A stretch of DNA of 64,000 bases from contig JAKIVR010000003.1 in assembly GCA_022750455.1 (NCBI GenBank), positions 4,457 to 68,456 on the forward strand. The letters run 5' to 3'. The translations under genes and the position numbers were made by a program. Numbering within the stretch: the stretch's first letter is position 1; every line of letters starts with the position of its first letter. Below the pieces are notes generated by a model. The model did no database searches. It was not told the DNA's origin and saw nothing but the letters and a program-made list of their open reading frames with translations. Below, one piece after another: positions 1 to 64,000 of this stretch. This stretch comes from Thermoplasmata archaeon (GTDB taxonomy: Archaea > Thermoplasmatota > Thermoplasmata > Lutacidiplasmatales > UBA184).

Positions 1-2
1 CG

Positions 3-989
3 TTGGACGGCTCGCCACGCGGCATCGAGGCGTTCCTGCTCCAGTACGTCCGAGCGCACCCCGAATCCCGGTGGCAGGACATCGTCTCCGCCGCCTGCGG
101 GGGTCTGCGCGTCTCCCGATCCACCGTCGCGCGCCAGTTGAAGCGGCTGGTCCAGTTCGGCGACCTCGCTGTGCTTCCGAACGGGCGCTACAGTCCGCCC
201 GAGGCCCGGGAAGCGCGCTCCCCGATCCTGATCGAAACCCGGCTCTGGGAGTGGACGACCGTGGTCCACGGGGACGGCTCGGCGTGGGAGCACGAGACCC
301 GCGAGTTTCGGGTCTTGGCCGGGCGGGTCAGCCGGTACCGACTGAACTTCAACGGCCCGTTCCAGAACCTGCAGTGGTGGTTCTCCTCCCCGACGCAGCT
401 CCGCTGGCTCCCCGTCGGCTCGCAGGAGCCCCGGCTCCCCGTCGCCGAGTTCACGTTCGATCCCGCCTTGAGCGCGCGCGACGCCCGCTGGGAGCGGCTC
501 TCCCGGGGGAACGACGCGATCCACCGGTTCCGGATGTACCAAGGCGCGGTGACGCCGTTCAGCACCGACCGCTCCTCGGCGACCTCGCCGTACGAGTTCG
601 AGAGCGTCGGGCTCGAGGGGCTGCCGATCCCCGGGCGCAGCGGTCCTCCCGAGGCGACGCCGCTGCTCCGGGTCCATCTCGTCCTCCCCCAGGGATACCC
701 GTTCCATGGAGCGGACTTCATGGTCCACGCCGTCGGTGACGTGCGGCGCGTCGACGCCGAGGAGCAGGCCCGCATCGTCCACCTCGAGAAGAACTCCGGC
801 GGGCAGGACGGGTTCCTCGTCCATGGCTCGACGTTCACCCTCTCCATTCCAGCGCCGAAGCTCGACCGACAGTACGTCGTGCGCTGGGGACTCCCGACCC
901 GACCACAGTACGAGCGCTGGCTCGATTCGCTCCGCCTCCCCGCGCTCGACCCGCCGCGACCGAGCGCCCGCGGGCGCAGCGGAGCGTAG
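3..989 (+). CDS. hypothetical protein (5'-partial at window edge), N-terminal winged-helix-like segment
   Basis: ORF open from the window edge to the stop at 989. Balanced, protein-like composition. No catalytic motif recognised. Confidence 0.45.
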   Translation: MDGSPRGIEAFLLQYVRAHPESRWQDIVSAACGGLRVSRSTVARQLKRLVQFGDLAVLPNGRYSPPEAREARSPILIETRLWEWTTVVHGDGSAWEHETREFRVLAGRVSRYRLNFNGPFQNLQWWFSSPTQLRWLPVGSQEPRLPVAEFTFDPALSARDARWERLSRGNDAIHRFRMYQGAVTPFSTDRSSATSPYEFESVGLEGLPIPGRSGPPEATPLLRVHLVLPQGYPFHGADFMVHAVGDVRRVDAEEQARIVHLEKNSGGQDGFLVHGSTFTLSIPAPKLDRQYVVRWGLPTRPQYERWLDSLRLPALDPPRPSARGRSGA

Positions 990-1294
990 CTCTGGGGACG
1001 CTCGCCGCCAGCCCGGCATCGAACGAGCGGCGCGCGATCCGCCCGACGGAGGGGACGATCCACGTCGGGATCTTTCGGTCGGGAGCGGTATTTTACGTCG
1101 ATGGAAGTTCGGGCGCCAATCCGGCCCGGCCCCCTCCGAAGGGGCGCCGGAACTCGGGCCGGGACGTGTGGGCGAAACGGGGGACCGAGAGGTCTATATC
1201 CCTGCGTGTGTCCCCCCTGCCGAGCATCGATGTGGTCTCGGATTCCACGACACCTGGCATCGCCGGCTTGGACCTGAGGGAGGGACGGTAGAAC

Positions 1295-3412
1295 TTGCAG
1301 GTTGGGGCATGCGCGCATCACCGCGGCGTGGGACGGGCTAGCAGCGGGCAAGCTGGTCGTTGGCTCGGTGCCGGTTTCATCCTGTTCGTGCTGCTCATCT
1401 CCGCGCTCTCGGGGAACGGCAGCCGCGTGGTCGCCACCCCCACGCTCAACGTGGCGGCCCCCACCGGCGCCGGCACCCACGCGCTGAGCGCGGTCCACCC
1501 GGCCGCCTCGACCGACAATAACGAGTACTGCTCCAAGATCAATGCGACGATCTGCGTCGCGGTCTACAACGGTTCGCCGGATATCGTGCCGAACCCCGGG
1601 AACCTCGTCTCCTCCGTGATGCCGAACGCGACCGACTCTGTCAACCTCTGGATCAAGTCCCGCTTCCCCCTCACCTGGATCAACGCGGCGCTGAGCGGCG
1701 TCTACGCACCGATCCGCATCAACGTCAGTGGCGTTCTCTGGAACGGAAACCTCTGGATGAACCCGTACGACGGGACCGTCTGGCATGCGGACGGCGGGAG
1801 CGGTGGCGCCAGCAGCCAGCCGTACTACACGCCGGCCCCGCTCAACACGGTGAACAACAAGACCTACCCGTACTGGTACAGCGTCACCATCGCCAACCAC
1901 TCGGAGAACGGAGGCCCCAACTTCTTCGCCGGTGAGTTCGTGACCTGGTGGATCTACATCCTCTCCAACAACTCCTGCTCGACCCCGTCGTGCTACACGC
2001 ACACCCAGAGCCCGACGTTCCACTACCGGATCGCGGGAGCTTGGGCGTACTCTCCCTACGCCGGCGCCGGAGAGTACGGTGGGGCCGACGCCTGGGACCA
2101 GGACCTGTACGAGCACCAGACCCCGCTCGCGCCGAACTGGAACGATTCCGTGATCGTCTCCATCATGACGACCGAGGCCGATATCCTCAATCGCACGACG
2201 ATCGGGGCGGCGTGGTTGACCGTCGGGGCGATCACGCCCGCCGGCTTCGTCCTTCCGAATCTCACCCTCACCTTCCCCGTCACCCTCCAAGGTGGGTCGG
2301 TCGGCGCCGTCCAGACCACCGTCACGATCCCGAACGCGTACTCGGCCGTCCCTGGGACGATCGTCAGCTACTCGATCACCGCGTACGACTCGGCGAAGGG
2401 GGAGACGGACCAGATCGTCACCTCCGCGTTCACCTTCACTGTCGGAGGGAACGGCACGTTCCTCTCCGGACTCTTCGAGGACGACCTCTCGCTGGTGGCC
2501 ACCCCGTCGACCGCGATCGTCGATTGGAACGCCACGCCACGGGGGGGAGCGCCGCCGCCGAGCATCCCGGAAGGGACGAACGTCAGCTTGGTGCTCTCCA
2601 GCCTCGACACCTCGACGGCGATCCTGACCTCCGAGGTCCAGTACTCGTTCTCCTTCCCCGGTCTGACGGGCGCCTCCAGCGGGACCGTGCTGCTCAGCCG
2701 GATCAACTCGACGACGGAGCAGGGCCAGATCCCCGCGCTCCCCCTCGGGGCGTGGGTCAACTTCACCGTCTACGCCTGGGATTACGTGAACAACCTGGAG
2801 ATCTCCAAGACCTACACCTACTCCACGACGACGTTCGCGAACGCGGTGACGACCGTCGCGCCGAACCTGGCGTTCTTCAACGTCTACGTCTACGATAACG
2901 GGACCCACGAGTGGGTCACGGGAGCCCAGGTCACCGTGAGCGGCTCCAACGGGTTCATCGACTCGGTGTCGACGACGACGTACGGGGTCACCTATCCGAA
3001 CACCACCGGCCACCCGTACGTCCCGCTGCTGCTGCCGGCGAACGTGACGTACAACATCACGGTCCGGGACCCGAGCTTCCAGCCGGTCGGCGCGGTCGCG
3101 GGTAACCCGGTCTCCGTCTTCTTCCTCGCGGCCCCGGAGTCGGGGATCGCGAAGAACCCTTCAGGGACCGAAGCCCCCATCGCGGTCGCCTCGACCTACA
3201 CCGTGATCGAGTCGGGGCTCGGCATCTACTTCTGGCTGAACGCCACGCCGCCCGGGCCCGCGTACTCGCACCCCGCCCAACTGGACGGGTCGTTGGCGAT
3301 CGCACCGTTGGCGACACTGTTGGTGACCTGCCTCGCCGGGCTGGGGTTCCTGCTCTGGTGGCGGCAGATCCGGGCGAAACGCCGGGAACAGGAGAAACGG
3401 ATCACCCTATGA
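1295..3412 (+). CDS. bitopic cell-surface glycoprotein (N-terminal signal/TM anchor, C-terminal TM + basic tail)
   Basis: Hydrophobic N-terminus LGAGFILFVLLISALSG. About 20 N-x-S/T sequons. C-terminal helix LLVTCLAGLGFLLWW followed by the tail RQIRAKRREQEKRITL. Start codon uncertain (TTG 1295 or GTG 1328). Confidence 0.7.
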   Translation: MQVGACAHHRGVGRASSGQAGRWLGAGFILFVLLISALSGNGSRVVATPTLNVAAPTGAGTHALSAVHPAASTDNNEYCSKINATICVAVYNGSPDIVPNPGNLVSSVMPNATDSVNLWIKSRFPLTWINAALSGVYAPIRINVSGVLWNGNLWMNPYDGTVWHADGGSGGASSQPYYTPAPLNTVNNKTYPYWYSVTIANHSENGGPNFFAGEFVTWWIYILSNNSCSTPSCYTHTQSPTFHYRIAGAWAYSPYAGAGEYGGADAWDQDLYEHQTPLAPNWNDSVIVSIMTTEADILNRTTIGAAWLTVGAITPAGFVLPNLTLTFPVTLQGGSVGAVQTTVTIPNAYSAVPGTIVSYSITAYDSAKGETDQIVTSAFTFTVGGNGTFLSGLFEDDLSLVATPSTAIVDWNATPRGGAPPPSIPEGTNVSLVLSSLDTSTAILTSEVQYSFSFPGLTGASSGTVLLSRINSTTEQGQIPALPLGAWVNFTVYAWDYVNNLEISKTYTYSTTTFANAVTTVAPNLAFFNVYVYDNGTHEWVTGAQVTVSGSNGFIDSVSTTTYGVTYPNTTGHPYVPLLLPANVTYNITVRDPSFQPVGAVAGNPVSVFFLAAPESGIAKNPSGTEAPIAVASTYTVIESGLGIYFWLNATPPGPAYSHPAQLDGSLAIAPLATLLVTCLAGLGFLLWWRQIRAKRREQEKRITL

Positions 3413-5295
3413 GTCGAGCCGCCGTCTGGGCCGTCGTTCTGGTGGCCGGTTTCCTCCTCTCCGGACTCGTCACGGCGGTTTCGTACACGACCGAGAGCGC
3501 CCCGGTCTCCCACGCCGCCCCGATGCCGTTCAAGATCCTCACGCCGTCGGCCCCCGACTCCCGGGTGACCACCGCGTCCGGCTCGACGCCCCTCGTGTCG
3601 ACGCACGGCACTTGGACAACGTCTTCGTTCTTCAACAACATTCAAGTGACGGTCTCCGACCCGTACGTCGGTCCGTTCTCGCAGTTCGCCACGGTCCCGA
3701 CGATCAACACGATCCCGATGGCGGCGACCGGGTTCTGGCTGAACATCTCCACGGACATCCCGATTTTCACCGCGAACATCACCATCTGGGGCAACCAGTG
3801 GCCGGACCGGAACGTCTCCGAACCGATCTCCGGGTTCAACCCCTCGGCCCCGGCGACGTTCTCGATGCTGGTGAACCCGGCCCCCGCGAACAACACCGCC
3901 TCATTCTACTTCAACTGCCTCGAGTACTTCTGGCCCGGCTCCAGCCTCGGGTTCAACCTGAGCGTCACTGGGAACCCGTCGTACCATCCGAGCCCCTCAA
4001 CGTTGTGGTCGGCGGGACCTCCGGGGCAGGGAGCGGGTCAGTACGCGTCCGAGTGGCCGGCGGGGAGCGCCGACTATGCGACGTGGCTCGCCAACGTCCA
4101 GACCCCGTGGATCTCTCCCCAGTTCAACAGCTCGATCATCGTCTCGACCTCCCCGTCGGTCCTGACGAGCCCGGCGTACGAGCCGAACTCGGTGCAGACG
4201 CTGCAGATCTACCTCACGCCGGTCCAACTTCCGGGATTCCCGACCGCGACGATCCCCGCGGCCCAGATCAACTACACCGTGGTGCAAGGGGTCAAGCACG
4301 ACGTCTACATCGTCGACTTCATCCCCCCGAACGGGACGCTCGCCTACCTCCCGGCGCCGATCGGACCGTTCCCGAACTCCACGATCTTCTTCAACGTCAC
4401 CGCGTGGCTTCCGTGGAACGGGGGCTCCGGCGAGGTCGATCCGATCTACAGCCCGATCTACGAGTTCAAGTGGTCCCCGAACGGCGGCTGGGTCTTCCCG
4501 GACCAGCCCCTCCTGAACAACGTCGCCATGTACTGCAATCCGGACATCCTCTCGGCTCCGAACACGGTCATCCCGGCGGGACAGCCCGTGACGTGCAACA
4601 TCAATGAGCCGACGCCCAACGTCACGATGAGCCTCTCCCAGATCAACTACGTCTTCACCGATGGCGTCGGTCGGCACTCGGGCACGCTCCCGATGACCCT
4701 CAGCTCGGCGAACAACGCCTCGTCGGTCACGATCCCCGGGCTGCCCCCGGATACGACCCTGACGTTCTTCGTGGAAGCGAAGGATTTCATGGGGAACCCC
4801 GTCTTCTCCCAGAACTTCACCTACCGCACCTCCACCTCCCCCCCGGCCACTCTCCCGGGAGGTCGGGGCCTCTTCTTCTTCGAAGGGCTCGACATCTCCG
4901 GGACCGGGCTGATCCCGAACCTCCAGTTCACGATCTCCAACGCGACGTGGAGCGAGAGCCGCAACGGCAGCTCCCTCGGCTTCGGCTTCCCGCTCATCCC
5001 GGGCAGTGAGACGCTGTTGCTCCCGCTCGGGGCCGGCGCCTATCTGCTGACCGTGACGGCGTTCGGCCAGACCCAGACGGCGACGGTGAACGTCGCACCG
5101 GGGAATCCGTTCACGGTCCTCTTCTACTTCGCCTCGCAGCCGATCGCCCCGACCGGCGAGTCCAATCTACCCGTGATGACCGTCGCGAGCGGGGGCGGAT
5201 TGATCTTCGCCGCCGTAGCGGCCGGAGTCACCGTGCCCTGGTTCAGCGATCGCCGCGCCAAGGCGCTCGCGGAGCAGCGGCGAGTCACGCTGTAA
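3409..5295 (+). CDS. bitopic cell-surface glycoprotein, paralog of the upstream gene
   Basis: ATGA overlap with the upstream stop. N-terminal helix VWAVVLVAGFLLSGLV. Many N-x-S/T sequons. C-terminal TM plus tail FSDRRAKALAEQRRVTL, the same tail motif as the upstream gene. Confidence 0.7.
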   Translation: MSRAAVWAVVLVAGFLLSGLVTAVSYTTESAPVSHAAPMPFKILTPSAPDSRVTTASGSTPLVSTHGTWTTSSFFNNIQVTVSDPYVGPFSQFATVPTINTIPMAATGFWLNISTDIPIFTANITIWGNQWPDRNVSEPISGFNPSAPATFSMLVNPAPANNTASFYFNCLEYFWPGSSLGFNLSVTGNPSYHPSPSTLWSAGPPGQGAGQYASEWPAGSADYATWLANVQTPWISPQFNSSIIVSTSPSVLTSPAYEPNSVQTLQIYLTPVQLPGFPTATIPAAQINYTVVQGVKHDVYIVDFIPPNGTLAYLPAPIGPFPNSTIFFNVTAWLPWNGGSGEVDPIYSPIYEFKWSPNGGWVFPDQPLLNNVAMYCNPDILSAPNTVIPAGQPVTCNINEPTPNVTMSLSQINYVFTDGVGRHSGTLPMTLSSANNASSVTIPGLPPDTTLTFFVEAKDFMGNPVFSQNFTYRTSTSPPATLPGGRGLFFFEGLDISGTGLIPNLQFTISNATWSESRNGSSLGFGFPLIPGSETLLLPLGAGAYLLTVTAFGQTQTATVNVAPGNPFTVLFYFASQPIAPTGESNLPVMTVASGGGLIFAAVAAGVTVPWFSDRRAKALAEQRRVTL

Positions 5296-5313
5296 GGAAA
5301 GAGGAGCCAAACG

Positions 5314-8300
5314 ATGAGTGGAGACCCTAACGAACCGACAACGCCGGCCCCCCGTCGAACGATCACTGGCACCGCGGCCCCCGCGGCCGCTGTGCCCGCA
5401 GGCGCCGCGGCTCCCACTCCCGCCCCTGTGGCTCCGGCGACACCCGCTCCCGCGCCAGCGCCGGCCAAACCCGCGACACCGTCGTTGCCCCGGCCTCCGG
5501 TGAAGGCCGGAACTCCGGCAACGCCGGGTCTTCCGGCCAAGCCCCGCCCCGCGGCGGCTCCCGCCGGGGTCAAGCCGAAGGGAACTTCGGCTCCGCTCGC
5601 CACCCAGCCGCGCCGCCCGACGACGCCCGCCCGTCCGCGGGGCGCGTCGCCGCCGGCCCGTCGCCCTCCCCAGGGCGGCATGTCGCTCGGAGGATTCGTC
5701 CCGCCCCGCGGCACCATGGGACACCGGACCGGTCTCGTCCTGCTCGTCGCCGGGATCATCCTGCTCGGCTCGGGGGTCGGACTGTACTTCACCTTCTACC
5801 CGGTCATCGCCAACACCCAGACCGCCGCCGGGTTCCTCTCGACCTCGAACGCGCAGCTGTTCACCAACGACCCGGGCGTGAAGGCCGTCCACCTGACCAG
5901 CTCGAGTGAGAAGGTCGGGGCCTCGGTCTACATCCTCGATACGGTAAGCTCCGTCCAGTACAACGCCTCGGCCGGCGTCACCTTACTGACATTCCAATCG
6001 ATCTCGAACGAACCGACGAACGAACGGGCGACGCAGTCGTCGTTGGCCCAGCTGCTGTTCGGAACGTTCTCCGGTTCGATCTCATGGCTCAAATCCGGCG
6101 AGCAGATCCTGATGACGTTCACGATCGTCCAGGCCCAGCTCCCCGGCGGGGTCTACACCTCCCAGCCGTACCTCACTCTCGATGCGGCGGCCGACGCCAC
6201 GCACGCCTCGCTCTCCCCGGGCGGACCGACGGGGCTCGCGTCCCCGGCGATCGGGCAGCAGTACATCCAGCCCGGCTTCAACGTCGACTATCAAGGTCTC
6301 TTCATCTTCCTCGCCATCGTCGGCGGCCTGATCGTCCTCGGCGAGCTGTTCTTCGCGGGCGGCCTCGAGCGGTGGATTCGTAGTCAGACGAAGGACCCCC
6401 AGAACCTCGTCGTCGGCCTGATGGGCGCCATGACGGCGTTCGCGGGCTTCTTCATGCCGTTCTATCCGTGGCCGTACGTCCTCTTGTTCGTCGCCGGCAT
6501 CATGGCCGTCGCGTGGAAGTTCCCCCAGCTCTCCCTCGTGATGTTGTGTCTGATCGTCGTGCCGGAAGTGGCGTACCAGAGCGGCGCGCTCGGCCTCATC
6601 TTCCTGGTCGCGCTCATCCCGATCCTGTACGCGGGGCTCGTGGACTGGAGGTTCGGCTTCGGCGCCCTCCTCACCCTGTTCCTCGCACCGGTCGGACTGT
6701 CGTTCGCCGTGCCGATCTTCATGGCGCTGATCTTCTCCTTGTATCTCGGCCTCGCGGTCGCGGTCGCGGGCGGACTGCTCATCACGATCTTCGTCACGCT
6801 CGGGAACCTCCCGATGTTCGGGTACCTGGTGGGACCGGGCGCCTCGTCGAACCCGTCCCTGGTGGCCGGGCATTCGGCGGCGTTACTCCCGGCGCTCCCG
6901 TGGACGTTCTTCTCGCTCGGCTCCGTCGGGGCCGCCTACAGCAATCTCTTCAGCCCGAACTTCACGGTCCTGGCGGCCGGCTGGGGTGGGCTCGGATCCA
7001 TCGCGATCCCGCTGGCGGAGATTGGCTCGTGGTGCTTCGCGGCTTGGCTGATCGCGACGCAGCTCCACGACCGCGAGAAGCAGTCCCAGGAGAACCTGCT
7101 GCGGACCTCGTTCGCAGGCGGAGCGGTCGTCGCGGCCGTCGCCCTCGTCGGCTTCGCCTCGTTCAACTACATCCAGTGGCCGATGCTCGTCGTGCTCCTC
7201 TTCCTGCCCGCGATGGTCGCGGTCGCGGCCGGAGCTCTCGTCGTGCGCGACACGTTCGAGGCGTACTTCACGAGCCGCATGGGAGCGACCAGCGTCGGAA
7301 CACGCGTCGCCGAGATGAAAGGCCTCCAGAAGGTCACGTTCGAGATGGTCGGGGGTCTCCACGATGTCAAGGCCGACATCAAGGAGTCGATGATCATCCC
7401 GCTGATGCGGAAGGATATCACCACCCGGTTCCGACTGGAGCCGCCGAAGGGGTTGCTGCTGTTCGGACCGCCCGGGTGCGGCAAGACGATGCTCATGAAG
7501 GCGCTCGCGAGCGAGCTCGGGGTCGAGATGATCTCGATCAAGTGCTCGGACGTCATGAGCAAATGGTACGGCGAGTCGGAGAACAAGATCGCGGACCTCT
7601 TGCGCACCGCGCGCGAGCGAGCGCCGTGCATCCTGTTCATGGATGAAATCGACTCGATCGCCAAGCGCCGGGACATGTACACGGCGGACGATGTGACGCC
7701 GCGCCTTCTCTCGATCCTACTCTCGGAGATGGACGGGATCGAGAAGTCCGCGGGAGTCATCGTCGTCGGGTCCACGAACAAGCCCGACCTGATCGACCCG
7801 GCGCTGATGCGTCCGGGCCGTCTCGACAAGATCATCTACGTCCCGCCGCCCGACTTCAATGAGCGGATGGAGGTCGTCCACGTGCACATGCAGGGACGGC
7901 CGGTCTCGGGCGAGATCGACCTCGCTGAGATCGCGAAGAAGACCGAGCGGTTCTCCGGAGCCGACCTGGCGAACCTGGTGCGGGAAGCCGCCACCATCGC
8001 CGTCCGGCGCGAGATGATGAAGCAGGACGCGAGCGGCTCCATGACCATGGAGGACTTCCAGCAGGTCATTGGCCGGATCAAGCCGTCGATCTCGCTGCGG
8101 ATGCTCACCGACTACGAGACGATGAAGATGGACTATGAGCGCAAGATGCACCAGGTCCAGCGGATGGAACGCAAGGTCGTCGTCCACTGGGACGACGTCG
8201 GCGGTCTCACCGACATCAAGTCGGCGATCCGGGAGTACGTCGAGCTCCCGCTCACTCGCCCGGAGCTGATGGAGAGCTACAAGATCAAGACCGGTCGGGG

Positions 8301-9126
8301 CATCCTGCTCTTCGGACCCCCGGGATGCGGCAAGACGCACATCATGCGCGCGGCGGCGAACGAGCTGAACGTGCCGATGCAGATCGTCAACGGCCCCGAG
8401 CTCGTAAGCGCCCTCGCGGGACAGTCGGAAGCGGCCGTCCGGGACGTGCTGTACCGGGCCCGGGAGAACGCGCCGAGCATCGTCTTCTTCGATGAGATCG
8501 ATGCGTTGGCGTCGAAGGACTCGATGCGCACGCCCGAGGTGTCGCGCGCCGTGAGCCAGTTCCTGACGGAGATGGACGGCCTTCGCCCGAAGGACAAGGT
8601 CATCATCATCGCCACCACGAACCGTCCGCAGACCCTCGATCCGGCGCTGCTCCGTCCGGGCCGGTTCGACAAGATCTTCTACGTGCCGCCGCCCGACCTC
8701 GCGGCCCGCCAGGACATCTTCCGGATCCACCTGAAGGGAGTCCCGGTGGATGGCGCGGTCGATTTCGGCGTGCTCGCGCAGAACTCCGAAGGGTACTCGG
8801 GCGCGGACATCGCAGGTGCCGTCGACGAGGCGAAGCTGATCGCGTTGCGCTCGCAGCTGGTCCTCGAGACCGGCGCGCCGACCCCGGTCGGGGGACCCGC
8901 CGGTGGTCTCTTCGCGGCCGGCACCGCACGCGCCAGCCAACCGCAGCACGTCTTCGGCATGGGAGATCCGACCGGTCTGAACCAGGCCGCGGCCCCCGAG
9001 GCGGACGTCGCGGGGGTGCGCATGCAGGACCTGACCGCCGCGATCGCCAAGCAGAAGCCGAGCATCACGCCCGAAACGCTCGCGTGGGCCCAGGAGTTCA
9101 TCAAGTCGTATGGAACCCGGGGATGA
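5314..9126 (+). CDS. polytopic membrane protein fused to tandem AAA+ ATPase domains (Cdc48/VAT-type D1-D2)
   Basis: SD-like AGAGGAG 7 nt upstream of the ATG. Pro/Ala-rich N-terminal ~125 aa. About 10 hydrophobic helices between aa ~135 and 650. Two Walker A GPPGCGKT (nt ~7465-7488 and ~8314-8337). Walker B ILFMDEID / IVFFDEID. SRH-like GSTNKPDLIDPALMRPGRLDKIIYVPPPD / ATTNRPQTLDPALLRPGRFDKIFYVPPPD. Confidence 0.85.
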   Translation: MSGDPNEPTTPAPRRTITGTAAPAAAVPAGAAAPTPAPVAPATPAPAPAPAKPATPSLPRPPVKAGTPATPGLPAKPRPAAAPAGVKPKGTSAPLATQPRRPTTPARPRGASPPARRPPQGGMSLGGFVPPRGTMGHRTGLVLLVAGIILLGSGVGLYFTFYPVIANTQTAAGFLSTSNAQLFTNDPGVKAVHLTSSSEKVGASVYILDTVSSVQYNASAGVTLLTFQSISNEPTNERATQSSLAQLLFGTFSGSISWLKSGEQILMTFTIVQAQLPGGVYTSQPYLTLDAAADATHASLSPGGPTGLASPAIGQQYIQPGFNVDYQGLFIFLAIVGGLIVLGELFFAGGLERWIRSQTKDPQNLVVGLMGAMTAFAGFFMPFYPWPYVLLFVAGIMAVAWKFPQLSLVMLCLIVVPEVAYQSGALGLIFLVALIPILYAGLVDWRFGFGALLTLFLAPVGLSFAVPIFMALIFSLYLGLAVAVAGGLLITIFVTLGNLPMFGYLVGPGASSNPSLVAGHSAALLPALPWTFFSLGSVGAAYSNLFSPNFTVLAAGWGGLGSIAIPLAEIGSWCFAAWLIATQLHDREKQSQENLLRTSFAGGAVVAAVALVGFASFNYIQWPMLVVLLFLPAMVAVAAGALVVRDTFEAYFTSRMGATSVGTRVAEMKGLQKVTFEMVGGLHDVKADIKESMIIPLMRKDITTRFRLEPPKGLLLFGPPGCGKTMLMKALASELGVEMISIKCSDVMSKWYGESENKIADLLRTARERAPCILFMDEIDSIAKRRDMYTADDVTPRLLSILLSEMDGIEKSAGVIVVGSTNKPDLIDPALMRPGRLDKIIYVPPPDFNERMEVVHVHMQGRPVSGEIDLAEIAKKTERFSGADLANLVREAATIAVRREMMKQDASGSMTMEDFQQVIGRIKPSISLRMLTDYETMKMDYERKMHQVQRMERKVVVHWDDVGGLTDIKSAIREYVELPLTRPELMESYKIKTGRGILLFGPPGCGKTHIMRAAANELNVPMQIVNGPELVSALAGQSEAAVRDVLYRARENAPSIVFFDEIDALASKDSMRTPEVSRAVSQFLTEMDGLRPKDKVIIIATTNRPQTLDPALLRPGRFDKIFYVPPPDLAARQDIFRIHLKGVPVDGAVDFGVLAQNSEGYSGADIAGAVDEAKLIALRSQLVLETGAPTPVGGPAGGLFAAGTARASQPQHVFGMGDPTGLNQAAAPEADVAGVRMQDLTAAIAKQKPSITPETLAWAQEFIKSYGTRG

Positions 9127-9508
9127 GCTCGTCCGACCGACAGAGGGCGGGCGCCCCCGCCCATCGGACCGGCCGTCGCGGGACAAGATCTCCTCCGTCG
9201 GCCTCCCTCCTCGAGTCGACCCGGACGACCTCCCCGTCCCCCGGACGGAAGACCCGGCGTTCTGGCTGGCGGTCCTCATCGGGGCCGCGACGGTGTTCGC
9301 GGTCGGCGTCTACATGCCGTTCCGGTACGGGTACCCGTGGGAGTACCTCGCGTTCCCGTTCACCATCGCGGGCGGCGCGGTCGGCTCGATCGCCATCTCC
9401 CGCTGGCAGCTGCTCCGGCGCAGCCGCGCCCAGGAAGGCCGGGAGGAGCGGCTCGCCCAGCTCCCGAGCTTCGAGGTGTACACCCCCCCGAAGCCTCCCT
9501 CCTCCTGA
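9110..9508 (+). CDS. small membrane protein (2 predicted TM helices)
   Basis: Overlaps the stop of the AAA gene by 17 nt. Helices AFWLAVLIGAATVFAVGV and LAFPFTIAGGAVGSIAI. The N-terminal 50 aa are Pro/Arg-rich, so the true start may lie downstream. Confidence 0.4.
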   Translation: MEPGDELVRPTEGGRPRPSDRPSRDKISSVGLPPRVDPDDLPVPRTEDPAFWLAVLIGAATVFAVGVYMPFRYGYPWEYLAFPFTIAGGAVGSIAISRWQLLRRSRAQEGREERLAQLPSFEVYTPPKPPSS

Positions 9509-9695
9509 CGCCGTACCGGGGTCTCGCGACGAGGTGAGACTTGTGTCAAAAACTAGTGTTAAAGAGGGGTGCGCCTCTCTCCCCCCCCGATATGCGCCGG
9601 ACGGAGAGGGGCTCGTCCGCGCCCTCGGCAGTTTCGAGCGGGAGCTCGGAGCGCGCCGAACGGCCCCGATCCACCGGACGAACGGAACGTAATCG

Positions 9696-12600
9696 ATGAA
9701 AGCCGGAGCGTGGTCCACCCAGGTCGCCTTCAGTGTGAGCATCGTCGCGATCCTTCTCGCGTGGGGGATCGCCAACTCCGGGATCTCCGCGACCCCCTCT
9801 CCGACCTCGGTCAACCCCGGCGAAAAGATCTCCCTGCCGACGACGAGTTCGCCGAGCACCCACCCCGCCTCCTCCCCGAGTGCTGCCCCCGACACGTCCT
9901 CCGCGACTCCGACGTTCAAGGATTCGAGCGGCTCGCGGGCGGGTCCGACCCCTGCGACGCCTGGCCCCGCGGCCTGCCCCAATCCACCCATCTTCCTCCC
10001 GATGGGAGCCAACAATCTCCTGCCCCCGTACCCGGCGGTCGACAACACCACGAACTGGGTCGACGGGAGCCCCGGCTGCTTCGAGTTCTTCGACACGGTG
10101 CACGACTCGTTCTCCTCTGCCGAGGTTGGCTCCGGCGACCACTTCGAGGTACCGGTCGGACTGCCGGAGAATCCGGCCGGGAACGAATCGACCATCCTGG
10201 TCGACATCAACGTCGGCATGGTGGTTCAGGGCGACTCGAAGTCCCTCGGCGGCCAGTCGTGGGCTGAGGTCTACTTCGTCCCCGAAACCGGCTCCAACGC
10301 CTGGGACGGCTTCCTCGCCGTCTGGTCGGCGACGCAGAGTACCCTGTGGTACTCCCCTCCGTCGGGAGGGAACCCGGCCAGCTGCGGCGGGGAGTCCCAG
10401 GGCGCCGTCTGGACCAGCGGCACGTATTGCATCGTCGACGCCCTCAACGGCGGCGATGGCGAGAGCCTCGGCAGCTTCGCCGGCGGAGATTCGATGCTCG
10501 TCGCCATGGCCGGCACTCCCGCCGCCTCGAGTGGTATGATGGTCTGGGTCAACGACACCACGACCTCCACGGACACGTCGAACCAGCTGTCGGGCACGGA
10601 CACCAGCAGCGACTTCACGTTCACCCCCGCGTTCAAGAGCGCGTGCCTGGATGCGTGCGAACTGAACTGGTCGGGCGAGTTCGGCCTCGGGGTCGGGGTC
10701 GATCTCTGCGACAGCACGATCATCGGTGGCGACTGCTTCTCCTACGACGACTCGTACTGGAATGAGAGCTCCCCGATGGAGATCGGCGTCCCGGAGTACA
10801 TGTCGGGGGGCACCTACTCGGGCCAGTACCTGGTGCTCGCGCCGCAGTCGCTCTCGGGACACTGCTCCGGGGTGAGCACGATGCCCCCCACCGTCGTGCA
10901 ATGCTCGACGCCCGCGCAATCGTTCGGCTTCTATCCGGCGTGGAGCTTCAACGGCACGGGTCTCAACTTCGGCTCCACCTGGCCGTGGTCGATCGTCACC
11001 TGGGGCGGAGGGTTCGTCGAGTTCGGGACGTACGGGGGGCTGACGGACGACATCCCGCTCTTCCCCGACAATCCGGTGAACTCGTCCGATGACGGCTTCA
11101 TCCCCTCGGGGAGCGGCCTGACGGTCCACGCCCGCATCGCCGCGTACGGCACCGTGACCCAGGCGTCCCTGAACTACACCATCAACGGCGCCGGAGGGAA
11201 CAACCTCACGATGACGCTCACCTCGGGGAACACCGAGGATGGGAACTACACCGCTACGATCCCTTCGGGCGCCGACGGCACGATCGCGTTCCGGATCTGG
11301 GCGACGGACCTCGCCGGGGCGATCGTCCCCGGACCGTCCCCGCCCGCCCACGCCTCGATCGTCTACCGGGGCGCGCTCCCCAACTTCCAGGTCTCGGTCC
11401 TCACCACGCAGCCCGGGTGCGGCGGGGTGCTGTTCAACGGCACGGAGTACGCCGGCGGCCAGGTCATCACGACGACCCCCGGGTACTTCTCCCTCCAGGC
11501 GATCGCGTGCTATCCGTTCGTCTTCGCCAACTGGTGGACGTCACCCGGCGTGCAACCTCCCCCCTCGGTGAGCGGGACCGTCGGGATCTCGGCCTCCGGG
11601 ACGTTGCAGGAGAACCAGACGTACATCCGTCCGGACGACTCCGTGACCTTGGACTCGAACCCGAGCGGTTGCGCGGCCGTCTACGTCAACAACACGGACT
11701 ACACCACTCCCCTGGTCGTCCAGCTCCCCGGTCCCGCGATCCCCGGGGGCGTGGCGGAGTACACCCTCGGCGTCGCCGCGTGCGGCGGCTACGACTTCAG
11801 CGGATGGACCGTCGTGAACGCGGAGCCGTCCGCGGGCGGCATCTCGATCCTCGGGAACAACTTCAATCTGACCGGGAACGGGACGATCACGGAGAACTTC
11901 GTCAGCCTCTCCTCGAACCCTGTCGCGCTCGACTTCGACACGATCCCGGCGTCATGCCCGGGGGTCCTGTTCCAGGGGGTCGGGTACGTCAACGGGCAGT
12001 CGCTCGACGTCCTCCCGAACACCCCGTACGCGATCCACCAGGACCCGTGCGCGCACTACGGGTTCACGAACTTCTCGCTGACGAACGGGCTGACGATTGG
12101 CGACGGCAGCGTCACGGCGGCCCAAGGCGGGATCGTGACGGAGAACAACTACCACCTGACGCAGGTGACGCTCCTCACCCACCCGGCGGCGTGCGGGACC
12201 GTTGATTGGGACGGGGTCGACTACGCGAGCGGCAGCCCCGACTCCGACCTCAACCTGACCAACCACACCGTGCACACCGCGATCGGGGAGCCGTGCGCCG
12301 GCTACTACTTCATCGGCTTCCTCGCGATGGGCGGCGTCTCGGTGCTCGGCAACACCGTCTACGTCAACGCCTCGGGCTCGCTCCAGGCCGACTTCCTGAG
12401 CGGCAGTCCGAACGTCTTCGTCGGATTCCTCACCTCCCCGCCGTCGTGCGGCTCGATCTACCTCGAGGGCCAACAGTACAACAATAGCCAGTACACCCAC
12501 GTCGGGCCCGGCACCGTGTTCACCATCACCGCCGTCGCCTGCACCGACTATGGGTTCGTGTCGTGGATCACCAACTCCGGGGCGACGAACGGGATCTCCA

Positions 12601-13628
12601 TCGTCGCCGGGACCGCGTACATCAACGCGAGCGGCTCCATCGAGGCGCTGTTCGAGCCGCTGGTCGCGCTCGACCTGTACACCATCCCGACGTCGTGCGG
12701 GAACGTCGCGCGGGGCGGCGGCGTCAACCTGAACGGCGTCGCCTACGGCAACGGGGCGGTCGTGCAGGTCCCCGAAGGGAAGTCGTACCCGCTCAGCGCC
12801 GGCAGCTGCGCCGGCTACGTCTTCAGCGACTGGCAGAACAGCACCGGCAGCGAGCTCTCCCCGGGCCAGGTCACGGTCACCGGCCCCGCGATCCTCACGG
12901 CGGTGTTCATCCCGGCTCACTTTGCCGTCACGGTCCTCTTGGGCGGGGTCAGCTGCGGGAGCGTCGAGCTCGACCATCAGGGGTTCGGCAACAACTCGAC
13001 GGTCCTGCTGCTCAACGGGTCGTACTCGATCTCGGCCGCGCCGTGCGCCGGCGAGCAGTTGCTCGGCTGGAACACGACCGGGGGGCTCAACGTCACCAAC
13101 GGGACGATCCGCGTCCTCGGACCCGGGATCGTCACCGCGGAGTACGGCTACATCCCGCTCGCGATTTCGCTCTCCGGAGCGAACAGCTCGTACACGCAGA
13201 CGCTCATCCTGTTCGAAGTGACGGTCGGCTCGCCGATCCCGCCGTACACCTACAACTACACGTGGAACTTCGGGGACGGGACGACGTATACCACCCCCGC
13301 GAACTTCACGAGCCACGCCTATGCGTCGTCCGGGACGTACACGGTCAAGGTCTCCGTCGAGGACCCGCAACACCGCGTCGCCACCCAGTCGATGACCGTC
13401 ATCGTGACGAGCCCGCCTCCGCTGAGCGGCCTGTCGCTGAGCGACACCGAGATCGCCATCTTGATCGGTGTGATCGCGCTGTTCGTCGTCGCGATCCTGA
13501 TCGTCCAGCGCCGCCAGAACACCGGCGGCTCCCCGGACGGCGAGGACGGTAGTTCTTCGACCGCAAATGCTCAAGAACTAGTGGGGTCATCGCCCCCGCC
13601 TCCCGTCGAAGACGAATCGACTCCCTAA
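9696..13628 (+). CDS. giant surface protein: signal/TM anchor, S/T/P linker, seven tandem ~90-aa Cys-pair repeats (Listeria-Bacteroides/InlB-B-repeat-like G-Y-x-F-x-x-W motif), PKD domain, C-terminal TM
   Basis: N-terminal helix VAFSVSIVAILLAWGIA. Repeats each carry [SG]CG...C[AT]xYxFxxW. PKD signature YNYTWNFGDGTTYT...GTYTVKVSV. C-terminal helix ILIGVIALFVVAILIV plus an acidic tail. Dozens of N-x-S/T sequons. Confidence 0.8.
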   Translation: MKAGAWSTQVAFSVSIVAILLAWGIANSGISATPSPTSVNPGEKISLPTTSSPSTHPASSPSAAPDTSSATPTFKDSSGSRAGPTPATPGPAACPNPPIFLPMGANNLLPPYPAVDNTTNWVDGSPGCFEFFDTVHDSFSSAEVGSGDHFEVPVGLPENPAGNESTILVDINVGMVVQGDSKSLGGQSWAEVYFVPETGSNAWDGFLAVWSATQSTLWYSPPSGGNPASCGGESQGAVWTSGTYCIVDALNGGDGESLGSFAGGDSMLVAMAGTPAASSGMMVWVNDTTTSTDTSNQLSGTDTSSDFTFTPAFKSACLDACELNWSGEFGLGVGVDLCDSTIIGGDCFSYDDSYWNESSPMEIGVPEYMSGGTYSGQYLVLAPQSLSGHCSGVSTMPPTVVQCSTPAQSFGFYPAWSFNGTGLNFGSTWPWSIVTWGGGFVEFGTYGGLTDDIPLFPDNPVNSSDDGFIPSGSGLTVHARIAAYGTVTQASLNYTINGAGGNNLTMTLTSGNTEDGNYTATIPSGADGTIAFRIWATDLAGAIVPGPSPPAHASIVYRGALPNFQVSVLTTQPGCGGVLFNGTEYAGGQVITTTPGYFSLQAIACYPFVFANWWTSPGVQPPPSVSGTVGISASGTLQENQTYIRPDDSVTLDSNPSGCAAVYVNNTDYTTPLVVQLPGPAIPGGVAEYTLGVAACGGYDFSGWTVVNAEPSAGGISILGNNFNLTGNGTITENFVSLSSNPVALDFDTIPASCPGVLFQGVGYVNGQSLDVLPNTPYAIHQDPCAHYGFTNFSLTNGLTIGDGSVTAAQGGIVTENNYHLTQVTLLTHPAACGTVDWDGVDYASGSPDSDLNLTNHTVHTAIGEPCAGYYFIGFLAMGGVSVLGNTVYVNASGSLQADFLSGSPNVFVGFLTSPPSCGSIYLEGQQYNNSQYTHVGPGTVFTITAVACTDYGFVSWITNSGATNGISIVAGTAYINASGSIEALFEPLVALDLYTIPTSCGNVARGGGVNLNGVAYGNGAVVQVPEGKSYPLSAGSCAGYVFSDWQNSTGSELSPGQVTVTGPAILTAVFIPAHFAVTVLLGGVSCGSVELDHQGFGNNSTVLLLNGSYSISAAPCAGEQLLGWNTTGGLNVTNGTIRVLGPGIVTAEYGYIPLAISLSGANSSYTQTLILFEVTVGSPIPPYTYNYTWNFGDGTTYTTPANFTSHAYASSGTYTVKVSVEDPQHRVATQSMTVIVTSPPPLSGLSLSDTEIAILIGVIALFVVAILIVQRRQNTGGSPDGEDGSSSTANAQELVGSSPPPPVEDESTP
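11390..13270 (+). repeat. seven tandem ~270-nt coding repeats (protein-level ~90-aa Cys-pair modules) inside gene 9696-13628
   Basis: Recurring protein blocks [SG]CG.(V/I)...G..Y........P........AC..Y.F..W....G. Nucleotide identity between copies is low, suggesting ancient duplication. Confidence 0.6.
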
Positions 13629-13639
13629 GAGGAACCACA

Positions 13640-16600
13640 ATGATCGAGAATGGCCCGCAAGAGCACCTGTCGACGACGAACGCAACCCCGGCCGCGGCCG
13701 CTGGGAACTCCCGACGCCTCATGGCCGTCGCGTTGGCGGGGATGTTCATCGCCTCCACGGTGTTGATCTTCGCCATCACCGGAGTCCCGTTCGCCTCGAC
13801 GACGCACGCGGCTCCCCAGCCGGGGATGCCGTTCGCCGAGCCGCAGTCGATGGCGCACGCCGTCTCGCGGGGGGCGTCCCCATCGGCCGCCGCCCCAACG
13901 ACCACGACGCCCCTGGCCAGCTCGGCCGGTGCGAGTTTTCCCGTGGGTCCTTCCTTCCTGCACAGCGCCCCCTCCGCGAGCCTCTCTCCCCATAGCCTCC
14001 TCCCGGCCGGCGTGACGTTGCCCTCGACCGACAAGAGCTCGACCTCTTCGAGCCCGACCTCTTCGAGCCCGACCTCTTTCGGCCCCGTATCGGAGGACGC
14101 CTCGACGTCCCAGAACTGGTACGTGAACAACTGGTCGAGCGACTCCCAGGTGATCCAGGTCGGAGCGAGCAACCAATCGCTCGCCCTGACGGGGACGAGC
14201 GTAAACGGCCTCAACGGCTCGTATTTCTTCTACCAGCACGGCTTCACCTACGTCAGCACCACCTCGAACGGCGGTAAGACGTGGAAGACGACCTGGCCCG
14301 GCCAGGCGTCCGCGTGGACCGCGACTCCCTCCGCTCCCGCCTACGGGGACGTGAACGACGGATCCTCGGCGATCGCCTCCGACAGCACGGGGGACCTGTT
14401 CCTCGTCTCCACGTACGCCCAGGTCTGCTACGCGGATTACTACGGCCTGGACGAGTGGGAGAGCAACAACGGCATCGTCCCCTCCACGTATTGCAACTCC
14501 ACCGTCAACATCAGCGCGCCCGAAGGGTACTCGTTCGACGAGATGCCCGCCGGCGGCGGCTGGGCGGCCCCGACGGAGATCGACTCGTTCCAGCCGCTCG
14601 TATACGAGCAGCTCGACTTTGGCGGCTGCCCGAAGACGAATGAGCTCGTGTTCGGGAACTTCACCTACGGCTCGCCCCAGATCTTCTCGAGCGCGAACGG
14701 CCAGGACCTCTCGGTCGTCGTGCAGATCCTCAGTTTCGTGGATTCGGCGTGGACGTGCTCCGACAGCGCCTACAGCTCCGGCGGCACGGTCACCTTGGGC
14801 ACGTATTCGAGCTACTCCACCGACGGGGGCGCCTCTTGGTCGACCGTGACGAGCATCGGCGGGAACTACACGCCGTTCTCGACCGGCGCCTACAACACCC
14901 TCAACGGGGACGAGTACGACGCGTGGTTCGACGGCGACAACTCCACCGCGTGGGTCGATCAACCGCAGACGACCGACCAGACGAGCATCGCCTTCGCTCG
15001 GAGCACCGACAACGGGGCGACGTGGTCGACCCCGGGGGACATCGACGGCACGCTTCTCGTGAACTTCGACAACACCACCGCCTCCCCGTTCGTGGCGATC
15101 GGCAACCTGCCGTGGAGCAACCAGGCGCCGTCGCTCACAGTCGACAACTGGACCTCGTCGCCGTACTCCGGCAACCTCTACGTCGCCTTCGGAGACAACC
15201 GGACGGCGGTCGACCCGACCTCGGGCACCGGCGACCCGAGCGTGCGAATCGTCGTCTCCTCGGACAACGGCGTCTCGTGGGGCACCCCCGTCAATGTGAC
15301 GCCGGACTGCTTGGTGACCCCCGCCGACTGTGGCGGCGCCGCCGTCGTCTTCTATACGCCCCAGGTCGCGGTGACCCCGAACGGCAACGTCTGGGTCACG
15401 GTCATGGGATACGACACCTCCAGCGCCTCGACCCAGGAGTGGGTGCTCGTATCGACCGACGCGGGAGCGACGTGGTCGAGCCCGTTCGCGGTCTCCGACA
15501 CCGCGACCGCGATCGGCACCACGGTCGCGTTCCTGTACGACAACAATCCGCTGATCGCCCCGTACTTCACCGGGCCGGGTCTCGGCTTCCCGTGGGGGAA
15601 CGGGAACATCTTCCTCGGTCCTTCGTGGAACTACATCACAACGGGGACCCCCGGGTTCCAAGAGCCGACCGACGGGGCGGCCCCGGCGATCAACGGGATC
15701 GTGGCGACGACCGAAGGCCTGTTCAGCACCTGGACCGACTGCCGGGACGCGTCGAACTGCCTCACGGGGACCGGCAACTCCTCGATCTTCGCGGCGTACG
15801 TCTTGGGTCTGACCGTGAACGCCTCGGGCGCGAACGGCTTTGGGCCGCTCTCGGCGAGCGTCGCCATCAACTCCCTCGGGTCGGGCGTGACGGTCGACGT
15901 GACGCCCTCCCAGTCCGGACTCGTCGCCTTGGACGAGGGCGCGACGGTCTCGGCGCAGACCGCGTCGTCGATGTCGTACAACGCGACGTTCCTGCTCGGC
16001 TTCCAGGAGTTCAGCGGTGGGACGATCGACACGCTCTCCAATCCCGGTACGGGGACGGTCAGCAGTTCGAGCAGCCAGATCGAAGCGATCTTCACCCCCG
16101 AGCCCGCGGGATGGATCAACGGCACCGTGACGCCGACCTCGGCGAACCCGAAGGTCTACCTCAACGACGTCCAGGTGACCGACCTGCAGGTGCTGGGGCA
16201 CTCGTACTGGTTCAATGAGACCGTGCTCGCCGGCTCCTCCTACACCGTCTCGGCGACCGCGACCGATTACAACTCGACGTCCGCGCAGTGCCTGGTGAAC
16301 GCCTTCACGGTCTGCACGACGAGCCTCGTCCTCGTGCCCGAGGCCGGCTATCTGAACGACACGATCACGGCGGCGACCGGCGGGGTCCCCCAGGGATTGA
16401 CCGTGACGCTCGAGTCGTTGTCGGGCGTGAGCTATCCGTTCTCGGTGTCGCCGACCTCCGGTCTCTTCCATCTCGAAGCGCCGTGGGGGCCGTACTGGCT
16501 GAACGCCACCGCGACCGGGATGACGAGCTACTCGGGGACGATCACCCTACCCCCCGGCACCTCGGGGAGCCTGCACAACCTCGTGCTGTACGGCAGTCAC

Positions 16601-17332
16601 ATCGATGGCACGCTCGCCCCGATCAACTCGATCGTCAAGATCAATGGCATCCTGTTGGGACCGGGCAACGGCAACTACACCGATGACTCGTACAACTGGA
16701 GCGGCCTCGCGGGCACGTACAAGGTGACGGCGTCGGACGCCGGCTACAGTGTCTTCAGCCAGAACGTGACGGTCGCGGCAGGACAGAACCTGAGCGGGCT
16801 CAACATCATCCTCGTCAACCACGGCTGGTTCGTCGGGACGGTCTCCCCGGCGACGGCGACGATCCTGGTCGGCAAGAGCTTCGTGACGGTCGAGAGCGGG
16901 AAGTTCAACCAGTCGTTCCCGACGGGAGTCTACGCGGTGACGGTCGAGGCCGCGGGATACACCGCGAACAACACCAACGCGAACATCACCCCGGGGAACG
17001 CGACGCCGTTCATCTTCATCCTGAAGACGAGTGGCACGAACCCCCAGAACTGCACGAACGATCCGCAATTGGCGAACTGCTCGAAGCAAGGAACGAATAC
17101 CTCGGTCGCCCCCGCTAACAACAACGCCCTCATCGAAGAAGCGGGGATCGGCCTCCTCATCGTGATCGTCGTGATCCTCGCGGCGGTGATGCTCATGCGG
17201 AGCGGTAAGGGCGGCCGCGGCGGCCAGCAACAGTGGGACGACGGGCAGGGCAGCTCCTCGACCGCCGCTGGCAACTCGGGCGACACCATGTCCGTCAACG
17301 ACGGCACGTCGGGCGGACCCGGAACCAACTGA
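13640..17332 (+). CDS. BNR/Asp-box repeat (beta-propeller) surface glycoprotein with C-terminal PEGA-like domains and TM anchor
   Basis: N-terminal helix LMAVALAGMFIASTVLIFAI. Asp-box motifs S-x-D-x-G-x-T-W at least five times (TSNGGKTWKTT, STDGGASWSTV, STDNGATWSTP, SSDNGVSWGTP, STDAGATWSSP). PEGA-like segments GTYKVTASDAGYSVF / GVYAVTVEAAGYTAN. C-terminal helix AGIGLLIVIVVILAAVMLM. Confidence 0.8.
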   Translation: MIENGPQEHLSTTNATPAAAAGNSRRLMAVALAGMFIASTVLIFAITGVPFASTTHAAPQPGMPFAEPQSMAHAVSRGASPSAAAPTTTTPLASSAGASFPVGPSFLHSAPSASLSPHSLLPAGVTLPSTDKSSTSSSPTSSSPTSFGPVSEDASTSQNWYVNNWSSDSQVIQVGASNQSLALTGTSVNGLNGSYFFYQHGFTYVSTTSNGGKTWKTTWPGQASAWTATPSAPAYGDVNDGSSAIASDSTGDLFLVSTYAQVCYADYYGLDEWESNNGIVPSTYCNSTVNISAPEGYSFDEMPAGGGWAAPTEIDSFQPLVYEQLDFGGCPKTNELVFGNFTYGSPQIFSSANGQDLSVVVQILSFVDSAWTCSDSAYSSGGTVTLGTYSSYSTDGGASWSTVTSIGGNYTPFSTGAYNTLNGDEYDAWFDGDNSTAWVDQPQTTDQTSIAFARSTDNGATWSTPGDIDGTLLVNFDNTTASPFVAIGNLPWSNQAPSLTVDNWTSSPYSGNLYVAFGDNRTAVDPTSGTGDPSVRIVVSSDNGVSWGTPVNVTPDCLVTPADCGGAAVVFYTPQVAVTPNGNVWVTVMGYDTSSASTQEWVLVSTDAGATWSSPFAVSDTATAIGTTVAFLYDNNPLIAPYFTGPGLGFPWGNGNIFLGPSWNYITTGTPGFQEPTDGAAPAINGIVATTEGLFSTWTDCRDASNCLTGTGNSSIFAAYVLGLTVNASGANGFGPLSASVAINSLGSGVTVDVTPSQSGLVALDEGATVSAQTASSMSYNATFLLGFQEFSGGTIDTLSNPGTGTVSSSSSQIEAIFTPEPAGWINGTVTPTSANPKVYLNDVQVTDLQVLGHSYWFNETVLAGSSYTVSATATDYNSTSAQCLVNAFTVCTTSLVLVPEAGYLNDTITAATGGVPQGLTVTLESLSGVSYPFSVSPTSGLFHLEAPWGPYWLNATATGMTSYSGTITLPPGTSGSLHNLVLYGSHIDGTLAPINSIVKINGILLGPGNGNYTDDSYNWSGLAGTYKVTASDAGYSVFSQNVTVAAGQNLSGLNIILVNHGWFVGTVSPATATILVGKSFVTVESGKFNQSFPTGVYAVTVEAAGYTANNTNANITPGNATPFIFILKTSGTNPQNCTNDPQLANCSKQGTNTSVAPANNNALIEEAGIGLLIVIVVILAAVMLMRSGKGGRGGQQQWDDGQGSSSTAAGNSGDTMSVNDGTSGGPGTN

Positions 17333-17334
17333 GA

Positions 17335-17633
17335 CCGGTGGAAGCCCTCTTCGAGGGCGACGGTTCAACCCCTTCCTACCTTTCTTTCCTTCTCTTCTCT
17401 GGGACCGAGCGTGGGCGGAGTCCGAACGTCCCCGGAGCGTTCGCGCCGTCGAGGTTTGCGCGCCGTGGACCGGAGACGACGAGGCCCGCGGCAAAAGTAG
17501 ATATGGCTCGGTCCATTCGACGTTCTTGGCCGGAGGACTTTTCCGGCGCTGTCCATGGAAGGGGAAGGCACCGACCGGCCGCGTTTGGAGAAGCTTCCCG
17601 ACACGGCGAGAATGAGTCCCGGTTCCACCGGGT
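17335..17633. other. candidate replication-origin region: inverted copies of CCGGTGGAA (ORB-core-like) flanking a pyrimidine-rich tract and the orc1 start
   Basis: CCGGTGGAAG at 17335-17344 (plus orientation). CCGGTGGAAC on the minus strand at 17621-17633. Polypyrimidine tract CCTTCCTACCTTTCTTTCCTTCTCTTCTCT at ~17379-17408. Confidence 0.3.
17493..17504 (+). promoter_or_regulatory. TATA-like element (AAAAGTAGATAT) upstream of orc1
   Basis: AT-rich dodecamer ~50 nt upstream of ATG 17555, in a 220-nt intergenic region. Confidence 0.35.
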
Positions 17634-18970
17634 CGTACACGGACCGTGCCTCCGCCCCCGCTCTCCCGATCCCGGAACCGCCCTCTCGAACTCCCCCCTC
17701 CTCCAGCACGAATGTCATTGACGCCGTGCTCCGGGGCAAGTCCGACCTCTTCTTTGGGAGTCGAGAGATCCTTCGCGAGTCGTACGTCCCGGCCCGATTG
17801 CCCCACCGGGAGGAGCAGACGCGCAAGGTGGCGGAGATCCTCGTCCCCGCGCTCCGGGGCGACTTGCCTTCGAACCTCTTGATCTACGGGAAGATCGGGA
17901 CCGGCAAGACCGTCGTCGTCCAGCAAGTGCGCCACGAGTTCCAGCGACGCCCTGAGGCGGAGGGGAAGGTCACGTTCCTCGCGGTCAACTGCGCCACGAT
18001 CGACACCCCGTACTCGCTCCTCCAGACGATCGGAAACTCCCTCGCACCGACGGAGTCCGACCGGATCCCGACCGGGTGGTCCCTCGATCGGGTCCACACC
18101 GCGCTCCGCGACCAGATCGACCGCAAGGGCGGGATCTACCTGCTCGTCCTCGACGAGATCGACCGTCTCGTCGCGCGGAGCGGGGATGGCGTGCTCTACA
18201 CGCTCGCCCAGATCAACACCGAGCTCAGCCGTTCGCGGGTCGCCCTCATCGGGATCTCCAACGACCTGAAGTTCACGAGCCACCTCGATGCGAGGGTCCG
18301 CAGCCGGCTCAACGAGGAGAAGCTGGTCTTTCCCCCCTACGACGCCGCCATGCTCGAGGACATCCTCCAGGACCGGGCGAAGGAAGTCTTCCGCGAGGGT
18401 GTCGTCGACTCCGGGGTCATCAAGCGGTGCGCCGCCTACGCCACGCTCGAGAGCGGTGACGCCCGCCGGGCGCTTGCCCTGTTGCGTCTCGCCGCCGAGA
18501 TCGCGGAGCGGGAGCACGCGAAACGGATCACGTCCGAGCACGTGGTCAAGGCGAAGAGTCGCCTGGAGCTCGACATCATCGCCGAGTGCTGCCGGACCCT
18601 CCCCTCCCAGTGCAAGATCCTGCTCTACTCGATCCTGCAGATGTACGAGAGGCGGCGCGCCGGCGTGCTGACGGGCGAAGTGTACGAGGCGTATTCGCGT
18701 CTCTGCCAGCGCCTTGGGCTCGAGCCCCTCCACTCCCGCAGCATCTCGAACTATCTCTCCGAGCTCGAGAACCTTGGCCTGATCCGAGCGGTCGTCGTCT
18801 CGCGAGGACGGGGCGGCCGGACCCGGGAGATCGTCGTGGACGTGCCGATCGCCGAGACGTTCCCGGCGCTCGCCGAGGACCCTCTCCTCGCCCCCCTCGT
18901 CCGCCCTCGAGGCCCGGGCCAGACGATCCTCACCAACTTCGACAATCCGGATCGGACCTTCACGGCGTGA
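17555..18970 (+). CDS. orc1: Orc1/Cdc6 replication initiator
   Basis: Conserved LRESYVPARLPHREEQ segment. Walker A YGKIGTGKT. Walker B LVLDEID. Sensor GISND. C-terminal winged-helix region. Low-complexity P/S-rich N-terminal extension; alternative start ATG 17612. Confidence 0.9.
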   Translation: MEGEGTDRPRLEKLPDTARMSPGSTGSYTDRASAPALPIPEPPSRTPPSSSTNVIDAVLRGKSDLFFGSREILRESYVPARLPHREEQTRKVAEILVPALRGDLPSNLLIYGKIGTGKTVVVQQVRHEFQRRPEAEGKVTFLAVNCATIDTPYSLLQTIGNSLAPTESDRIPTGWSLDRVHTALRDQIDRKGGIYLLVLDEIDRLVARSGDGVLYTLAQINTELSRSRVALIGISNDLKFTSHLDARVRSRLNEEKLVFPPYDAAMLEDILQDRAKEVFREGVVDSGVIKRCAAYATLESGDARRALALLRLAAEIAEREHAKRITSEHVVKAKSRLELDIIAECCRTLPSQCKILLYSILQMYERRRAGVLTGEVYEAYSRLCQRLGLEPLHSRSISNYLSELENLGLIRAVVVSRGRGGRTREIVVDVPIAETFPALAEDPLLAPLVRPRGPGQTILTNFDNPDRTFTA

Positions 18971-18973
18971 CTC

Positions 18974-20602
18974 GTGGGACGGGCATCGTCGGGAGCTGGG
19001 TGGGGAGCTACGAGGAGTCGCTCTCGGACCCTGACCGCGCTGTCGATCGCGCTCGTCCTGGTCCTCGTGGTCGGTCTCGGTCTCCCATCCAGTGGTGGGG
19101 ACCGCTCGGTTCGATCGGGGAGCTCCCCCTCCACCTTCTCGGAAGTTCACGCGGAGAGTTCGACCTTGGCCGCTCGCTTCGTCCCTTCCTCGTGGACGGG
19201 GAAGGGCCCTTCTAACACCGTCCCGGTGGCCTCTTCACCGGAATCCCGAACCAACGTGCAGCCAACCGTGGAGCTCCGACCGACCTTCGGGGTTCGAACG
19301 CATAGTGGTCCGTTGGCGATCCTGCTGACCGCCAGCGCGTTGAACGATGACATCGGCCACAGCTTCCACGTGACCGCCCTGGTCTCGGGCGGGACCGGGC
19401 CGTACAACTACACCTGGTCGGACAACGCCTCGGGGTTCCTCTTGGCGAACGTGTCGTATGCCTCCACCTACGTCGACTCGCCGTACATCGACGGTCCGAA
19501 TGTGGTTTCGGTCGTCGTGCGCGACACGGCCGACGCGAACATCAGCTCCAACGTGACCGTGTACGTCTCGCCACCCCTCGATGCAGCCCCCTACTACCTC
19601 GGGCCCGGAGGGATCGAAGTGTTCTCGCCGCTATACACCGACGTGGGACAGAGCCTCACGTTCTATCCAAATCTCTTCGGCGGCTTGCCCCCGTACACGT
19701 ACCTCTGGACGTTCGGGGACCCGACGGGACCGTTGACCACCCCGAACGGGACCCACGTCTACAACGCGCCGGGTAACTACACGGTCCGACTCCAAGTGAC
19801 GGACTGGACCGGGGCGACGATCAACGCGACGACCGAAGTCTTCGCGAACGCGACGCCCACCGGGCGTCTCGGGTTCCCTTCGGCGACCGACTCCGGGGTC
19901 GCCGAGGAGTTCAAGCTCGCCGCGCTGAACGGGACCCCCCCATTCCTCTACACGCTCCAGTTCGGTGACGGCAACAGCTCGTCGGGCACGATCGGACTGG
20001 GCCGAACCGCCCCGCTCGTGGTCCACCCGTACTACCTGACCGGCGTGCTGACGGTCCGATTGACCCTCGAGGACGCGGTCGGGTCGTTCCTGAACCAGTC
20101 GTGGGAGATCTCGATCGCGCCCCCCCCCTCGGTGACCAGCATCGGGCCTCCGGGGCCGCTCCAACCCGGCGACTCCGCCCCGTTCCTCGTGAACGTGACC
20201 GGGGGGACCCAACCGTTCCGATATCTCTGGTCGTTCGGCGACGGCGCGGACGGCACCGGCCCCTCCGTCACCCACAGCTATCTGACGGCGGGCTCGTACA
20301 ATGTCGTCGTCAGCGTCACGGACGCTGCCAACTACACCGCCGTCGGATACGTCCTCGTCGTGGTCAACCCGACCCCCGCGCCGAACGCGGGGCTCATCGG
20401 GGCCGCCGAGACGGCCGTTCCCGCGTTCCTCGTCGGCCTCGTGGCCGGGATGTTGATCATGGTCCTCGAGGCCCGCTCCCGCCAGCGGCGGCAGCACCCC
20501 GAGACCCCGGAACCCGTGAAGGAAGATCCGTTCCGGATCGGGCCCCCGAGGTCACCGCCGGCGCTCGAGGCCGGACCCGACGAGACTCCCCCCCTCGAAT
20601 AG
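18974..20602 (+). CDS. surface protein with four PKD domains and C-terminal TM anchor
   Basis: N-terminal helix LTALSIALVLVLVVGLGL. PKD signatures YNYTWSDN, YTYLWTFGDPTG...GNYTVRLQVTD, LYTLQFGDGNSS, FRYLWSFGDGADG...GSYNVVVSVTD. C-terminal helix LVGLVAGMLIMVL plus tail. Confidence 0.75.
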   Translation: MGRASSGAGWGATRSRSRTLTALSIALVLVLVVGLGLPSSGGDRSVRSGSSPSTFSEVHAESSTLAARFVPSSWTGKGPSNTVPVASSPESRTNVQPTVELRPTFGVRTHSGPLAILLTASALNDDIGHSFHVTALVSGGTGPYNYTWSDNASGFLLANVSYASTYVDSPYIDGPNVVSVVVRDTADANISSNVTVYVSPPLDAAPYYLGPGGIEVFSPLYTDVGQSLTFYPNLFGGLPPYTYLWTFGDPTGPLTTPNGTHVYNAPGNYTVRLQVTDWTGATINATTEVFANATPTGRLGFPSATDSGVAEEFKLAALNGTPPFLYTLQFGDGNSSSGTIGLGRTAPLVVHPYYLTGVLTVRLTLEDAVGSFLNQSWEISIAPPPSVTSIGPPGPLQPGDSAPFLVNVTGGTQPFRYLWSFGDGADGTGPSVTHSYLTAGSYNVVVSVTDAANYTAVGYVLVVVNPTPAPNAGLIGAAETAVPAFLVGLVAGMLIMVLEARSRQRRQHPETPEPVKEDPFRIGPPRSPPALEAGPDETPPLE

Positions 20603-20616
20603 GGGGCTCACGCCGC

Positions 20617-20826
20617 CTACGGCTCGGCGGCGGCGCCCACGGTCACGGGCGCGTCGAGGGCGATATCGCCCGAGCGACGGCGGCGGCGCTCCCGGCGCAA
20701 GGCGGCGATCTCCCGATCCAGCTCGCGGAGCTCTTTGGCGGCCCGTCGGAGCCGGTGCCGGGCAATCGTCTCCAACGTGTCGATCTCTCGGTCCAGCACC
20801 TCGTCGGACCCACGGAACTCCGACAT
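20617..20826 (-). CDS. small coiled-coil protein (69 aa), speculative
   Basis: Internal ATG of a longer spurious ORF. Protein MSEFRGSDEVLDREIDTLETIARHRLRRAAKELRELDREIAALRRER... has heptad-like charge periodicity. No homolog recognised. Confidence 0.3.
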   Translation of the reverse strand: MSEFRGSDEVLDREIDTLETIARHRLRRAAKELRELDREIAALRRERRRRRSGDIALDAPVTVGAAAEP

Positions 20827-20879
20827 GGACCGCCTGGGATGGCTCACCGAAAGTGGGGCGGATAGTCCCGGGAGACGGG

Positions 20880-22400
20880 TTACGGGGACTCCTCGATCTG
20901 GGCCTTCTGCAGGCGGTTGGAGAAGTCGATGAAGACCGTCTTGAGCTCGGTGAACTCCTCGATGGCGACGCTGCCGGCCTCCCGACCGCCGTTGCCGGTG
21001 TTCTTGATGCCCCCGAACGGCAGCTGTACCTCCGCCCCGATCGTCGGGGCGTTCACGTAGGTGATGCCGGCCTCCAGGTCGTCCATGGAGCGGAACGCCA
21101 GATTGACGTTCTGCGTGTAGATCGACGAGGAGAGTCCGTAGTCGACGCCGTTGGCGATGCGGACCGCCTCCTCGTAGTCCCGGAACCGGATCACCGACAG
21201 CACCGGTCCAAAGATCTCCTCGAGGGAGAGTCGGGAGCCGTGCTGGACCGAGAAGATCGTCGGGGCGATGAAGTGACCGCGATCGTAGACGCCGCCGGTC
21301 AACTTCTGGCCTCCACAGAGGAGCTTCGCCCCTTCCGCCTTGCCGATCTCGATGTACTCGAGGATCTTCTGCTCCTGGTCGGCGGAGGCGACGGGCCCCA
21401 TGTCGATGGCGGGGTCCAGCGGGTCCCCGACCTTGAACGTCTTCACGCGCTCCAGGAGCTTCGCCAGGAACTGGTCGTGGATCGAATCCTGGAGCAGGAG
21501 ACGGCTCGTGGCGGTGCACCGTTGACCGGCCGTGCCGAAGGCGCCGAAGAGGACGCCGTCCAAGGCGAGGTCGAGGTTGGCGTCGCCCATCACGATCATC
21601 GGGTTCTTTCCGCCGAGCTCGAGGTGCACCATCTTGAGGTGCTGCGCGCCCCGAACGTTGACCTGTCGCCCCGTGTCGACGCCCCCCGTGAAGGAGACCG
21701 CTCGGACCCGTGGGTCGTCGATCAGGGCGTTTCCGACCGTCGCTCCGGCGCCGGTCACGAGGTTGAGGACCCCGGGGGGAAACCCGACCTCGTGGTACGC
21801 ACGGACGATCTCGGCCGCACAGCCCGCCGTGTTGGACGCCGGCTTCAGCACCACGGAGTTGCCGGCCACCAGGGCCGCGGCGATCTTCCAGTTCGGGATC
21901 GCCGTGGGAAAGTTCCACGGGGTGATGCTGGCGATGACGCCCTTCGGTTGGCGCACAGTGAGGCAGAACTTGTGGTGGAGTTCCGACGGAACCGTCTCCC
22001 CCGCGAGGCGGCGCCCTTCGGAGGCGATGTAGTCGACGAAGTCGATCGACTCCTGCACGTCCCCCAAGCCCTCCTCGATGACCTTGCCCATCTCTTCGGT
22101 CACGAGACGCCCGAGCTCCGGCTTACGGCGCCGGAGAACGTCGGCGACCTGCCGGAGGAGTTCCCCTCGGTGGGGGGCGGGGGTGTCCCGCCACGCCGGG
22201 AACGCCTGCGCCGCGGCCGTGACCGCGCGAGTGGCATCCTCGGCGGTCGCCGAGACGAAGCTCCCCACGAGGGCGCCGGTGGCCGGGTTCTTCGTTTGAA
22301 ATCGAGGGGCGTTCGGAGGCGATTCCCAGGTCCCATGGATGTAGAGTCCGTACTCGGTTGCTGTCAAAGTTCGCACCAGCTCTCTGGAGGGGCTCGACAC
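20880..22400 (-). CDS. NAD(P)+-dependent aldehyde dehydrogenase
   Basis: ALDH family hallmarks: catalytic Glu in ELGGKNP, catalytic Cys in GQRCTA, GxxxxG NAD fold FTGGVDTG, length 506 aa. GTG start. Confidence 0.9.
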   Translation of the reverse strand: MSSPSRELVRTLTATEYGLYIHGTWESPPNAPRFQTKNPATGALVGSFVSATAEDATRAVTAAAQAFPAWRDTPAPHRGELLRQVADVLRRRKPELGRLVTEEMGKVIEEGLGDVQESIDFVDYIASEGRRLAGETVPSELHHKFCLTVRQPKGVIASITPWNFPTAIPNWKIAAALVAGNSVVLKPASNTAGCAAEIVRAYHEVGFPPGVLNLVTGAGATVGNALIDDPRVRAVSFTGGVDTGRQVNVRGAQHLKMVHLELGGKNPMIVMGDANLDLALDGVLFGAFGTAGQRCTATSRLLLQDSIHDQFLAKLLERVKTFKVGDPLDPAIDMGPVASADQEQKILEYIEIGKAEGAKLLCGGQKLTGGVYDRGHFIAPTIFSVQHGSRLSLEEIFGPVLSVIRFRDYEEAVRIANGVDYGLSSSIYTQNVNLAFRSMDDLEAGITYVNAPTIGAEVQLPFGGIKNTGNGGREAGSVAIEEFTELKTVFIDFSNRLQKAQIEESP

Positions 22401-22460
22401 TCTCGGGCCTCAATAAGGAGTCGCCGTCCCGGGGGCCGCACCGGCCGGGTAAGCCGCAGG

Positions 22461-22468
22461 ATTTAAGG
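22461..22468 (+). promoter_or_regulatory. TATA box (ATTTAAGG) for the leaderless aaRS transcript
   Basis: AT-rich octamer in GC-rich context, ~25 nt upstream of the GTG at 22490. Confidence 0.5.
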
Positions 22469-22489
22469 GACGGTCGGGGTAGTTGGGCC

Positions 22490-24004
22490 GTGCCGAACCG
22501 ACTGCGAGCCGAGGTCCTGCTCAGTTCCGCGCCCGAGGGCGGCCGAGCGGCGCTCGAGCCGATCGTCACGGCCCTCGCGAACGAGGCGATCGAGAAGACG
22601 CTGAACCGACGAGGCGGAGGTCGCGTCGTCGAATGGGAGCTCGCGGGTCCGACGTTGTCGATCACGATCGAAGCCCCCGAGGCCCGCCCGCACGGCACCC
22701 TCCTCGCATTCTCCCGCCGGCTCGGGGAAGAGCTCGGCCGGGCCCAGAAGATCGGGGTGCGATCCCTCCGGGCCCCGGAGTACCGCCTCGAGTTCATCCT
22801 CGCCGTCCTCCCGACGACCCCGGTATCGATCCCGATCCCCCACACCCTCACGCTGGACGGTGACCGGGCGACCCTGACGCTCCTCGACCTCGACGAGACC
22901 GCGCTTCGGGAGAACTGGGCGGACCGCGCAGTCAAACTGTTGGAGGAGAAGATCCGCCGACAATCGTACGCCGGCAAGGAGCAGTACTGGACGCTGCTTC
23001 GAGCTCCGATCGCTCGCGAACCGAAGTTCCTCCAGGACCCGACCGAGGCGATGATCAAGCGGCAGTGGGTGCGGGGAGGCCCGACGAAGGGGAAGTGGTT
23101 CCTCGGCCCGTCCGCGGCCCACCTCCTCCGGACGATGGAGCGGATCGCCCGCGAGGAGGTGCTGCTGCCCCTCGGATTCCGCGAGGTCGTGCAGCCCCAT
23201 CACGACTCGTTCGAGACCCTCCTCAAGACCGGCCATCTCGAAGGGTTGCCCGGGGAGTTCTACTACGTCGTCGAACCGAAGAGCCGGGACCCGGCCGTCT
23301 GGGAGCGGTTCACCGACCTCGTGAAGATCACCCAGGCGGTTCCGACCGAGGAGCTGGCCCGGCTCGTCACGGGCCCGACGGCCGTCCTCTGCTACGCCCA
23401 GTGTCCGACGACGTACTGGTGGCTCTCCGGGCGCACCCTCGCGACCGACAGCCTCCCCCTCTTGGTCTTCGACCGGGCGGCCGTCTCCAACCGGTACGAG
23501 AGCGGTGGGCGCCACGGGCTGGAGCGCGTCGACGAGTTCCACCGGATCGAGCCCGTATACCTCGGAACGCCGGAGCAGCTGGTCGCGCTCCGCGAGCGCC
23601 TTCTCGAGAGGTACATCCACGTCTTCGACAAGATCCTCGAACTCGAGTGGCGCACCGCCTGGGTGACGCCGTTCTTCATGCAGCAGGCCGGGGTCATCGC
23701 GTCGGACGATCCCCACCAACGGATCCAGGGGACCATCGATTTCGAGGCGTGGCTTCCGTACCGCGGCACCCGGGAGGGCTCGGAGTGGCTCGAGTTCCAG
23801 AACCTCTCCATCGTCGGGGACAAGTACACGAAGGCGTTCACGATCAAGACGCAGAAGGGCGAGCTGTGGAGCGGCTGCACGGGCATCGGGCTTGAGCGAT
23901 GGATGGTGGCGTTCCTCGCCCAGAAAGGCCTCGATGTGGATGGCTGGCCGGACGGATTCCGCCGCTATGCGGAGCCCCTCCCGAACGAACTCCACTTCCT
24001 CTAG
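22490..24004 (+). CDS. class IIc aminoacyl-tRNA synthetase, phenylalanyl-tRNA synthetase alpha-subunit-like (divergent)
   Basis: Motif 1-like HLLRTMERIAREEVLLPLGF. Motif 2 NRYESGGRHGLERVDEFHRIE (FRxE...EFHxxE). Motif 3 GCTGIGLERWMVAF (GxGxGLER). ~250-aa N-terminal extension as in archaeal/eukaryal PheS. GTG start at 22490, in frame with the track ORF from 22358 (whose 5' end overlaps the divergent ALDH gene, which ends at 22400). TATA ATTTAAGG at 22461-22468. Confidence 0.6.
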   Translation: MPNRLRAEVLLSSAPEGGRAALEPIVTALANEAIEKTLNRRGGGRVVEWELAGPTLSITIEAPEARPHGTLLAFSRRLGEELGRAQKIGVRSLRAPEYRLEFILAVLPTTPVSIPIPHTLTLDGDRATLTLLDLDETALRENWADRAVKLLEEKIRRQSYAGKEQYWTLLRAPIAREPKFLQDPTEAMIKRQWVRGGPTKGKWFLGPSAAHLLRTMERIAREEVLLPLGFREVVQPHHDSFETLLKTGHLEGLPGEFYYVVEPKSRDPAVWERFTDLVKITQAVPTEELARLVTGPTAVLCYAQCPTTYWWLSGRTLATDSLPLLVFDRAAVSNRYESGGRHGLERVDEFHRIEPVYLGTPEQLVALRERLLERYIHVFDKILELEWRTAWVTPFFMQQAGVIASDDPHQRIQGTIDFEAWLPYRGTREGSEWLEFQNLSIVGDKYTKAFTIKTQKGELWSGCTGIGLERWMVAFLAQKGLDVDGWPDGFRRYAEPLPNELHFL

Positions 24005-24067
24005 GGCCGCGTCCCCTCGACGCCATCGATAAGGCCGAGGTCGGGTCCGGAGCAACTCGGAGGACGC

Positions 24068-25807
24068 ATGGCGCAGAGGCGATTGGACGAGTTCTCCGCC
24101 GCCCCGGACGGGGCCCCGATCCGCCTCCCGCCGCCTCCCCGTCCGGACCAGCTCCCGGGGATCTGGCAGGTCGACGACGGATACATCCGGCATCCCCTGA
24201 TCGAGCCGCGAACGCTCCTCGCCCGTCCGTTCCAGCTGGATCTCGCGCGCATCGGCGTCGCCGAAGACCTTCTCCTCGTGTTGCCGACCGGGATGGGCAA
24301 GACCGTGATCGCCGCGTTGGTGGCGGCGGAGGTGCTCCGACGGGGGACCGGTAAGATCCTGTTCGTCGCCCCCACCCGTCCCCTCGTCGATCAGCACGCC
24401 GATTCGTTCGCGAAGTGGCTCGGGCCGACGCGACGGGCCCGTTTCATGGGCAGCGTCCGGGCGCCCGTCCGGGAGGGCTCCTGGGAGGGCGCTGAGGTCG
24501 TCTTCGCCACCCCCCAGATCATCGTCGCTGACCTGACGGCGGGGCGGTACGACCTCTCCTCGGTGGCGCTGCTCGTCGTCGATGAGGCGCACCGGGCCGT
24601 GGGGCGCTACGCCTACGTCCCGATCGCCGAACGGTTCCGTTCCGACCGGTCCCCCGGCTCCCGCTTGCTCGCCCTGACCGCCTCCCCCGGGGGCGAACTC
24701 GAGCGGATCGAGGGCGTCGTGGCGACCCTCGGGGTGACCCGGGTCGAAGCGCGCCACCGGACCGACGAAGGGGTCCAGGAGTTCGTTCCGGAGGTCAAGG
24801 TCGAGACGGAGTGGGTCCAGCTCACGGGGGTCTCTCAGCAGCTCCAAGACTCGCTCCGCCAGGCGATCCATGACGAGGGGGTTCGACTGCAGCGGATGGG
24901 GTTCCTTCGCCGACGCCCCCTGACCTCGCTCACCGTCACGGAGATCCTCCATGTGCGAGCGGAGATCTTCGCCCGGCCCGGTCCGATGGTCCGCAAGTTC
25001 GGGCCGCTGCTCCGGCAACAGGTAATCCTCCACCTCTCCCACGCGATGGAGCGGCTCGAGACCCAGGGGGTCGGTCCGTTCCTCGCCTATCTCGACCGGG
25101 TCGAGGCGAAGCCGAAGAAGAGCCGGGCCGACTCGTCGTTCCTGAAGCGGCCGGAGGTCGTCGCCGCCCGCACCACGGCCGCCGCCTGGCTCGCCGAGAA
25201 CCCGGACGCCTCGCACCCGAAGATCGACGTGCTCCGCCGGCTGGTCGCGGCGGAGCGGGCCGTCCCTCGGGACCGCCTCCCCCGGATCCTCATCTTCGCC
25301 CAGTACCGGGACACCATCGAGAGCATCGTCTCGGCGCTCCAGGTCGAGGGGGTGCGCGTCGAGCGGTTCGTCGGACAGTCGACCCGGGACGCGGGGGACA
25401 AGGGGATGAGCCAAAAGGAGCAGCACCAGGTGCTCGACGACTTCCGGCACGGCCGCTTCGAAGTGATGGTCGCGAGCAGCGTCGCCGAGGAGGGGATCGA
25501 CATCCCGGACGTCGACGTCGTCGTCTTCTTCGAGGCGGTCCCGAGCGAGATCCGGGCGATCCAACGCCGGGGACGGACCGGACGGAACGCCGTCGGACGG
25601 GTCGTGATCCTCCTGACCGAAGGCACCCGGGACATCGGGTATCAGAAGGCCGAGGTCCGCCGGGAGGCCTCCATGGTCCGGGTCATTCGCGGCATTTCGC
25701 GCCGCGGGAGGGCCCGGGCGGCCGCCGACAAGCTCCGGGACGCCGCCGCAGCCAAGGCGGGAGATAAATCCATCGACGGAGCCCCGTTGGAAGAGGAGTC
25801 TAAATAG
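24068..25807 (+). CDS. hef: Hef/FANCM-family DEAH helicase (helicase domains only, no ERCC4 nuclease domain)
   Basis: Motif I LPTGMGKT. Motif II VVDEAH. Motif VI QRRGRTGR. Insert domain between the RecA lobes. Protein ends after the helicase C-terminal domain with a basic tail. Confidence 0.8.
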   Translation: MAQRRLDEFSAAPDGAPIRLPPPPRPDQLPGIWQVDDGYIRHPLIEPRTLLARPFQLDLARIGVAEDLLLVLPTGMGKTVIAALVAAEVLRRGTGKILFVAPTRPLVDQHADSFAKWLGPTRRARFMGSVRAPVREGSWEGAEVVFATPQIIVADLTAGRYDLSSVALLVVDEAHRAVGRYAYVPIAERFRSDRSPGSRLLALTASPGGELERIEGVVATLGVTRVEARHRTDEGVQEFVPEVKVETEWVQLTGVSQQLQDSLRQAIHDEGVRLQRMGFLRRRPLTSLTVTEILHVRAEIFARPGPMVRKFGPLLRQQVILHLSHAMERLETQGVGPFLAYLDRVEAKPKKSRADSSFLKRPEVVAARTTAAAWLAENPDASHPKIDVLRRLVAAERAVPRDRLPRILIFAQYRDTIESIVSALQVEGVRVERFVGQSTRDAGDKGMSQKEQHQVLDDFRHGRFEVMVASSVAEEGIDIPDVDVVVFFEAVPSEIRAIQRRGRTGRNAVGRVVILLTEGTRDIGYQKAEVRREASMVRVIRGISRRGRARAAADKLRDAAAAKAGDKSIDGAPLEEESK

Positions 25808-25835
25808 CCACTTCCGACTCGAACGGCCCAATCCC

Positions 25836-25949
25836 ATGGATTGGCTCCAACTGCTCGCCGCGAACCTCGGTTCGGTGACGTTCACGGTCATTTCGTTGAT
25901 CCTGTTCGCCTACCTCGCCTACGCGATGGCCCGGCCCGAGCGTTTCTAG
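25836..25949 (+). CDS. kdpF: KdpF-like small hydrophobic peptide (37 aa)
   Basis: ATG 25836 to TAG 25947-25949. Sequence MDWLQLLAANLGSVTFTVISLILFAYLAYAMARPERF is a single TM helix. Sits immediately upstream of kdpA. Confidence 0.55.
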   Translation: MDWLQLLAANLGSVTFTVISLILFAYLAYAMARPERF

Positions 25950-25962
25950 GGCAGCGTGGACC

Positions 25963-27633
25963 GTGGTCGAAGTATCCGCTGTCACTGAAGTCCTGCTGTT
26001 CTTTGCCCTCCTGTTGGGCGTCGCGATCCCGTTCGGGTCGTACATGGGTCGGGTGTACACCAACCGACCTATGCTCGGCGACCGGTTCCTCGTGCCGGTC
26101 GAGAGGTGGCTCTACCGGCTGCTCGGCGTCAACCCCCGGGATGCGATGGGGTACCGCGAGTACTCGATCGCGTTCCTCCTCTCCTCGGCGATGATCGCCG
26201 TCTGGACGTTCCTCATCCTCACGTTCCAAGCCTCCCTGTTCCCTGGCCCGGTCCCGTTCACCGCGATGACCTGGGAGACGAACATCCACACGACGGTCAG
26301 CTTCCTCACGGCGACCGACTTCACCCACTTCGCCCCCGAGGTGAACATGACCCAGTGGGGGAACCTGCTCGGCCTCGAGGTCCCGATGTTCTTGGCCCCC
26401 GCGGCCGCGCTCTCCGTCACCGCGGCGTTCGTGCGGGGGTTCATCCGCCACGACGGGCGGCTCGGCAACTTCTACGTCGACATGATCCGGACGACCACCC
26501 GGATCATCATCCCGCTCTCGATCCTCGGAGCGATCGTACTTCTCCTGCTCTCGGTCCCGGCGTCGTACCCGGCGCTCCCGTGGGCCGGTCCCGGCGTCCA
26601 CACCCCCGGATTTCCCGGGCCCGTCGCCGCGATGCAGTCGATCGTCTACGTCGGCAGCAACGGGGGCGGCTGGACGTCGGCGAACGCGGCGTCGGCGCTC
26701 GCGAATCCGTCGATCTGGACCCAGTACATGGGCATGGGGCTGTTCCTGCTCCTGCCGTTCGCCTTCCCGTTCGCCTTCGCGACGATGGTGCGCCGACCGG
26801 GGGAGGCGTGGCCGTACCTGGGGGCCGTGCTGATCACCTTCGCGGTCGGTCTGATCCTGTTCATCTCGTTCGAGGGGGTCGCGAGCCAGGCGGCCGCGGG
26901 GTATCGGTTCGGTCTCGTGCCGGATTCGACGTTCCAGTTCGCCAGCGTCTACTCGAACACGGGGGCGAACAACCTCCAGATCGCCTACGTCTCTCCCATT
27001 CCCCAGATGACGTTGTTATTCGGGATGTTCACCCAAGCGACCCCCGGATCCGACGGGGTCGGGTTCGGTACGCTGCTCGTCTTCGCCCTGCTCGCCGTCT
27101 TCATGGGCGGCCTGATGGTCGGCCGGACCCCGGAGTATCTGGGCAAACACATCAACGTCACCACGATGCGGTGGACCGCTCTCGTCTTACTGTACCATCC
27201 GGCGATGGTGCTCATCCCCACGGCCATCGCGTACCTGGGCGGTTTCGTCCCGCCGGCGGTGGCGTTCGGGAGCTTTCCGGGGTGTGCCTCGGCGACGTGC
27301 ATGAATTCGCACGCCTTCACGACGGTCCTGTACGAGTTCGCCAGCGAGAGCGCCAACAACGGGTCGTCCATGTCGACGTTCAACGACGCCACGCCGTTCT
27401 TCAATCTCATGGGCGCGGCCGTGATCCTGGTGGGCCGGTTCCTCCCGATGCTCGCGATGCTCCGCATCGGCTCGGAGTTCTCGAAGAGCCAACCGATCCC
27501 GCCGGGTCCCGGGACGCTGCAGACGTCGAGCCTGACGTTCATGCTCTATCTCACGGTCCTGCTGATCATCGTCTCGGCGTTGCTCTTCTTGCCGGTGATC
27601 GCGCTGGGCCCGCTCGCCCAGCTCGGAGGGTGA
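25963..27633 (+). CDS. kdpA: potassium-transporting ATPase subunit A
   Basis: 556-aa polytopic protein with KdpA-type organisation. Immediately followed by kdpB. GTG start. Confidence 0.9.
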   Translation: MVEVSAVTEVLLFFALLLGVAIPFGSYMGRVYTNRPMLGDRFLVPVERWLYRLLGVNPRDAMGYREYSIAFLLSSAMIAVWTFLILTFQASLFPGPVPFTAMTWETNIHTTVSFLTATDFTHFAPEVNMTQWGNLLGLEVPMFLAPAAALSVTAAFVRGFIRHDGRLGNFYVDMIRTTTRIIIPLSILGAIVLLLLSVPASYPALPWAGPGVHTPGFPGPVAAMQSIVYVGSNGGGWTSANAASALANPSIWTQYMGMGLFLLLPFAFPFAFATMVRRPGEAWPYLGAVLITFAVGLILFISFEGVASQAAAGYRFGLVPDSTFQFASVYSNTGANNLQIAYVSPIPQMTLLFGMFTQATPGSDGVGFGTLLVFALLAVFMGGLMVGRTPEYLGKHINVTTMRWTALVLLYHPAMVLIPTAIAYLGGFVPPAVAFGSFPGCASATCMNSHAFTTVLYEFASESANNGSSMSTFNDATPFFNLMGAAVILVGRFLPMLAMLRIGSEFSKSQPIPPGPGTLQTSSLTFMLYLTVLLIIVSALLFLPVIALGPLAQLGG

Positions 27634-27634
27634 C

Positions 27635-29773
27635 GTGGCGAACGGAGAGTCCCCCGAGGGCCCGGTCCGCCGCGTGCCCCACACCTCGGTGAGCCGGATC
27701 CTGGCGCATTCGATCCGGCTGTTCCACCCGAAGCGCGAGATCCAGCATCCGGTGATGTTCACGGTCTATGTGATGTTCTGGTTCCTGCTCGTCGTCACCC
27801 TCTTCCCCCAGGCGTTCCCGGATATCGACCGCTCGTACAGCGCCTCGTACTACCTGGCGATCACGCTCATCCTGTTCCTGACCCTGTGGTTCTCCCACCT
27901 GTCGGAGGCGATCGCCGAGGCGCAAGGGAAGGCGCAGGCCGACGCGCTCCGGGAGGTCCGCAGCGGGATCCGGGCCCGCCAGGTCCTCGCGGACGGGAAG
28001 CGCATCTGGGTCGGTGCCGAGCTCCTCCGCGTCGGGGACACCTTGGAGGTCGTGCCGGGTGAGGTCATCCCCCTGGACGGGGATGTGATCCTCGGCGCCG
28101 CGCAGATCGACGAATCGATGATGACGGGGGAGTCCGCGCTCGTCACCCGCGAGATGGGGGGGGACAAGACCAGCGTCCTCGGCGGGACCCACGTCGTCCA
28201 GGGGACCGTCCAGATCCGCGTCACGGCGATCCGGGGCCAGTCGTTCCTGGACCGGCTCATCCGTCTTGTGGAAGCGGCGAACCGGGAGAAGACCCCGAAC
28301 GAGCTCGCCCTGGACACCATCCTGGCGGCGTTCACCATCGCGCTGCTCATCGTCGTCCTCACGTTCCTGTTGCTGATCGCCTCCTTCTCGTACGTCGCGA
28401 TCGACGTCGGCACCGTGATCGCCCTCTACGTCTGCCTGATCCCTACCACGATCGGGGCGCTCTTGCCGGCGATCGGCATCTCGGGGATCAACCGGGTCGC
28501 GAAGGCGAACGTGATCGCCAAGAGCGGCAAGGCGGTGGAAGCGGCGGGGGACCTCGACGTCCTGATCCTCGACAAGACGGGCACGATCACCGTGGGGAAT
28601 CGCCTCGCCGTCCAGTTCATCGCCGCCCCGGATATCTCGGAGAAGGAGCTGCTCACGAGCGCGTTGTTCGCCTCCAGCCTCGATGTCACCCCCGAAGGCC
28701 GCTCGATCGTGCGGCTGGCGGCCCGCCGCGGCGCCCCGAACCTCTCGCTCGCCGAGGGGTCGTACCGGGTGATCCCGTTCACGGCGGAACGACGGACCAG
28801 CGGGATCACCATGACCGACGGCCGGGAGATCTACAAAGGAGCCGTCAAGGCGATCGAGGCGTACGCGGGCGCCCTCCCCCCGAGCCTCGCCGAGGCCGCG
28901 GACAGCGCCGCCCGGGAGGGGATGACCCCGCTGGCGGTCGCGGAGAACAAGCGCATCATGGGCCTCGTGATCTTGAAGGACGTCATCAAGCCCGGCATCA
29001 CCGACCGGTTGCGCGAGCTGCGGATGATGGGGATCCGCACGGTGATGTGCACGGGGGACAACCGATTGACCGCGCTCGCGATCGGTCGGGAGAGCGGCGT
29101 CGACGAGGTCGAGGCCGAAGCGAAGCCCGAGACGAAGCTCGCCATCATCGAGCGGGAGAAGGCGCAGGGCCGGATGGTGGCGATGAGTGGCGACGGCTCC
29201 AACGATGCCCCGGCCCTCGCCAAGGCGGACGTCGGCCTCGCCATGAACAGCGGCACCGGCGCCGCCAAGGAGGCCGGGAACATGGTCGATCTCGACAACG
29301 ACCCGACCAAGCTGATCGAGATCATCTCCATCGGCAAGCAGCTGCTGATCACTCGCGGCGCACTCACCACCTTCTCCGTTACCAACGACGTGGCGAAGTA
29401 CTTCGCGATCATCCCGGCGTTGTTCGTGACCGCCAACGGCGGCTTCCTGGCCGGGGTAGCGGCCCTGAACATCATGGGGCTCTCCGACCCTCACCTTGCC
29501 GTGCTCGCCGCCGTCCTGTTCAACGCCCTGATCATCCCGATCCTCATTCCTCTCGCCCTGTACGGCGTACGTTTCCGACCCCGCAGCGCCATCGACCTCC
29601 TCCGACAGAACGTCCTCTTCTACGGCCTCGGCGGCCTCGTCTCGGCGTTCGCCGGCATCTGGCTCTGCTACGCCGCCCTCAACTGGCTCGGTCGCCAAGG
29701 CTGGTGGCAGACGGTGATCACCGGGATCAACCACAGCCTGCCGTTGATGATCCAGTTCGGAGGCCACCTGTGA
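27635..29773 (+). CDS. kdpB: potassium-transporting P-type ATPase subunit B
   Basis: P-type ATPase motifs: phosphorylation site DKTGTIT, TGDN, GDGSNDAPAL. 712 aa. GTG start 2 nt after the kdpA stop. Confidence 0.92.
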   Translation: MANGESPEGPVRRVPHTSVSRILAHSIRLFHPKREIQHPVMFTVYVMFWFLLVVTLFPQAFPDIDRSYSASYYLAITLILFLTLWFSHLSEAIAEAQGKAQADALREVRSGIRARQVLADGKRIWVGAELLRVGDTLEVVPGEVIPLDGDVILGAAQIDESMMTGESALVTREMGGDKTSVLGGTHVVQGTVQIRVTAIRGQSFLDRLIRLVEAANREKTPNELALDTILAAFTIALLIVVLTFLLLIASFSYVAIDVGTVIALYVCLIPTTIGALLPAIGISGINRVAKANVIAKSGKAVEAAGDLDVLILDKTGTITVGNRLAVQFIAAPDISEKELLTSALFASSLDVTPEGRSIVRLAARRGAPNLSLAEGSYRVIPFTAERRTSGITMTDGREIYKGAVKAIEAYAGALPPSLAEAADSAAREGMTPLAVAENKRIMGLVILKDVIKPGITDRLRELRMMGIRTVMCTGDNRLTALAIGRESGVDEVEAEAKPETKLAIIEREKAQGRMVAMSGDGSNDAPALAKADVGLAMNSGTGAAKEAGNMVDLDNDPTKLIEIISIGKQLLITRGALTTFSVTNDVAKYFAIIPALFVTANGGFLAGVAALNIMGLSDPHLAVLAAVLFNALIIPILIPLALYGVRFRPRSAIDLLRQNVLFYGLGGLVSAFAGIWLCYAALNWLGRQGWWQTVITGINHSLPLMIQFGGHL

Positions 29774-29871
29774 GCGCCCCGTCCCCCTTGACGGACCCGA
29801 AGGAGTCGGGGAGCTCGATCCGCCCGATCTCGATCGGGGACCGCTCGCGCGTTCCCGAACCCCCTCCGACG

Positions 29872-30261
29872 ATGTCGATGTCCCGGCACCTCCGTGCGGG
29901 GCTGGTCTTCTTCGTGATCATGATCCTGTTCGCGGGCGTCGCGTATCCTCTCGGGATCGCCACGCTCGGCTGGGAGTTGCACTCCGGGCCCAGCACGACC
30001 CCGGTCGCCTCGGACAATACGACGGCGCCGTCCAACAACAGCACGGGAAACTCGAGCGCGAACGCCTCGGTCATGTTCGACGGATCGAGGTCGCCATCGA
30101 TGCCGGCAGGTGCCGGGCGACCGGGGGCCCCTTCGATCGCCTCCGCCCCGTGGCCCCAAACCTACGTGTACCTGCCCGGCCTACGGACCTCCGTCGAATT
30201 CCCGACGCCTCCCGCGCCGTCGCGGGGGATCGTCGCGGGCGCCGACGCGATCGCACGGTGA
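29872..30261 (+). CDS. kdpC: KdpC-like membrane anchor, truncated/divergent (130 aa; soluble KdpC domain absent)
   Basis: N-terminus MSMSRHLRAGLVFFVIMILFAGVAYPLG matches the KdpC N-terminal TM (LRPAL...GVxYPL). The remainder is an S/N/P/A-rich low-complexity tail with N-x-S/T sequons. No KdpC C-terminal motifs in any frame. Confidence 0.5.
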   Translation: MSMSRHLRAGLVFFVIMILFAGVAYPLGIATLGWELHSGPSTTPVASDNTTAPSNNSTGNSSANASVMFDGSRSPSMPAGAGRPGAPSIASAPWPQTYVYLPGLRTSVEFPTPPAPSRGIVAGADAIAR

Positions 30262-30267
30262 ACTACC

Positions 30268-31077
30268 ATGTACAAGCAGATCCTGATCCCCGTGACCGGC
30301 CCCGCCGAGGTGGAACCGTTGATCGGGTTCGCGGCCCAGCTCCTCGAAGCGGACGGTGAGATCCGGCTCCTGCACGTGATCTCCAACGAATCGCTGACCG
30401 ATGTCACTCGGCAGTGGCGCTCGTCCGTGAACATCGTCATCCCGGCTCACGAAGCCGGCGCGGCCCTCGACGTGCGCGTCGAGCCCGAGGTCCGCTCCGC
30501 CCACGATGTGGCGACCGAGATCCTCGAGCGATCCGAGACCGGCGGGGTGGACGCGATCCTGATGACTCTCCGGGGCGCCCGCCGGGAGAGGAACCCGTTC
30601 GTCGGCCACACGGCGAGCTCCATCCTGCACCACGCCACGTGCGACGTGCTCGTGGTGAACCGCCTCGCCCTCGCCGAAAAGAGCATCCGTCGGGTCCTGG
30701 TGCCGTCGCTCGGCACCGGTCCGCCGCCGAAGGTGCTCCGACTCGCCGAGGAGATCGCGGTCCACAATCAAGGGGTCCCGATCATCACGCTCGCCATCTC
30801 GCCGCGCGGCGATGAAGGGGGTTCGAACCGTGCGCCCCCGTCTCGGACCCCTCGCGGGGTCCCGATGCAGATGCACCGCTCGTTCTTCTCCGACGCCATC
30901 CTCGGCCGCCGACGCCAGCTGCCGCGGTTGATCCTCTCCTCGGCCGCCCGCGAGAAGTTCGGCCTGTTGTTGGTCGGGGACGACCCGACGTCCGACACGG
31001 GATCGATCCTGACCCGCACCTTCCTCGACGAACTGTTCCGGTCGGCGCCGTGCCCCGTCGTCGCCCTCCACGGCTAG
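30268..31077 (+). CDS. tandem universal stress protein (UspA) domain protein, KdpQ-like
   Basis: Two Usp-like halves: MYKQILIPVTG...LLHVIS and RRVLVPSLGTG...GLLLVG. Position directly after kdpC resembles haloarchaeal kdpFABCQ. Confidence 0.8.
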   Translation: MYKQILIPVTGPAEVEPLIGFAAQLLEADGEIRLLHVISNESLTDVTRQWRSSVNIVIPAHEAGAALDVRVEPEVRSAHDVATEILERSETGGVDAILMTLRGARRERNPFVGHTASSILHHATCDVLVVNRLALAEKSIRRVLVPSLGTGPPPKVLRLAEEIAVHNQGVPIITLAISPRGDEGGSNRAPPSRTPRGVPMQMHRSFFSDAILGRRRQLPRLILSSAAREKFGLLLVGDDPTSDTGSILTRTFLDELFRSAPCPVVALHG

Positions 31078-31089
31078 GCGGACGGGCCG

Positions 31090-31899
31090 ATGAGCGTCCT
31101 CTGGTTCGTAGGCCTCGGTCTCGCCGGCCCCCAGGAGATCCCTCCTCGGGTCCGGCAGCTGACCGCCGAAGCCGGTGCCGTGTTCGCCGAAGAGTACACC
31201 AGCCGGGTGAGCCCGGGAACGATGGACGCCCTAGAGCGGGAGGTGGGGCGTCCGATCGTTCGGGTCGACCGCTCCGCGTTGGAGGCCGAGGGGCTCGTCC
31301 GGGAGGCGCTCCATCACCACGCGCAGGTCGTCCTGCTCGTGGCCGGAGATCCTTTCGTGGCGACCACCCACGTCGCGCTCCGGGTCGCGGCCGAGTCGTG
31401 GGGACACGAGTGGCGGTACGTCCCCGGGGCCACCGTGGCCACGGCCGTCCCCGGATTTCTCGGGTTGCAACAGTACCGGTTCGGGCGGACCGTGTCGATC
31501 CCGTTCCCGGAACCGAATTTCACGCCTCGCTCTCCGCGGGACGCGATCGGGAGGAATCGGTCGGCGGGCCTGCACACCCTCGTGCTCCTCGACCTCCGTC
31601 CGGACCTGGACCGGTACCTCACGGCGAACGAGGCGCTCCGGATCCTGATCGAGCAGGATGCGTCGTTCCCGCCCCCCCTCTTCCCGCCCGAGCAACCGGT
31701 GGCCGTCGCCGCTCGCGTCGGCCGCGACGACGCCGCCGGATGGTTCGGTCCGATCGAGGCGCTCTCGCGGGCCGACTTCGGCCCACCGTTGCACGCCCTC
31801 GTCGTCCCGGCGCTCCCCCTGCATTTCGAGGAGGCGGCGGCCCTCGTGAGATTCCGCCTCCCGGAGGACCGGCGCTCCCGGCCCGCAAGCCCGGCCTAG
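31090..31899 (+). CDS. dph5: diphthine synthase (tetrapyrrole-methylase fold)
   Basis: N-terminus MSVLWFVGLGLAGPQEI...AEEYTS matches the Dph5 start M.LY.IGLGL...E.YTS. Length 269 aa. Confidence 0.85.
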   Translation: MSVLWFVGLGLAGPQEIPPRVRQLTAEAGAVFAEEYTSRVSPGTMDALEREVGRPIVRVDRSALEAEGLVREALHHHAQVVLLVAGDPFVATTHVALRVAAESWGHEWRYVPGATVATAVPGFLGLQQYRFGRTVSIPFPEPNFTPRSPRDAIGRNRSAGLHTLVLLDLRPDLDRYLTANEALRILIEQDASFPPPLFPPEQPVAVAARVGRDDAAGWFGPIEALSRADFGPPLHALVVPALPLHFEEAAALVRFRLPEDRRSRPASPA

Positions 31900-32284
31900 C
31901 GGTACCGACGCAACTGCGGCGGAAGTGTCTGGACAAAATCTCCCCGGTGGAACGGGCGGCGGACCACTCCGTCGACGTTCGGTCCCGTCAAGATCGGGTC
32001 CTCGTTGGCAGCGTCCTCCGACGAGACCACGACGGTCCAGAGGTCGGGTTGGGCGGCCTTGGTCTCCTCGGCGAGCGCCTGGGCCTCCCCATCGGAGAGC
32101 GATCGCTCGATGACCAGGATGCTTGGGTGGTCCCGTCGGACCCGGGCGGCCGCCTCGGCGGCTCCCGTCACGTCCCCGACGACGTGCACGCCTTCGAGAA
32201 CGAGAAGGGAGCGCAACAACGCCCGCACGTCCTCGTCGGCGGCGACGACGACGGCCGTCCAAGGCTCCACCTCCGCCGTCGACA
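31896..32284 (-). CDS. stand-alone receiver (CheY-like) domain protein, atypical (phospho-acceptor Asp->Glu, Lys->Arg)
   Basis: 129 aa. AVVVAADED acidic pocket. ILVIERSLSDG where the canonical D is E. VVVSSED (T/S position). GVVRRPF (K->R). Overlaps the dph5 stop convergently. Confidence 0.5.
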
Positions 32285-32329
32285 TGGGGTCGCCCTCCAG
32301 GGTACGGAGCGAGTCGGGGGTATATTCCA

Positions 32330-33871
32330 CTACCCTGGGCCGGAGCGCTCGCCCCAGTTGGTGACCCCGGCGGCCGCCAAGAGGCCCCCAAGGGCGGCGT
32401 CGTACGTCTCCGGGGTCGCCGCGAGCAGGGCTCGGGCGCGCTCTTGCAGCGCTTCCCCGAACTGACGCTCGGTGTCCGCGAACTGCCAGTTGTGAGCGGG
32501 GCCGCGGTCCATGGCGAGCAGCAGCCCCCAGGCCAACCCTCGCTCCCGACCTTCCCGGGGGAGGGTCTGCTCGAGTCGCCGTTCCGCGGCCGGGTTGCCG
32601 TTGATCCGGGCCTCCCGCGCGATCGCGTCGACAAAGGCGGCCTCCGGCACGAGCCGCTCGTATTGGGGGAGGGCCCCGAGCGCCGCGCGATCCGTCGAAT
32701 CGCGGGCCGCACGGCGGAGCAGCTCCGCCACTCGTCCGGGCGCACCCCGACCTTCGGCGACCCACGCCTCGGCGCGTTCGGGATCGTCCACGATCGCCCC
32801 GACGATCGTCTCGGCGTGGTCGCGCCACAGCTCCTCGAGGGCTCGACTCGCCCGGGGCTCGTCGAGGTCGATCTGTCGCGAGACCTCGGGGAGCACGGCC
32901 GTGAGCGCCCGCCGTTCCACGTCGTTCGGGTGCAGCGCCTCGATGAACGCGCCCGAGTTCTGTCCGTAGCAGACCCCGCCCGCGATGAACAGCGTCCCGC
33001 CTCGGCGGGCAACCGCCTGGTTGCACTCCGTGACGTACTCCTGCAGCAGCTCGCGGTCGCCGATCCGCCCGAGGTGGTACCGCTTCTCGGTGGCCCGTGC
33101 GATCTCCGGCAGGCGCTGGTGGGGGCAGTCGGGGCCGCCCCGGCAGTCGATGTTCCGGTGGGCGGCGACCGGGAACGACGCCTCCGGGTCCCGGATCGCG
33201 GCGCCCCCGGAGATCGAGGCGAGGAGGTGTCGGTCGTCCTTGGTGCACCGGTCGCAGACCTCCCAGGCGAGGTCGGCGTCGGTCCAGTGGATCTCCAGGT
33301 ACGGGCGACGCTCGCCCGCCTCGAGGTGAGAGCAGCGGGAGAGCTTCCCGTGCCGAGTGACCCGATACGGCAGCGCCCGCTCGAGCGCCTGGAGGTACTC
33401 GGGCGGGGGCACCGACGACGATCCCGGGCTCACGACCCCGTCGCTGACGGCGAAGAACGACCAGCCTTTGCGGGTCAGCGGCACGTAGGCGAGCAGGAGA
33501 CGCCGGGGCACGTCGTAGTTCTGCACGGCGATCTGCATCTCCTTCGGGGCGCTCGCCACCGGGGCGTACGGGACCTCCCCGTCGCCGAGCCGAACGGTGA
33601 CCAGCGGCGGCAGCTCCTCATCGAGGTACGTTCGGAGGACGCCCGCCAACGCGCGAGGCATGTCGTCGCCCCACCGTCGGAGATGGTCGAGTCGCTTCGG
33701 ATCGTCGCGGTTCTCCCGGACCTCCTCAAGGCGGGTGTGGAGCTTCTCGAACGCATCCTTCGGGCAGTCGCCGACCGGCCGCGGCAGGAGCGGATCGATG
33801 CTCTTGCGGAGTCGTTCGACCCGCTTCCAGAACTCCTCCTCCCACCGATTCGAGGCCCGACGGATGCGCAT
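32330..33871 (-). CDS. hypothetical Cys/His-cluster protein (513 aa)
   Basis: Protein-like composition with clusters CSHLE...CDRCTKDD and CRGGPDCPHQ. Antisense plus-strand ORF 32123-34483 is R/P-rich junk. Start ATG 33871 (MRIRRASNRWEEEF) preferred over 33940. Confidence 0.55.
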   Translation of the reverse strand: MRIRRASNRWEEEFWKRVERLRKSIDPLLPRPVGDCPKDAFEKLHTRLEEVRENRDDPKRLDHLRRWGDDMPRALAGVLRTYLDEELPPLVTVRLGDGEVPYAPVASAPKEMQIAVQNYDVPRRLLLAYVPLTRKGWSFFAVSDGVVSPGSSSVPPPEYLQALERALPYRVTRHGKLSRCSHLEAGERRPYLEIHWTDADLAWEVCDRCTKDDRHLLASISGGAAIRDPEASFPVAAHRNIDCRGGPDCPHQRLPEIARATEKRYHLGRIGDRELLQEYVTECNQAVARRGGTLFIAGGVCYGQNSGAFIEALHPNDVERRALTAVLPEVSRQIDLDEPRASRALEELWRDHAETIVGAIVDDPERAEAWVAEGRGAPGRVAELLRRAARDSTDRAALGALPQYERLVPEAAFVDAIAREARINGNPAAERRLEQTLPREGRERGLAWGLLLAMDRGPAHNWQFADTERQFGEALQERARALLAATPETYDAALGGLLAAAGVTNWGERSGPG

Positions 33872-33896
33872 CGTCGAGGCGAGGTCGGGGCCCGTA

Positions 33897-34496
33897 CTAA
33901 GCGCTTCGCGGCGGAGGAAGGGGGGTCTCCCCGCGGGCAAGGGCGAGGAAGTTCTCGAAGATCCGCCGCCCTCCGACGGTATGTTCGACCTCGGGGTGGA
34001 ACTGGACGCCGAACAGCGGACGGTCCGGCGCGGCCATCGCCTGGACCGGGCAGGCGGTCGAGCGGGCGAGCGTCGTCCACCCGGGCGGCGGCTGGGTCAC
34101 CTGGTCGTTGTGGTTCGCCCAGACCCGGGTCGGCGAGCTCAGACCGGTCCAGAGCGGGTGCACGGGGTCGCTCAGTTCGACCTCGACGCGACCGAACTCG
34201 CCGGCCGCGGCGTGGCTCACCGTGCCCCCGTAGTGTCGGGCGAGATACTGGTGACCGACGCAGATGCCGAGCACCGGGAGGCGCAGCACGTCGATCCACT
34301 CCGCCACCCGCCCGAGGGGCTCGGTGGAGCTCTCCAGGCTCAAGGCGCCCCCCGAGAGCACGACGGCGTCCGCCCCCGCGATCTCCTCGGGCGCGGCGGT
34401 GTTCGGCAGGATCTGACAATCGACCCCGAGGTCGCGCAGCACCCGCCACTCTCGGTGGGTCCACTGACCGCCGTTGTCGATGACCGGTACCTTCAT
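33897..34496 (-). CDS. guaAA: GMP synthase (glutamine-hydrolysing) subunit A, class I glutamine amidotransferase
   Basis: MKVPVIDNGGQWTHREWRVLRDLGV...LSGG...LGICVGHQ (catalytic Cys)...GVQFHPE. ~199 aa as in archaeal GuaAA. ATGA overlap with the upstream gene. Confidence 0.85.
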   Translation of the reverse strand: MKVPVIDNGGQWTHREWRVLRDLGVDCQILPNTAAPEEIAGADAVVLSGGALSLESSTEPLGRVAEWIDVLRLPVLGICVGHQYLARHYGGTVSHAAAGEFGRVEVELSDPVHPLWTGLSSPTRVWANHNDQVTQPPPGWTTLARSTACPVQAMAAPDRPLFGVQFHPEVEHTVGGRRIFENFLALARGETPLPPPRSA

Positions 34497-34855
34497 CGGG
34501 CTCCCTCCCCGCCTCCCCCCGGCTTCGAGGGCGGGGTCGGGGGGTCGCGAGCGGCGAGGAGCTCCTTCAGCTCTTCGCGGAGCTCGCTCACCTCCGTGCG
34601 CATGTGGAGCATCTCCTCCTCGAACGGGGTGAACGACCGGGTCGAGTAGATGCGGGACGAGAGGTAGAAGCCGACGAAGACCGCGCCGACGAGGGCGAGG
34701 ATCGTCACCAGGAGGATGCCGATGAGGATCGAGTACGGCGAGAGGATCGCGGTGGCGAGGGGCACGGTGAACAGGCGGGTGATCTCGGCGAGCTCGACGA
34801 TGACGAGCGCCCCGACGACGCCGATCCAGAAGATGCTCCACCGGGCGATCTTCAC
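34493..34855 (-). CDS. small membrane protein (3 TM) with C-terminal coiled coil
   Basis: MKIARWSIFWIGVVGALVIVELA...ILLVTILALVGAVFVGFYL, then EEEMLHMRTEVSELREELKELLAAR. 4-nt overlaps with both neighbours. Confidence 0.5.
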   Translation of the reverse strand: MKIARWSIFWIGVVGALVIVELAEITRLFTVPLATAILSPYSILIGILLVTILALVGAVFVGFYLSSRIYSTRSFTPFEEEMLHMRTEVSELREELKELLAARDPPTPPSKPGGGGEGAR

Positions 34856-35406
34856 GGACAGGCCCCCACTTCGAGGGTGAGCGGCAGTTCGACGGGGAGT
34901 GTATCGAGCGGGACCGCGCTGGGCGCGGTGCCCGAGAGCGCGGGGGTCAACGTCGCCACCAGGAGGGTCGTCCCCGAGACGGCCAAGACGTACTGCCCGC
35001 CGTAGACCGCGCGTCCGTTCTGGGGGTCGACGTACGTCGCCGTCACGTTCACCGCGACGGGATCGATCGAGGTCGTGAGGTTATCGAACAACGACTCCGA
35101 CGCGTTCGCCCATCGGCTCCAGTTGAGCCCTGCGGCGGAGGGGGGAGGCGGCCAGGTAGCATTGGCGATCGCGATCGAGAGGTTCAGGAACCGGATCGTC
35201 TCCACCCCGTCCACGTACAGCTTCAGGACGTTCATCCCCAGGGGCTGGTCGACGTCCAGCTTCGGCGCGCTGCCGAAGCACCCGGCCGTCGGAGTGTTCG
35301 GGGCGACGAGGTCCGGGGTGAGCACGATCAACAGCACCAGGAGGGCGCTCAGACCCGCGAGCGGCCAGTTGAGGACCCCGCGATCGGGGACTGGCACCGG
35401 GTTCAT
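34852..35406 (-). CDS. small secreted/membrane-anchored glycoprotein (184 aa)
   Basis: N-terminal helix LAGLSALLVLLIVL. N-x-S/T sequons NLS, NAT, NWS, NAS, NLT, NVT. ATGA overlap with the ubiX stop. Confidence 0.5.
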   Translation of the reverse strand: MNPVPVPDRGVLNWPLAGLSALLVLLIVLTPDLVAPNTPTAGCFGSAPKLDVDQPLGMNVLKLYVDGVETIRFLNLSIAIANATWPPPPSAAGLNWSRWANASESLFDNLTTSIDPVAVNVTATYVDPQNGRAVYGGQYVLAVSGTTLLVATLTPALSGTAPSAVPLDTLPVELPLTLEVGACP

Positions 35407-35981
35407 CCGGGTACCCCCACCTTCCATCCCCGATAGAGTTGGTGGGGGACGTGCAGGTGGTCGAGAACCTTGCCGGCGAGGTAGTCCGTGACGTCTTCGA
35501 TCGTCTTCGGATGGAGGTAGTAGGCGGGCTCGGGCGGCAGGATGACGACCCCGAGCTCGGCGAGCCGGGTGAGATGGCCGAGCAGGATCGGCGAGAGCGG
35601 GGTCTCGCGCACGACGAGCAGGAGCGGCCGCCGCTCCTTCAGGTGGACGTGCGCCGCGCGGGTCACCAGGGTATCGGCGAGGCCGAGCGCGATCTTGGCC
35701 GCCGTGTGCGAGGAGCAGGGCACCACCGCCATCGCCTGGGTCGGACGGGAGCCGCTCGCGTAGGCGTGGGCGAGGTCCTTGTCGTTGGCGATCTCGAGAG
35801 CCCACGGCCGGAGCGCGTCGAGGGGGAGCCCGCTCTCCTCGCGCAGCACCGCCTCGGCCCCCTCGGAGATGATGACGACCGGCGGCCGGCCCGCTTCGTG
35901 GAGGGCCCGGATGACCCGGAGCGCGATTGGGGCCCCGCTCGCCCCCGTGACGCCGATCAGGATCGGCGCGTCTTCGACCAA
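35403..35981 (-). CDS. ubiX: flavin prenyltransferase UbiX/PAD1 family
   Basis: ILIGVTGASGA P-loop-like start, LVVVRETPLS, ILPPEPAYY. 192 aa, typical of UbiX. Confidence 0.85.
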   Translation of the reverse strand: MVEDAPILIGVTGASGAPIALRVIRALHEAGRPPVVIISEGAEAVLREESGLPLDALRPWALEIANDKDLAHAYASGSRPTQAMAVVPCSSHTAAKIALGLADTLVTRAAHVHLKERRPLLLVVRETPLSPILLGHLTRLAELGVVILPPEPAYYLHPKTIEDVTDYLAGKVLDHLHVPHQLYRGWKVGVPG

Positions 35982-35998
35982 CGTTCCTTGCCCCCGGA

Positions 35999-36006
35999 GT
36001 TATAGC
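35999..36006. promoter_or_regulatory. quasi-symmetric TATA element (GTTATAGC) shared by divergent ubiX and thiolase genes
   Basis: Sole AT-rich element in the 44-nt gap between divergent starts (35981 minus, 36026 plus). ~21-25 nt from each start. Confidence 0.45.
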
Positions 36007-36025
36007 TCGGAACGGCTCGTTCGAT

Positions 36026-37210
36026 TTGAGGCATTCGGGAGTGCCACCCTCGGAGCGCGCCGCCCTGATCGGGGCCGGACATACTCGGTTCGGCGTGCTT
36101 CCGGACGCTCCTCGCACCCTGATCCGAGAGGCGGTCGACTCGGCGTTCGCGAGCGTCGATCGAGGCCTCGAGCGCTCGCAGGTCGGCGAGGCGTTCCTCG
36201 CCACCCTCGGCTTCTCGGGTTGGCAGTTGGGAAACTCCGCGGCTCTGTTGGCGGAGGAGGCCGGGATCCCCGGCGTCCCGGTCGTCCGGATCGAGAACGC
36301 CTGCGCCTCCGGCGGTTCGGCGCTCCGAGCGGCGGTCCGAACGATCGAGAGCGGCTCCCAGGAGGCGGTTCTCGTGGTCGGCGTCGAGAAGATGACCGAC
36401 GTCAGCTCCCGACGACGTCGGTACTGGCTCGGGGTCTCGGGCGACACCGAGTGGGAGCGGTTGGCCGGACTCACCTTCGCCGGGGTGTACGCGCTGATGG
36501 CCGCCCGCCATATGCACGACTACGGCACTCCGATCGAGGCGCTCGCCCAGGTGGCCGTGAAGAACCACGCGAACGGTCTGCTCAACCCGAACGCCCAGTT
36601 CCGGAAAGCGGTCCGCGTGGAGGACGTGCTCGCCGCCCCCCGCGTCGCCGATCCGCTCGGGCTGTACGACTGCTGCCCCGTCAGCGACGGGGCGTCCGCC
36701 CTGCTCCTGGTCGCGGAATCCGTGGCCCGACGGTACACGGACACGCCGGTGCGGGTCGTAGGGGCCGGCGCCGGCTCCGACCACCTCGCCGTGCACGATC
36801 GGGAGTCTCTCACCAGCCTCCACGCGACCCAGCGAGCCGCCGCGGAGGCGTTCCGCCATGCGCCGTTCGACCGGTCGAAGGTCCAGTTCGCCGAGGTCCA
36901 CGACTGCTTCACGATCGCCGAGATCCTGGCGCTGGAGGACCTCGGTTTCGCCGCGCCCGGAGAGGCGGCCCAGATGACACTGGAAGGGGCCACGGCCCGC
37001 TCGGGGCGGTTCCCCGTGAACCCCGATGGCGGATTGAAGTCGAAGGGGCACCCGATCGGCGCCACGGGCGTCAGTCAGGCGTACGAGATCTTTCTCCAGC
37101 TCCGCGGGGCGGCCGGGGCGCGGCAGATCCCCCAGGCGGAGCGGGCCCTCGCCCACAACGTCGGAGGTTCAGGAGCGACGGCGACCGTCGCCCTGTTCGA
37201 GAGGGCATGA
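36026..37210 (+). CDS. thiolase (acetyl-CoA C-acyltransferase, SCP-x/archaeal type)
   Basis: Active-site Cys in ENACASGGSA. GHPIGATG near the C-terminus. 394 aa. TTG start at 36026 (alternative GTG 36041). Confidence 0.85.
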   Translation: MRHSGVPPSERAALIGAGHTRFGVLPDAPRTLIREAVDSAFASVDRGLERSQVGEAFLATLGFSGWQLGNSAALLAEEAGIPGVPVVRIENACASGGSALRAAVRTIESGSQEAVLVVGVEKMTDVSSRRRRYWLGVSGDTEWERLAGLTFAGVYALMAARHMHDYGTPIEALAQVAVKNHANGLLNPNAQFRKAVRVEDVLAAPRVADPLGLYDCCPVSDGASALLLVAESVARRYTDTPVRVVGAGAGSDHLAVHDRESLTSLHATQRAAAEAFRHAPFDRSKVQFAEVHDCFTIAEILALEDLGFAAPGEAAQMTLEGATARSGRFPVNPDGGLKSKGHPIGATGVSQAYEIFLQLRGAAGARQIPQAERALAHNVGGSGATATVALFERA

Positions 37211-38307
37211 GCGACCGGATCCACCTCGTGGACGCGGCCGTGGCCCGCCCGCTCCGCCGTCTCCACGGCTTCGCCGTCGAAGGGGTCGATGAGGACGTCC
37301 TGACGCTCGCCGTCGAGGCCACGGCCCATCTCGGCCCTCTCCCGACTGTGGAGGCGAGCCCCCGGGCGATCGCTCGGATCCGACTGGTGGGGGAGTTCGG
37401 CCCCGAGGCGGAGAAGATCCTCCCCATCGCCCTCGGGCTTCCCGGGACTCCCGTCGACCGCGAACCCGTCGGGACGGGGGGGATCGAGCACGTTCTCCAA
37501 CGGTTCGCCTCCCTCGATCAGGGCGAGCTTCTGCTGCTCGCCGAACCCTCCCGCTGGTCGTCCGCCGGGATCCCGCGCACCGGGGCGGTCGGGATCGCGG
37601 TCTGGTTCCATCCCGAGGGGTTGGTGTCGATGGGGGTCAACGTCCCCACGACGTCGGGGGCCGTTCCTTCGGCGCCGGTACCCGGCTCGCCGGTCCTCTC
37701 CCTCGAACGTCTGTTCGCCGCGATGACCTCCCTTCCCCCGGAGATCACCGGGGCGATGCCCGGACATGCGACCTGGGATCCGTCGCGGGCCCCGGTCGCT
37801 CCCGAGCTTCCCGAACCGCCGACCCGACTCCCGATCGATCTCTCGCAGCTCTCCGAGGGGGCGTACGTTCCCGGCCCCCGATACTGGGAGAACGCCGCCG
37901 CCCGATGGCGGTTCGCGGCGGACGAGTGCTCGTCGTGCGGATCGGTCACGTTCCCCCCAAAGGGTCAGTGCCGGAGCTGCCGCGATCGAGGTCACCTCCG
38001 ACGGATCGAGCTCCCCTCGGAAGGGGTCGTGGAGACGGTCACGACCGTCCACGCGGGCGCGCAACCGAGCGAGTTCGATGGCCCGGTCGAAGTCGGAGGA
38101 GCCTACGATGTGGTGCTGGTTCGGCTGACCCCCTCGATTCGTGTACCTCTCCAAGTGACCGACGCGATCCCCGGCACGCTCCGGATCGGCGACCGCGCCG
38201 GGACCGTCTGGCGCCGGCTCTACCCGATGGAGGGGGAGTGGCGGTATGGCCGGAAGGCGACGCCGCTCCGCACGACCCGAACTCCGCCCCCCGGCGCCGG
38301 CCGGTAG
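37207..38307 (+). CDS. DUF35 (Zn-ribbon + OB-fold, thiolase/HMGCS-associated) protein with ~200-aa N-terminal HMGCS/KAS-III-like remnant lacking catalytic Cys
   Basis: ATGA overlap with the thiolase stop. C-terminal CSSCGSVTFPPKGQCRSC zinc ribbon followed by an OB-fold-like YDVVLVRL...LRIGDR. N-terminus contains VEGVDEDVLTLAVEATAHL, similar to the HMG-CoA synthase pyEDxxTxAvxAA motif, but no active-site Cys. Confidence 0.7.
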   Translation: MSDRIHLVDAAVARPLRRLHGFAVEGVDEDVLTLAVEATAHLGPLPTVEASPRAIARIRLVGEFGPEAEKILPIALGLPGTPVDREPVGTGGIEHVLQRFASLDQGELLLLAEPSRWSSAGIPRTGAVGIAVWFHPEGLVSMGVNVPTTSGAVPSAPVPGSPVLSLERLFAAMTSLPPEITGAMPGHATWDPSRAPVAPELPEPPTRLPIDLSQLSEGAYVPGPRYWENAAARWRFAADECSSCGSVTFPPKGQCRSCRDRGHLRRIELPSEGVVETVTTVHAGAQPSEFDGPVEVGGAYDVVLVRLTPSIRVPLQVTDAIPGTLRIGDRAGTVWRRLYPMEGEWRYGRKATPLRTTRTPPPGAGR

Positions 38308-38349
38308 GAGCGCCTCCGCCGTCCAAGCCGGCCGCCGACCCCTCGGGGC

Positions 38350-40161
38350 TTAGGCGGGGGTCGGGCTCTTCGGAGCCGCCTCGACCCACTTCGAGTTCGT
38401 CCACCCCTCGTAGATCGACTTCTGGAGAGGCGTGGGGGACTCGAGGGCGTGGAACTTGTACTTCGCGGGTGGGGGCCGGGTGGTCGTCACCGTCGCCGAG
38501 GTGAGAAGGCCGCGCCGGAAGAAGGTGAGTTCCACCGTGGAACCCGGTGGGTACCGCTTCCACGTCTCGTCGAACGACTCCGGGGCGACCCGGATCTTCT
38601 CGATGGCGACGATCTCATCCCCGGGGGAGATGCCGGCCCGACGCGCCGGGCCGCCGTCCAGGACGACGGTGACCTTGAGCCGGGACCCCTCCGTGGAGAA
38701 CTCGATGCCGAGGAACCCCTTCTCCTCCTCCGGCTCGCCGGACGGGTTTGGTTCCTTCGGAGCCGGCCCGACGCGGAGCCCCGCATAGCGGGCGAACTCG
38801 TTCGCGTCGATCTCCTTCGTCCCCCGGACGTACTGCTCGAAGAACGGTCCGAGGTCCAGCGCGGTGAACTTCTCCACGACCCCCTGGAACGCGTCGTCGT
38901 CGATGCCACGCTCCGGTCGACCGTACTCCGTCCACAGGTGGCGGAAGACGTCGTCCAATGAGAGCCGGTTCTCGGTACGGTGCCGGATCTCGAGGTCGAG
39001 GCACCAGGAGACCACGAGACCCTTCAGGTAGTAGGAGACCGACTGGTTCCGGCTCTCCTCGTACCGCTGGTACAGGTCGATCCACGCCGTGAACGACGCC
39101 TCCTCGAGGCTCCGCACGAGGCGTCCGGGGACGGTCTCGAGGACCCGGATCTGGTCCGCCATCATCTCGAGGAACTTCGCCGGGGTGACGAGCTCCGCGC
39201 GGCGGAGCAGCACCTTGGAGGCGTAGTCCGTGGTCCCTTCCATCCACCAGAGCAGGCGCGTGTAGTTCTCGCGCGTGAAGTCGAACGGTCCGAGCACCTT
39301 CGGCCGGATCCGTTTCACGTTGTACAGATGGAAGTACTCGTGCGAGGCGAGCCCGAGGAACCGCTCGTACGAGCTCTTCGGCTGGAAGCAGTTGCGCTCG
39401 ACAGCGAGCGCGGTCGACGCCTTGTGCTCGAGGCCGCCATCGGCCTTGTCGCTCAGATGGGTGAAGAAAGTGTACGAGTGAAGAGGGGTGCCGCCCATGA
39501 ACCGCATCGTCGCCTCCACGAGCTTGCGGCCATCCTCCTCGAGCCGATGGGGCTCGTAGTTCCCCGGGCCGCCACAGATGACGAACTGATGCGGAACTCC
39601 CGACGCCCGGAACGGGACCACCACGGGGGTCCCGCAGTCGATAGGCGTGTCCACGAGCTCCTCGTAGTCCTTCGCGCGCAACCGTGTCGGGTGATCCCCG
39701 ACCCGCGGAAGCTCGGCGAAGGCGGACCAGCCTTCGGGGAGGTGGAGGACGAGATCGATCGGCTCCTTCTCCCGCCCGACCACGTACGGCAGGCAGCGCG
39801 TCGCGTTGAGGAAGATGTGCTCGGTGGTGACGTCCAGGCCGTCATCCGTCGCCTCCCGGCCGTAGACGGAGTACCGGACGTCCAGCTCGGCAGAATCCGT
39901 GGACGGGATCCGCCACTCATTCTTGGACAACCGGTCGACCGTCACCGGCTCGTCCCCGGGCGCCCTCGTCACACGGAAGCCGGCGACCTCCCTCGCAGAG
40001 TCCCGGATCCCGTACGCCCCGGGCGCCCACACGGGCAGGACGATCCGCGTCTCCCGACCCCGGGTCCCGTGGATCCGGAGGCGGAACTGGGCCCGGTGGG
40101 TCGGCCCGTCGAACGATTCTAGGATGTATTCCAGTGGGTGGGACGAGGAACTTTCGGCCAC
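38350..40161 (-). CDS. peptidase M61 (glycyl aminopeptidase family) with C-terminal PDZ domain
   Basis: HEYFHLYNVKRIRP (HExxH). WWMEGTTDY (Glu ligand region). PDZ-like GFLGIEF...GISPGDEIVAIE. Confidence 0.8.
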   Translation of the reverse strand: MAESSSSHPLEYILESFDGPTHRAQFRLRIHGTRGRETRIVLPVWAPGAYGIRDSAREVAGFRVTRAPGDEPVTVDRLSKNEWRIPSTDSAELDVRYSVYGREATDDGLDVTTEHIFLNATRCLPYVVGREKEPIDLVLHLPEGWSAFAELPRVGDHPTRLRAKDYEELVDTPIDCGTPVVVPFRASGVPHQFVICGGPGNYEPHRLEEDGRKLVEATMRFMGGTPLHSYTFFTHLSDKADGGLEHKASTALAVERNCFQPKSSYERFLGLASHEYFHLYNVKRIRPKVLGPFDFTRENYTRLLWWMEGTTDYASKVLLRRAELVTPAKFLEMMADQIRVLETVPGRLVRSLEEASFTAWIDLYQRYEESRNQSVSYYLKGLVVSWCLDLEIRHRTENRLSLDDVFRHLWTEYGRPERGIDDDAFQGVVEKFTALDLGPFFEQYVRGTKEIDANEFARYAGLRVGPAPKEPNPSGEPEEEKGFLGIEFSTEGSRLKVTVVLDGGPARRAGISPGDEIVAIEKIRVAPESFDETWKRYPPGSTVELTFFRRGLLTSATVTTTRPPPAKYKFHALESPTPLQKSIYEGWTNSKWVEAAPKSPTPA

Positions 40162-40317
40162 GGACGCCGCCAGACCGGGCCCCGTTCATATGGTTACTGC
40201 GGCCACGGAACGGTCGGCGGTCGCTCCCCAGAGTTTCCGTCCCGCGAAGCCGGGGGCGCTCCCAGGGGGTCGGATGCGCACGGGTCGAGGACCGACTCGT
40301 CGAGGATTCCCGGGCGC

Positions 40318-40536
40318 TCAGGCGAATCCGGGCGGTCCTTCGTCGCGCCGGGTCGCGCTCCGGGTTCGGTACGGCTCCGCCGCGATCCCGAGATGTGTCG
40401 CGATCGCGCGGAACGTCAGGGTCATCTGCTCCATCGCCCGACCGAGCTCGGCCTGCGCTTTCTGCATCTCGCCGATCTCCTGGCGGAGTGCATTGATCTC
40501 GGCGAGGATCCGGTCCAGGTCGACCTGTTCGGGCAT
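40318..40536 (-). CDS. small hypothetical protein (72 aa), speculative
   Basis: Internal ATG. Helical, coiled-coil-like sequence MPEQVDLDRILAEINALRQEIGEMQKAQAELGRAMEQMTL... Confidence 0.3.
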   Translation of the reverse strand: MPEQVDLDRILAEINALRQEIGEMQKAQAELGRAMEQMTLTFRAIATHLGIAAEPYRTRSATRRDEGPPGFA

Positions 40537-40615
40537 CGAGCCGGGGGACGGGGGGGACGTACTTAGTTCTGAGGTTCGGGTCGATCCGGCGGCTCTCCCC
40601 GGCGCGAGCGGACCC

Positions 40616-42202
40616 CTACCCCACGATCGGTTCGACCGGTGGCGGCGGGGCGACCGCGGCCGGGGCGGCGGCTTTCCGGGGGAGAGTCGGGAGGTGGGCA
40701 AAATCGGCGTGGCGCGAGGGCCCGAGCACCTCACGACCGAACAGGACCGCGATCCCGCCCAGGAGGGTGGCGATCCCCGCGATCCAGAACGCGTACTGGA
40801 ACGCCTCGTGGGCGGGGATCCCGAGTCCGCCGAAGACGCCGGTACTCAGGGTGTAGGTGGCGAGCAGGGATCCGGCGATCGGAGCCCCGACGCTCCCGCC
40901 GATGTTCCGGAAGACGTTGTTCATCGCCGTCGCCTGCCCCATGTCCTTCGGGTCGACGCTGAGGATGAGCAGGTTGATGATCGAGGCGTTGAGGAGCGCG
41001 ATCCCCGCCCCGATCACGAGCTCGCACAGGAGCGCCTGGGTGAGGTCCGTCGCGATGGAGACGAGGAAGAACCCCGCGGCCGTGACCGCACACCCCGCGA
41101 GCGCCAGCGGCTTCACGCCCGTGCGCGAGACGATCAGGCTCGCCACCACCGCGACCCCGGTCATCGCGAGGGCCAACGGGATGATGTCGAGGCCGGCGTT
41201 GAGGATGTTGATGCTCGGGAACGCCGAGTTGTAGCCCCCAGCCGCCGGCGGGTACTCGAACTGGTAGATCAGGGTGAACAGGGCGAGGTACATCCCGAGC
41301 CCTGCCACCGTGAGCACCGTATTGGTCACCGCCACGTTCCGTTGGCCGAGCAGCTTCCGGTCGATGATCGGCTCCCGGTTCTGGCGCTTCCACCACAGCT
41401 CGTAGAGGGCGAACGGCACCAGGAGGGCGACCCCGATCCCGGCGAAGCCGAGGGTGAGGGCCGACGTCCAGCCCCACACCTCGCCTTGGGCGAGCGCGGT
41501 CACGAGACCGGCCAACGCGCCCCCGAGGAGCGCCGCGCCGACGTAATCGACCTTGACGTTCGGACGACGGTAGGCGGATTCCTTCACCAGGAGGATCACT
41601 CCGAGCGTCAGCAGCAGGACGAACGGGATCGACGAGTGGTACGTCGCCCTCCACCCGTAGTTCTGGGAGACGTACGAGCCGAGCGGCAGGCTGATCGCGA
41701 ACCCGATCCCAAACATGGCGCTGAGGAGCCCCTGGGCGCGGGGGACGAGCTCGCGGGGGAACTCCTCCCGCACCAGCGCCATCCCGACGGGCATGATCGT
41801 GAGGCCGATGCCCTGGACGGTCCGGGCGACGACCATGAAGGTGAAGTTCGGGGAGAACCCGGTCACCGAGACCGCGGCGGCGTAGCAGAGCATGACCCCC
41901 ATCAGCACCTTGCGCTTCCCGTAGATGTCCCCGAGCTTCCCGACGACCGGAGAGAGCGCGACCCCCGAGATCGCGTAGGCCGAGATGATCAGGCTGACCT
42001 GCGCGGCGTTCACCGAGAAGTCGCGTTGGATCGTTGGGAGGGAGGGGGTCAGCATCCCCTCGATGTAGAGGACGATCATCACGATCCCCATCAGGAGGAG
42101 CATCACCCGGTTGGCGTACTTCCGGTCGAACGTCTCCATCGTCTTCGGGATGGGGGAGGTGAAAACGGACGCGGGGTTCGTCGCGGCGGTGGGGAGCGCC
42201 AT
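40616..42202 (-). CDS. MFS transporter, DHA2 (14-TM drug:H+ antiporter) family
   Basis: 14 hydrophobic segments. MFS motif GKLGDIYGKRK. TGATG overlap of its start with the marR stop. Confidence 0.85.
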   Translation of the reverse strand: MALPTAATNPASVFTSPIPKTMETFDRKYANRVMLLLMGIVMIVLYIEGMLTPSLPTIQRDFSVNAAQVSLIISAYAISGVALSPVVGKLGDIYGKRKVLMGVMLCYAAAVSVTGFSPNFTFMVVARTVQGIGLTIMPVGMALVREEFPRELVPRAQGLLSAMFGIGFAISLPLGSYVSQNYGWRATYHSSIPFVLLLTLGVILLVKESAYRRPNVKVDYVGAALLGGALAGLVTALAQGEVWGWTSALTLGFAGIGVALLVPFALYELWWKRQNREPIIDRKLLGQRNVAVTNTVLTVAGLGMYLALFTLIYQFEYPPAAGGYNSAFPSINILNAGLDIIPLALAMTGVAVVASLIVSRTGVKPLALAGCAVTAAGFFLVSIATDLTQALLCELVIGAGIALLNASIINLLILSVDPKDMGQATAMNNVFRNIGGSVGAPIAGSLLATYTLSTGVFGGLGIPAHEAFQYAFWIAGIATLLGGIAVLFGREVLGPSRHADFAHLPTLPRKAAAPAAVAPPPPVEPIVG

Positions 42203-42705
42203 CAGGAGCTCCGGGACGCAGGGTCGTCGGCCGGTCGAAGCGCTCGGAGGGAGGTCGCCAGCTCCTGGGTCACCCGGGCGAACCGTTCCCGGTCCCCGGG
42301 GTCGAGCCGCGCCAGCCCCTCTTCGAGGAACTTCTGGCGCTCCGACGCGACCCGCTCCAAGATCTTCCGGGACCGGGGGGTCAGCGACGTCACCAAACTG
42401 CGTCGGTTCCCCTCCGGGTGGGAGCGGACGACCCAGCCGCCCGATTCGAGCGTGTTGATGCTGGAGGTGATCGACGGTCGGCTGATCCCGAACCGGTCGG
42501 CGAGCTGGGATGGGGAGAGGGGCCCCTTGACCTCCAACAGACGGAGGAACATCAACTGGAGAAGGGTGAGCGACTGCCGTCGGGCGGCCCCGTACTGGAA
42601 CATCATCACCTCTCCGATGAGCTCCTGGAGGGCGACGGAGCCCTCGACGGGTGCCTCCTCACGAGGGGCGCCGGCGCGGGCGGTCGCCGAATCGGTCCGG
42701 GTCAT
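42202..42705 (-). CDS. MarR-family transcriptional regulator
   Basis: wHTH region LTLLQLMFLRLLEVKGPLSPSQLADRFGISRPSITSSINTLESGGWV. Upstream of and overlapping the MFS gene. AT-rich promoter region upstream. Confidence 0.85.
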   Translation of the reverse strand: MTRTDSATARAGAPREEAPVEGSVALQELIGEVMMFQYGAARRQSLTLLQLMFLRLLEVKGPLSPSQLADRFGISRPSITSSINTLESGGWVVRSHPEGNRRSLVTSLTPRSRKILERVASERQKFLEEGLARLDPGDRERFARVTQELATSLRALRPADDPASRSS

Positions 42706-42759
42706 ATGATTAGAATGATGGAACTATTCCGACTACTTAATGAAATGGGAGGAGCGGCG

Positions 42760-42785
42760 GTCGACCCCCCTGAGGGGAGGTCGAC
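42760..42785. other. GC-rich near-perfect hairpin GTCGACCCCCC-TGA-GGGGAGGTCGAC between the basic-protein gene and marR
   Basis: 11-bp arms with one mismatch and a 3-nt loop. Followed at ~42826-42846 by the direct repeat GGTGAGGGAGGGTGAGGG. Confidence 0.35.
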
Positions 42786-42864
42786 GAACCCCGGACGGCC
42801 CGCTCGGCTTCGGGCCCCGCCGTTCGTGCCGGTGTACTAGTAGGGTGAGGGAGGGTGAGGGCGG

Positions 42865-43608
42865 TTACGACCGATCCGAGTTCGGCCCGAACGGAGAGTC
42901 GGACTGGCCCTTCTCTTGGAACGGCACCCACTCGCCGCTCGTGGTCGAGAAGTCGACACGCTCTAGCTCGACCTCGAACTCCTTCAGCATCCCCGACGAC
43001 GCAGGGCGGACCGAGAACCGGTAGACGTAGATCCCGAATCCCATGAAGTTCGCCACGCGGGTGAGCACCTCTCCGAGGTGTTCCCGCGGCACCCGGACGC
43101 GGATGAGGTTCTCTCCGAGCTGTTGGGCGAACTCGTCGACGTCGAAAGGCCGCTCCAGGCTCAGGAGGCTCGTGGGAGCCGGAGGGGTGGCCGGGTCCGC
43201 TGGCTCCGGGGGGGCCGACGCGATCTCGATCGGGGCGGCCACCGAGGGGGGGTTGGGCGCCAGGTCGAGTGGGGGGCTCTCGGGCGCGGGGGGCGCCGGT
43301 GGGGGAGAGGAGGGAAGTTCGGGCGCGACGGGGGCGTTCATCTCCTTGGGGGGATAGTGATCCCGTACGGGGGACGCGTCCCGACCGACGAACTTCGGGG
43401 TCGCCTTCGCGGGGGGAGCGGGCGATCGGCGCGCGGGGGCGGCCGCGCGGGACGGCGCCTTCCGTGACGACCTCGACTTCGGACGGGGCTTCGGCTTCGG
43501 GGTGGGCTTCGACCGGACCGGGGCCGCGCGCTTCGGTTTCCCGGCGGGCTTACGGGACGTTCGGGGAGGGCGCGAGACCGGCTTTCGCTTCTTCGGACGG
43601 GAAACCAT
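42865..43608 (-). CDS. highly basic K/R/P-rich protein with C-terminal globular domain (candidate nucleic-acid-binding protein)
   Basis: N-terminal MVSRPKKRKPVSRPPRTSRKPAGKPKRAAPVRSKPTPKPKPRPKSRSSRK. Pro-rich linker. C-terminal ~100-aa mixed alpha/beta-looking domain. No homolog recognised. Confidence 0.6.
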   Translation of the reverse strand: MVSRPKKRKPVSRPPRTSRKPAGKPKRAAPVRSKPTPKPKPRPKSRSSRKAPSRAAAPARRSPAPPAKATPKFVGRDASPVRDHYPPKEMNAPVAPELPSSPPPAPPAPESPPLDLAPNPPSVAAPIEIASAPPEPADPATPPAPTSLLSLERPFDVDEFAQQLGENLIRVRVPREHLGEVLTRVANFMGFGIYVYRFSVRPASSGMLKEFEVELERVDFSTTSGEWVPFQEKGQSDSPFGPNSDRS

Positions 43609-43860
43609 GATGGGTCAACCCTGTGAGCAAGTTCCCAAAGCGCACCTCCCCTTAACAAGGCGGTCGAGCGGGAAGGGACGGCGGCCGTCCTGAGGGATTT
43701 TCGGTTTCGATGCGCATTTGTCGCCACGGAAGCCATGCGATTCCTCCTCATGGTAGAGCGTGACTTGTCGCTGCCGTGACGACAGATGGATTATGTAGGG
43801 ACAGGGGGATGATGCGCCCAGCGACCACCCGCCTCGGTGGCCGAAATCGAGAGGAAAAAT

Positions 43861-45573
43861 ATGCCCGCGAGAGTAATGAAGGAATTCCAGGCGCCGCGCG
43901 GACTGCCTCGTAAGACGGCGTCCGTGTGCCCCGAATGCATCAAGGTGATCCCCGCGGTCGTCCGCGAGAAGGACGGGCGCGTCATCATGGAGAAGACGTG
44001 CCGCAACCACGGCTACTTCTGGGACATCATTTCGAACGACGTCGACTTCTACCTCCGGATGGAGGTCTATGCCCACGACGGGGTCGGCTACGAGAACCCG
44101 TACTACGAGAAGTTCCGCGGCTGCCCGACCACCTGCGGGATGTGCAGTCACCACAAGTCGCACACCGGTCTCGCCCTGATGGACCTGACCAACCGCTGCA
44201 ATCTGAAGTGCCCGGTCTGCTTCGCGAACGCCAACGCGGCCGGCTACGTCTACGAGCCGACCCGCGAGCAGATCTACTTCATGCTCAAGACGCTCCGGGA
44301 GCAGAAGCCGGTCGGTGCCGTCGCCGTCCAGTACTCCGGAGGCGAGCCGACGCTCTCCCCGCTGTTCTTGGAGGCGTGCACGATGGCCCGCGATCTCGGC
44401 TTCAAGCAGATCCAGGTCGCCACGAACGGGATCCGGATGGCGAACGAGCCCGGCTTCGCCCAACAGGCCCGCAACGCGGGACTGCACACGCTCTACCTCC
44501 AGTTCGATGGGCTGGACGACGAGATCTACCGGAAGGTCCGGGGGGTCCCGATGCTGAAGGTCAAGCAGAAGGCGATCCAGGCCGCGCGGGAGACTCACTC
44601 CTCGGCCGAGGAGCTCGCCGCCGGGAAGCCGGACAAGCCGCTCAGCGTCGTGCTCGTCCCGACCCTCGTGGGCGGATTCAACGAGAAGGAGATCTGGCCG
44701 ACGGTGAAGTTCGCGATCGACAACCTGGACGTCGTCCGGGGCGTTAACTTCCAGCCGGTCGCCCTCACGGCGCGGATCCCCGACCGCGACAGGTTCCAGA
44801 TGCGGTTCACCCAGTCGGACCTCGTCCGGATCCTCTGCACGGACGGACCGTTCGAGAAGTCGGACTTCTTCCCCGTGCCGTCGGTGGCCCCGATCTCGGA
44901 GCTCGTCTCGATCATCCACGGCGAAGAGAAGATGACCCTGACGACCCACCCGGGCTGCGGATGCGCCACGTTCGCCTTCGTCTCGCAGGACGGCCAGAAG
45001 ATCACGCCCCTGCCCCGGTTCATGGACGTCGACGGGTTCTTCGAGAATGTCGAAGGGCTCATCGAGAAGTACCGGGACGCGCGGTTCGCTCGGGTGCGGA
45101 CGGCCGTCGCAGGAGCTCGACTGCTCCACGACGTGTCGAAGTACTTCGACTTCTCGAAGGCCCCGGAGGGTCTGAGCGAGAAGAACTGCGTCAAGGTGAT
45201 CGCGGGCATCTTCACCGAGGGGAACAAGGAAGCGCTCGCCAAGTTCACCTGGCGCACGCTCTACATCGGGAACATGCACTTCCAGGACGCGTACGACTAC
45301 GATATCCAGCGCCTCATGCGCTGCGATATCCACTACTCCGTCCCGGACGGGCGCATCATCCCGTTCTGCTCGTACAACTCGGGCCCGATCTACCGGACGG
45401 AGGTCGAGAAGAAGTTCTCGATCGCCATCCCGGACTGGCAGAAGGCGAAAGCCTCGAGCGGGATCGCGCTGAAGACCATCGAGACGATGGGCGTCAACGG
45501 CGAGGTCGTCGTGGACCCGGAGTACTACCGGATCAAGGCGCTGAAGGGCGCCCCCGGGATGAGCAGCACGTAA
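43861..45573 (+). CDS. radical SAM enzyme with auxiliary Cys clusters (candidate tetraether lipid synthase Tes/GDGT-MAS-like)
   Basis: CX3CX2C CNLKCPVC followed by the SAM-binding GGEP (QYSGGEPTL). A second CX3CX2C CPTTCGMC. N-terminal CPEC...C. C-terminal CGCATFAF. ATG 43861 preferred over GTG 43837. Confidence 0.8.
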   Translation: MPARVMKEFQAPRGLPRKTASVCPECIKVIPAVVREKDGRVIMEKTCRNHGYFWDIISNDVDFYLRMEVYAHDGVGYENPYYEKFRGCPTTCGMCSHHKSHTGLALMDLTNRCNLKCPVCFANANAAGYVYEPTREQIYFMLKTLREQKPVGAVAVQYSGGEPTLSPLFLEACTMARDLGFKQIQVATNGIRMANEPGFAQQARNAGLHTLYLQFDGLDDEIYRKVRGVPMLKVKQKAIQAARETHSSAEELAAGKPDKPLSVVLVPTLVGGFNEKEIWPTVKFAIDNLDVVRGVNFQPVALTARIPDRDRFQMRFTQSDLVRILCTDGPFEKSDFFPVPSVAPISELVSIIHGEEKMTLTTHPGCGCATFAFVSQDGQKITPLPRFMDVDGFFENVEGLIEKYRDARFARVRTAVAGARLLHDVSKYFDFSKAPEGLSEKNCVKVIAGIFTEGNKEALAKFTWRTLYIGNMHFQDAYDYDIQRLMRCDIHYSVPDGRIIPFCSYNSGPIYRTEVEKKFSIAIPDWQKAKASSGIALKTIETMGVNGEVVVDPEYYRIKALKGAPGMSST

Positions 45574-45584
45574 GGCGCTCTCCC

Positions 45585-45638
45585 CCGAGGCCCCCTCGGA
45601 CGCAACCCTTTCTCCCAACCCCTTTTTCCTTCTTTTCC
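45585..45638 (+). terminator. hairpin CCGAGG-CCCC-CTCGG followed by T-rich tract CCTTTTTCCTTCTTTTCC downstream of the radical-SAM gene
   Basis: Hairpin at 45585-45599 begins 9 nt after the TAA stop. Oligo-T runs at 45621-45638. Archaeal terminators are typically oligo-T. Confidence 0.4.
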
Positions 45639-45735
45639 GTAAGTGGACCGACGGCTCATCCACCGCCGTTAAGGGGGGCCCGGTGTAGGGAGGCCTCGGT
45701 AAGCTCCCTTCAACTCAGCGGGTTCCGGGTCGGTC

Positions 45736-47217
45736 ATGGTCTTCACGTTCACCACTACGACGTTCATCGTCGACCTCACTCTCCTCTTGGCCGCCTCGGT
45801 GCTCGCCGGGGAGATCGCGAACCGCCTCGGCCAGGCGGCCCTCGTCGGCCAGCTCCTCGTCGGGGTCATCCTGGGCCCGACCCTCTTCGGTCAGCCGAAC
45901 CTGCTCGGCCAGTGGACCGGATTCTTCGCCACCGGCAGCTCCCTCACCAGCTCGCTACCCGCCGAGCTCACCGGGATCCAGACCCTCGCCACGGTGTTCA
46001 TCCTCTTCCTGGCGGGGCTCGATATCGTCCCCGAGCAGGTCTACAAGATGGGGCTGAAGACCGCCTCGTTCGGCATCATGGTCTTCTCCATCCCGTTCGC
46101 CGCGACCGCCGCCATGGCCTACTTCTTCTTCCCGGGTTTCTCCATCAATACCGACCTGTTCATCGCCCTCGCGCTCTCCATCACCGCCCTCCCCGTGATG
46201 GGGATCATGCTGCTGGAGTTCGGCCTTCTCCACTCCCGGATCGGCCGACTTCTGATGAACACCGCGCTCGTCAACGAGCTCGTCGCGGTCAGCGTCTTCG
46301 CGATCCTCTTGGAGCTACACACCTCGGGGACGAGCGGCACCATCGCGATTGGGGTCGCCGCCGTCAGCGTCGGGCTGTTCATCGCGACCATGCTGAGTAT
46401 TCACATGGCCCTCCGGACGCTCGCGGCGTCGGGCTGGTGGGGCACGGTACGGTCGCGGTACCAGCGGGGCTGGCGGAGCCGCGAGGGCCGGTTCGCGATC
46501 CTGATGGTGATGGTGCTGGGCGCCTCGCTGTACTCCCAATACCTCGGCCTCACGTTCGTGGTGGGGGCGTTCTACGCCGGGCTCCTGGTGACCAAGGAAA
46601 GTGCCGGCTCGGAGATGCACCGCTCCTTCAGCACCGTCTTCGATGCGATCTCGTGGGGGTTCTTCATCCCGCTCTTCTTTGTTTTCGTCGGGATCGAGAT
46701 GAACCTAAGGCTCCTCTCGACGCCGTGGCTCGTCTTCGAGTTCGTCGCCCTGCTGGGCGTGGCGCTCCTGAGCAAGCTCCTGACCGGATACGGGGTCAGC
46801 CAATCATTCGGATGGGGGAAGGCCGACTCCCAGGCGATCGGATACCTCGTCGCGAGCCGGGGGGCCGTCGAGCTCGCCATGGCGGTCACGCTCCTCTCCC
46901 TCGGGGTCTTCAACACCGAGATCTTCACGATCGTGGCGGGCGTGGGTCTGGTGACGACGATCATCTCCCCGATCGGGGCGTTACGCGCCTGGGAGTCCGA
47001 TCCGGCAAGCCGGACCGAGCTGTACGACCGGGTCCCGTCCCTGCGACCAGGCGCGGAACGGACGCGCGCCTTCCGCCCGTCGCTAGTGTTCACGCACGTC
47101 CCCGAGGCCGGGGAGGTCCCGAGCTCTTGGATCATCCCGACCGTCGTTCCCCGCCCCGGGAAGGTGGGTCCGCCGCCGCTGCCCGATCAGTCGGGCCACG
47201 ACGACGAGACCGACTAG
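45736..47217 (+). CDS. monovalent cation:proton antiporter, CPA2 (Kef/NapA-type) family
   Basis: 12-13 TM helices with CPA2-type organisation (..FILFLAGLDI.., ..NELVAVSVFAIL..) and a soluble C-terminal tail. Confidence 0.85.
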   Translation: MVFTFTTTTFIVDLTLLLAASVLAGEIANRLGQAALVGQLLVGVILGPTLFGQPNLLGQWTGFFATGSSLTSSLPAELTGIQTLATVFILFLAGLDIVPEQVYKMGLKTASFGIMVFSIPFAATAAMAYFFFPGFSINTDLFIALALSITALPVMGIMLLEFGLLHSRIGRLLMNTALVNELVAVSVFAILLELHTSGTSGTIAIGVAAVSVGLFIATMLSIHMALRTLAASGWWGTVRSRYQRGWRSREGRFAILMVMVLGASLYSQYLGLTFVVGAFYAGLLVTKESAGSEMHRSFSTVFDAISWGFFIPLFFVFVGIEMNLRLLSTPWLVFEFVALLGVALLSKLLTGYGVSQSFGWGKADSQAIGYLVASRGAVELAMAVTLLSLGVFNTEIFTIVAGVGLVTTIISPIGALRAWESDPASRTELYDRVPSLRPGAERTRAFRPSLVFTHVPEAGEVPSSWIIPTVVPRPGKVGPPPLPDQSGHDDETD

Positions 47218-47227
47218 GCCGGCCGGG

Positions 47228-47647
47228 TCATCCCACGGGAAGCGGGTCGATCAAGGCTCGCCCCACCCAGCGAAGCCGGGCCGACCACGGTCGGAGATCG
47301 GTGCCCAGCGCGGCGAGACGGGCGTCGATCTCGTCCCATACCCCCGGGACCGGGGGAACGGCCCGAGGGGCGCCCTCCTCGGGATGATCGGCGACGTAGA
47401 GACCGACCGCCTCGAGGTGCTTGCACGTCCCCCGCCCCCGGCGGGCGAAGTCCTCGCACGTGCACATGCCCCCCTCCAGCGAGGGCGCCGCCGGGAGGTA
47501 GACCGGGTAGCGACTGCCGCGGGCCCGGTTCACCGCCTCGAAGGCGACGAGCGGCAGATCCCTCAGCGGCCGGACGTCGAGCGGGTCGTCCCGCCCCCGG
47601 GCCCGTCGGTCCGGGGGGGGCTCGGAGGCGTCCGGGGGGCGGTCCAT
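47228..47647 (-). CDS. SWIM zinc-finger protein (139 aa)
   Basis: CTCEDFARRGRGTCKH fits the SWIM CxCxnCxH pattern. Real gene is the 3' part of the long track ORF 47228-48631. Confidence 0.55.
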   Translation of the reverse strand: MDRPPDASEPPPDRRARGRDDPLDVRPLRDLPLVAFEAVNRARGSRYPVYLPAAPSLEGGMCTCEDFARRGRGTCKHLEAVGLYVADHPEEGAPRAVPPVPGVWDEIDARLAALGTDLRPWSARLRWVGRALIDPLPVG

Positions 47648-47688
47648 GGGCCGGAAAGGCGCCCCGCGGCAATGAAAGGGCCGGGCCC

Positions 47689-48516
47689 CTAGTTCGATGG
47701 GCGCAGCGCACGCCTCACCAGGATGATCGCGACGATGCCCATCCCCGCCGCCCAGGCGGCGAGCCCCGCGAGGTAGACCTCGGGGGGGTAGGTGTACAGG
47801 CTGTCGCCGAACATGTTCTCCCTCAGAACGGAGACCGCCAGGGTGATCGGATTGTAGGTGGCGATGTCCTGGAGCCAGTGGGGCATCGTCCCCCACGGAT
47901 ACAGGGCGTCCGAGGTGAACAACGTCGGCAGGTTGAGGGCGTTCACAGCCGCGAAGTACGTCTGGGGGGTGTCGATCAGGAACCCGAGCGTCAGCGCGAG
48001 CGTGACGAACATGAACGCGATCAGCACGATGGCGAGGAGGATCTCGACCGCCCCCACCACTCCGACCGACGCCGTCACATCGAGCCCACTGAGGCCGCCG
48101 ATGTGGGCGAACAGGATCGCGAGCACCAACACCAGGAAGGCGAACCCGATCGGTTGCACGGAACCGGCGATCAGTCGAGAGCCGAACACGGCGGCCGAGG
48201 GAGCCGGGGTGCCGCGCGTGCGCTTGAAGATCCCGAAGAACTTGTCGAAGATCACGTTCGCCCCGACGAACAGCGACGCCGTCACGGAAACGAAGCCGAC
48301 CATGCCCGCCGCGAAGTACGAGAAGTAGTTCGGGGCGCCGAGCAGGGCGTACTGCAGGCCGGCCGCCGAGCTTCCCGACAACGATCCCAAGTTGAACCCC
48401 TGCCCGAACAGCAGGAGGTACAGGATCGGGGTGAGCAGGCCCACGAAGACGGACTGCGGGTTCCGGGTCAGCCGGAGGAGCTCGCGCCGGGTCAGGGCGG
48501 AGAACTCGCGCAGCAT
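47689..48516 (-). CDS. ABC-2 type transporter permease
   Basis: 6 TM helices in ABC-2 organisation. TGATG overlap with the upstream ATPase gene. Confidence 0.8.
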   Translation of the reverse strand: MLREFSALTRRELLRLTRNPQSVFVGLLTPILYLLLFGQGFNLGSLSGSSAAGLQYALLGAPNYFSYFAAGMVGFVSVTASLFVGANVIFDKFFGIFKRTRGTPAPSAAVFGSRLIAGSVQPIGFAFLVLVLAILFAHIGGLSGLDVTASVGVVGAVEILLAIVLIAFMFVTLALTLGFLIDTPQTYFAAVNALNLPTLFTSDALYPWGTMPHWLQDIATYNPITLAVSVLRENMFGDSLYTYPPEVYLAGLAAWAAGMGIVAIILVRRALRPSN

Positions 48517-49526
48517 CAGCGCCTCCCGCCGCGCATCGACTGCAGCCGCGCGCCGAGGATCGCCTTGTCCGTGGCGCTCGGTCCCTCGTCCTCGCGGAAC
48601 TCCCGTCCGGTGAACTCCAAGAACACTTCATCGAGGCTCGGCCGCTTGACCGAGACCGTCGAGATCAACGAGCCCGCCTTGGAGCACGCCTCCACGGCGA
48701 GAGGCACGACGACCTCGCCGCTCGAGCATTTCAGCCGGTACGACGAGTCCTGGCGTTGAACGGTAAGCACGCCTGGGACCTGGCGGAGGGTTTCGGACAC
48801 GTCCTGGGCGGTGGAGGTCTTGAGGGTCACCACGTCGCCGCCCAACTTGTCCTTGAGCTCCGTCGGGGTCCCCGTCGCCACGATGGTCCCGTGATCGATG
48901 ATGGCGATGCGGTCGCAGTACTGGTCCGCCTCGTCGAGATAGTGCGTCGTGACGAAGACGGTGAGTCCCTCCTCCTTGCGGAGCTGCTGGATGAACTGCC
49001 AGAAGCCGGCCCGTCCTTGCGGATCGAGGCCGAGCGTCGGTTCGTCCAGGAACAGGATCTTCGGGCGGTGGATGAGCCCGACGCCGAGCTCCAGGCGTCG
49101 GCGCATCCCGCCGGAGTACGTCTTCGCCATCCGTTCGGAGGCGTCGCCGATCTGCATCCGTTCGAGGAGAGCGGAGGCCCGCTCCTTCCCTTCCCGGCGC
49201 GAAATGCCGTACAACCCCGCCGCGATCTCGAGATTCTCCCGTCCGGTGAGATCTCCGTCCGCGGTGGATTCTTGAAATACGACGCCGATGCGCCGCTTGA
49301 CCTCTTCCGGATTGGCGGCGACCTCGACGCCGTCGATGACGGCCCGGCCGCTGGTCGGCCTGAGACCGGCGGAGAGCATCGAAACGGTGGTCGTCTTGCC
49401 GGCGCCGTTCGGTCCGATGAAACCGTACGCTTCCCCCGTATGTACCTCGAAGGAGACGCCCTTCACCGCCTGGACCTTCCCACCGTAGGTCTTGACGAGC
49501 CCTTCCGCGACGATCGGGTCGGTCAT
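48516..49526 (-). CDS. ABC transporter ATP-binding protein
   Basis: Walker A GPNGAGKTT. Signature YSGGMRRRLELG. Walker B ILFLDEPT. H-loop TTHYL. Start at MTDPIVAEGLVKTYGG (ATG 49526) preferred over the extended track ORF. Confidence 0.88.
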   Translation of the reverse strand: MTDPIVAEGLVKTYGGKVQAVKGVSFEVHTGEAYGFIGPNGAGKTTTVSMLSAGLRPTSGRAVIDGVEVAANPEEVKRRIGVVFQESTADGDLTGRENLEIAAGLYGISRREGKERASALLERMQIGDASERMAKTYSGGMRRRLELGVGLIHRPKILFLDEPTLGLDPQGRAGFWQFIQQLRKEEGLTVFVTTHYLDEADQYCDRIAIIDHGTIVATGTPTELKDKLGGDVVTLKTSTAQDVSETLRQVPGVLTVQRQDSSYRLKCSSGEVVVPLAVEACSKAGSLISTVSVKRPSLDEVFLEFTGREFREDEGPSATDKAILGARLQSMRGGRR

Positions 49527-49593
49527 GCGGAGGCCTCGGGGGTCGACGGGGCAGCTGCGGGTCGTGTCATCCGGTACCGGCGTGTGTTCTCCT

Positions 49594-50076
49594 TCATTTT
49601 CCAATCTTCTCCAGGCGCTGCGCGATCTCTCGGATCTCCCCACGAACCTCGTTCAACTGTTCCGGGTAATCTCGGGCGAGGTCCTCAAGGTAGCCGGCGT
49701 AGCTTCGGATTTCCCGGGTGACCTCCGCCACACTCTGGGGCCGCCCCGTGACGAACCCGAGCGGGAAGTTCACCGTCTCCCGGCCCTTGTCGGTGAGCTC
49801 GTACTTGCCGTCGGCCTCTTGCCGGCGGATCACCCCTTCCTTCGTCAACTCTTCCAGCAGGGGATAGATCGAGCCCGGGGAGGGTCGCCACCAGCCCATC
49901 GAGATCGACTCCATCGAGTCGATGAGCTGGGCTCCCGTGCGGGGGGATCGGGCGAGGATCATGAGGACCCAGGTGCGCAATCCGCCGCGATGACGTCCAA
50001 AGCCGTGTCCCGGTCCGCCGTGACGGGCGCCGGGCTTGTGGCCGCCAAACCACCATCGGGCTGCGCTGTCGTCCAT
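49594..50076 (-). CDS. PadR-family transcriptional regulator
   Basis: wHTH LRTWVLMILARSPRTGAQLIDSME...GSIYPLLEELTKEGVI. Start ATG 50076 places a TATA at -28 and the palindromic operator between TATA and start. Confidence 0.8.
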   Translation of the reverse strand: MDDSAARWWFGGHKPGARHGGPGHGFGRHRGGLRTWVLMILARSPRTGAQLIDSMESISMGWWRPSPGSIYPLLEELTKEGVIRRQEADGKYELTDKGRETVNFPLGFVTGRPQSVAEVTREIRSYAGYLEDLARDYPEQLNEVRGEIREIAQRLEKIGK

Positions 50077-50078
50077 GT

Positions 50079-50112
50079 CGATATCGATTAACCGATATCG
50101 GCTCGCTATAAA
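50079..50112 (-). promoter_or_regulatory. padR promoter/operator: 22-bp quasi-palindrome CGATATCG-ATTAAC-CGATATCG plus TATA (CTATAAAG, read on minus as CTTTATAG)
   Basis: Two copies of the self-complementary octamer CGATATCG at 50079-50086 and 50093-50100, flanked by TATA at 50105-50112. The padR ATG (50076) lies 3 nt from the repeat. Confidence 0.55.
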
Positions 50113-50207
50113 GCCGTACTGCACCCGCCGAGAGTCCCCCGCGTTCTCCGCTCCCCCGCCGCCACATCGTTATGTCGCTCTCGACCTCCCGTCGATAGGA
50201 GACCGCC

Positions 50208-50447
50208 GTGATCGAGGATCCCACCGCCGCCCGGGTCGCCGAACGCCGCCGGCAACGTCAGGTCGTCTTGGCGCTCGTCTTCACGTTCCTCGGTCTTCTG
50301 GCGCTGGCCCTGCTGCTCCCATCGGCCCCGAGCCGTTTGACGCTAGGCATCCTGGTCGGCCTCGTCGCCGTGCTCGGGTTGTGGATCGGCGGGATTCTCC
50401 TCGGGAACGCGGTCCGGCCGTACTGGAAGGGACGGCGGAGAGCCTGA
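50208..50447 (+). CDS. small membrane protein (2 TM), speculative
   Basis: GTG start preceded by AGGAGA 8 nt upstream. TGATG overlap with the HAD gene. Helices VVLALVFTFLGLLALALLL and LGILVGLVAVLGLWIGGILL. Confidence 0.4.
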   Translation: MIEDPTAARVAERRRQRQVVLALVFTFLGLLALALLLPSAPSRLTLGILVGLVAVLGLWIGGILLGNAVRPYWKGRRRA

Positions 50448-51097
50448 TGTTCCCGTTCCGACTCGTTACGTTCGATATCGATGGCACTCTGACCCTCGGG
50501 CACGGGTGGCGTTTCCTGGCCGCCCAGCGGGGGAGGACCCCCGCGTACGAATCGACCACGTCCCGGTACCTTGACGGGAGGATCGGGGAGGACGAGCACC
50601 TCCAGAACTTGATCCGGCTCGCCGAAGGCGCCACCGCCCCGGAGCTGGAGGAGATCTTGGAACGAACTCCGAAGCTCGGCCACATCCCCGAGACGGTGAA
50701 CTCCCTCCATTCGGAGGGGGTGCGGGTCGCCTTGTTGTCCCACAACCCGGAGTACATCTGTCGCTGGTACGAGCGCCGGTTCGGATTCGACGATCAAGGG
50801 GGGACTCCGAGCGCGGAGCCGGTGGGGGACGGCCCCGTCCCGTTCCCCGGCACAGTTCGAGCTGACAAACCCGCGGCGCTCCGGCGGCTGCTCGACCGCG
50901 CGCACCGGACAGCGTCCGAGACCGCTCACGTCGGCGATTCCCGGTCGGATGGCGAACTGTTCCGACTCGTCGGCGGGGGGATCGCCTTGAACTCGCCCGA
51001 TGCCTCCGTTCGAGAGGCGGCCGACGCCGTTGTGGTCAGCGAGGATCTGGCCGCCGTTCTCGCCCCCTTGGGATCCCTCCACCCCCGGCGGGTGTGA
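50447..51097 (+). CDS. HAD-superfamily hydrolase (HAD-IB/phosphoserine-phosphatase-like)
   Basis: Motif I VTFDIDGTL. HAD motif III/IV GDSRSDGELF. 216 aa. Confidence 0.8.
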   Translation: MFPFRLVTFDIDGTLTLGHGWRFLAAQRGRTPAYESTTSRYLDGRIGEDEHLQNLIRLAEGATAPELEEILERTPKLGHIPETVNSLHSEGVRVALLSHNPEYICRWYERRFGFDDQGGTPSAEPVGDGPVPFPGTVRADKPAALRRLLDRAHRTASETAHVGDSRSDGELFRLVGGGIALNSPDASVREAADAVVVSEDLAAVLAPLGSLHPRRV

Positions 51098-51130
51098 GTC
51101 ACCCCCCGGAGTTATGAGAATCCTTATGCC

Positions 51131-51745
51131 ATGGTGCACCCCTCCCGCCTCCCCGGAGGGTCTGTGGAGTACATCGCGCTCCGAGCGTCCCACCCGACGT
51201 ACCTGAACCTTCAGCTCCCCCAGGACGTGGCGACCCTCGTCGGCTACATCCCCTCCGAACTGCGGGAGCTACGCTCCCCCGCCCGGAGCATATCGTTCCT
51301 CGCTCGGACCCCGCAGATCGTCCGGGTCATCGCCACCTACCGCGGAGGCGAGGTTCTTCCCATCGAGACGACCCGCAACCGGTTCCTCGCGTCCGCTGGG
51401 CTCACCGAGAAGATGATCTTCAACCTGCCCGAGGCAGTCGTGCAGTATCTCGGTCTGGAAGTGAAGCATCGCGTCCCGGGGGGGACCCGCTACACCGACG
51501 ATGGCCTCCTCTGGTTCCTCCCGGCCGACGAGTATTATGAATTCCGGGAGCGAGAGCGGCTGGGGAAGCCCTGGAACGGGCCCGCCGACGGGGGGCTGAC
51601 CCGTGTCTACCTCAGTCACGCCCGGCTTCCCGCCTCGTCGGCCCTGGAGTCCCTCGAGCTGGATATCGATCAACGGGAGTGGCGTCCTCGGCTCGAGCTC
51701 GCGGCGCGGACCGCCCGCCCGCGCCGAACGGCCCCCGGGAGTTGA
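51131..51745 (+). CDS. hypothetical protein (possible AbrB/swapped-hairpin-like segment)
   Basis: Balanced composition. MIFNLPEAVVQYLGLEVKH resembles swapped-hairpin DNA-binding motifs. Otherwise unknown. Confidence 0.45.
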   Translation: MVHPSRLPGGSVEYIALRASHPTYLNLQLPQDVATLVGYIPSELRELRSPARSISFLARTPQIVRVIATYRGGEVLPIETTRNRFLASAGLTEKMIFNLPEAVVQYLGLEVKHRVPGGTRYTDDGLLWFLPADEYYEFRERERLGKPWNGPADGGLTRVYLSHARLPASSALESLELDIDQREWRPRLELAARTARPRRTAPGS

Positions 51746-51910
51746 GCTCCGAGGCCTTTCAATCCGTTTCCATACGTGTAACAATGAGCCGAAACAGGCG
51801 CGGGGGTTGCGCCGGGCCGCTCCGGATGCGGGAGCGGAGGTGCGGTTCTCGCTCGCCCCGTCAAAGGTTCGAAGCGGGTATGGCACCGGTCGGATTTTTG
51901 ACCAAAGTTC

Positions 51911-51918
51911 TAATAGTA
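51911..51918 (+). promoter_or_regulatory. TATA box (TAATAGTA) for gene 51940-52626
   Basis: 22-29 nt upstream of the ATG at 51940. Preceded by a T5 tract at 51894-51898 (possible terminator of the upstream gene). Confidence 0.45.
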
Positions 51919-51939
51919 TGCTCTCGACTTTAATCGTCC

Positions 51940-52626
51940 ATGGAGCGCAGGGAGAAGGCCAGGGCACCGCACGTGGGCAAGCCGTACACCCTCCGGACCC
52001 CGGTTCCGCTGCGGTCCGCCAGCGACATGACGATCACCCGGTCGGGCATCCCGACCGATCCTACCCTCGCCCTCGCCGGACCGGTCGACCACGACTCCCT
52101 GGCGAAGGCGATCCGCCGCTCGGTCGGGCACGACGGTATGCGCCCCGAGGACGCGCGGACCATCGCGGCCCACGTGCTCAATTTCTTCGGCTTCCAAGAG
52201 AGGATCATCGACAATGTCCTCGAACCGGATGACCGGGACACGTTCTACATGCTCGAAGATACGGGCATCCTGGAGACCGAGCGGGACGAGACGACCCTCT
52301 ACGACGGCCGGGAGTGGCGCATCCACTACTGGATGTTCCGAAAGGACCGGATCTTCGACCTCGCCCACCAGGAGTCGCAGGCGATGGCCGAGGCCGGCGA
52401 GGTCGACGTCGTCTACTCCTCAAAGACCGGGCGCTCCGGCGCGTTCCTCGGTTCGGCCCCCGAAGGGCAGTTCGGCACGGGCCATCACGCTCTCTACCAC
52501 GACCTCGGCGACGAGATCTGGCTCGAGCGCAAGCTCAGCCCCCAAGAGAGCGACGTCCCCGAGGCGCCGGTGAGCCCTCTCCGCCCTCCGCCTCCCCGGC
52601 GGAGCGCGAAGTCGGTCAAGAAGTAG
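51940..52626 (+). CDS. hypothetical protein
   Basis: ATG 22-29 nt downstream of TATA TAATAGTA, i.e. leaderless. Protein-like composition. No motif recognised. Confidence 0.5.
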   Translation: MERREKARAPHVGKPYTLRTPVPLRSASDMTITRSGIPTDPTLALAGPVDHDSLAKAIRRSVGHDGMRPEDARTIAAHVLNFFGFQERIIDNVLEPDDRDTFYMLEDTGILETERDETTLYDGREWRIHYWMFRKDRIFDLAHQESQAMAEAGEVDVVYSSKTGRSGAFLGSAPEGQFGTGHHALYHDLGDEIWLERKLSPQESDVPEAPVSPLRPPPPRRSAKSVKK

Positions 52627-52678
52627 GCCCACCCCGCCGACCCGGCAGGCCTTTCCGAGCGGACGTCTCCCCTCCGAC

Positions 52679-53302
52679 GTGCGTCGCTTCCTGCTGTTGG
52701 CCCACCGAGTGCCGGTCGACGGTGCGTTCACCCTGAACGACCTCGCCGGGGGCGGGGGCCGGATGGACGAGATCGCTCGTTGTGTCTCGACAGCGTTCAC
52801 CATATCGAACGACCTCCGTCGCGACACGGAGCTCACGGTCCTCTTCGGATCCGAGCCCCCGCCCCGGAGCCGCCGGATCGACATCTACGGAGCGCGCCTG
52901 CGGCTGCTGAACCCGGACGAGCGGTCGACGGCCGCGCTGCTCAAGAACGCGCTCATCCGCTCGCACAACGTCCCCGGGATCGTGGAATCCTCTCCGGGGA
53001 TGGTCGTGGGACCTTCCCAACCGCTCGAGGACCTGGCCCGGTTCGCCTCGCAGCCCGGCTGCTGGTGGCTCGTGGAAGGAGGGGCTCCTCTGGCCTCCCT
53101 CGCTCCGACATCGGACGTCGCCGCGGTCCTGAGCGATCCGACCGACCCGACCCCGCCGGAACGCGAGATCCTGGAGAGATCTGGCGCAGTCTCCATCCGT
53201 GTCGGGCCGAGATCGCTCCGCAGTTCCCAAGTCCTCGACGTTGTCCAGAACGTCCTCGACGGCGCCTCCGAGGCAGTTCCCGTCGACCGGACGCCCCGCT
53301 AG
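52679..53302 (+). CDS. trmY: tRNA (pseudouridine54-N1)-methyltransferase TrmY (SPOUT, DUF358)
   Basis: MRRFLLLAH...FTLNDLAGGGGRMDEIARCVSTAF...RRD...VLFGSEPPP...PDER matches the TrmY pattern F.L.DL.G..GR.D...RCVS.AF...RRD. 207 aa. Confidence 0.7.
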   Translation: MRRFLLLAHRVPVDGAFTLNDLAGGGGRMDEIARCVSTAFTISNDLRRDTELTVLFGSEPPPRSRRIDIYGARLRLLNPDERSTAALLKNALIRSHNVPGIVESSPGMVVGPSQPLEDLARFASQPGCWWLVEGGAPLASLAPTSDVAAVLSDPTDPTPPEREILERSGAVSIRVGPRSLRSSQVLDVVQNVLDGASEAVPVDRTPR

Positions 53303-54324
53303 AGCAGGAGGGGCGTGTTGTCCTCGGCCTTCCCTTGGAGGGCGTCCCGGACGGAGCTCGGTCGGAGTCCCCCGACGACGGCCGTGAGCCGAACGACCTC
53401 CCGACGCTCCGGATGGGTTCGATTGCCGACGAGCATCCGACGGGGCTCCCCGAGCCGGGACCGCATCGATCGCCAGATGCGGTCGACGGTCTCGAGGGTG
53501 AGGTTCGAGCCCCCGTCCACGTGCACGAGCGCCGACGGCCCGGCCGAGAGCTCGAAGTCGAGGAGGGTCTCCGTCAGCGCCTGGTCGACGAGCCGCTCCG
53601 GTTCCGAGATGTGCTCCTCGGCGCGGAGCAAGGTCGAGACCCCGGATTGCTCCAGATGGCCCCTCAGGCTCGCCAGGTCGACGTTCATCTGCGACGGGTG
53701 CTCGACCATGTCGACGAGCCCTTCGACGAGGCTGTGCATGTACGCGTTCCGGACGTGCAGCACCCGAGGGACGGGGAGGGAGGCGAACCGCTGCAGCTTC
53801 TGGTTGGAGACCGCGAGGAGGAGCCCCCCCATCTCTTCGAGCTCCTGGAGCGCCGCGAGCGCGTTCTCCCGACGGTTCGGGTTCGTCTCCATCTCGATGT
53901 GGAACGGGAGGATCGCGATCGGCACGGCGAGAACGTCGTGATCCCTCAGAGCCGAGGTGAGGTACGGGAGGAGGGCGGAGCCCGTGCCCCCTCCCAGGGC
54001 GGCGATCAGAAAGACGATGTCATGAGGGACCAGGAGCGGCACCACGTCGTCGTGGGCTTCCGCCATGCCCGCATGGACGGCGTCCCGATCCCCTCCGCTG
54101 CCGTGGCCCCGAAGCGTCCGCTGGCCGAGAAGGATCCGTTCCGCCACGTCGAGGCCTCTGAGGTGCCGGGCGTCCGTATTGATCGCGACCGCCTTGACCG
54201 ACGGGGAGAGTCCGAATCCCATCAGGTCGTGGACGGCGTCGCAGCCGGCGCCCCCGAGCCCTACGACGGCGAAGCCGCCCGAATGACCGTAAGGCGCCCA
54301 CGACGGGAGCGGTTCCCCTTTCAT
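53299..54324 (-). CDS. tubulin/FtsZ-family GTPase, CetZ-like
   Basis: VVGLGGAGCDAV (G-box 1). AINTDARHLRGLD. LLGQRTLRGHGSGGD (CetZ-type GHGxGxD rather than FtsZ GLGAG). ALGGGTGSA (tubulin signature GGGTGS). Start ATG 54324 (MKGEPLPS...). Confidence 0.7.
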   Translation of the reverse strand: MKGEPLPSWAPYGHSGGFAVVGLGGAGCDAVHDLMGFGLSPSVKAVAINTDARHLRGLDVAERILLGQRTLRGHGSGGDRDAVHAGMAEAHDDVVPLLVPHDIVFLIAALGGGTGSALLPYLTSALRDHDVLAVPIAILPFHIEMETNPNRRENALAALQELEEMGGLLLAVSNQKLQRFASLPVPRVLHVRNAYMHSLVEGLVDMVEHPSQMNVDLASLRGHLEQSGVSTLLRAEEHISEPERLVDQALTETLLDFELSAGPSALVHVDGGSNLTLETVDRIWRSMRSRLGEPRRMLVGNRTHPERREVVRLTAVVGGLRPSSVRDALQGKAEDNTPLLL

Positions 54325-54340
54325 GGCGCCGTCTCCCGGG

Positions 54341-54703
54341 TTACGGGGAGGAGGTCCCTTCGTCGGCGGTGAGCGACTCGCCATCTCGGCGGCCCCGGGG
54401 CGCGCTGACGGCTTCGGTCTTGACACGGATGTACTCGCGGACAGCGGAGCGAACGGCGTCGTCGATCGAGACCGAGGCGCCTTCCCGCACGAACTCCTCG
54501 AGCTGGCGATTGTCCTGCCGGGAGAGGTCGACGACGACCTTCTTGATGTTCGGGGGGGGGAGGTTCATCTCGATGAACTTCTCGAGTCCTTCCCGGATCG
54601 TGTCCGAGATCGTCGGGGTGCCTTTCGACTGCTGGATCGCCTTCAGTTTCTCGAGGAGATCCTGCGGGATCCGAACCGTGACCCGCTCGGAAGTATCTGC
54701 CAT
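54341..54703 (-). CDS. ribbon-helix-helix (CopG/Arc/ParR-like) DNA-binding protein with two tandem RHH motifs
   Basis: First RHH: ERVTVRIPQDLLEKLKAI...ISDTIREGLEKFI. Second RHH: KKVVVDLSRQDNRQLEEFV...SIDDAVRSAVREYI. 17 nt upstream of the CetZ-like gene on the same strand. Confidence 0.75.
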   Translation of the reverse strand: MADTSERVTVRIPQDLLEKLKAIQQSKGTPTISDTIREGLEKFIEMNLPPPNIKKVVVDLSRQDNRQLEEFVREGASVSIDDAVRSAVREYIRVKTEAVSAPRGRRDGESLTADEGTSSP

Positions 54704-54750
54704 GTCTGTCCGACGTTCCTCGGCGCTTTGTCAGACAAATGGCATATCTG

Positions 54751-54760
54751 TATATTAAAG
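54751..54760 (-). promoter_or_regulatory. TATA box (plus TATATTAAAG, minus CTTTAATATA) for the RHH-CetZ-like operon
   Basis: ~48 nt upstream of the RHH ATG (54703). Flanked by the inverted 8-mers ATATCTGT (54744-54751) and ACAGATAT (54802-54809). Confidence 0.45.
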
Positions 54761-55023
54761 CTCGTTTCGATTCCCGGATTTGCGCAGAAGCCCATTCCGC
54801 ACAGATATCACATTGGGCGCCAGAATCTCGTCATCCGCCGCGTAGGCCAGCGCCGTAGAGGCCGCCGACTATCTTGACATAGTGCCGCGTCTAGAAGAAG
54901 AGTACGACATTTCTCCCTCGGAGATGGGTCCGGAACCCCCGTTCGACACGGCACTACGCCGTGGACCACGACCTTGAGAAATCTTATCCCCCTTGGTGAG
55001 GAGTCGGGGTCGGAGGCGCAAAG

Positions 55024-58000
55024 ATGAGCGTCACATACGGTCTAGTTCCGTCCCGAGCGAACCCACGGCCAGTCCGCAACTCCGTCCGGGGGAAATCTGC
55101 CGCCATACTGATCGGCCTCGTGCTCGTGGGCACTCTGTTCGCGGGAGCCCTATCGAATGCGACTGCCGGCCGATCGATTGAGGTCCGAGTCTCCCCGGGA
55201 GGGGTGCCGTCAGCTCCCCCCAGTTCGCAAGCCAACGCCCGGCCTGTCCCCGCGTCGGGCGGCGTCGGTTCGGTGATCGCGACGCTCGACCTGGCCACGA
55301 ACCACCTCTTGCCGGGGAACCAGGCGCCCCCGGTCCAAGCCGGCCCCGAGATGGTGCTGTACGACGCCTCGAACGGCAACCTGTACGTGCGTGGGACCGA
55401 CGGCTCGACCATCAGTGTCGTGAACGCCTCGACCGACAAGGTACTGACCAGTCTCACCGTCGGGTTCGGCGGGAGCGCTTACGTTCCCAACGTCGCAACG
55501 ATCGCCGACGACCTGACCAACGGCAACCTCTACGAAGTGAATCCGATGCTCGAAACGGTGGGGGTCATCCAAACCTCCACGAACACGCTAACCACCACGA
55601 TCAATGTCCACGCCGGCGTCGAGGCGATCGTATTCGACCCGTCGAACGGGAACCTCTACACGACCAACTGGTACAGCGACAACGTCTCAGTGATCTCGGG
55701 AACCACCAACAAGGTCGTCGCCAGCATCCCCGTGGGAGGGGAGCCGGGCGCGATCTTGTACGACCCGAACGACACGGAAGTGTTCGTGTCGAACTTCCAC
55801 ACAGGCAACGTCTCCGTGATCAATACCACCACCGAGAGCGTCGTGGCGAATCCGAGGACCGGGGTCACGGGATCGGAACCGGTCGCCCTGACGTTGGACA
55901 CCGACGATGACCTGGTCAACGTCGTCGACTCGCTCACCGACAACGTCTCCGTCATCAACGGGAGCACGAATGCCGCGATGACCTCCGTCGCCGTGGGGTC
56001 GATTCCCACCTCTGCCACGTACGTGCCCTCCACGGACACGCTCCTGGTGGCGGACGGCGCCTCGGACAATGTCACGGTCATCCAGGAGCCCCAGGACAAG
56101 ACCATCGCGAGCATCGGGATCGGGCACGGAGCGCAGGGGGCCGCGTACGACCCGTCGAGCGGGTACGTCTACTTCGCAACGTACGGCGCCAACAATGTCA
56201 GCATCGTCAACCCGGCCACTAACGCCTGGGAGGCGGGCGTGGCCACGAGCAACTTCCCGGAGGACCTCGCCGTGGACACGAACAATGGCAACGTCTACGT
56301 CGCCAACCTGGGGACCGACGAGGTAGATTCGAACCTCACCGTCATCTCGGGATCGACCTCACTGCCGATCGCCTCCGTCCTCTTGGAGGCGTACCCGACC
56401 AGCCTGACCGCGGCCCCCAACGGCGACCTCTACGTGTCCGACTATGGCGGAGATCGCGCCGACATCATCTCGGAGTCGACGAACCTTGAGACCGGGATCG
56501 CCCCGGCGGCATCCCCGCAGCCGGGCGATTCGGCGTTCGATCCCGCCACGGACGACCTGTACCTGGTGAGCGGGCCGACGGGCGAGGTCAACGTGGACAA
56601 CGCAACGGGAGCTGTGGTGGCGACCCTCGGGCTCGGTTTCGATTCCCAGGGCGCCGTCTATGATCCGTCGAACGAACTGGTCTACGTTTCCAATTACTAC
56701 AGCGGGAACATCACGCTGATCTACGGATCCAACGAGACCGTCGACACGGTGATCGAAGTCGAACCGTTCGACAGCCTTGGCGCCGAGATCTTCGATCCCG
56801 TGGACTCCGCGGTGTACGTCGCGGACTACAACGAGCACAACGTGACCGTGGTCCACGGGTCGGCCACGACCGGCTCGATCCAGGTCGGAACCTACCCGAC
56901 GTCGTTTGCCTACGACCCGGTGAACGACACGATCTTTGTCGCCAACTACGGGTCGAACAACATCAGCGTCATCAACGCCTCGACCAACCAGGTGGTGGGG
57001 GCGATCTCGGGGTACTACCCCGAATACCTCGCGTACGACTCGGGCACGAACTCACTGTACGTGTCGACGGGGGAGAACGGACTGGTCGACGCGTTCAACG
57101 CGACGACGTACGCCCCCCTAGGGCCCGGGCTGGACATCTCGTCCTCGGTCCGATCCGGCGGCATCGCCTACAACGCCAGCTCGGGCGACCTGTACGTCTC
57201 GAACGAGTACGAAAGCTCCATCGCGATCATCTCGGACGTGAACGTGACCGATTACCCGGTCACTTTCTTCGAGAGCGGCCTCCCCGCGGGGACCTCCTGG
57301 AGTGTCACGTTGGCGGGCTATACCAATGAGTCGGTCGTCCCAGCGATCGAACTCGGCGGGGTCGGAGTCGGATTCGCCGAGCCAAACGGGACGTACCCGT
57401 TCACCGTGGGAGACGTTCCGGGCTACACCTCGAACCCCATCGGGGGGAATATGCATGTCGCGGGCGCTCCGGTCAACACGACGATCGTATTCTCCTCTCC
57501 TTCATCGGCTCCGAGCTATCCGGTCTGGTTCAATGAGACGGGACTCCCTCTCTCGACCTTCTGGGAGGTGACATTGGATTCGTCGGAGATGTCCACGGAC
57601 ACCCCCTCGATCCCGTTCTCCGAAGAGAACGGAAGCTACTCGTTCACCATCGGAGCGGTCACCGGGTATACTTCGAACCGTACCTCGGGTCCCCTGGACG
57701 TCTCCGGCGCACCCGTCACCGTGGACGTTGGCTTCACGTCCGTCGCCGCGTCGTACTCCGTCACGTTCCGAGAGACCGGGTTGCCCTCGTCCACCTCGTG
57801 GAGCGTCACATTGAGCGGTCAACTGGAGAGTTCGACGACGACATCGATCCCTTTCACCGAGGGGAACGGATCGCTCCCGTTCACGGTCGGCGCGGTCACC
57901 GGTTACTCCGCCACTCCCGGCGCGGGGTCCGTGCTCGTCCACGGCGCGGCGGCGACCGAGAACATCACTTTCGCCCTGACGCAGGTACCTCCCTTGACCG

Positions 58001-58437
58001 TCGGTCTGTCAGGAACTCCCGCCTCATTCGGGATCGGCGGCTCGACGACGTTGACCACGACGGCGACCGGGGGGACCGCTCCGTACGGCTACTCGTACTC
58101 GGGGCTCCCGGCCGGGTGTGCCTCGACCGCCTCCAGTTTTGTGTGTACCCCGACCTCGACAGGAGAATTCAACGTGACCGTGACCGTCACGGACGCGTCC
58201 TCGCGGACCGCTCACGCAAGCACGACCGTGACGGTCGAATCCCTCGGCTCGACGGTCCCCACGACCGTCGCCTCGAGCTCCACGAACTACGGCCTCTGGA
58301 TCGCCATCGCCGTTCTCGTCGCCATCGGAGCGATGCTGTTCTTCTTCATCGTCTACCGCCGCCACCGCCGGAAGGAGGAGGAGGCCGCTTCGGCCGCGCG
58401 CGCCGCGTCGCTCACTCCCCCCCCACCGCCCCCCTAG
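55024..58437 (+). CDS. surface protein with YVTN-type beta-propeller repeats, four GLPxxTSWxVTL repeat modules, Ig/PKD-like domain and C-terminal TM
   Basis: N-terminal helix AAILIGLVLVGTLFAGAL. Repeated GNLYVxxxxSDNVSVI-like ~40-aa units (YVTN family). Four modules with the signatures VTFFESGLPAGTSWSVTLAG, VWFNETGLPLSTFWEVTLDS and VTFRETGLPSSTSWSVTLSG. C-terminal helix GLWIAIAVLVAIGAMLFFFIV plus tail RRHRRKEEE...PPPPPP. SD-like GGAGG 6 nt upstream. Confidence 0.8.
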   Translation: MSVTYGLVPSRANPRPVRNSVRGKSAAILIGLVLVGTLFAGALSNATAGRSIEVRVSPGGVPSAPPSSQANARPVPASGGVGSVIATLDLATNHLLPGNQAPPVQAGPEMVLYDASNGNLYVRGTDGSTISVVNASTDKVLTSLTVGFGGSAYVPNVATIADDLTNGNLYEVNPMLETVGVIQTSTNTLTTTINVHAGVEAIVFDPSNGNLYTTNWYSDNVSVISGTTNKVVASIPVGGEPGAILYDPNDTEVFVSNFHTGNVSVINTTTESVVANPRTGVTGSEPVALTLDTDDDLVNVVDSLTDNVSVINGSTNAAMTSVAVGSIPTSATYVPSTDTLLVADGASDNVTVIQEPQDKTIASIGIGHGAQGAAYDPSSGYVYFATYGANNVSIVNPATNAWEAGVATSNFPEDLAVDTNNGNVYVANLGTDEVDSNLTVISGSTSLPIASVLLEAYPTSLTAAPNGDLYVSDYGGDRADIISESTNLETGIAPAASPQPGDSAFDPATDDLYLVSGPTGEVNVDNATGAVVATLGLGFDSQGAVYDPSNELVYVSNYYSGNITLIYGSNETVDTVIEVEPFDSLGAEIFDPVDSAVYVADYNEHNVTVVHGSATTGSIQVGTYPTSFAYDPVNDTIFVANYGSNNISVINASTNQVVGAISGYYPEYLAYDSGTNSLYVSTGENGLVDAFNATTYAPLGPGLDISSSVRSGGIAYNASSGDLYVSNEYESSIAIISDVNVTDYPVTFFESGLPAGTSWSVTLAGYTNESVVPAIELGGVGVGFAEPNGTYPFTVGDVPGYTSNPIGGNMHVAGAPVNTTIVFSSPSSAPSYPVWFNETGLPLSTFWEVTLDSSEMSTDTPSIPFSEENGSYSFTIGAVTGYTSNRTSGPLDVSGAPVTVDVGFTSVAASYSVTFRETGLPSSTSWSVTLSGQLESSTTTSIPFTEGNGSLPFTVGAVTGYSATPGAGSVLVHGAAATENITFALTQVPPLTVGLSGTPASFGIGGSTTLTTTATGGTAPYGYSYSGLPAGCASTASSFVCTPTSTGEFNVTVTVTDASSRTAHASTTVTVESLGSTVPTTVASSSTNYGLWIAIAVLVAIGAMLFFFIVYRRHRRKEEEAASAARAASLTPPPPPP

Positions 58438-58515
58438 GGGAGAATCGTGGCTGGACCCCGATCCACTCGGACTGGTCGTCCGGCCCGGGGCGGTGGATCG
58501 GGACGGTCGACCGTC

Positions 58516-58782
58516 CTAGGAGCGACGGGGAATGTCGATCGGAGGGATCTCGCTCAGGATCTCCCTTCGCATGAGTTCGTGGAGCTTGTCCCGAGCCGCC
58601 TCCAGTTTGTCCAACTGGTCTGCGTAGGCGTCCTTGGCCGCGCGGACGCGCTCCGCGTCCGCCGGGGCCTTCGACTTCTGAAACTGATCTTCGGCCTCAT
58701 GGACGCGTTGGAGAAACACCCGAAGATCCTCTTCGATCGCCTCCGCGTCCTCGCGGGCCGTTTCGACCTCCTCGCGCGTCAT
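58516..58782 (-). CDS. small acidic coiled-coil protein (88 aa), speculative
   Basis: ATG 58782 (MTREEVETAREDAEAIEEDLRVFLQRVHEAEDQF...). No homolog recognised. Lies in an otherwise 460-nt intergenic gap. Confidence 0.3.
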   Translation of the reverse strand: MTREEVETAREDAEAIEEDLRVFLQRVHEAEDQFQKSKAPADAERVRAAKDAYADQLDKLEAARDKLHELMRREILSEIPPIDIPRRS

Positions 58783-58897
58783 TCGGCCGCCCACTGTCGC
58801 CAAGGGTAATAGGGCTGACCTAGACGGGACCGGGCCGTCCGGATCGCCTCGGCGGCAGGCCTATCTACTAGGAGGGAATCGCCGACATCTGAGCACC

Positions 58898-60313
58898 ATG
58901 ACGGAGCAATCTCTATCGGCCGCAACGCCCCCCGGCCCGGCCGGAACCCCGATGCCCCCTCCCAGCGGAATGCCTCCCCCGGCCGGGTACGCCCCGCCGG
59001 GAACGGATCCCAATCAACCGCCCACGAACTGGTCGCAGCCACCCACCGGCCAATGGGGTGGCGCGCCCCCTCCCAAGAAGGGGATGCTCTCCGGCAAGAT
59101 GCTGTACGTTGTCATCGCGGTCATCGCCATCGTGGTGATTGTGGTCCTCGCCGCCGTCCTGCTCTCCGGCGTCGCATCGAACAACAACAACTCGAACTCC
59201 TCCTCGGCCCAAGCGAGCACCTACTCGAAGGCCTCCAGCCAAGCGAGTTCGTACGCGGCGAGCTACCCTGGGGGCCCCTGGAAGCCTTGGATCGCCGGGG
59301 GCGTCACGACCAACACGGCGGGCACGTCCCCGCCCATCAATTCGAGCGAATTTGATTCGTTCCCCTCGTCCGCTGGCTGCTCCGTCCACCTGCTCGTGGC
59401 GAGCGGGACCACCTACACGGTCCCGGCCATCTCCGGGAACTTGAGCTCCGGCGCGTCCCCCTACTGGGTCTTCTGGTTCCTCAACGCCTCGGGGATCCTG
59501 TTCGTGACCGATTCCGGCGGGACCATCACTCCCCTGCTAACGATCGACTGTGCCTCGTTCAGCACCTTTTCGAGCTTCATCACCCCGATCCCCTCGACGG
59601 TCATTGACAGCAGCGCCGCGGTGCAGACGGCGTGGGGAGCCGGCGGGGCGGCGTTCACGACCAAGAATCCGGACTCGACGGTCTCCATGCTCCTGACGGG
59701 CGGCGAGAGCATCGATGGATTCTCGGTCGCCCCGAGCTGGACCATCACCTACCAGGCGTGCAACCCGACGACCGCCAGCACGGCGCAGGTGGCGACCTTC
59801 ACGGCCGACATCAACGCCTCGGCTTCTACCAAGAACCTCATCTCGGCCTCCAACTCCACGGGGGCTTGCACGGCGAACGCCGATATCTCGGGCGGCGGGG
59901 GCGGTCTCGGTGGGGGCGGCAGCACCACCACGACGCTCTCCTCGGAGCTCGGGTTCGGGACCCCGGCCGTGGGGACCCCACCGTCCGCGGGGACCTATGC
60001 GTACACCATTTCGATCACCGATGCATCGGGCGGCCTGACCTGGGGGAGCCTATTGGCCACGGTCGACACCTCGGCCGGGGGGACGTACGTCTACGTCGGG
60101 AACGGGAACCTGACGGTCGATAACATCCTCGGGACCGCCGTCGCGGTGTTCAACTTGAGCACCGATAGTTGGACCTTGGGATCGACCGTCTCGATCTCGA
60201 CGACGCAGAGCTTGGTACTGTACTCCGGGATCCAGAACATCTCGGGGGACACGCTGTCGTTCATCTCCGAATCGACGAGCCCCTCGGGTTCCGTGTACGT
60301 CAACAACCTGTAG
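58898..60313 (+). CDS. type-II membrane glycoprotein with Pro-rich cytoplasmic N-tail
   Basis: N-terminal ~65 aa P-rich (PPGPAGTPMPPPSGMPPPAGYAPPGT...). Single helix MLYVVIAVIAIVVIVVLAAVLL. S/N-rich stalk. Ectodomain with many N-x-S/T sequons. Confidence 0.7.
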   Translation: MTEQSLSAATPPGPAGTPMPPPSGMPPPAGYAPPGTDPNQPPTNWSQPPTGQWGGAPPPKKGMLSGKMLYVVIAVIAIVVIVVLAAVLLSGVASNNNNSNSSSAQASTYSKASSQASSYAASYPGGPWKPWIAGGVTTNTAGTSPPINSSEFDSFPSSAGCSVHLLVASGTTYTVPAISGNLSSGASPYWVFWFLNASGILFVTDSGGTITPLLTIDCASFSTFSSFITPIPSTVIDSSAAVQTAWGAGGAAFTTKNPDSTVSMLLTGGESIDGFSVAPSWTITYQACNPTTASTAQVATFTADINASASTKNLISASNSTGACTANADISGGGGGLGGGGSTTTTLSSELGFGTPAVGTPPSAGTYAYTISITDASGGLTWGSLLATVDTSAGGTYVYVGNGNLTVDNILGTAVAVFNLSTDSWTLGSTVSISTTQSLVLYSGIQNISGDTLSFISESTSPSGSVYVNNL

Positions 60314-60378
60314 GCGGGTTCCCCGCGCTCTCGGACCCACGCCACCCGGCCGTTGGGGCCACGCCGTCGCCGTAGAAA

Positions 60379-61857
60379 GTGTCCTCGAGCCGGAGCGCCA
60401 CTCCCCCGAACCCTCCCGGGACAAGCTTCGGTGACACGCGTATCTACTCGACAGGCCTCCAAGGGGTTGGTGTGAACGTGAGCTCGCCCGACCCGACCGC
60501 ATCGAACGTGCCGGGCCCCGAGGGTCCCCCCGGGCCTCCTCCGGCTTGGGGTCCGGCTGCACCCGGCGCGCCGCCACCTGCCGGTCCGTGGGGGGCTGCC
60601 CCGGCCCAGCCGCCCCGGCGGAGGTGGGGAATCGCGGTCGGCGCGATCGTGGTCGTTGTCGTGGTGATCCTCGCGGTGCTCTTGCTTGCCGGGGCGTTCT
60701 CCTCCAACAAGTCCAACGGTACCATCGCCGACCCAACGTTCTCCCAAGCGGCCGATGCCGTGAAAGAGTGGGCGGCGAATTACGACGGCGGAGGCTGGAA
60801 GACGTTCGTCGCCAGTGGCCTGGATTCATCCGTGGCCACCATCTCTCCACCCATCAATGGCAGTACGCTCTCCGGGCTCACCAAGAGCGAATCCTGCATG
60901 GACAACATCCTGATCCCGTCCGGGAGCACCGTGACCCTGCCCGCGTACTCCGGAAACGTGAGCTCGGGAGAGTCCCCGATCTGGGTGTTCGTGATGTTCA
61001 ACTCCAGCGCCACGTTCCTGGCCGTGGAGGACAACAGTGGCACCATCACCCCGCTAGCGACGATCGCCTGCTCGGAGCTCGCGTTGGTCGCGGCGATTCT
61101 CTCCCCGATCCCTTCCAACGTCATCGATAGCAGCGCGGCCGCCACGACCGCCTGGGACTCCGGGGGCCGGGCCTTTGCCGCTCTGAACCCGAACGCGACG
61201 GTGGAGATGGGCCTCGTCTCCGGCCTCAGTCTGCTCGGAACCACCACGTACCCGATATGGACGGTGACGTACCAAGCGTGCAATCCGAGCTCGGTCACGA
61301 CCTCCCCGGTCGCCACCTTCACCGCGGAGGTCAACGCCACCCTGTCGAGCCAGAACCTGATCTCCGCCAACAACACCACGTCGGCGTGCGGAGTGGTCCC
61401 GGAGCTATCGAGCAGCGGACTCGGAGGCATCGGGGGGATCGGCGGAGTGGGAGGGAACGGCGGAACGATCCCGCTGAGCTCGGACATTAGCTTCGGGACC
61501 CCGCTTCCGGCCGTCTCGAGTACCGGGCAGTACTCCTACACCCTGCTCGTGACGAGCGCGATGACGAGCGCGTCGGCGGTCGTCGACTGGGACGAGCTCG
61601 CTCCGCTCCTGGAGTACTCGAATGGAACTCTGATCTTCCTTCCGACAGGCAATCTGACCGTCGACAACGTCTACGGCGTCGCCAGTGCCGTGTACAATTT
61701 CTCGGGGTTCGGTTGGGATCCGGGGGCGTATCTTCCGATCACGACCAGCCAAGAACTCGTTGTCAACTCCGGAACCATGGACATGTCCGGGGATCGTTTG
61801 GTGCTCGAATCGCTCGCGTTCGGCGTCACGGGGAATGTGACGATCCCCGACCTCTAA
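60379..61857 (+). CDS. type-II membrane glycoprotein, paralog of the upstream gene
   Basis: Same architecture: P-rich tail, helix WGIAVGAIVVVVVVILAVLLLAGAF, glycosylated ectodomain. Shared blocks SGTITPLATIACS / GGTITPLLTIDCAS, PIPSNVIDSSAA / PIPSTVIDSSAA, WTVTYQACNPS / WTITYQACNPT, GNLTVDN. Start may be an internal GTG. Confidence 0.7.
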   Translation: MSSSRSATPPNPPGTSFGDTRIYSTGLQGVGVNVSSPDPTASNVPGPEGPPGPPPAWGPAAPGAPPPAGPWGAAPAQPPRRRWGIAVGAIVVVVVVILAVLLLAGAFSSNKSNGTIADPTFSQAADAVKEWAANYDGGGWKTFVASGLDSSVATISPPINGSTLSGLTKSESCMDNILIPSGSTVTLPAYSGNVSSGESPIWVFVMFNSSATFLAVEDNSGTITPLATIACSELALVAAILSPIPSNVIDSSAAATTAWDSGGRAFAALNPNATVEMGLVSGLSLLGTTTYPIWTVTYQACNPSSVTTSPVATFTAEVNATLSSQNLISANNTTSACGVVPELSSSGLGGIGGIGGVGGNGGTIPLSSDISFGTPLPAVSSTGQYSYTLLVTSAMTSASAVVDWDELAPLLEYSNGTLIFLPTGNLTVDNVYGVASAVYNFSGFGWDPGAYLPITTSQELVVNSGTMDMSGDRLVLESLAFGVTGNVTIPDL

Positions 61858-61926
61858 GGGGCGCGAAGGGGCCGCGACGGGCGTCGCGGGGACGTCGACG
61901 TCCGACGTCGCGCCGAGCGGGACGGG

Positions 61927-61935
61927 CTATGTAAT
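61927..61935 (+). promoter_or_regulatory. TATA-like element (CTATGTAAT) for pelA
   Basis: ~32 nt upstream of ATG 61967. Confidence 0.4.
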
Positions 61936-61966
61936 CGTCCTCCCGTATCCCCGGCGTCCGGCATCC

Positions 61967-63037
61967 ATGCGGCTCCTCCATCACGACCGAACGACGGGAG
62001 AGTACCGGCTCCGGATCGAGACGCCGAGCGATCTCTGGCGCCTCGCCCGATTCATCCGGGTCGGGGAGTCGGTCGGTTCTTACACCACCCGTCGGGACCC
62101 GGAGGCGCCGCAAGACACCCCCTCGGCCCAGAAGGAGCGACGTAGTGTCTGGCTCGGAGTGCGAGCCGAGCAGGTGGAGTTCCACGGATTCTCCCATCAC
62201 GTCCGGATCACCGGACCGATTGTCGCCGGGCCGTTCGACCTGGGTCGCCACCACACGCTCGACGTGGCGGAGGGGGATGAGGTCACGATCCTCAAACCAT
62301 CCCCGACGGCCGCGGAACGCTCGCTGCTCGAGGAAGGAACGAAGGGGCACGACGACCCGGTGCTGATCATCGCGGCCGTCGACTGGGGGGACTCGGCGAT
62401 CGTCCGACTCCGCGGTCGCTCCGTGGAGCCCGTCGCCGAGCTCCGCCGCGCGCTCGGGGGAAAGCAGTACGCGGGCACGACGTCGACCCGGGACCGCGGG
62501 AAGTACGTCGAGGAGCTGATCGAGCTGCTCCAACGGACCGCCGAGAACGCTCAGGCGATCGTCATCGCCGGGCCGGGATTCCTCAAGGAGGAGCTCGCTA
62601 AGCAGCTCCTCGAGAAGGATCCGAAGCTCAAGCCGAAGGTGAAGCTCCTCCCCACGGCCGAGTCGGGAGGTTCCGGGGTCCACGAGCTCCTGCGATCGGG
62701 CCGGGCGAGCGAGGTGCTCCGCGGCAGCGTGGCCGCCGAGGAATCGAACCTCCTGGAACGGTGGGTGACGGGGATGGCCGGGACCCGCCTCTCCGCGATC
62801 GGGCTCGAGGAGGTCTCGGGGGCGTTGGCCGCGGGCGCCGTGGAAACGCTCCTCATCCTTGACACGCGGTTGACGGATGCCGCGTTGAAGGAACTGCTCC
62901 AGATGGCCGATCAGCAGAAGACCCGCTTGTTCATCGTACGCGACGACGGGGCGACCGGGGATCGGCTTCGCGCCCTCGGTGGCGTGGGCGCTCTGCTTCG
63001 ATATCCGTGGAGCCGAGTGGACCGGGCCGCCGCGTGA
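61967..63037 (+). CDS. pelA: mRNA surveillance protein Pelota (aPelota/Dom34)
   Basis: N-terminus RLRIETPSDLWRLARFIRVGESVGSYTTRR matches the Pelota DDLWHLYNLI..GD.V...T.R start. eRF1-like central and C-terminal domains. 356 aa. Confidence 0.88.
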   Translation: MRLLHHDRTTGEYRLRIETPSDLWRLARFIRVGESVGSYTTRRDPEAPQDTPSAQKERRSVWLGVRAEQVEFHGFSHHVRITGPIVAGPFDLGRHHTLDVAEGDEVTILKPSPTAAERSLLEEGTKGHDDPVLIIAAVDWGDSAIVRLRGRSVEPVAELRRALGGKQYAGTTSTRDRGKYVEELIELLQRTAENAQAIVIAGPGFLKEELAKQLLEKDPKLKPKVKLLPTAESGGSGVHELLRSGRASEVLRGSVAAEESNLLERWVTGMAGTRLSAIGLEEVSGALAAGAVETLLILDTRLTDAALKELLQMADQQKTRLFIVRDDGATGDRLRALGGVGALLRYPWSRVDRAAA

Positions 63038-63047
63038 GCGCCGCCGT

Positions 63048-63905
63048 TCAGGCGATCGCCTGGACCTGCTCGCGCAGCTCTTCGTAGCGGCGCTTCAAGT
63101 CCTTGACGGCGTAGCGGAACGTCTCCCGCGCGGTCAGGCTGCCGTCGGTGTCGAACCGCAGGAAGAAGTCATCGTCCGCGAGCTTGACCTGGAGCGAGCC
63201 GTGTTCGCACAGCTTCTGCGAGGCGATCAGGCGGACCGCGTTCTCGGGGTCGCTCTCGCCCGTGTACTCGAGCTTCCCGCCCTTGAACGTGAGGAGTCCG
63301 GACGGGGAGGCGTCCGCCATGCGCTTCAAGCAGGTGTCGGAGCAACCGGCCTTCTTCTGGATCTTGATCTCGGCGCGCGGGGACATCCCTGCCGCATGGG
63401 CGACTTGCCACTTGGCGTGCTCTCGGCCGCTGCCGACGATGGCCGTGGCGTAGGCGAGGAGCGCCTGACGGGCGCCCAGGCGCACGATCGGCACGTCGGG
63501 CTCGAGGATCGCCAGCGTCGCGTCGCCGAGAGGGATCACGTCGCGCGCGTAAACGGTGCACGGGCCCTTCTTGTCGACGGAGAACATCACTTGGCAGTGG
63601 GGGCAGCCTTCGCCCTTGCACGTGCACTCCGACTTGCGGCGGAACTGCCCGAGGTCGGTGGGGATCGGGAGCAGGCCCATGCGCATGGCGACGGCCTCGT
63701 CGAACATGCTCGTGGACGAGTCGTAGTCCTTGCCCGTCGCCTCGTCCCGGATCGGTCCCAGGTGGAACTCAACGTCCTCGATCGCGAGCTTGGGCACGTC
63801 GGAGAGGAGCGTGCGTCGAATCGCATTCACCTCGGAGGGAAGGAGGCCCGTGAGTTCGGCCCTCAGGCGCCGGGGCTTCAGTTCGGTGAGCTTGATCTCG
63901 ACCAC
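63048..63905 (-). CDS. rpoD: DNA-directed RNA polymerase subunit D (Rpb3 homolog)
   Basis: MVEIKLTELKPRRLRAELTGLLPSEVNAIRRTLLSDVPKLAIEDVEF...DEAVAMRMGLLPI matches the RpoD N-terminus. Cys-rich insert CTCKGEGCPHCQ and CSDTC (Fe-S/Zn D-subunit domain). GTG start 3 nt after the rps11 stop. Confidence 0.9.
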   Translation of the reverse strand: MVEIKLTELKPRRLRAELTGLLPSEVNAIRRTLLSDVPKLAIEDVEFHLGPIRDEATGKDYDSSTSMFDEAVAMRMGLLPIPTDLGQFRRKSECTCKGEGCPHCQVMFSVDKKGPCTVYARDVIPLGDATLAILEPDVPIVRLGARQALLAYATAIVGSGREHAKWQVAHAAGMSPRAEIKIQKKAGCSDTCLKRMADASPSGLLTFKGGKLEYTGESDPENAVRLIASQKLCEHGSLQVKLADDDFFLRFDTDGSLTARETFRYAVKDLKRRYEELREQVQAIA

Positions 63906-63908
63906 GGC

Positions 63909-64000
63909 TCAGACCCGCCGGCCGCGGCGGCCTCCCTTCGGCTTCGTCCCGTCGTGGGGCAGCGGGGTCACATCTTCGATGCGCTGGATCTTGATGCCGG
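63909..64000 (-). CDS. rps11: 30S ribosomal protein S11 (uS11), 3'-terminal fragment at window edge
   Basis: Minus-strand translation of the window end gives ...GIKIQRIEDVTPLPHDGTKPKGGRRGRRV*, the conserved uS11 C-terminus ([20 protein letters not shown]). Canonical rps11-rpoD order. Confidence 0.7.
   Translation of the reverse strand, partial: GIKIQRIEDVTPLPHDGTKPKGGRRGRRV

Follow-up and report, generated by a model that had tools for sequence, protein, structure and literature searches.

Gene X, as it is called here, is a genuine conserved gene of a lineage-specific orphan family found in Lutacidiplasmatales-type Thermoplasmata. Its product joins a polybasic tail to a single small acidic domain, and we tentatively favour the view that it acts as a charge-tethered adaptor, which would make it a lineage-specific nucleoid- or RNA-associated factor rather than a classical architectural chromatin protein. 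The gene lies in a stretch of 64,000 nucleotides from a Thermoplasmata archaeon (the window), and its features are collected in Table 1.

Table 1. Gene X, the parts of its product and its surroundings, with positions counted from the first letter of the window.
Feature	Position	Strand	Basis or remark
Complete CDS of the 247-aa protein (gene X)	42865..43608	-	ORF list, GC3 periodicity, exact database match, 140 homologues
Polybasic Pro-rich disordered N-terminal tail, residues 1-72	43393..43608	-	Composition, AF2, 77 related loci
Imperfect tandem repeat within the tail, 18 nt (6 codons), 2.3 copies	43473..43513	-	Tandem Repeats Finder, translation
Conserved linear motif, residues 73-90, FVGRDASPVRDHYPPKEM	43339..43392	-	Homologues and extended gene calls; consensus FVGRDxSPVLDxYPPKDP
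Pro/Ala/Ser-rich acidic linker, residues 91-147	43168..43338	-	Composition, low pLDDT
Conserved acidic alpha/beta domain, residues 148-232	42913..43167	-	AF2 pLDDT, invariant columns, pI
C-terminal tail motif, residues 233-247, KGQSDSPFGPNSDRS	42868..42912	-	Consensus EKGxSDSPFGPxGxR
A/T-rich TATA-like box TTGTTAAGG, 42-50 nt upstream of the ATG	43650..43658	-	Sequence
Conserved ~107-bp intergenic module, tes to gene X	43713..43819	.	Ungapped alignment, 29 species
Second GCGACAA in the module	43716-43725		
Inverted repeat CCATGAG-N7-GCATGG in the module	43733-43753		
TGTCG-N9-CGACA in the module	43766-43784		
TATA-like box TACATAAT in the module	43790-43797		
Tes, tetraether lipid synthase (radical SAM, N-terminal zinc ribbon), divergent neighbour	43837..45573	+	NF045702, Pfam
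G+C-rich hairpin, then CCATTTCATT, ~95 nt past the stop of gene X	42749..42770	-	Pattern scan
MarR regulator	42202-42705	-	Pfam
MFS transporter	40616-42202	-	Pfam
cc72, 72-aa coiled-coil protein, NCBI MCI4322600.1	40318..40536	-	Invariant C-terminal GF(A/G)

Gene X and its family

Gene X starts with an ATG codon (its coordinates include the stop codon), and its product is identical over all 247 residues to NCBI entry MCI4322603.1, 'hypothetical protein L3K03_01025 [Thermoplasmata archaeon]'. The GC3 of the frame was 0.82-0.88 in all five segments of 50 codons, with neighbouring genes at 0.88-0.95, and this pattern was absent from the alternative frames that overlap gene X. The C-terminal 100 residues have 140 relatives in the database, at 59-98% identity. 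The gene looks to be single-copy. The pI of the whole protein is 10.4 (family median 10.1), the family has a median length of 189 residues (range 172-274), and X has neither a signal peptide nor a transmembrane segment, nor any conserved cysteine or histidine.

It could be argued that the reading frame is spurious or mis-started, such that only the C-terminal ~100-160 residues are translated and the K/R/P tail is an untranslated leader in a G+C-rich genome. Indeed, many homologues are annotated in the database at 97-163 residues with internal start codons, and long chance ORFs do arise in high-GC genomes. However, the FVGRDxSPVLDxYPPKDP motif, which is conserved at the protein level, sits upstream of those internal starts, and in 77 loci the frame can be followed upstream without a stop to an M-x-x-K/R-K/R start, its composition being basic in each case and acidic in none. 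Moreover, the length of the tail changes in-frame and its codons have a GC3 of 0.82-0.84. We consider this explanation exceedingly improbable. When the 'short' public gene calls were extended upstream, the motif and a basic tail were uncovered every time. N-terminal truncation of many public gene calls in this family hides both of these elements.

The taxonomic distribution, which the first-pass annotation had put forward as a check, proved to be narrow. Species-level genomes with a relative number at least 136, and each is a Lutacidiplasmatales-type MAG of the Thermoplasmata; when 1.84 billion proteins were searched exhaustively with a HMMER profile, only 20 cluster representatives matched. 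Judged by these sequences, the family is confined to one order of uncultured soil archaea within the Thermoplasmata. Acidic soils are a source of Lutacidiplasmatales MAGs (PMC9287336). P0127, a more divergent member with 47% identity, has no FVGRD motif and adjoins tes; at locus L087, tes is linked. P0138, the most distant homologue, is a single low-GC relative for which a search for relatives of its own found none. Its neighbours, encoding a beta-propeller protein and a sedolisin-like protease, are uninformative.

Anatomy of the protein

The composition given for the first ~70 residues in the first-pass annotation was accurate: K, R, P, S and A make up 89% of residues 1-72, and the strings KKRKP, KPKRAAP and KPTPKPKPRPK are all present. 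This tail contains 26 lysines and arginines, 18 prolines and no acidic residue, giving a net charge of +26. It has no secondary structure in the AF2 model, in which its pLDDT is 51-66 (50-65 for everything upstream of the domain). Across 77 related loci the tails have a median length of 28 residues and a median net charge of +11 (range +6 to +31), with 28-46% K+R, a median of 0% D+E and 6% hydrophobic residues; the 72 residues of X represent an unusually long version. Tail sequences cannot be aligned within the family, yet in these 77 loci the reading frame upstream remains open and basic, a pattern indicating that the tail is under selection for charge and not for sequence or length. The tandem repeat, which encodes RSKPTPKPKPRPKSR (residues 32-46), is likely to be a trace of tail lengthening, and L067, also of this family, carries PKAGPVR three times. 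To judge from such repeats, the tails grow via short in-frame tandem duplications. S/T-P-K-K-type motifs, as in H1, were considered as well, and an enrichment was rejected because their frequency in the tails (19 observed, 17.5 ± 3.9 in shuffled sequences) does not exceed that expected from composition.

Two short conserved motifs had been missed at first reading: an 18-residue motif between the tail and the linker, and a C-terminal motif that reads EKGQSDSPFGP in X. In 0.95 Mb of related DNA, the former occurs 75 times in ORFs of the family, and its one occurrence elsewhere lies in a copy of this gene with a frameshift. The C-terminal motif is predicted to be unstructured (AF2) and has invariant positions G234, P239, F240, G241 and P242; its SPFGP core is almost exclusive to the family in the same 0.95 Mb. 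A partner shared with further proteins might show itself by the same linear motifs; in 0.95 Mb of these genomes, no other protein was found to carry them.

The linker between the first motif and the domain is rich in proline and acidic, as had been described (22 P and 12 A in residues 91-147, net charge -6); in the family it spans 30-66 residues with a P/A/S/T content of 54-86%. The domain of ~85 residues was rightly described as ordered-looking: its AF2 pLDDT is 88-97, about 90 overall, and its predicted elements run helix, strand, helix, strand, strand, strand. It has an ordinary composition, a net charge of -5 and a pI of 4.84, and it is acidic in every relative (pI 4.53-5.71 in 82 related loci). 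An alignment of 67 sequences has 29 invariant columns, and the domain contains an invariant FMGFGIYVY block. The full-length AF2 model has neither structure nor confidence outside the domain, and thus gives no sign of motif docking onto it.

Assignment by sequence and structure

The first-pass annotation had regarded the protein as novel and not assignable to Alba, Sul7, histone, HU or MC1, a view borne out by all profile searches. The full protein matched no family in Pfam (E ≤ 0.1) or NCBIfam and no profile of PHROGs or PADLOC (E ≤ 0.1), and a sequence-profile search of the PDB gave chance-level matches only (E ≥ 0.33), including one to an adenylation-enzyme C-terminal subdomain (E 0.33) that was rejected. 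DUF7433 was matched by 6 of 50 members (best E 0.0025) and was rejected as chance, the match covering no more than 23 residues and scoring 13.5 bits, with the cutoff at 24.2. The histone fold, HU, MC1, Sul7, Cren7 and linker histone H1 were absent even among the weak matches of 50 relatives, and the Alba profile PF01918 was not listed for any of these at E ≤ 10. No helix-turn-helix, ribbon-helix-helix, zinc ribbon or other DNA-recognition fold was found in X by Pfam, NCBIfam or Foldseek. Of the proposed likeness to histone H1, the amino-acid composition of the tail stands, but X lacks a winged helix and any other known DNA-binding domain.

The Foldseek comparison that had been suggested for the C-terminal part was run against the PDB and returned nothing significant; the best match was Alba (E 0.12, TM 0.41), and the best neighbours had TM values of 0.41-0.46. 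A match to a characterised family that does not bind nucleic acids, named at the outset as evidence that would speak against the annotation, was sought too, and there was no clear match to anything. The weak matches are mostly to small RNA- or DNA-binding alpha/beta domains (Alba, KH, Trm5 D1, the N-terminal domain of RlmM and IF3-C), and they also include the non-nucleic-acid folds PilM/PilO, ACT and H-NOX. Against the BFVD viral set, the best match (E 0.015) was to uncharacterised proteins. The Alba/IF3-C fold runs strand-helix-strand-helix-strand-strand and is defined by its second helix between strands 2 and 3, an element that is missing from the predicted order in X.

These matches bear on the idea that X is an H1- or Alba-like architectural chromatin or RNA-binding protein, whose C-terminal ~100 residues would form a novel nucleic-acid-binding fold assisted by the tail. 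This idea is in line with the high overall pI, with the identity of the top Foldseek matches (T. brucei ALBA1 with a Foldseek probability of 0.95, Arabidopsis and rice Alba, and Sso10b2), and with a lineage that plausibly needs replacement chromatin proteins (PMC7613761). However, the Alba matches have E-values of 0.12-0.5 and TM values of about 0.4 and cover about 64 of 104 residues, and to this are added the deviating element order and the missing profile matches. Furthermore, the domain has a pI of 4.5-5.7 in all relatives (4.8 in X), as opposed to 10.4 for Alba and about 10 for the characterised archaeal nucleoid proteins (Table 1 of PMC7613761), which makes it unlikely that the folded domain is a nucleic-acid-binding module. 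We therefore regard this idea as highly doubtful, and X is not a member of the Alba family.

Genomic context

The first-pass annotation correctly placed gene X opposite a divergently transcribed radical-SAM gene, but treated this neighbour as incidental. In fact, it is tes (NF045702; 573 bits, cutoff 450), and the two genes are paired head-to-head throughout the family: tes was present within 1.5 kb upstream of gene X in 56 of the 56 informative loci, namely those with enough upstream sequence. This invariance opens rival readings of X that are linked to lipids or to regulation. It should be noted that all tes-linked loci come from one clade, and the linkage is consequently weak functional evidence. 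The real start of Tes is probably the ATG at 43861 (MPARVMKEF...), given the conserved start region in the intergenic alignment.

The two genes are separated by a compact module that aligns without gaps in 29 species and has 26 invariant columns. Two GCKACAA direct repeats and the inverted repeat are located between two TATA-like boxes. Upstream of gene X, TTGTTAAGG is its putative promoter, and several related loci have similar TTAAG/TTATCC boxes in the corresponding position. A structured RNA, leader or small RNA was considered for the intergenic block and rejected: Rfam gave no match, and RNAalifold yielded -0.24 kcal/mol for the module without covarying or compensatory pairs. An apparent compensatory change in CCATG...CATGG of the window proved illusory, since the arms of the palindrome vary near-independently, with all four arm combinations represented (23, 21, 12 and 2). 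The absence of RNA structure makes a protein-binding DNA region the simplest interpretation of the module, and its compactness and high conservation suggest co-regulation of tes and gene X. The tes promoter region in this order thus contains a DNA module of very high conservation, open to direct testing for the binding of a regulator.

Divergently encoded regulators commonly control adjoining promoters, and X itself might be a sequence-specific transcription regulator that binds the repeats or the palindrome of the 107-bp module and controls tes, its own promoter or both. The strictly conserved head-to-head arrangement, the properties of the module and the strongly basic segment in X would all fit. 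Nevertheless, X has no DNA-recognition fold, its folded domain is acidic, and its tail, not being conserved in sequence, cannot read a specific DNA sequence. Nothing ties the module to X in preference to another regulator. Such a function is therefore very unlikely.

On the other side of gene X, the gene cc72 has the same taxonomic range as X and follows it directly on the same strand (<600 bp) in 63 of 76 loci, with a spacing of about 55-230 bp. In the window, the MarR/MFS pair (40616..42705, ~2.1 kb) separates the two, and a gap of similar size (~2 kb) is seen in about ten related loci. A scan for terminator-like patterns gave one site here, against 0.7 expected by chance. The hairpin found in this way is a possible transcript end of gene X, in which case the gene would be monocistronic in this genome. 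The wider conserved block includes a thiolase gene, a zf-ChsH2-domain gene and a flavoprotein gene, which are plausible isoprenoid-precursor genes of the archaeal mevalonate pathway, as well as unrelated genes for an M61 peptidase and a Na+/H+ exchanger.

The main rival to the adaptor is a role linked to tes and the membrane. The tail would bind the anionic head groups of archaeal lipids on the cytoplasmic side of the membrane, while the spacer, the domain, the motifs and possibly cc72 would position, scaffold or regulate Tes or another step of membrane-lipid remodelling. Tes is, by its NCBIfam name, a lipid-modifying enzyme acting on membrane lipids; it adjoins X even in the divergent P0127, and this adjacency is never broken, whereas the link to cc72 is interrupted by ~2-kb insertions. 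The conserved module common to both genes and the three plausible isoprenoid-precursor genes in the wider block point in the same direction. However, with all loci coming from one order-level clade, the gene order may reflect inheritance rather than function, and many unrelated genes of the block are also conserved. In addition, P0138 does not adjoin tes, and the tail is nearly devoid of hydrophobic and aromatic residues, with no amphipathic helix predicted. According to reports, Tes of other archaea is active by itself on heterologous expression, and most archaea with Tes are not known to carry protein X. Taken together, such a role is possible but on the unlikely side.

A more specific proposal is that X and cc72 form a dedicated partner or regulator of Tes in Lutacidiplasmatales, with a previously undescribed small fold tethered electrostatically to the membrane or to nucleic acid. 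The tethered pair would then control where or when archaeol is converted into membrane-spanning GDGT, and would count as the first accessory factor described for Tes. We judge this distinctly unlikely. A literature search for partners in the gene neighbourhood of Tes found nothing relevant. If X is linked to Tes in function, tetraether (GDGT) synthesis would gain its first candidate for an accessory or regulatory factor. Palaeotemperature proxies are based on GDGT lipids.

A possible mode of action

For the charge-tethered adaptor, we propose that the polybasic tail attaches X non-specifically to a polyanion, most probably DNA or RNA, in analogy with the K/R/P-rich tails of H1, mycobacterial HupB and many ribosomal proteins. 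Nucleic acid would be bound by the tail and not by the folded domain. By this analogy, nucleic-acid binding by X is plausible, and the lack of hydrophobic or amphipathic character and of an AF2-predicted helix in the tail fits it better than membrane insertion. The proline-rich linker would serve as a spacer. The acidic domain and the two linear motifs, which both contain G-R-x-x-S-P-hydrophobic, would offer protein-protein interaction surfaces that recruit a partner, the first candidate being the co-encoded coiled-coil protein cc72.

This view is supported by the modular layout, which holds family-wide, by the AF2 model in which the domain alone is folded, by the weak Foldseek hints, by the adjacency of cc72 and by what is known of the Diaforarchaea, in which histones and Alba were lost at the root and which have been described as a hotbed of lineage-specific gain of nucleoid proteins (PMC7613761). 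Against it stand the absence of a detectable nucleic-acid-binding domain, the acidity of the sole folded domain, the non-significance of the Foldseek matches, the typical family tail of only ~28 residues and the invariant pairing with tes, which points to another functional context. Known archaeal nucleoid proteins, moreover, are small (56-97 residues), basic throughout and encoded in single-gene operons (PMC7613761), whereas a second gene is usually close behind X, and X has 247 residues, a pI of 10.4 and its charge in the tail only. If the tail is indeed a tether to nucleic acid, X would be a new lineage-specific nucleic-acid-associated factor in the Diaforarchaea, a clade that lost histones and Alba and in which little is known of chromatin and RNA biology (PMC7613761).

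Comparison with known systems

The lineage-specific candidate nucleoid proteins of the Diaforarchaea, such as WP_019177984.1 of M. luminyensis (Hocher et al. 2022; PMC7613761), resemble X in being restricted to one Thermoplasmatota lineage, basic, lysine-rich and without a known domain. They differ in having 74 residues, a uniformly basic character, a high abundance in proteomes and single-gene operons (PMC7613761), while X and its relatives (172-274 residues) are modular, have an acidic domain and are usually followed by a second gene. No sequence relationship between X and these candidates was found by profile search. The Alba proteins (Sso10b, PF01918; IF3-C-like alpha/beta fold) are likewise archaeal, have a small two-layer alpha/beta domain of ~90 residues and are the top PDB matches in Foldseek, apart from the differences in fold and pI described above. 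In X, the basic tail is N-terminal and set apart from the domain by the proline-rich linker; eukaryotic Albas also bear basic disordered tails.

The strand-helix-strand-strand order of the SHS2 module, known from domain 1C of FtsA and PilM and from the N-terminus of Rpb7, is predicted in X as well. The likeness is one in the order of secondary-structure elements, with no significant structural match: the PilM matches in Foldseek are weak (E 0.3-0.6, Foldseek probability 0.2-0.5), and a further helix at the N-terminus and a fourth strand are present in the domain of X. Protein-protein contacts are what SHS2 modules mediate, in keeping with an adaptor. The overall layout of X, with an N-terminal attachment segment, a proline-rich spacer and a C-terminal alpha/beta interaction domain of ~90 residues, is that of TonB and SepF, and the spacer of TonB is likewise rigid or extended, proline-rich and made of KP repeats. 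However, TonB has a transmembrane helix and SepF an amphipathic membrane-targeting helix, neither of which is predicted in X. Neither TonB_C nor SepF was matched in X by Pfam or appeared in the Foldseek top 50.

Lastly, the tail of X can be compared with those of linker histone H1, bacterial Hc1 and mycobacterial HupB. The winged-helix and HU folds of H1 and HupB are not present in X, the folded domain attached to its tail is acidic, and the tail sequence is not conserved even within the family. What these tails have in common is a low-complexity composition of lysine, arginine, proline, alanine and serine, a high positive charge and a lack of acidic residues, and the K/P/A-rich tails of H1, Hc1 and HupB bind DNA electrostatically.

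A real, conserved and modular protein

Protein X, encoded divergently from the tetraether lipid synthase gene tes, is a real, conserved and modular protein. Its ORF has a GC3 of 0.82-0.88 in all five 50-codon segments, like the surrounding genes, and this codon-position GC signature is absent from the alternative frames that overlap it. X already has a database entry but is uncharacterised (the identical record, on a contig of 69.6 kb, is MCI4322603.1, 'hypothetical protein L3K03_01025 [Thermoplasmata archaeon]'). Its homologues are listed with lengths of 97-175 aa, which is for the most part an artefact of gene calling: in-frame upstream extension of the 'short' calls always reveals FVGRDxSPVLDxYPPKDP, preceded by a basic stretch that begins M-x-x-K/R-K/R. 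We consider it highly improbable that the ORF of X is itself mis-started. Many deposited models of the family (P0003-P0120) begin 30-110 codons late, at an internal ATG or GTG (for example at position 8001 of the related loci L001, L003 and L005), and these models lack the basic tail and often also the FVGRD motif. At L066 (~5837-6300, on a 2.3-Mb contig) the family gene appears frameshifted, with the FVGRDASPVLDKYPP motif and the domain in separate frames, explicable as a sequencing error or, alternatively, as a pseudogene.

Features of the window
Feature	Coordinates	Strand	Accession	Remarks
Very large ORFs	5314-17332	+		three consecutive; 1270, 1310 and 1230 aa; coding GC3 signature
cc72 (72-aa coiled-coil protein)	40318-40536	-	MCI4322600.1
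MarR regulator and MFS transporter	40616-42705	-		abutting CDSs, between the gene for X and cc72
CDS of X	42865-43608	-	MCI4322603.1	247 aa, ATG start
Conserved DNA module, ~107 bp	43713-43819			in the tes-to-X spacer; equivalents in L001-L086
Inverted repeat before tes	~43820-43860			G+C-rich
tes, mechanical ORF	43837-45573	+		begins at GTG 43837

The ORF and basic tail reported by the first-pass annotation, which called X a histone-H1-like basic protein, were confirmed, and its anatomy of the protein was borne out by composition by segment and by the AlphaFold2 pLDDT pattern. In residues 1-72 there are 26 K+R and 18 P but neither D nor E (net +26); residues 91-147 contain 22 P (net charge -6), and residues 148-232 form a domain of ordinary composition with a pI of 4.84. 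With a 67-sequence alignment, pLDDT was 88-94 in the domain and 51-69 outside; modelled alone, the domain reached 90-97, in the order helix, strand, helix, strand, strand, strand. Across 77 loci the tails have a median length of 28 aa (range 20-98, that of X being among the longest), consist of 36% K+R, 0% D+E and 6% hydrophobic residues with net charges of +6 to +31, and are unalignable between species. The linkers (30-66 aa) are 54-86% P/A/S/T. The domain is acidic at every locus (pI 4.5-5.7), and 29 of its positions never vary, among them those of FMGFGIYVY and of the C-terminal SPFGP. Since an 18-nt tandem repeat in the tail of X encodes KPTPKPKPRPK, and three PKAGPVR repeats occur in the tail of another member, the tails appear to grow by in-frame duplication, with selection keeping the charge basic. 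X thus combines a disordered tail of conserved charge with two linear motifs, a spacer and a folded domain that is acidic. Both motifs are essentially confined to the X-family gene in 0.95 Mb of related DNA and, on our own tentative reading, have G-R-x-x-S-P-hydrophobic in common.

A narrow orphan family

No match to the family was found in Pfam, NCBIfam, PHROGs, PADLOC or PDB sequences, in agreement with the earlier view that it could not be assigned. The Foldseek comparison proposed in the first-pass annotation gave nothing significant in BFVD and no PDB match at E <= 0.001. The top PDB match was T. brucei ALBA1 (E 0.12, TM 0.41, 63 columns), followed by KH, Trm5 D1, RlmM, IF3-C, ACT, PilM/PilO and H-NOX domains, these runners-up being generic small alpha/beta sandwiches. 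Alba identity, to which the first-pass annotation could not assign X, was rejected: the profile fails, the element order lacks a helix linking strand 2 to strand 3, and the charge is wrong. X is rated as a polybasic-tailed small protein bearing an unassigned folded domain.

The C-terminal 100 aa of X retrieved 140 proteins (59-98% identity), all 'hypothetical', whose named sources are exclusively Thermoplasmata or Candidatus Lutacidiplasmatales MAGs. Relatives were present in 136 stretches when one genome per GTDB species was scanned, and the best 80 of these 136 loci all belong to Thermoplasmata-type MAGs, including Ca. Lutacidiplasma silvani. As 1.84 billion cluster representatives, searched exhaustively with an HMMER profile, yielded just 20 proteins, the family is narrow and distant relatives are undetectable; the exceptions are the divergent members P0124 and P0127, without the internal motif, and P0138, a single low-GC Thermoplasmata protein. 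The G+C content of the window (~67%) agrees with the ~69% reported for Lutacidiplasmatales (PMC9287336).

Linkage to tes and cc72

X is linked to tes and cc72. The divergent radical-SAM gene noticed earlier encodes Tes (573 bits with NF045702, whose cutoff is 450; also an HMPTM zinc ribbon), and it is the immediate divergent neighbour in 56 of the 56 loci with sufficient upstream sequence. Directly downstream of the gene for X, 63 of 76 loci have cc72, and a PDZ-containing M61 peptidase often comes next. The order tes, X, cc72 is kept at P0127 and not at the P0138 locus. About 10 other loci have a gap of about 2-2.1 kb at the place occupied here by the MarR-MFS pair, which suggests a clade-specific insertion. 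A role of X linked to Tes or the membrane is possible, though we would put it at about one chance in four; if true, X would possibly be the first Tes-associated factor. Conservation extends likewise to a broader block (flavoprotein, thiolase, M61, Na+/H+ exchanger, ABC transporter, DUF6015). Gene order inherited at the order level therefore competes seriously with functional linkage as an explanation.

The cc72 family (436 matches; elsewhere, for instance, at L001 8532-8750, L005 8397-8615 and L087 3723-3947) has the same taxonomic range as that of X and no detected known domain. Its extreme C-terminus, G-F-(A/G), is invariant, and the M61 aminopeptidase with PDZ domain follows directly in most relatives. 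C-terminal peptides are ligands of PDZ domains, and a ligand-receptor pair is conceivable here as pure speculation.

Tes itself (window and L007-L086, ~75 species-level genomes) is 84-98% identical and appears to be under unusually strong constraint within the order; at the same loci its neighbours are far more diverged (M61 37-57%, Na+/H+ exchanger 46-58%, cc72 36-53%, X domain 58-73%). Its probable start is ATG 43861, judging by the conserved N-terminal sequence MPARVMKEF and by how the relatives align. The inverted repeat between the module and this start differs in sequence by species, often has a TTCG-type centre and is followed by a GGAGG-like ribosome-binding site; it is possibly an mRNA leader hairpin.

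A conserved module in the shared spacer

Aligning the tes-to-X spacers of about 64-70 loci delimited an ungapped module with 26 invariant columns (29 species), containing a TATA-like TACATAAT, TGTCG-N9-CKACA, the inverted repeat CCRTGAC-N7-GCAYGG and a second GCKACAA. Its conservation exceeds that of the flanking proteins. A structured RNA was ruled out, as Rfam gave no match, RNAalifold gave -0.24 kcal/mol with zero covarying pairs, and those positions that vary within the inverted repeat do so independently. The module is best read as a putative protein-binding promoter/operator region, probably the part of the tes promoter to which a regulator binds. That X is itself the sequence-specific regulator of this shared promoter seems unlikely to us.

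Proposed role of X

The likeliest single reading, in our view still below even odds, is that X is an adaptor, whose basic tail would tether it electrostatically while its acidic domain and motifs contact proteins. Nucleic acid would be a likelier tail ligand than membrane, because the tail is almost without hydrophobic residues, because AlphaFold2 predicts no amphipathic helix in it, and because the K/R/P tails of H1, HupB and ribosomal proteins act as nucleic-acid tethers. The conserved acidic domain and the linear motifs would more likely be protein-interaction surfaces than nucleic-acid-binding ones. The first-pass interpretation is thus supported in part: its anatomy and the orphan status hold, whereas the H1-like label and nucleic-acid binding are no more than putative. 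A version of it that makes the domain the nucleic-acid binder is improbable, since the domain is acidic. The rest of the probability goes to some reading not listed here.

Diaforarchaea have lost histones and Alba and have repeatedly gained idiosyncratic nucleoid proteins, which makes a lineage-specific nucleoid factor plausible (PMC7613761). Set against the nucleoid-protein criteria of that study, X departs in its size, its acidic domain and its operon structure.

Follow-up and report, generated by a model that had tools for sequence, protein, structure and literature searches.

[quoted passage not shown] The upstream gene (54341-54703, minus strand, stop codon TAA at 54341-54343) encodes a 120-aa ribbon-helix-helix (RHH) protein, and the downstream gene (53299-54324, minus strand, ATG start at 54324) a 341-aa GTPase of the tubulin superfamily, whose translation is identical to the deposited protein P0121, there named 'hypothetical protein'. 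A first-pass annotation had correctly placed the RHH reading frame on the same strand as the tubulin-family gene and upstream of it; it was also right about their close adjacency, but the spacer measures 16 nt (54325-54340, minus strand) and not 17 nt. This spacer contains a Shine-Dalgarno-like GGGAGA element at 54332-54337. So short a gap cannot hold a promoter, which would make the RHH gene and ftsZ2 one transcription unit, and the two are very probably co-transcribed. Ahead of them lies a divergent intergenic region of 320 nt (54704-55023, no strand assigned) common to the RHH operon and the plus-strand gene of a 1137-aa NHL/beta-propeller surface protein (55024-58437); the low GC content already attributed to this region is real, at 56.6% compared with ~68% in the flanks.

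A profile search of genome contigs returned at least 80 loci, all from close relatives within the Lutacidiplasmatales (soil Thermoplasmata), and taxa beyond this order were reached via protein matches. The possibility that relatives might have no conserved RHH neighbour had been raised earlier; instead, the order RHH then FtsZ is kept in 80 of 82 related loci among the matches listed, with a gap of 17-27 nt in four relatives and of 89 nt in the locus L093. The pair is carried on contigs of 0.9-2.2 Mb, including one complete chromosome of 2.18 Mb, is single-copy in the regions seen and has tRNA, tRNA-modification and ribosomal genes as neighbours. The locus is thus chromosomal in the Lutacidiplasmatales, and the suggestion that it might lie on a plasmid or an integrated element is set aside by the synteny on megabase-scale contigs and on the complete chromosome, as well as by the housekeeping neighbours in relatives.

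The GTPase contains the Pfam Tubulin (PF00091; 90.7 bits, 1.9e-25) and FtsZ_C (PF12327; 38.5 bits, 1.5e-9) domains, both above their cut-offs, and scores 163.4 bits with TIGR00065, the NCBI FtsZ equivalog, under the cut-off of 295.2. The best phmmer matches in the PDB are FtsZ proteins over the full length (127 bits for M. jannaschii FtsZ1), whereas the CetZ chains 4b45, 3zid and 4b46 give partial matches of 31-40 bits, and a CetZ identity is rejected on this difference. TubZ is rejected too, with no TubZ chain among the PDB matches at E<=1e-5 and the Pfam Tubulin_2 model at 24.7 bits, under its cut-off of 27. In a neighbour-joining tree of 310 columns, which took few references and from which CetZ was absent (its exclusion resting on the PDB scores), the GTPase falls in the FtsZ2 clade with 84% bootstrap, next to FtsZ2 of Haloarcula and Salinibaculum and the RHH-linked FtsZ of Methanomassiliicoccales, with FtsZ1 and bacterial FtsZ outside. 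The FtsZ2 references are haloarchaeal plasmid copies, classified by published FtsZ1/FtsZ2 (HvFtsZ2) peptide motifs. The GTPase sits on a very long branch, with 22-34% identity to reference FtsZ from outside its own lineage; because of this branch, the few references and the neighbour-joining method, its position may be a long-branch artefact. Signatures shared by the GTPase and FtsZ2 are G[VI]STLL, GG[SP]NLTL and a PS that precedes the T7 loop. Judged by its sequence, the GTPase is a fast-evolving FtsZ2 orthologue of the FtsZ family, and the phylogeny that the first-pass annotation proposed for its CetZ- or TubZ-like GTPase leads to the FtsZ2 clade instead.

Its motifs include GLGGAG, GHGSGGD in the T4 loop and GGGTGSA. 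Both GGGTGS and GHGSGGD had been read correctly, but the T4 loop cannot be called CetZ-type, GHGSGGD being a lineage-specific variant within an FtsZ2; most relatives have GRGSGGDR. In the T7 loop, N214-V-D216-L-A-S219, a Ser takes the place of the second Asp of canonical FtsZ (the E. coli FtsZ counterparts being N207, D209 and D212). This second Asp is missing in all 114 homologues, of 120, in which the T7 motif was located, and its position is occupied by Ser, Asn or Gly in this FtsZ2 family; it is the equivalent of E. coli D212 and may be the residue whose D-to-A change disables Haloferax FtsZ2. The FtsZ2 of Methanomassiliicoccales is canonical, its T7 loop being intact as NLDFAD or NLDYAD.

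The RHH protein consists of a first unit (residues ~3-48; 54560-54697, minus strand), a linker NLPPPNI, a second unit (residues ~52-98; 54410-54550, minus strand) and a C-terminal tail (54344-54409, minus strand) that is variable and basic/acidic but contains a conserved R-x-R-R-D/E motif, specific to the Lutacidiplasmatales lineage. The Pfam RHH_1 model matches residues 7-44, and the N-terminal half aligned to the C-terminal half with hhalign gives a probability of 98.6% (E 6.9e-16) with 46 columns in register. Both halves match solved RHH proteins in a PDB profile search, and relatives of the protein show two Pfam/NCBIfam stretches. BLASTP of one half against the other gave no match, the duplication being visible by profile comparison only. 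The protein is a true tandem duplication of one RHH unit, and the two RHH motifs recognised earlier in a single polypeptide are confirmed by the comparison of the halves and by the PDB profile matches. The family is strongly conserved across residues 1-95; in the strand of unit 1, R7, T9 and R11 are conserved, R11 being invariant in 65 family representatives, and unit 2 has K55, V57 and D59 at the matching positions, so that DNA might be read by either unit. An AF2 monomer model from a diverse alignment (pLDDT 90) has helices at 14-27, 32-47, 62-73 and 80-100, and a model from a shallow alignment (pLDDT 55) was uninformative. As to a possible pairing of the two units within one chain as a monomeric pseudo-dimer, DSSP assigned no paired strands in the monomer, and a structure search returned only single-unit PDB matches; no strong structural match to the AF2 domain arrangement was found, and viral models gave no good full-length match.

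For both halves the best NCBIfam match is the CdrS model NF058555, which scores 28.1 bits on the whole protein (best stretch residues 6-41) and 15.9 bits on the C-terminal unit alone, the cut-off being 100 bits; Methanomassiliicoccales homologues reach 48-69 bits in two stretches, on a par with the 58 bits of a haloarchaeal RHH protein encoded beside an ftsZ2. Since its score is far under the cut-off and its length twice that of CdrS, the protein is not a CdrS equivalog. CdrS is a haloarchaeal cell-division regulator and the cdrS-ftsZ2 operon has been published (Darnell, 2020, PMC7439475; Liao, 2021, PMC8406309), and archaeal ftsZ2 has been reported to be accompanied, as a rule, by an RHH_1 gene (PMC9871819). 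An RHH-ftsZ2 pairing in archaea was therefore already in print when the first-pass annotation took the arrangement to be undescribed for archaeal CetZ. Its alternative of a dedicated transcriptional regulator of a CetZ comes near to the best reading as far as the regulator is concerned, the GTPase being FtsZ2. By analogy with CdrS, the RHH protein probably also regulates cell-division genes elsewhere in the genome.

In the leader, the TATA box postulated earlier was found as a TATA-like element, CTTTAATATA (54751-54760, minus strand), part of the predicted promoter of RHH-ftsZ2. TATA-like 8-mers stand at a fixed distance from the first of two boxes described below in relatives and occur in Methanomassiliicoccales loci as well. 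Between the TATA-like element and this box lies ATATGCCA (54740-54747, minus strand), within an element CATATGCCAA that is kept in many relatives; ATATGCCA also overlaps the right arm ACAGATAT of an inverted pair noted earlier. The two inverted pairs of that annotation, ATATCTGT/ACAGATAT (54744/54801) and TAGTGCCG/CGGCACTA (54880/54949), do exist, but without significance: two 8-mer inverted pairs were observed where dinucleotide shuffles give 0.9 (P=0.23). Beyond the TATA on its upstream side the sequences of relatives cannot be aligned, and these inverted 8-mers, together with the near-direct repeats, were rejected as functional sites, being at chance level and not conserved.

The sole strongly conserved non-coding element at the locus is a pair of palindromic boxes, GTCNGAC-N15-GTCNGAC, absent from the earlier account, whose cores span 54708-54736. 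Box 1, the distal one, is TTGTCTGACAA (54728-54738, minus strand; core GTCTGAC at 54730-54736), and box 2, the proximal one, is ACGTCGGACAG (54706-54716, minus strand; core GTCGGAC at 54708-54714), its core ending 4 nt before the RHH ATG. Among the matches listed, twin boxes occur in 81/81 upstream regions (80 relatives and the window), numbering two per region in 73 and three in 8, with a start-to-start spacing of 22 nt in 76 and 21 nt in 5, and the six specified core bases are invariant in both boxes in all 73 unique upstream sequences. The distance from the start of the TATA 8-mer to the start of box 1 is 30 nt in 46 of 80 unique regions (window included) among the matches listed; in the window it is 24 nt, 6 nt closer than in most relatives. 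Twin boxes are also present in three Methanomassiliicoccales-type loci (L085, L086 and L093), again 22 nt apart and with the same geometry, box 1 following the TATA start by ~30-32 nt. The distance from box 2 to the ATG ranges from 4-5 nt up to 16-25 nt and differs between the orders. In ~1 Mb of related loci, all 97 twin boxes among the matches listed adjoin an RHH gene, and no copy was found elsewhere in the window or in this ~1 Mb. The expected number of exact twins is 0.0075 per window, and single boxes occur at background frequency (30 observed, 22 expected). In one locus, L094, the boxes are absent and FtsZ2 is decayed, and the RHH gene is retained.

Taken together, we think it likely that the locus is the Thermoplasmatota version of the cdrS-ftsZ2 operon, comprising a duplicated CdrS-related regulator, a divergent FtsZ2 and a putative autoregulatory twin-box operator. 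The gene identities, the internal duplication, the synteny, the chromosomal context and the conservation and geometry of the boxes are observed; what we infer, as follows, is that the genes are co-transcribed, which protein binds the boxes, whether it represses or activates, and in what oligomeric state it does so. Both genes would be read from one promoter, the TATA-like element at 54751-54760, with a predicted start near 54730, so that box 1 would lie on the predicted transcription start. The two 7-bp palindromes, 22 bp or about two helical turns apart from start to start, would be the operator occupied by a multimer of the tandem-RHH protein, with one symmetric RHH module per palindrome. 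Bound boxes would block the recruitment of RNA polymerase and thereby place the level of the RHH protein, and with it FtsZ2, under negative feedback. The tandem-RHH protein AvtR is known to repress its own gene (PMC5569661).

The boxes might alternatively act at the level of RNA, pairing as a hairpin that governs how the RHH-ftsZ2 mRNA begins to be translated or how stable it is. A stem of ~10 bp at the mRNA 5' end would enclose a loop that is G-rich and Shine-Dalgarno-like, and the AUG would follow the stem after 4-5 nt. We regard this as unlikely. Boxes 1 and 2 are indeed mutually complementary, with a predicted folding energy of -12.1 kcal/mol, but the z-score of -1.9 is weak, as 10 of 200 shuffles fold equally well, and the leader has no Rfam match. 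Among the matches listed, 59 of 73 unique sequences have central bases that are complementary or form a wobble pair, and the position pair box 1 -1/box 2 +7 can pair in 68 of 73, as T-A, C-G and T-G types; an inner A-T pair is furthermore replaced by G-C in L085 and L093. With the predicted transcription start at or inside box 1, however, the covarying -1 base may fall outside the transcript, and the cores show no covariation in any of the 73 unique sequences among the matches listed, across two orders, whereas a stem with a purely structural role would usually show some. Each arm is also palindromic by itself, the 22-nt start-to-start spacing is constant despite unrelated spacer sequences, and it is the distance to the TATA that is fixed, while that to the AUG varies between orders.

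It is rather improbable that the RHH protein is a CdrS-like global activator which does not act on its own promoter, the boxes being bound by another, unlinked transcription factor with control over the timing of ftsZ2 expression, the part played by CdrL in Halobacterium. The haloarchaeal precedent speaks for such an arrangement, the cdrS-ftsZ2 promoter of Halobacterium being bound by CdrL, and the CdrS promoter itself not being reported among the 18 sites of Haloferax CdrS ChIP-seq; together these data mean that autoregulation would be without precedent within the CdrS family. Yet CdrL is confined to Halobacteria, and short palindromes at a promoter beside an RHH gene are the classic layout of RHH autoregulation, as in AvtR. 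The co-occurrence of the boxes with the RHH-ftsZ2 pair, and their absence from L094, where the RHH gene is kept, fit either reading.

We consider it very unlikely that the pair has been repurposed in the Lutacidiplasmatales, an FtsZ2 that has lost its T7 catalytic Asp forming slow-turnover filaments tethered to DNA by the box-bound RHH protein via its lineage-specific basic tail; if true, the locus would encode a cytomotive module that is chromosomal, derived from FtsZ and anchored to DNA, like ParMRC or TubZRC in logic, and not a plain regulator-plus-division-protein operon. An RHH adaptor beside a polymerising NTPase does resemble the logic of ParR-ParM. To our knowledge, TubR is not an RHH protein. 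An outright TubZRC/ParMRC-style segregation module, in which the RHH protein, perhaps by its basic tail, would couple the boxes as a mini-centromere to hydrolysis-impaired FtsZ2-like filaments, has hardly any likelihood: the loss of the second T7 Asp from every located motif, the fast evolution of FtsZ2 and the lineage-specific conserved tail motif would suit it, but the partition reading of the first-pass annotation fails on the single-copy chromosomal locus with its housekeeping neighbours, on two boxes instead of an iteron array, on a GTPase that is FtsZ2 and not TubZ by tree and synteny, and on the same operon and boxes in Methanomassiliicoccales, where FtsZ2 has an intact T7 loop.

The reading as a cdrS-ftsZ2 operon extends the CdrS-FtsZ2 division module from haloarchaea to Thermoplasmatota with three lineage-specific changes, which may be of use to researchers of archaeal division and overturn no current view. 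In these lineages the RHH unit of the regulator is duplicated within the chain; a predicted operator, GTCNGAC-N15-GTCNGAC, lies on the predicted transcription start and is conserved across two orders, which suggests that self-feedback by the regulator replaces the haloarchaeal CdrL input; and in a whole soil-archaeal order the second Asp of the T7 loop is naturally absent from FtsZ2.

Several known systems resemble the locus in part. F-plasmid TraY is a tandem-RHH single-chain regulator, and AvtR of AFV6 (PDB 4HV0) and SIFV gp29 have two RHH motifs in a polypeptide of ~100 aa, as does the protein described here; no relationship to these regulators was detected by sequence, 4HV0 is missing from the matches of both the PDB profile search and Foldseek, and AvtR-type regulators are viral or plasmid-borne whereas this tandem-RHH protein is cellular. 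The RHH domains of NikR are the best structural and sequence matches of the N-terminal unit, and the NikR operator likewise has twin sites about two helical turns apart, and short palindromes with GAC/GTC in them are similar to the met box of MetJ; compared with NikR and MetJ, however, the metal-binding or ACT domain is missing, the second domain is another RHH and the operator sequence is different. TubZRC and CetZ offer a tubulin-superfamily GTPase beside the gene of a DNA-binding protein, but here the locus is chromosomal, there is no iteron centromere and the GTPase belongs to neither the TubZ nor the CetZ family. Archaeal FtsZ2 (type H. volcanii HVO_0581) agrees in its Tubulin and FtsZ_C domains, its RHH neighbour and its FtsZ2-type motifs, while the present protein, with 27-34% identity to other FtsZ2, differs in a T7 loop NVDLAS without the canonical N-x-D-x-x-D, the G-box GGGTGSA and T4 loop G[RH]GSGGD, a 3-residue insertion (ETNP) and the lack of a long C-terminal linker and of a motif like G[LI]DVIR in the tail. 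The haloarchaeal CdrS system comes with the same order, a small RHH gene directly upstream of and co-oriented with ftsZ2, and the unit-1 strand ERVTVRIP resembles DRITIRFP of the haloarchaeal FtsZ2-linked RHH; in contrast, Hbt. salinarum CdrS has 55 aa (family 55-60 aa) and one RHH instead of 120 aa and two, the gap to ftsZ2 is 3 nt there and 16 nt here, a CdrL gene belongs to that system and not to this one, and a conserved twin palindrome stands at the operon's own promoter here, where Haloferax CdrS is not reported at its own. The RHH-FtsZ2 pair is a variant of this known archaeal system, and not a CetZ or plasmid-partition module.

The first-pass annotation of this locus was correct in its coordinates and gene-level description, including both open reading frames and the 320-nt low-GC region upstream of them. 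The gene for the ribbon-helix-helix (RHH) protein, a 120-aa open reading frame, runs on the minus strand from an ATG at 54703 to a TAA at 54341, and after a 16-nt spacer containing GGGAGA it is followed on the same strand by a 341-aa frame (ATG 54324, stop 53299) for an FtsZ2-like GTPase. The deposited GTPase has the identical 341-aa form (database comparison); a longer reading from a GTG start overlaps the RHH gene and receives no support from the homologues, which measure 330-345 aa. The intergenic region 54704-55023 (56.6% GC in a genome of ~68% GC) is shared with a divergent gene for a 1137-aa NHL/beta-propeller surface protein. On the other side, a plus-strand gene of the TrmY family of tRNA pseudouridine-54 N1-methyltransferases (52679-53302) is convergent with ftsZ2, overlaps it by 4 nt and is preceded by a DUF6015 gene. 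This TrmY/DUF6015 block (51940-53302) is syntenic in the related locus L003, while locus L001 has TrmY without a DUF6015 match and Methanomassiliicoccales carry a SpoU-type methylase in the place of TrmY.

On sequence criteria, the GTPase is an FtsZ2 and neither the CetZ nor the TubZ to which it had been likened. It matches the Pfam Tubulin (1.9e-25) and FtsZ_C (1.5e-9) domains, and its sole NCBIfam match is the FtsZ model, at 163 bits and thus below the 295-bit cut-off. Among all PDB sequences its best matches are FtsZ proteins over their full length, with M. jannaschii FtsZ1 reaching 127 bits, whereas the matches to the three CetZ structures cover part of the GTPase domain, at 31-40 bits, and TubZ is absent from the hits. 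The phylogenetic comparison that had been proposed was carried out as a neighbor-joining tree (310 columns, 200 bootstraps), for which haloarchaeal plasmid-borne FtsZ copies found by tblastn served as references, FtsZ2 being assigned through the published H. volcanii FtsZ2 peptides ending in FGDPR (N terminus) and NGLDVIR (C terminus) and FtsZ1 through the published H. volcanii peptide ending in EDIDYVE. The window GTPase and its relatives cluster with haloarchaeal FtsZ2 and the RHH-linked Methanomassiliicoccales FtsZ with 84% support; this cluster includes neither bacterial FtsZ nor FtsZ1 (M. jannaschii, Natronorubrum and one Methanomassiliicoccales copy). The motifs point the same way: the residues ahead of the T7 loop are 'PS' instead of 'PG', and both G[VI]STLL and GG[SP]NLTL are shared. 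Two haloarchaeal megaplasmids carry extra ftsZ2 copies, in Salinibaculum sp. KK48 (L088:2470-4164) and Haloarcula sinaiiensis pHsi204 (L087:2911-4101); one of these copies follows a CdrS-like RHH gene, which is annotated at 111 aa and probably starts at an internal Met, and the other has no RHH gene.

The FtsZ2 of Lutacidiplasmatales is derived. It sits on a very long branch and shares 22-34% identity with all reference FtsZ proteins outside its own lineage; its T4 loop reads G[RH]GSGGD, GGGTGSA replaces GGGTGTG in 119 of 120 homologues, and the family also has a three-residue insertion. The T7 loop of the window protein is NVDLAS, a form found in 102 of the 120, the remaining variants ending in S, N or G; leaving aside six homologues whose motif was not located, the second aspartate of this loop is absent from all 114. 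In the window protein its place is taken by S219 (codon 53668-53670), which aligns with E. coli D212 and by inference corresponds to the residue whose D-to-A substitution inactivates both FtsZ1 and FtsZ2 of H. volcanii. The missing aspartate and GGGTGSA together suggest an altered GTPase-activating surface.

A TubZRC-like plasmid partition module, the other reading first offered for the pair, is ruled out by its conserved gene order and chromosomal setting. A relative is encoded in 419 species-level genomes, the best 80 of which are Thermoplasmata and include Candidatus Lutacidiplasma and Lutacidiplasmatales, acid-soil archaea of ~69% GC. The order RHH, FtsZ2 and then opposite-strand TrmY and DUF6015 is kept on a complete 2.18-Mb chromosome and on contigs of 0.9-1.2 Mb, the contigs also carrying ribosomal and RNA polymerase genes in the vicinity. 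Loci differ in what lies upstream of the RHH gene; downstream of it, 80 of the 82 loci show FtsZ motifs. Methanomassiliicoccales-type loci have the same double-RHH gene followed by a more canonical FtsZ2, and in two of them (L085 and L086) two FtsZ1-type genes lie ~2 kb away beside Spt5/NusG. These adjacent genes (L085:469-3321, L086:599-2926), on the strand opposite to RHH-ftsZ2, are 54-56% identical to M. jannaschii FtsZ1, and in these assemblies several appear broken by frameshifts. On a Methanomethylophilaceae metagenome contig (L094:5001-6103) the double-RHH gene is kept, without twin GTCNGAC boxes upstream, and the next gene encodes just 160 aa with weak similarity to residues 124-265 of FtsZ2 (25% identity, E 3.6e-4) and without the GTP-binding N-terminal part, which looks like decay of FtsZ2 with the regulator retained.

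The RHH protein is, judged by its profile matches, a tandem-duplicated relative of CdrS. Pfam RHH_1 matches only residues 7-44 and BLASTP finds no match between the two halves, but when profiles of the N- and C-terminal halves are built from 65 members and compared, 46 columns align in register (98.6% probability, E 6.9e-16), which bears out the two RHH motifs originally read from the sequence. A phmmer search of 1.84 billion representatives yielded 88 homologue clusters, and since nearly all are 95-135 aa long and the majority align over residues 4-96, the two-unit architecture defines a family. In Methanomassiliicoccales members two stretches match Pfam RHH_1 and RHH_8, and a PDB profile search relates unit 1 to RHH domains of NikR and of ParD type, and unit 2 to RHH proteins of ParD and CopG type. 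An AlphaFold2 model from a diverse alignment (pLDDT 90) contains helix pairs at 14-27/32-47 and 62-73/80-100 and has NikR RHH domains as its best Foldseek matches (~1 Å rmsd); DSSP assigns it no strands, and no structure matches it over its full length. The two units may pair within one chain, as they do in AvtR, or between chains. CdrS is the top NCBIfam family for each half (28 and 16 bits), and the Methanomassiliicoccales homologues, at 48-69 bits over two stretches, score as high as the haloarchaeal RHH protein preceding ftsZ2 (58 bits); since none of these scores attains the 100-bit equivalog cut-off, the protein counts as CdrS-like and not as an equivalog of CdrS. In Lutacidiplasmatales, residues 99-120 (54344-54409) form an extra tail with a conserved R-x-R-R-D/E and a Pro-rich end, which the ~100-aa Methanomassiliicoccales homologues lack. 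Two open reading frames from the representative search, P0280 (294 aa) and P0313 (290 aa), fuse the double RHH in frame, at differing junctions, to an FtsZ without its first ~25 residues (T1 loop); these may be natural deletions or assembly artefacts.

Upstream of the operon, the inverted 8-mers first pointed out do exist, but at two pairs against 0.9 expected (P=0.23) they are not significant, and sequence upstream of the TATA element cannot be aligned among relatives. What is conserved is a pair of 7-bp palindromes, GTCNGAC, represented on the minus strand by GTCTGAC at 54730-54736 (box 1) and GTCGGAC at 54708-54714 (box 2). The twin lies no more than 60 nt from the ATG in all 81 upstream regions (80 relatives and the window); from start to start the boxes are 22 nt apart in 76 of them and 21 nt apart in five. 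Its six specified core positions are invariant in 73/73 unique sequences, while the spacer varies freely. An exact twin is expected by chance 0.0075 times per 64-kb window, all 97 twins in ~1 Mb of loci adjoin the RHH gene, and the 22-nt spacing recurs in three loci of another order. In 46 of 80 unique upstream regions the start of a TATA-like 8-mer precedes box 1 by 30 nt (by 30-32 nt in Methanomassiliicoccales and by 24 nt in the window), which places the predicted transcription start on box 1; box 2 is separated from the ATG by 4-5 nt in Lutacidiplasmatales but by 16-25 nt in the other order. Between TATA and box 1, a CATATGCCAA-like element (54740-54750 and equivalent positions in L001-L084), conserved in many relatives, may belong to the core promoter or the initiator, or may serve as an additional binding site, and a third GTCNGAC box occurs upstream of TATA in L085 (4890-4896) and, ~112-152 nt before the ATG, in eight Lutacidiplasmatales loci.

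Short palindromes in fixed helical phase, locked to TATA rather than to the start codon and adjacent to an RHH gene, correspond to the classic layout of an RHH operator, and we infer that the twin is the operator of the tandem-RHH protein, which would bind both boxes, block polymerase recruitment and so repress its own RHH-ftsZ2 operon. The main rival is an RNA hairpin formed by the two boxes, which are complementary (predicted -12.1 kcal/mol, z = -1.9) and show pairing-compatible variation at flanking and central positions; the invariant core, a spacing that does not change, a distance to the AUG that does, and a predicted transcription start on box 1 itself make it the less likely reading. 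If the twin is an operator, a symmetric reading head would be required at each palindrome; we conjecture that unit 1 pairs with unit 1 (R7/T9/R11) between chains, and that unit 2 (K55/V57/D59) might serve oligomerisation.

The arrangement, first thought to be undescribed, is in print as far as the RHH-ftsZ2 pairing goes (PMC7439475, PMC8406309, PMC9871819). As far as could be found, no description exists of an FtsZ2-linked regulator in tandem-RHH form across Thermoplasmatota, of the conserved twin palindrome at the RHH-ftsZ2 promoter or of the T7-altered, fast-evolving FtsZ2 of Lutacidiplasmatales. In haloarchaea the cdrS-ftsZ2 promoter is bound by CdrL, which is absent outside Halobacteria, and autoregulation by CdrS has no haloarchaeal precedent. 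Tandem RHH proteins are already known in AvtR and SIFV gp29.

Follow-up and report, generated by a model that had tools for sequence, protein, structure and literature searches.

A Tandem Pair From a Family of Putative Type-II Surface Glycoproteins With Proline-Rich Tails in High-GC Thermoplasmata

The Tandem Genes and Their Neighborhood

The window analyzed here, a stretch of 64,000 nucleotides from a Thermoplasmata archaeon, carries two neighboring genes on its + strand (positions below are those of the window and refer to the + strand unless stated otherwise). Gene 1 (58898..60313) encodes 471 aa and corresponds to GenBank L3K03_01105, in which it was annotated 18 codons shorter. Gene 2 (60478..61857) encodes 459 aa from a GTG codon at 60478; in its GenBank entry, L3K03_01110, the start was placed inside the transmembrane (TM) helix, resulting in a protein of 402 aa. 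A sequence-only reading of this DNA had proposed that the two + strand open reading frames (ORFs) are tandem paralogues, and this was borne out by BLASTP (43% identity over 390 aa, E 2e-87). The sequence blocks quoted in that reading, GTITPL, PIPS(T/N)VIDSSAA, WT(I/V)TYQACNP and GNLTVDN, all fall within this alignment, and the ectodomains are clearly homologous. Gene 1 is 53-58% identical to its orthologue in a related organism (L002) and gene 2 is 69-70% identical to its own, while gene 1 and gene 2 share 38-44% identity across the window and that organism. The duplication predates the split from the L002 organism, and the window genes are sister copies and old tandem paralogues. At another locus, L007, a separate tandem pair of family genes was found, independent of the window pair.

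Divergently transcribed from gene 1 lies a gene for an 88-aa coiled-coil protein (58516..58782, - strand), which is a conserved neighbor of gene 1; in L002 and in L008, the locus of a third gene-1 orthologue, it keeps its syntenic position and is 68-79% identical. Apart from this small gene, which is conserved in close relatives only, no conserved operon partner was found. Six further sequon-rich surface proteins are encoded within the same window.

Start Sites and Promoter-Like Elements

A TATA-box-like element, GCCTATCTACTAGG, precedes gene 1 (58859..58872) and ends 28 nt before its ATG, and a similar element, GCGTATCTACTCGA, occupies 60438..60451 and ends 28 nt before GTG 60478 of gene 2. 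Five genes, namely window genes 1 and 2, both L002 genes and the L008 gene, carry the common box, GC(G/C)TATCTACT, 28 nt ahead of their start codons. The core TATCTACT occurs three times in the window, where 0.12 occurrences are expected. The extended box was considered as a family-specific regulatory site and rejected, since similar AT-rich boxes precede other window genes at -35 to -47; it is therefore most simply a TATA box. A distance of 28 nt from box to start implies a leaderless or very short-leader mRNA, and each gene is probably transcribed from its own TATA-like box as such a leaderless or near-leaderless message.

These elements also bear on the starts. The start at 58898 is supported for gene 1 because the N-terminal peptide MT(E/D)Q(S/N)LSAA.PPGP is kept in the L002 and L008 orthologues. 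For gene 2, the GTG at 60379 had been read as the start, but GTG 60478 is most likely: the stretch 60379..60477, which contains the gene-2 promoter box, is probably an untranslated 5' extension of the ORF. It follows that the gene-2 tail is about 49 aa long; the earlier claim of proline-rich N-terminal tails held for both proteins, but not the length of about 85-95 aa that a start at 60379 implied for gene 2.

Anchor Helix and Topology

Both proteins share one layout, in which a Pro-rich tail is followed by a Lys/Arg cluster, a TM helix, a Ser/Asn stalk, an alpha/beta domain of about 218 aa, a Gly-rich hinge and an all-beta domain of about 128 aa. The tails comprise aa 1-67 of gene 1 (58898..59098) and aa 1-49 of gene 2 (60478..60624). 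The hydrophobic segment just after the Lys/Arg cluster spans 25 residues in gene 1 (aa 68-92, 59099..59173; Kyte-Doolittle 19-residue mean 3.69), where it is 88% identical to that of the L002 orthologue, and 24 residues in gene 2 (aa 50-73, 60625..60696). The expectation of a single signal-anchor helix and no cleavable signal peptide agreed with this arrangement. A Sec signal peptide would open the protein with a short n-region and an h-region of 7-15 residues; here the n-regions are 49-67 aa and the h-region about 24 residues long. Likewise, the termini carry no C-terminal TM helix or sorting signal; gene 1 ends in ...VYVNNL and gene 2 in ...VTIPDL, neither of which is hydrophobic.

The same arrangement was observed across the family, with a median uncharged apolar run of 24 residues after tails of 20-97 aa. 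Within 14 aa of the helix, Lys and Arg residues average 2.75 on the N side versus 0.41 on the C side, and the N side is the more basic in 80 of 81 members and the less basic in none. Sequons occur at 0.15 per 100 aa in the tails and at 2.20 in the ectodomains (about 0.09 in window cytoplasmic proteins). The type-II topology suggested earlier for the pair agrees with both measures, and an N-in/C-out signal anchor across the family is strongly supported by these sequence features.

Proline-Rich Tails

Disorder is predicted for the gene-1 tail, which contains 29% Pro and terminates in KKGMLSGK; that of gene 2 ends in PPRRR. Tail conservation was assessed in three gene-1 and two gene-2 orthologues. 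The gene-1 tail is 77% identical to that of the L002 orthologue (dN/dS 0.32), which exceeds the 55 and 50% identity of the ectodomains between orthologues, and the gene-2 segment GPW.APA.PPRRRWG is kept in L002. Across the tails, dN/dS ranges from 0.14 to 0.32 with synonymous changes present. In L008 the conserved tail peptide is encoded upstream of the truncated database call. These patterns of substitution indicate that the tails are translated and under purifying selection, and each tail probably has a function of its own.

The sequence-only reading had also pointed to the membrane AAA+ ATPase encoded at 5314-9126 as opening with a Pro/Ala-rich segment and a TM helix. This is so: its first 140 aa or so (aa 1-140, 5314..5733; 26% Pro, 21% Ala, also rich in Thr and basic) precede a TM helix, after which come a loop of about 170 aa, more TM helices and two AAA domains; the protein lies outside the paralogue family. 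The proposal built on this, that the three tails share a cytoplasmic partner or targeting route, was not supported, as the AAA+ and paralogue tails are alike in composition only. In Smith-Waterman alignments against shuffled sequences, the scores gave z values of 0.96 and 0.14, with 92/500 and 219/500 shuffles reaching the observed score, and composition-adjusted BLAST gave E values of 0.21-5.4. The AAA+ tail contains 17 Lys and Arg residues but neither Tyr nor Trp, whereas the paralogue tails, rich in Pro and Gly, are close to neutral and contain four Tyr/Trp residues each. A search of the window for Pro-rich segments found at least 20% Pro over 40 aa in 17 of its 40 putative proteins, including soluble proteins and C-terminal tails (the window has 67% GC). 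The AAA+ tail is conserved within its own family, as the paralogue tails are within theirs, and the two tail types probably matter, but separately.

Ectodomain Architecture and Predicted Fold

The outside part had been described as a Ser/Asn-rich stalk and an ectodomain of about 330 aa. The layout stood, but the size did not, for the outside part is about 365-380 aa long and consists of two domains joined by a Gly-rich hinge. The sequon-rich character noted earlier was also recovered, with 10 outside sequons in gene 1 and 13 in gene 2, and we infer that this part is heavily N-glycosylated; it is almost free of charged residues. In gene 1, an Asn/Ser-rich stalk with two sequons (aa 93-108, 59174..59221) leads to the alpha/beta domain (aa 109-326, 59222..59875), which bears the signature P-S-x-V-I-D-S-S-x-A-A and Cys161, 218, 288 and 324. 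The hinge (aa 327-343, 59876..59926) and the all-beta domain (aa 344-471, 59927..60310) follow. The corresponding parts of gene 2 are the alpha/beta domain (aa 86-305, 60733..61392; Cys140, 198, 268 and 304), the hinge (61393-61467) and the all-beta domain (aa 331-459, 61468..61854). In the family, C53, C180 and C216 are invariant and C113 is present in more than 90% of members, and the alpha/beta domain is probably stabilized by two disulfides.

An AlphaFold2 (AF2) model built on an alignment of 146 sequences reached a pLDDT of 90.2; an alignment of five sequences gave 47, a useless model. In the better model, the alpha/beta domain of gene 1 consists of a helix and five strands followed by a helix and about four strands, with pLDDT mostly above 90, and the hinge falls below 50 at model residues 222-235. 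No internal duplication of the alpha/beta domain was detected by hhalign, either half against half or each half against the C-terminal domain (probability below 1%). The top Foldseek matches were to the MHC class I/CD1-like platform plus Ig, a candidate that was rejected because the TM scores of 0.18-0.24 fall short of the roughly 0.5 expected for fold-level similarity to the alpha1-alpha2 platform, with rmsd of 18-20 A and E of at least 4.6e-3. The all-beta domain, modeled with a pLDDT of about 95, resembles VH and nanobody domains weakly in Foldseek (probability 0.75-0.87, E of at least 0.011, target-normalized TM 0.34-0.41), and the model suggests that it is probably an Ig-like sandwich. 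Relatives carry 0, 1, 2 or 4 copies of this module.

Family Size and Distribution

Word-indexed homologue searches were dominated by words from low-complexity and TM segments and recovered only 4 and 9 members of the family, and an exhaustive HMM search was needed. The latter found 684 representatives at E of at most 1e-3 and 383 at E of at most 1e-10 among clusters at 50% identity, so that the family comprises at least 684 such clusters, a lower bound. All members with an organism name come from metagenome-assembled genomes (MAGs) of Thermoplasmata or 'Methanobacteriota'; the contigs recovered have 63-72% GC, and the same architecture recurs across the family listing. For contig scans, two alignments were too diverse to yield a pattern, a narrower alignment led to three loci, and a scan with the pattern G[PG]W[KA]... 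gave no relatives. No match was found in phage genomes by tblastn, and a literature search on the proteins returned nothing relevant. That the family is unassigned, as had been stated, was confirmed: despite the confident model, Pfam, NCBIfam and the PDB gave no match, and a PDB profile search returned only TM-helix artefacts.

Alternative Interpretations

It is conceivable that the Pro-rich tails are untranslated extensions of ORFs in high-GC DNA and that the true proteins begin only at the TM helix, the start given in several database annotations. Such an extension does make up the first 33 codons of the 60379 ORF, and 46 of 140 family gene calls (about a third) begin in or next to the helix. 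Against this stand the promoter box, which in five genes lies at a fixed distance ahead of the sequence encoding the tail, the conserved tail peptide with its synonymous changes and the L008 tail encoded upstream of its truncated call; we regard an untranslated tail as highly improbable, and the helix-start calls are start-site errors. The same errors lend the hydrophobic segments the look of signal peptides in many database calls, and small residues at -3/-1 after the helix (GVA|S in gene 1, AGA|F in gene 2) would suit a long cleaved signal peptide that leaves the ectodomain secreted or loosely attached as an S-layer-type subunit. N-regions of 49-67 aa here and 20-97 aa in the family, with an apolar run of about 24 residues, are however atypical of Sec signal peptides, purifying selection on the tail is hard to reconcile with a discarded leader, and the C-terminus offers no alternative anchor, so that cleavage appears improbable. 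The order of a hydrophobic N-terminal helix and then beta-rich domains also recalls archaeal type IV pilin-like proteins, with a class III signal peptide and a beta-sandwich, which would form a surface filament. Pfam Pilin_N does match the gene-1 TM region weakly (E 0.041, 15.2 bits), but this lies below the cut-off of 25.2 and is confined to the helix; gene 2 had no Pilin_N match, and one of 116 family members matched at E 0.027. A FlaFind-type motif ([KRDE][GA][ALIFQMVED][ILMVTAS]3) at the helix boundary was found in one of 78 members and is absent from both window genes, and leaders of 20-97 aa far exceed those of prepilins, which leaves the pilin interpretation with hardly any credibility.

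Other alternatives accept the anchored topology and differ in function. The alpha/beta ectodomain could be a PepSY- or cystatin-like module, and the proteins, tethered to the membrane, could regulate or inhibit extracellular proteases or act as sensors rather than as coat or adhesion proteins. The helix-then-antiparallel-sheet units of the AF2 model and the motif pair '..VIDSSxAAxxA...GGxAF' and 'FxAxVNAxxG' recall PepSY-type domains, and one family member matches Pfam PepSY. That match, however, is one of 116 members at E 0.077, far from significance; the window proteins had none, the PDB profile search was empty, Foldseek returned no PepSY or cystatin structure, and no protease gene is a conserved neighbor. 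This function is accordingly held to be unlikely, if the least so among the alternatives. The earlier proposal was that both paralogue tails and the AAA+ tail form one module, by which envelope proteins would dock a shared cytoplasmic partner or use a shared targeting route. In its favor, all three proteins open with a stretch containing at least 26% Pro and then a TM helix with basic residues on its N side, every tail is conserved in its own family, and the family tails contain the motifs [YW]xPP and PPxx[YW] about twice as often as expected (z 3.1 and 3.8). Yet only 14 of 81 family tails contain such aromatic-Pro motifs, the AAA+ tail is strongly basic and lacks Tyr and Trp, the likeness is compositional, and Pro-rich segments are widespread in the window, soluble proteins included; a shared module is very doubtful.

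Comparison With Known Systems

Archaeal surface and S-layer glycoproteins anchored by a C-terminal TM helix, such as those of Haloferax and Halobacterium and the six window neighbors, are likewise extracellular, sequon-rich, charge-poor and Ser/Thr/Gly-rich, with modular beta-domains. Their cytoplasmic tails are short and sometimes Pro-rich, whereas those of genes 1 and 2 are long (49-67 aa) and conserved in sequence. Genes 1 and 2 further differ from them in the N-terminal (type II) anchor, in the lack of a signal peptide or PGF-CTERM-like end, and in a membrane-proximal alpha/beta domain that has no Pfam or PDB relatives. In the window, the C-terminal tails of the proteins encoded at 18974-20602 and 55024-58437 contain 22% Pro.

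Among high-GC prokaryotes, some single-pass membrane proteins, such as actinobacterial RskA/RsdA-type anti-sigma factors and divisome proteins, combine a disordered Pro/Ala/Gly-rich N-terminal segment with a basic cluster, a TM helix and an extracytoplasmic domain. Genes 1 and 2 share this layout of tail, basic cluster, TM helix and ectodomain as well as a high-GC host, but they have no folded cytoplasmic domain before the Pro-rich part, an unrelated ectodomain and no adjacent regulatory partner gene. With PepSY (PF03413) membrane proteins they share an N-terminal TM helix, modules of a helix and an antiparallel sheet and a loosely similar 'V(N/D)AxxG' turn, but the family has no significant sequence match to them and the structure search gave no hit. 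With archaeal type IV pilins (Pilin_N, PF07790) they share an N-terminal hydrophobic helix and beta-rich extracellular domains, and differ from these in the long leader, the lack of a class III cleavage motif and a Pfam score below threshold.

Proposed Role and Implications

On balance, we consider it probable that genes 1 and 2 are old tandem paralogues from an unnamed family of single-pass type-II surface glycoproteins of high-GC Thermoplasmata with a likely role in the cell coat. The signal-anchor helix of 24-25 residues would insert the protein, with the Lys/Arg cluster and the disordered Pro-rich tail remaining in the cytoplasm. Outside, the Ser/Asn/Gly stalk would be followed by the alpha/beta domain of about 218 aa, the flexible Gly hinge and one distal all-beta (Ig-like) module. 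The proteins may serve as a coat component of the cell surface for contact, recognition or protection, and the products of both genes may act together; a surface-coat or adhesion glycoprotein is the most likely role.

A bolder interpretation, which we hold to be improbable, is that the family represents a new archaeal surface receptor, in which a new disulfide-bonded alpha/beta ectodomain is coupled by one helix to a linear-motif tail and the tandem paralogues heterodimerize. A tail motif such as M..Q.LSAA.PPGP...PPP.GMPP.AGY of the gene-1 lineage could recruit a cytoplasmic partner, perhaps the divergently transcribed coiled-coil protein. If true, wall-less or thin-walled Thermoplasmata would have a form of outside-in coupling comparable to that of eukaryotic type-II receptors.

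Under the favored surface-glycoprotein reading, the findings matter in several respects. The envelopes of uncultured Thermoplasmata are almost unstudied, and here a large family of N-terminally anchored surface glycoproteins is newly defined. Its predicted structure is confident, yet Pfam, NCBIfam and the PDB offer no relative, which makes the family a concrete target for curators of protein domains as well as for structural and cell-surface studies. The tempting link between the paralogues and the membrane AAA+ ATPase has been removed as unsupported. An annotation problem was also exposed, in that gene callers routinely remove Pro-rich cytoplasmic tails: both window GenBank calls are short, and most database calls for homologues of the AAA+ ATPase are cut short likewise.

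Probable Type-II Surface Proteins With a Proline-Rich Tail

The paralogues are best described as members of a lineage-specific family of type-II surface proteins, predicted to be N-glycosylated and disulfide-bonded, which carry a constrained, disordered cytoplasmic tail and form an old tandem pair in the window. Gene 1 (58898-60313, +, 471 aa, GenBank locus tag L3K03_01105) is followed by gene 2 (longest ORF 60379-61857, +, 492 aa, L3K03_01110), and genes for archaeal Pelota and RNA polymerase subunit D lie directly downstream. The GC content of the window is 64-72% along its whole length, and no further copies of the family are present in it. In BLASTP, the two proteins were aligned from just past the hydrophobic segment to the final residue (390 aa, 43% identical and 62% positive, E = 2e-87). 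The conserved blocks quoted in the sequence-only reading were all present in this alignment, and its proposal of tandem paralogues with homologous ectodomains is confirmed. A simple hydropathy and composition pass covering 40 putative window genes revealed in each paralogue a single strongly hydrophobic segment (Kyte-Doolittle 3.5-3.7), with 26-29% Pro in the N-terminal region before it and 10-13 N-x-S/T sequons after it. By comparison, the roughly 7,760 residues of the window's pooled predicted cytoplasmic proteins contain 7 sequons. The layout of Pro-rich N-region, single transmembrane (TM) helix and sequon-rich ectodomain is therefore real in both proteins and far from chance.

An exhaustive profile search of 50%-identity cluster representatives, with the ectodomain alone as query, retrieved 684 representatives at E <= 1e-3 and 383 at E <= 1e-10. 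Nearly all members open with a tail, a basic cluster, a single helix and a Ser/Gly-rich stretch. The organism-labelled members all come from Thermoplasmata or "Methanobacteriota" MAGs, and the seven family contigs recovered have a GC content of 63-72%. As had been stated, the family is unassigned: no member carries a functional name, a Pfam scan of 116 members gave TM-helix artefacts only, and no NCBIfam matches were found. Tail statistics were obtained from 81 members with tails of at least 20 aa (median 40 aa, range 20-97; Pro content 0.26 +/- 0.08). Within 14 residues of the helix, the mean K+R count was 2.75 N-terminally against 0.41 C-terminally, with the N-terminal flank the richer one in 80 of the 81 members and the poorer in none, and sequons per 100 aa were 0.15 in tails and 2.20 in ectodomains; both measures uphold a type-II topology with a cytoplasmic Pro-rich tail.

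Two other readings of the N-terminus were considered. Small-x-small residues after the helix are compatible with cleavage of a signal peptide, but the n-regions of 49-67 aa, the apolar core of about 24 residues and the conservation of the tail make a cleavable signal peptide unlikely. Prepilin-like processing is likewise disfavoured, with a FlaFind-type motif in only 1 of 78 members and a Pilin_N score under threshold.

Start Sites and Promoter Boxes

An AT-rich box, GCCTATCTACTAGG, is located upstream of gene 1 at 58859-58872, its end 28 nt short of the start codon (ATG, 58898). Against 0.12 copies expected, the window has three of the octamer TATCTACT. The second copy (60441-60448) falls in the 5'-terminal part of the ORF that begins at 60379; from the end of this copy to a GTG at 60478 the distance is 29 nt (28 intervening bases). 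On the related metagenome contigs L002 and L008, orthologues have the identical box at identical spacing before ATG, TTG and ATG starts. Since comparable AT-rich boxes stand 35-47 nt upstream of the starts of other window genes, the box ahead of genes 1 and 2 is most simply read as the TATA element of leaderless or near-leaderless transcripts. Its position and conserved spacing place the start of gene 1 at 58898, 18 codons upstream of the GenBank start (window 58952), and that of gene 2 at 60478, giving a protein of 459 aa. The longest-ORF rule thus over-extends gene 2 by 33 codons; the 60379 extension is probably untranslated, and the 402-aa GenBank call probably starts wrongly, inside the TM helix. 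Among family gene calls, 46 of 140 start in or beside the helix, and the gene-2 and L008 cases suggest that these are mostly truncated annotations. Gene callers appear to mis-start genes of this family systematically (family-wide: P0005, P0003, P0007-P0152). The third exact copy of TATCTACT, intergenic at 17496-17503 (-) and upstream of a gene at 17555, could be a TATA box in reverse orientation or have arisen by chance.

Conservation of the Tails and Comparison With the AAA+ Protein

Comparison of orthologues indicates that the Pro-rich tails of both genes are real. The gene-1 tail peptide M(T/N)(E/D/A)Q(S/N)LSAA.PPGP.G.P.PPP.GMPP.AGY...W.QP...W.GAPPPK is kept in three orthologues, among them that of L008, from which the database call had removed it. 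Between the window and L002, the gene-1 tail is 77% identical (dN/dS 0.32), and the two ectodomains are 55% and 50% identical (dN/dS 0.31 and 0.53). Conservation is lower in the gene-2 tail (55% identical, with an indel), which nevertheless retains GPW.APA.PPRRRWG. In Smith-Waterman comparison with shuffles, the two tails scored z 3.15, with 0 of 500 shuffles reaching the score, which indicates that they keep a trace of common descent.

The tail had also been proposed to link the paralogues to the protein encoded at 5314-9126 (+), a 1270-aa CDC48-type ATPase with two AAA+ domains; its first ~660 aa make up a membrane domain that is polytopic and has a loop of ~170 aa on the outside. This protein does open with a Pro/Ala-rich segment (140 aa, 26% Pro, 21% Ala), but the link itself is unsupported. 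Smith-Waterman scores of its tail against the two paralogue tails are no better than those of shuffles (z 0.96 and 0.14); the AAA+ tail contains 17 K+R and lacks both Tyr and Trp, compared with 3-5 K+R and 4 Tyr/Trp in each paralogue tail; and 17 of the 40 putative window proteins, soluble ones included, contain a 40-aa stretch with at least 20% Pro. Together these features point to shared composition in a high-GC proteome and not to a shared module. At 26%, Pro is commoner in the family tails than Ala (14%) or Gly (9%), so GC drift does not fully account for their Pro-richness, which is nonetheless a property of each family separately. The AAA+ protein has 27 homologues in MAGs of Thermoplasmata, one of which bears the label Candidatus Lutacidiplasmatales. 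These homologues have a conserved, basic, Pro/Ala/Thr/Lys-rich tail of their own wherever the gene call extends far enough, and many of the database calls begin inside TM1. This membrane-embedded Cdc48-like unfoldase may merit separate attention.

Other Pro-rich proteins were observed in the window. The gene for a 132-aa protein at 9110-9508 (+; hypothetical L3K03_00890, also found in a JGI metagenome) has a 17-nt overlap with the AAA+ gene at the latter's 3' end; the protein has a 50-aa N-region of 22% Pro, a TM segment and a Pro-rich C-terminus. Two apparently soluble proteins with putative starts, at 42865-43608 (-) and 53299-54426 (-), have long Pro-rich N-regions (up to 40% Pro over 40 aa and 28% Pro, respectively); the latter may be FtsZ/tubulin-like, judging from its GGGTGS motif.

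Predicted Structure of the Ectodomain

An AlphaFold2 model from a 146-sequence alignment (mean pLDDT 90.2) consists of an alpha/beta domain (residues 1-218; a helix and five strands, then a long helix and about four strands), a disordered Gly run (222-235) and an all-beta module (236-363). Conserved features are four Cys (three invariant, one >90%), the signature P-[SAG]-x-[VAI]-[IV]-D-S-[SPT]-x-A-[AV] where the long helix begins, W173, F193 and N198-A199. The C-terminal module can be missing or repeated: many members end after the alpha/beta domain, and members P0004 and P0132 have two and four copies, respectively. Foldseek against 350,542 PDB chains gave nothing at E <= 1e-3; its top matches were CD1/MHC-I (rmsd about 19 A, TM 0.18-0.24) together with antibody V domains, which covered the C-terminal module only (target-normalised TM 0.34-0.41). 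The BFVD structure search returned noise only, and an HMM search of PDB sequences matched nothing beyond the TM helix. A PepSY-like reading of the alpha/beta domain, considered as a lead, gained no statistical support. The two halves of this domain have no detectable kinship with each other or with the C-terminal module.

Evolution and Genomic Context

Both the tandem pair and its divergent upstream gene recur on contig L002. Ectodomain identities of 53-58% (gene 1/gene 1), 69-70% (gene 2/gene 2) and 38-44% (gene 1/gene 2) indicate that the duplication is older than the divergence of these organisms. L007, a distant MAG, has a tandem pair of its own, and at other loci the family gene is single, amid unrelated housekeeping genes. 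No conserved operon surrounds the family genes at the loci compared, and no phage relative was found.

A role in the surface coat, adhesion or recognition is inferred, because the ectodomains evolve fast, the distal beta modules vary in number, the paralogues are multiple, and the composition is extremely Ser/Thr/Gly/Ala-rich and charge-poor (K 0.5%, R 1.2%). The paralogues also belong to a rich surface proteome, since six large window proteins (1295-20602 and 55024-58437, +; 542-1310 aa) have 14-32 sequons each. These neighbours combine an N-terminal signal/TM segment with a C-terminal TM helix and short tail, whereas the paralogues, likewise sequon-rich, are anchored the opposite way round. 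PKD, BNR, CarboxypepD_reg and YVTN beta-propeller domains occur among the six, and the 1295-3412 and 3358-5295 proteins had no Pfam match. An archaeal membrane-anchored glycoprotein is a familiar kind of object; new here are an anchor at the N-terminus, combined with a Pro-rich tail that is conserved, and an ectodomain without an assigned family.

In the family member P0062, an 803-aa NCBI metagenome protein, several 'TYSVTFxETGLxxGTSWxV' repeats are fused with two copies of the alpha/beta ectodomain. Repeats of this type also build the C-terminal part of the YVTN propeller protein at 55024-58437, an overlap suggesting that domains have been shuffled between the surface proteins of these archaea. 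Divergent from gene 1, 58516-58782 (-) encodes a highly charged coiled-coil protein of about 88 aa with no Pfam family; it is syntenic at L002 3-230 (-) and L008 3-227 (-), with 68-79% identity.
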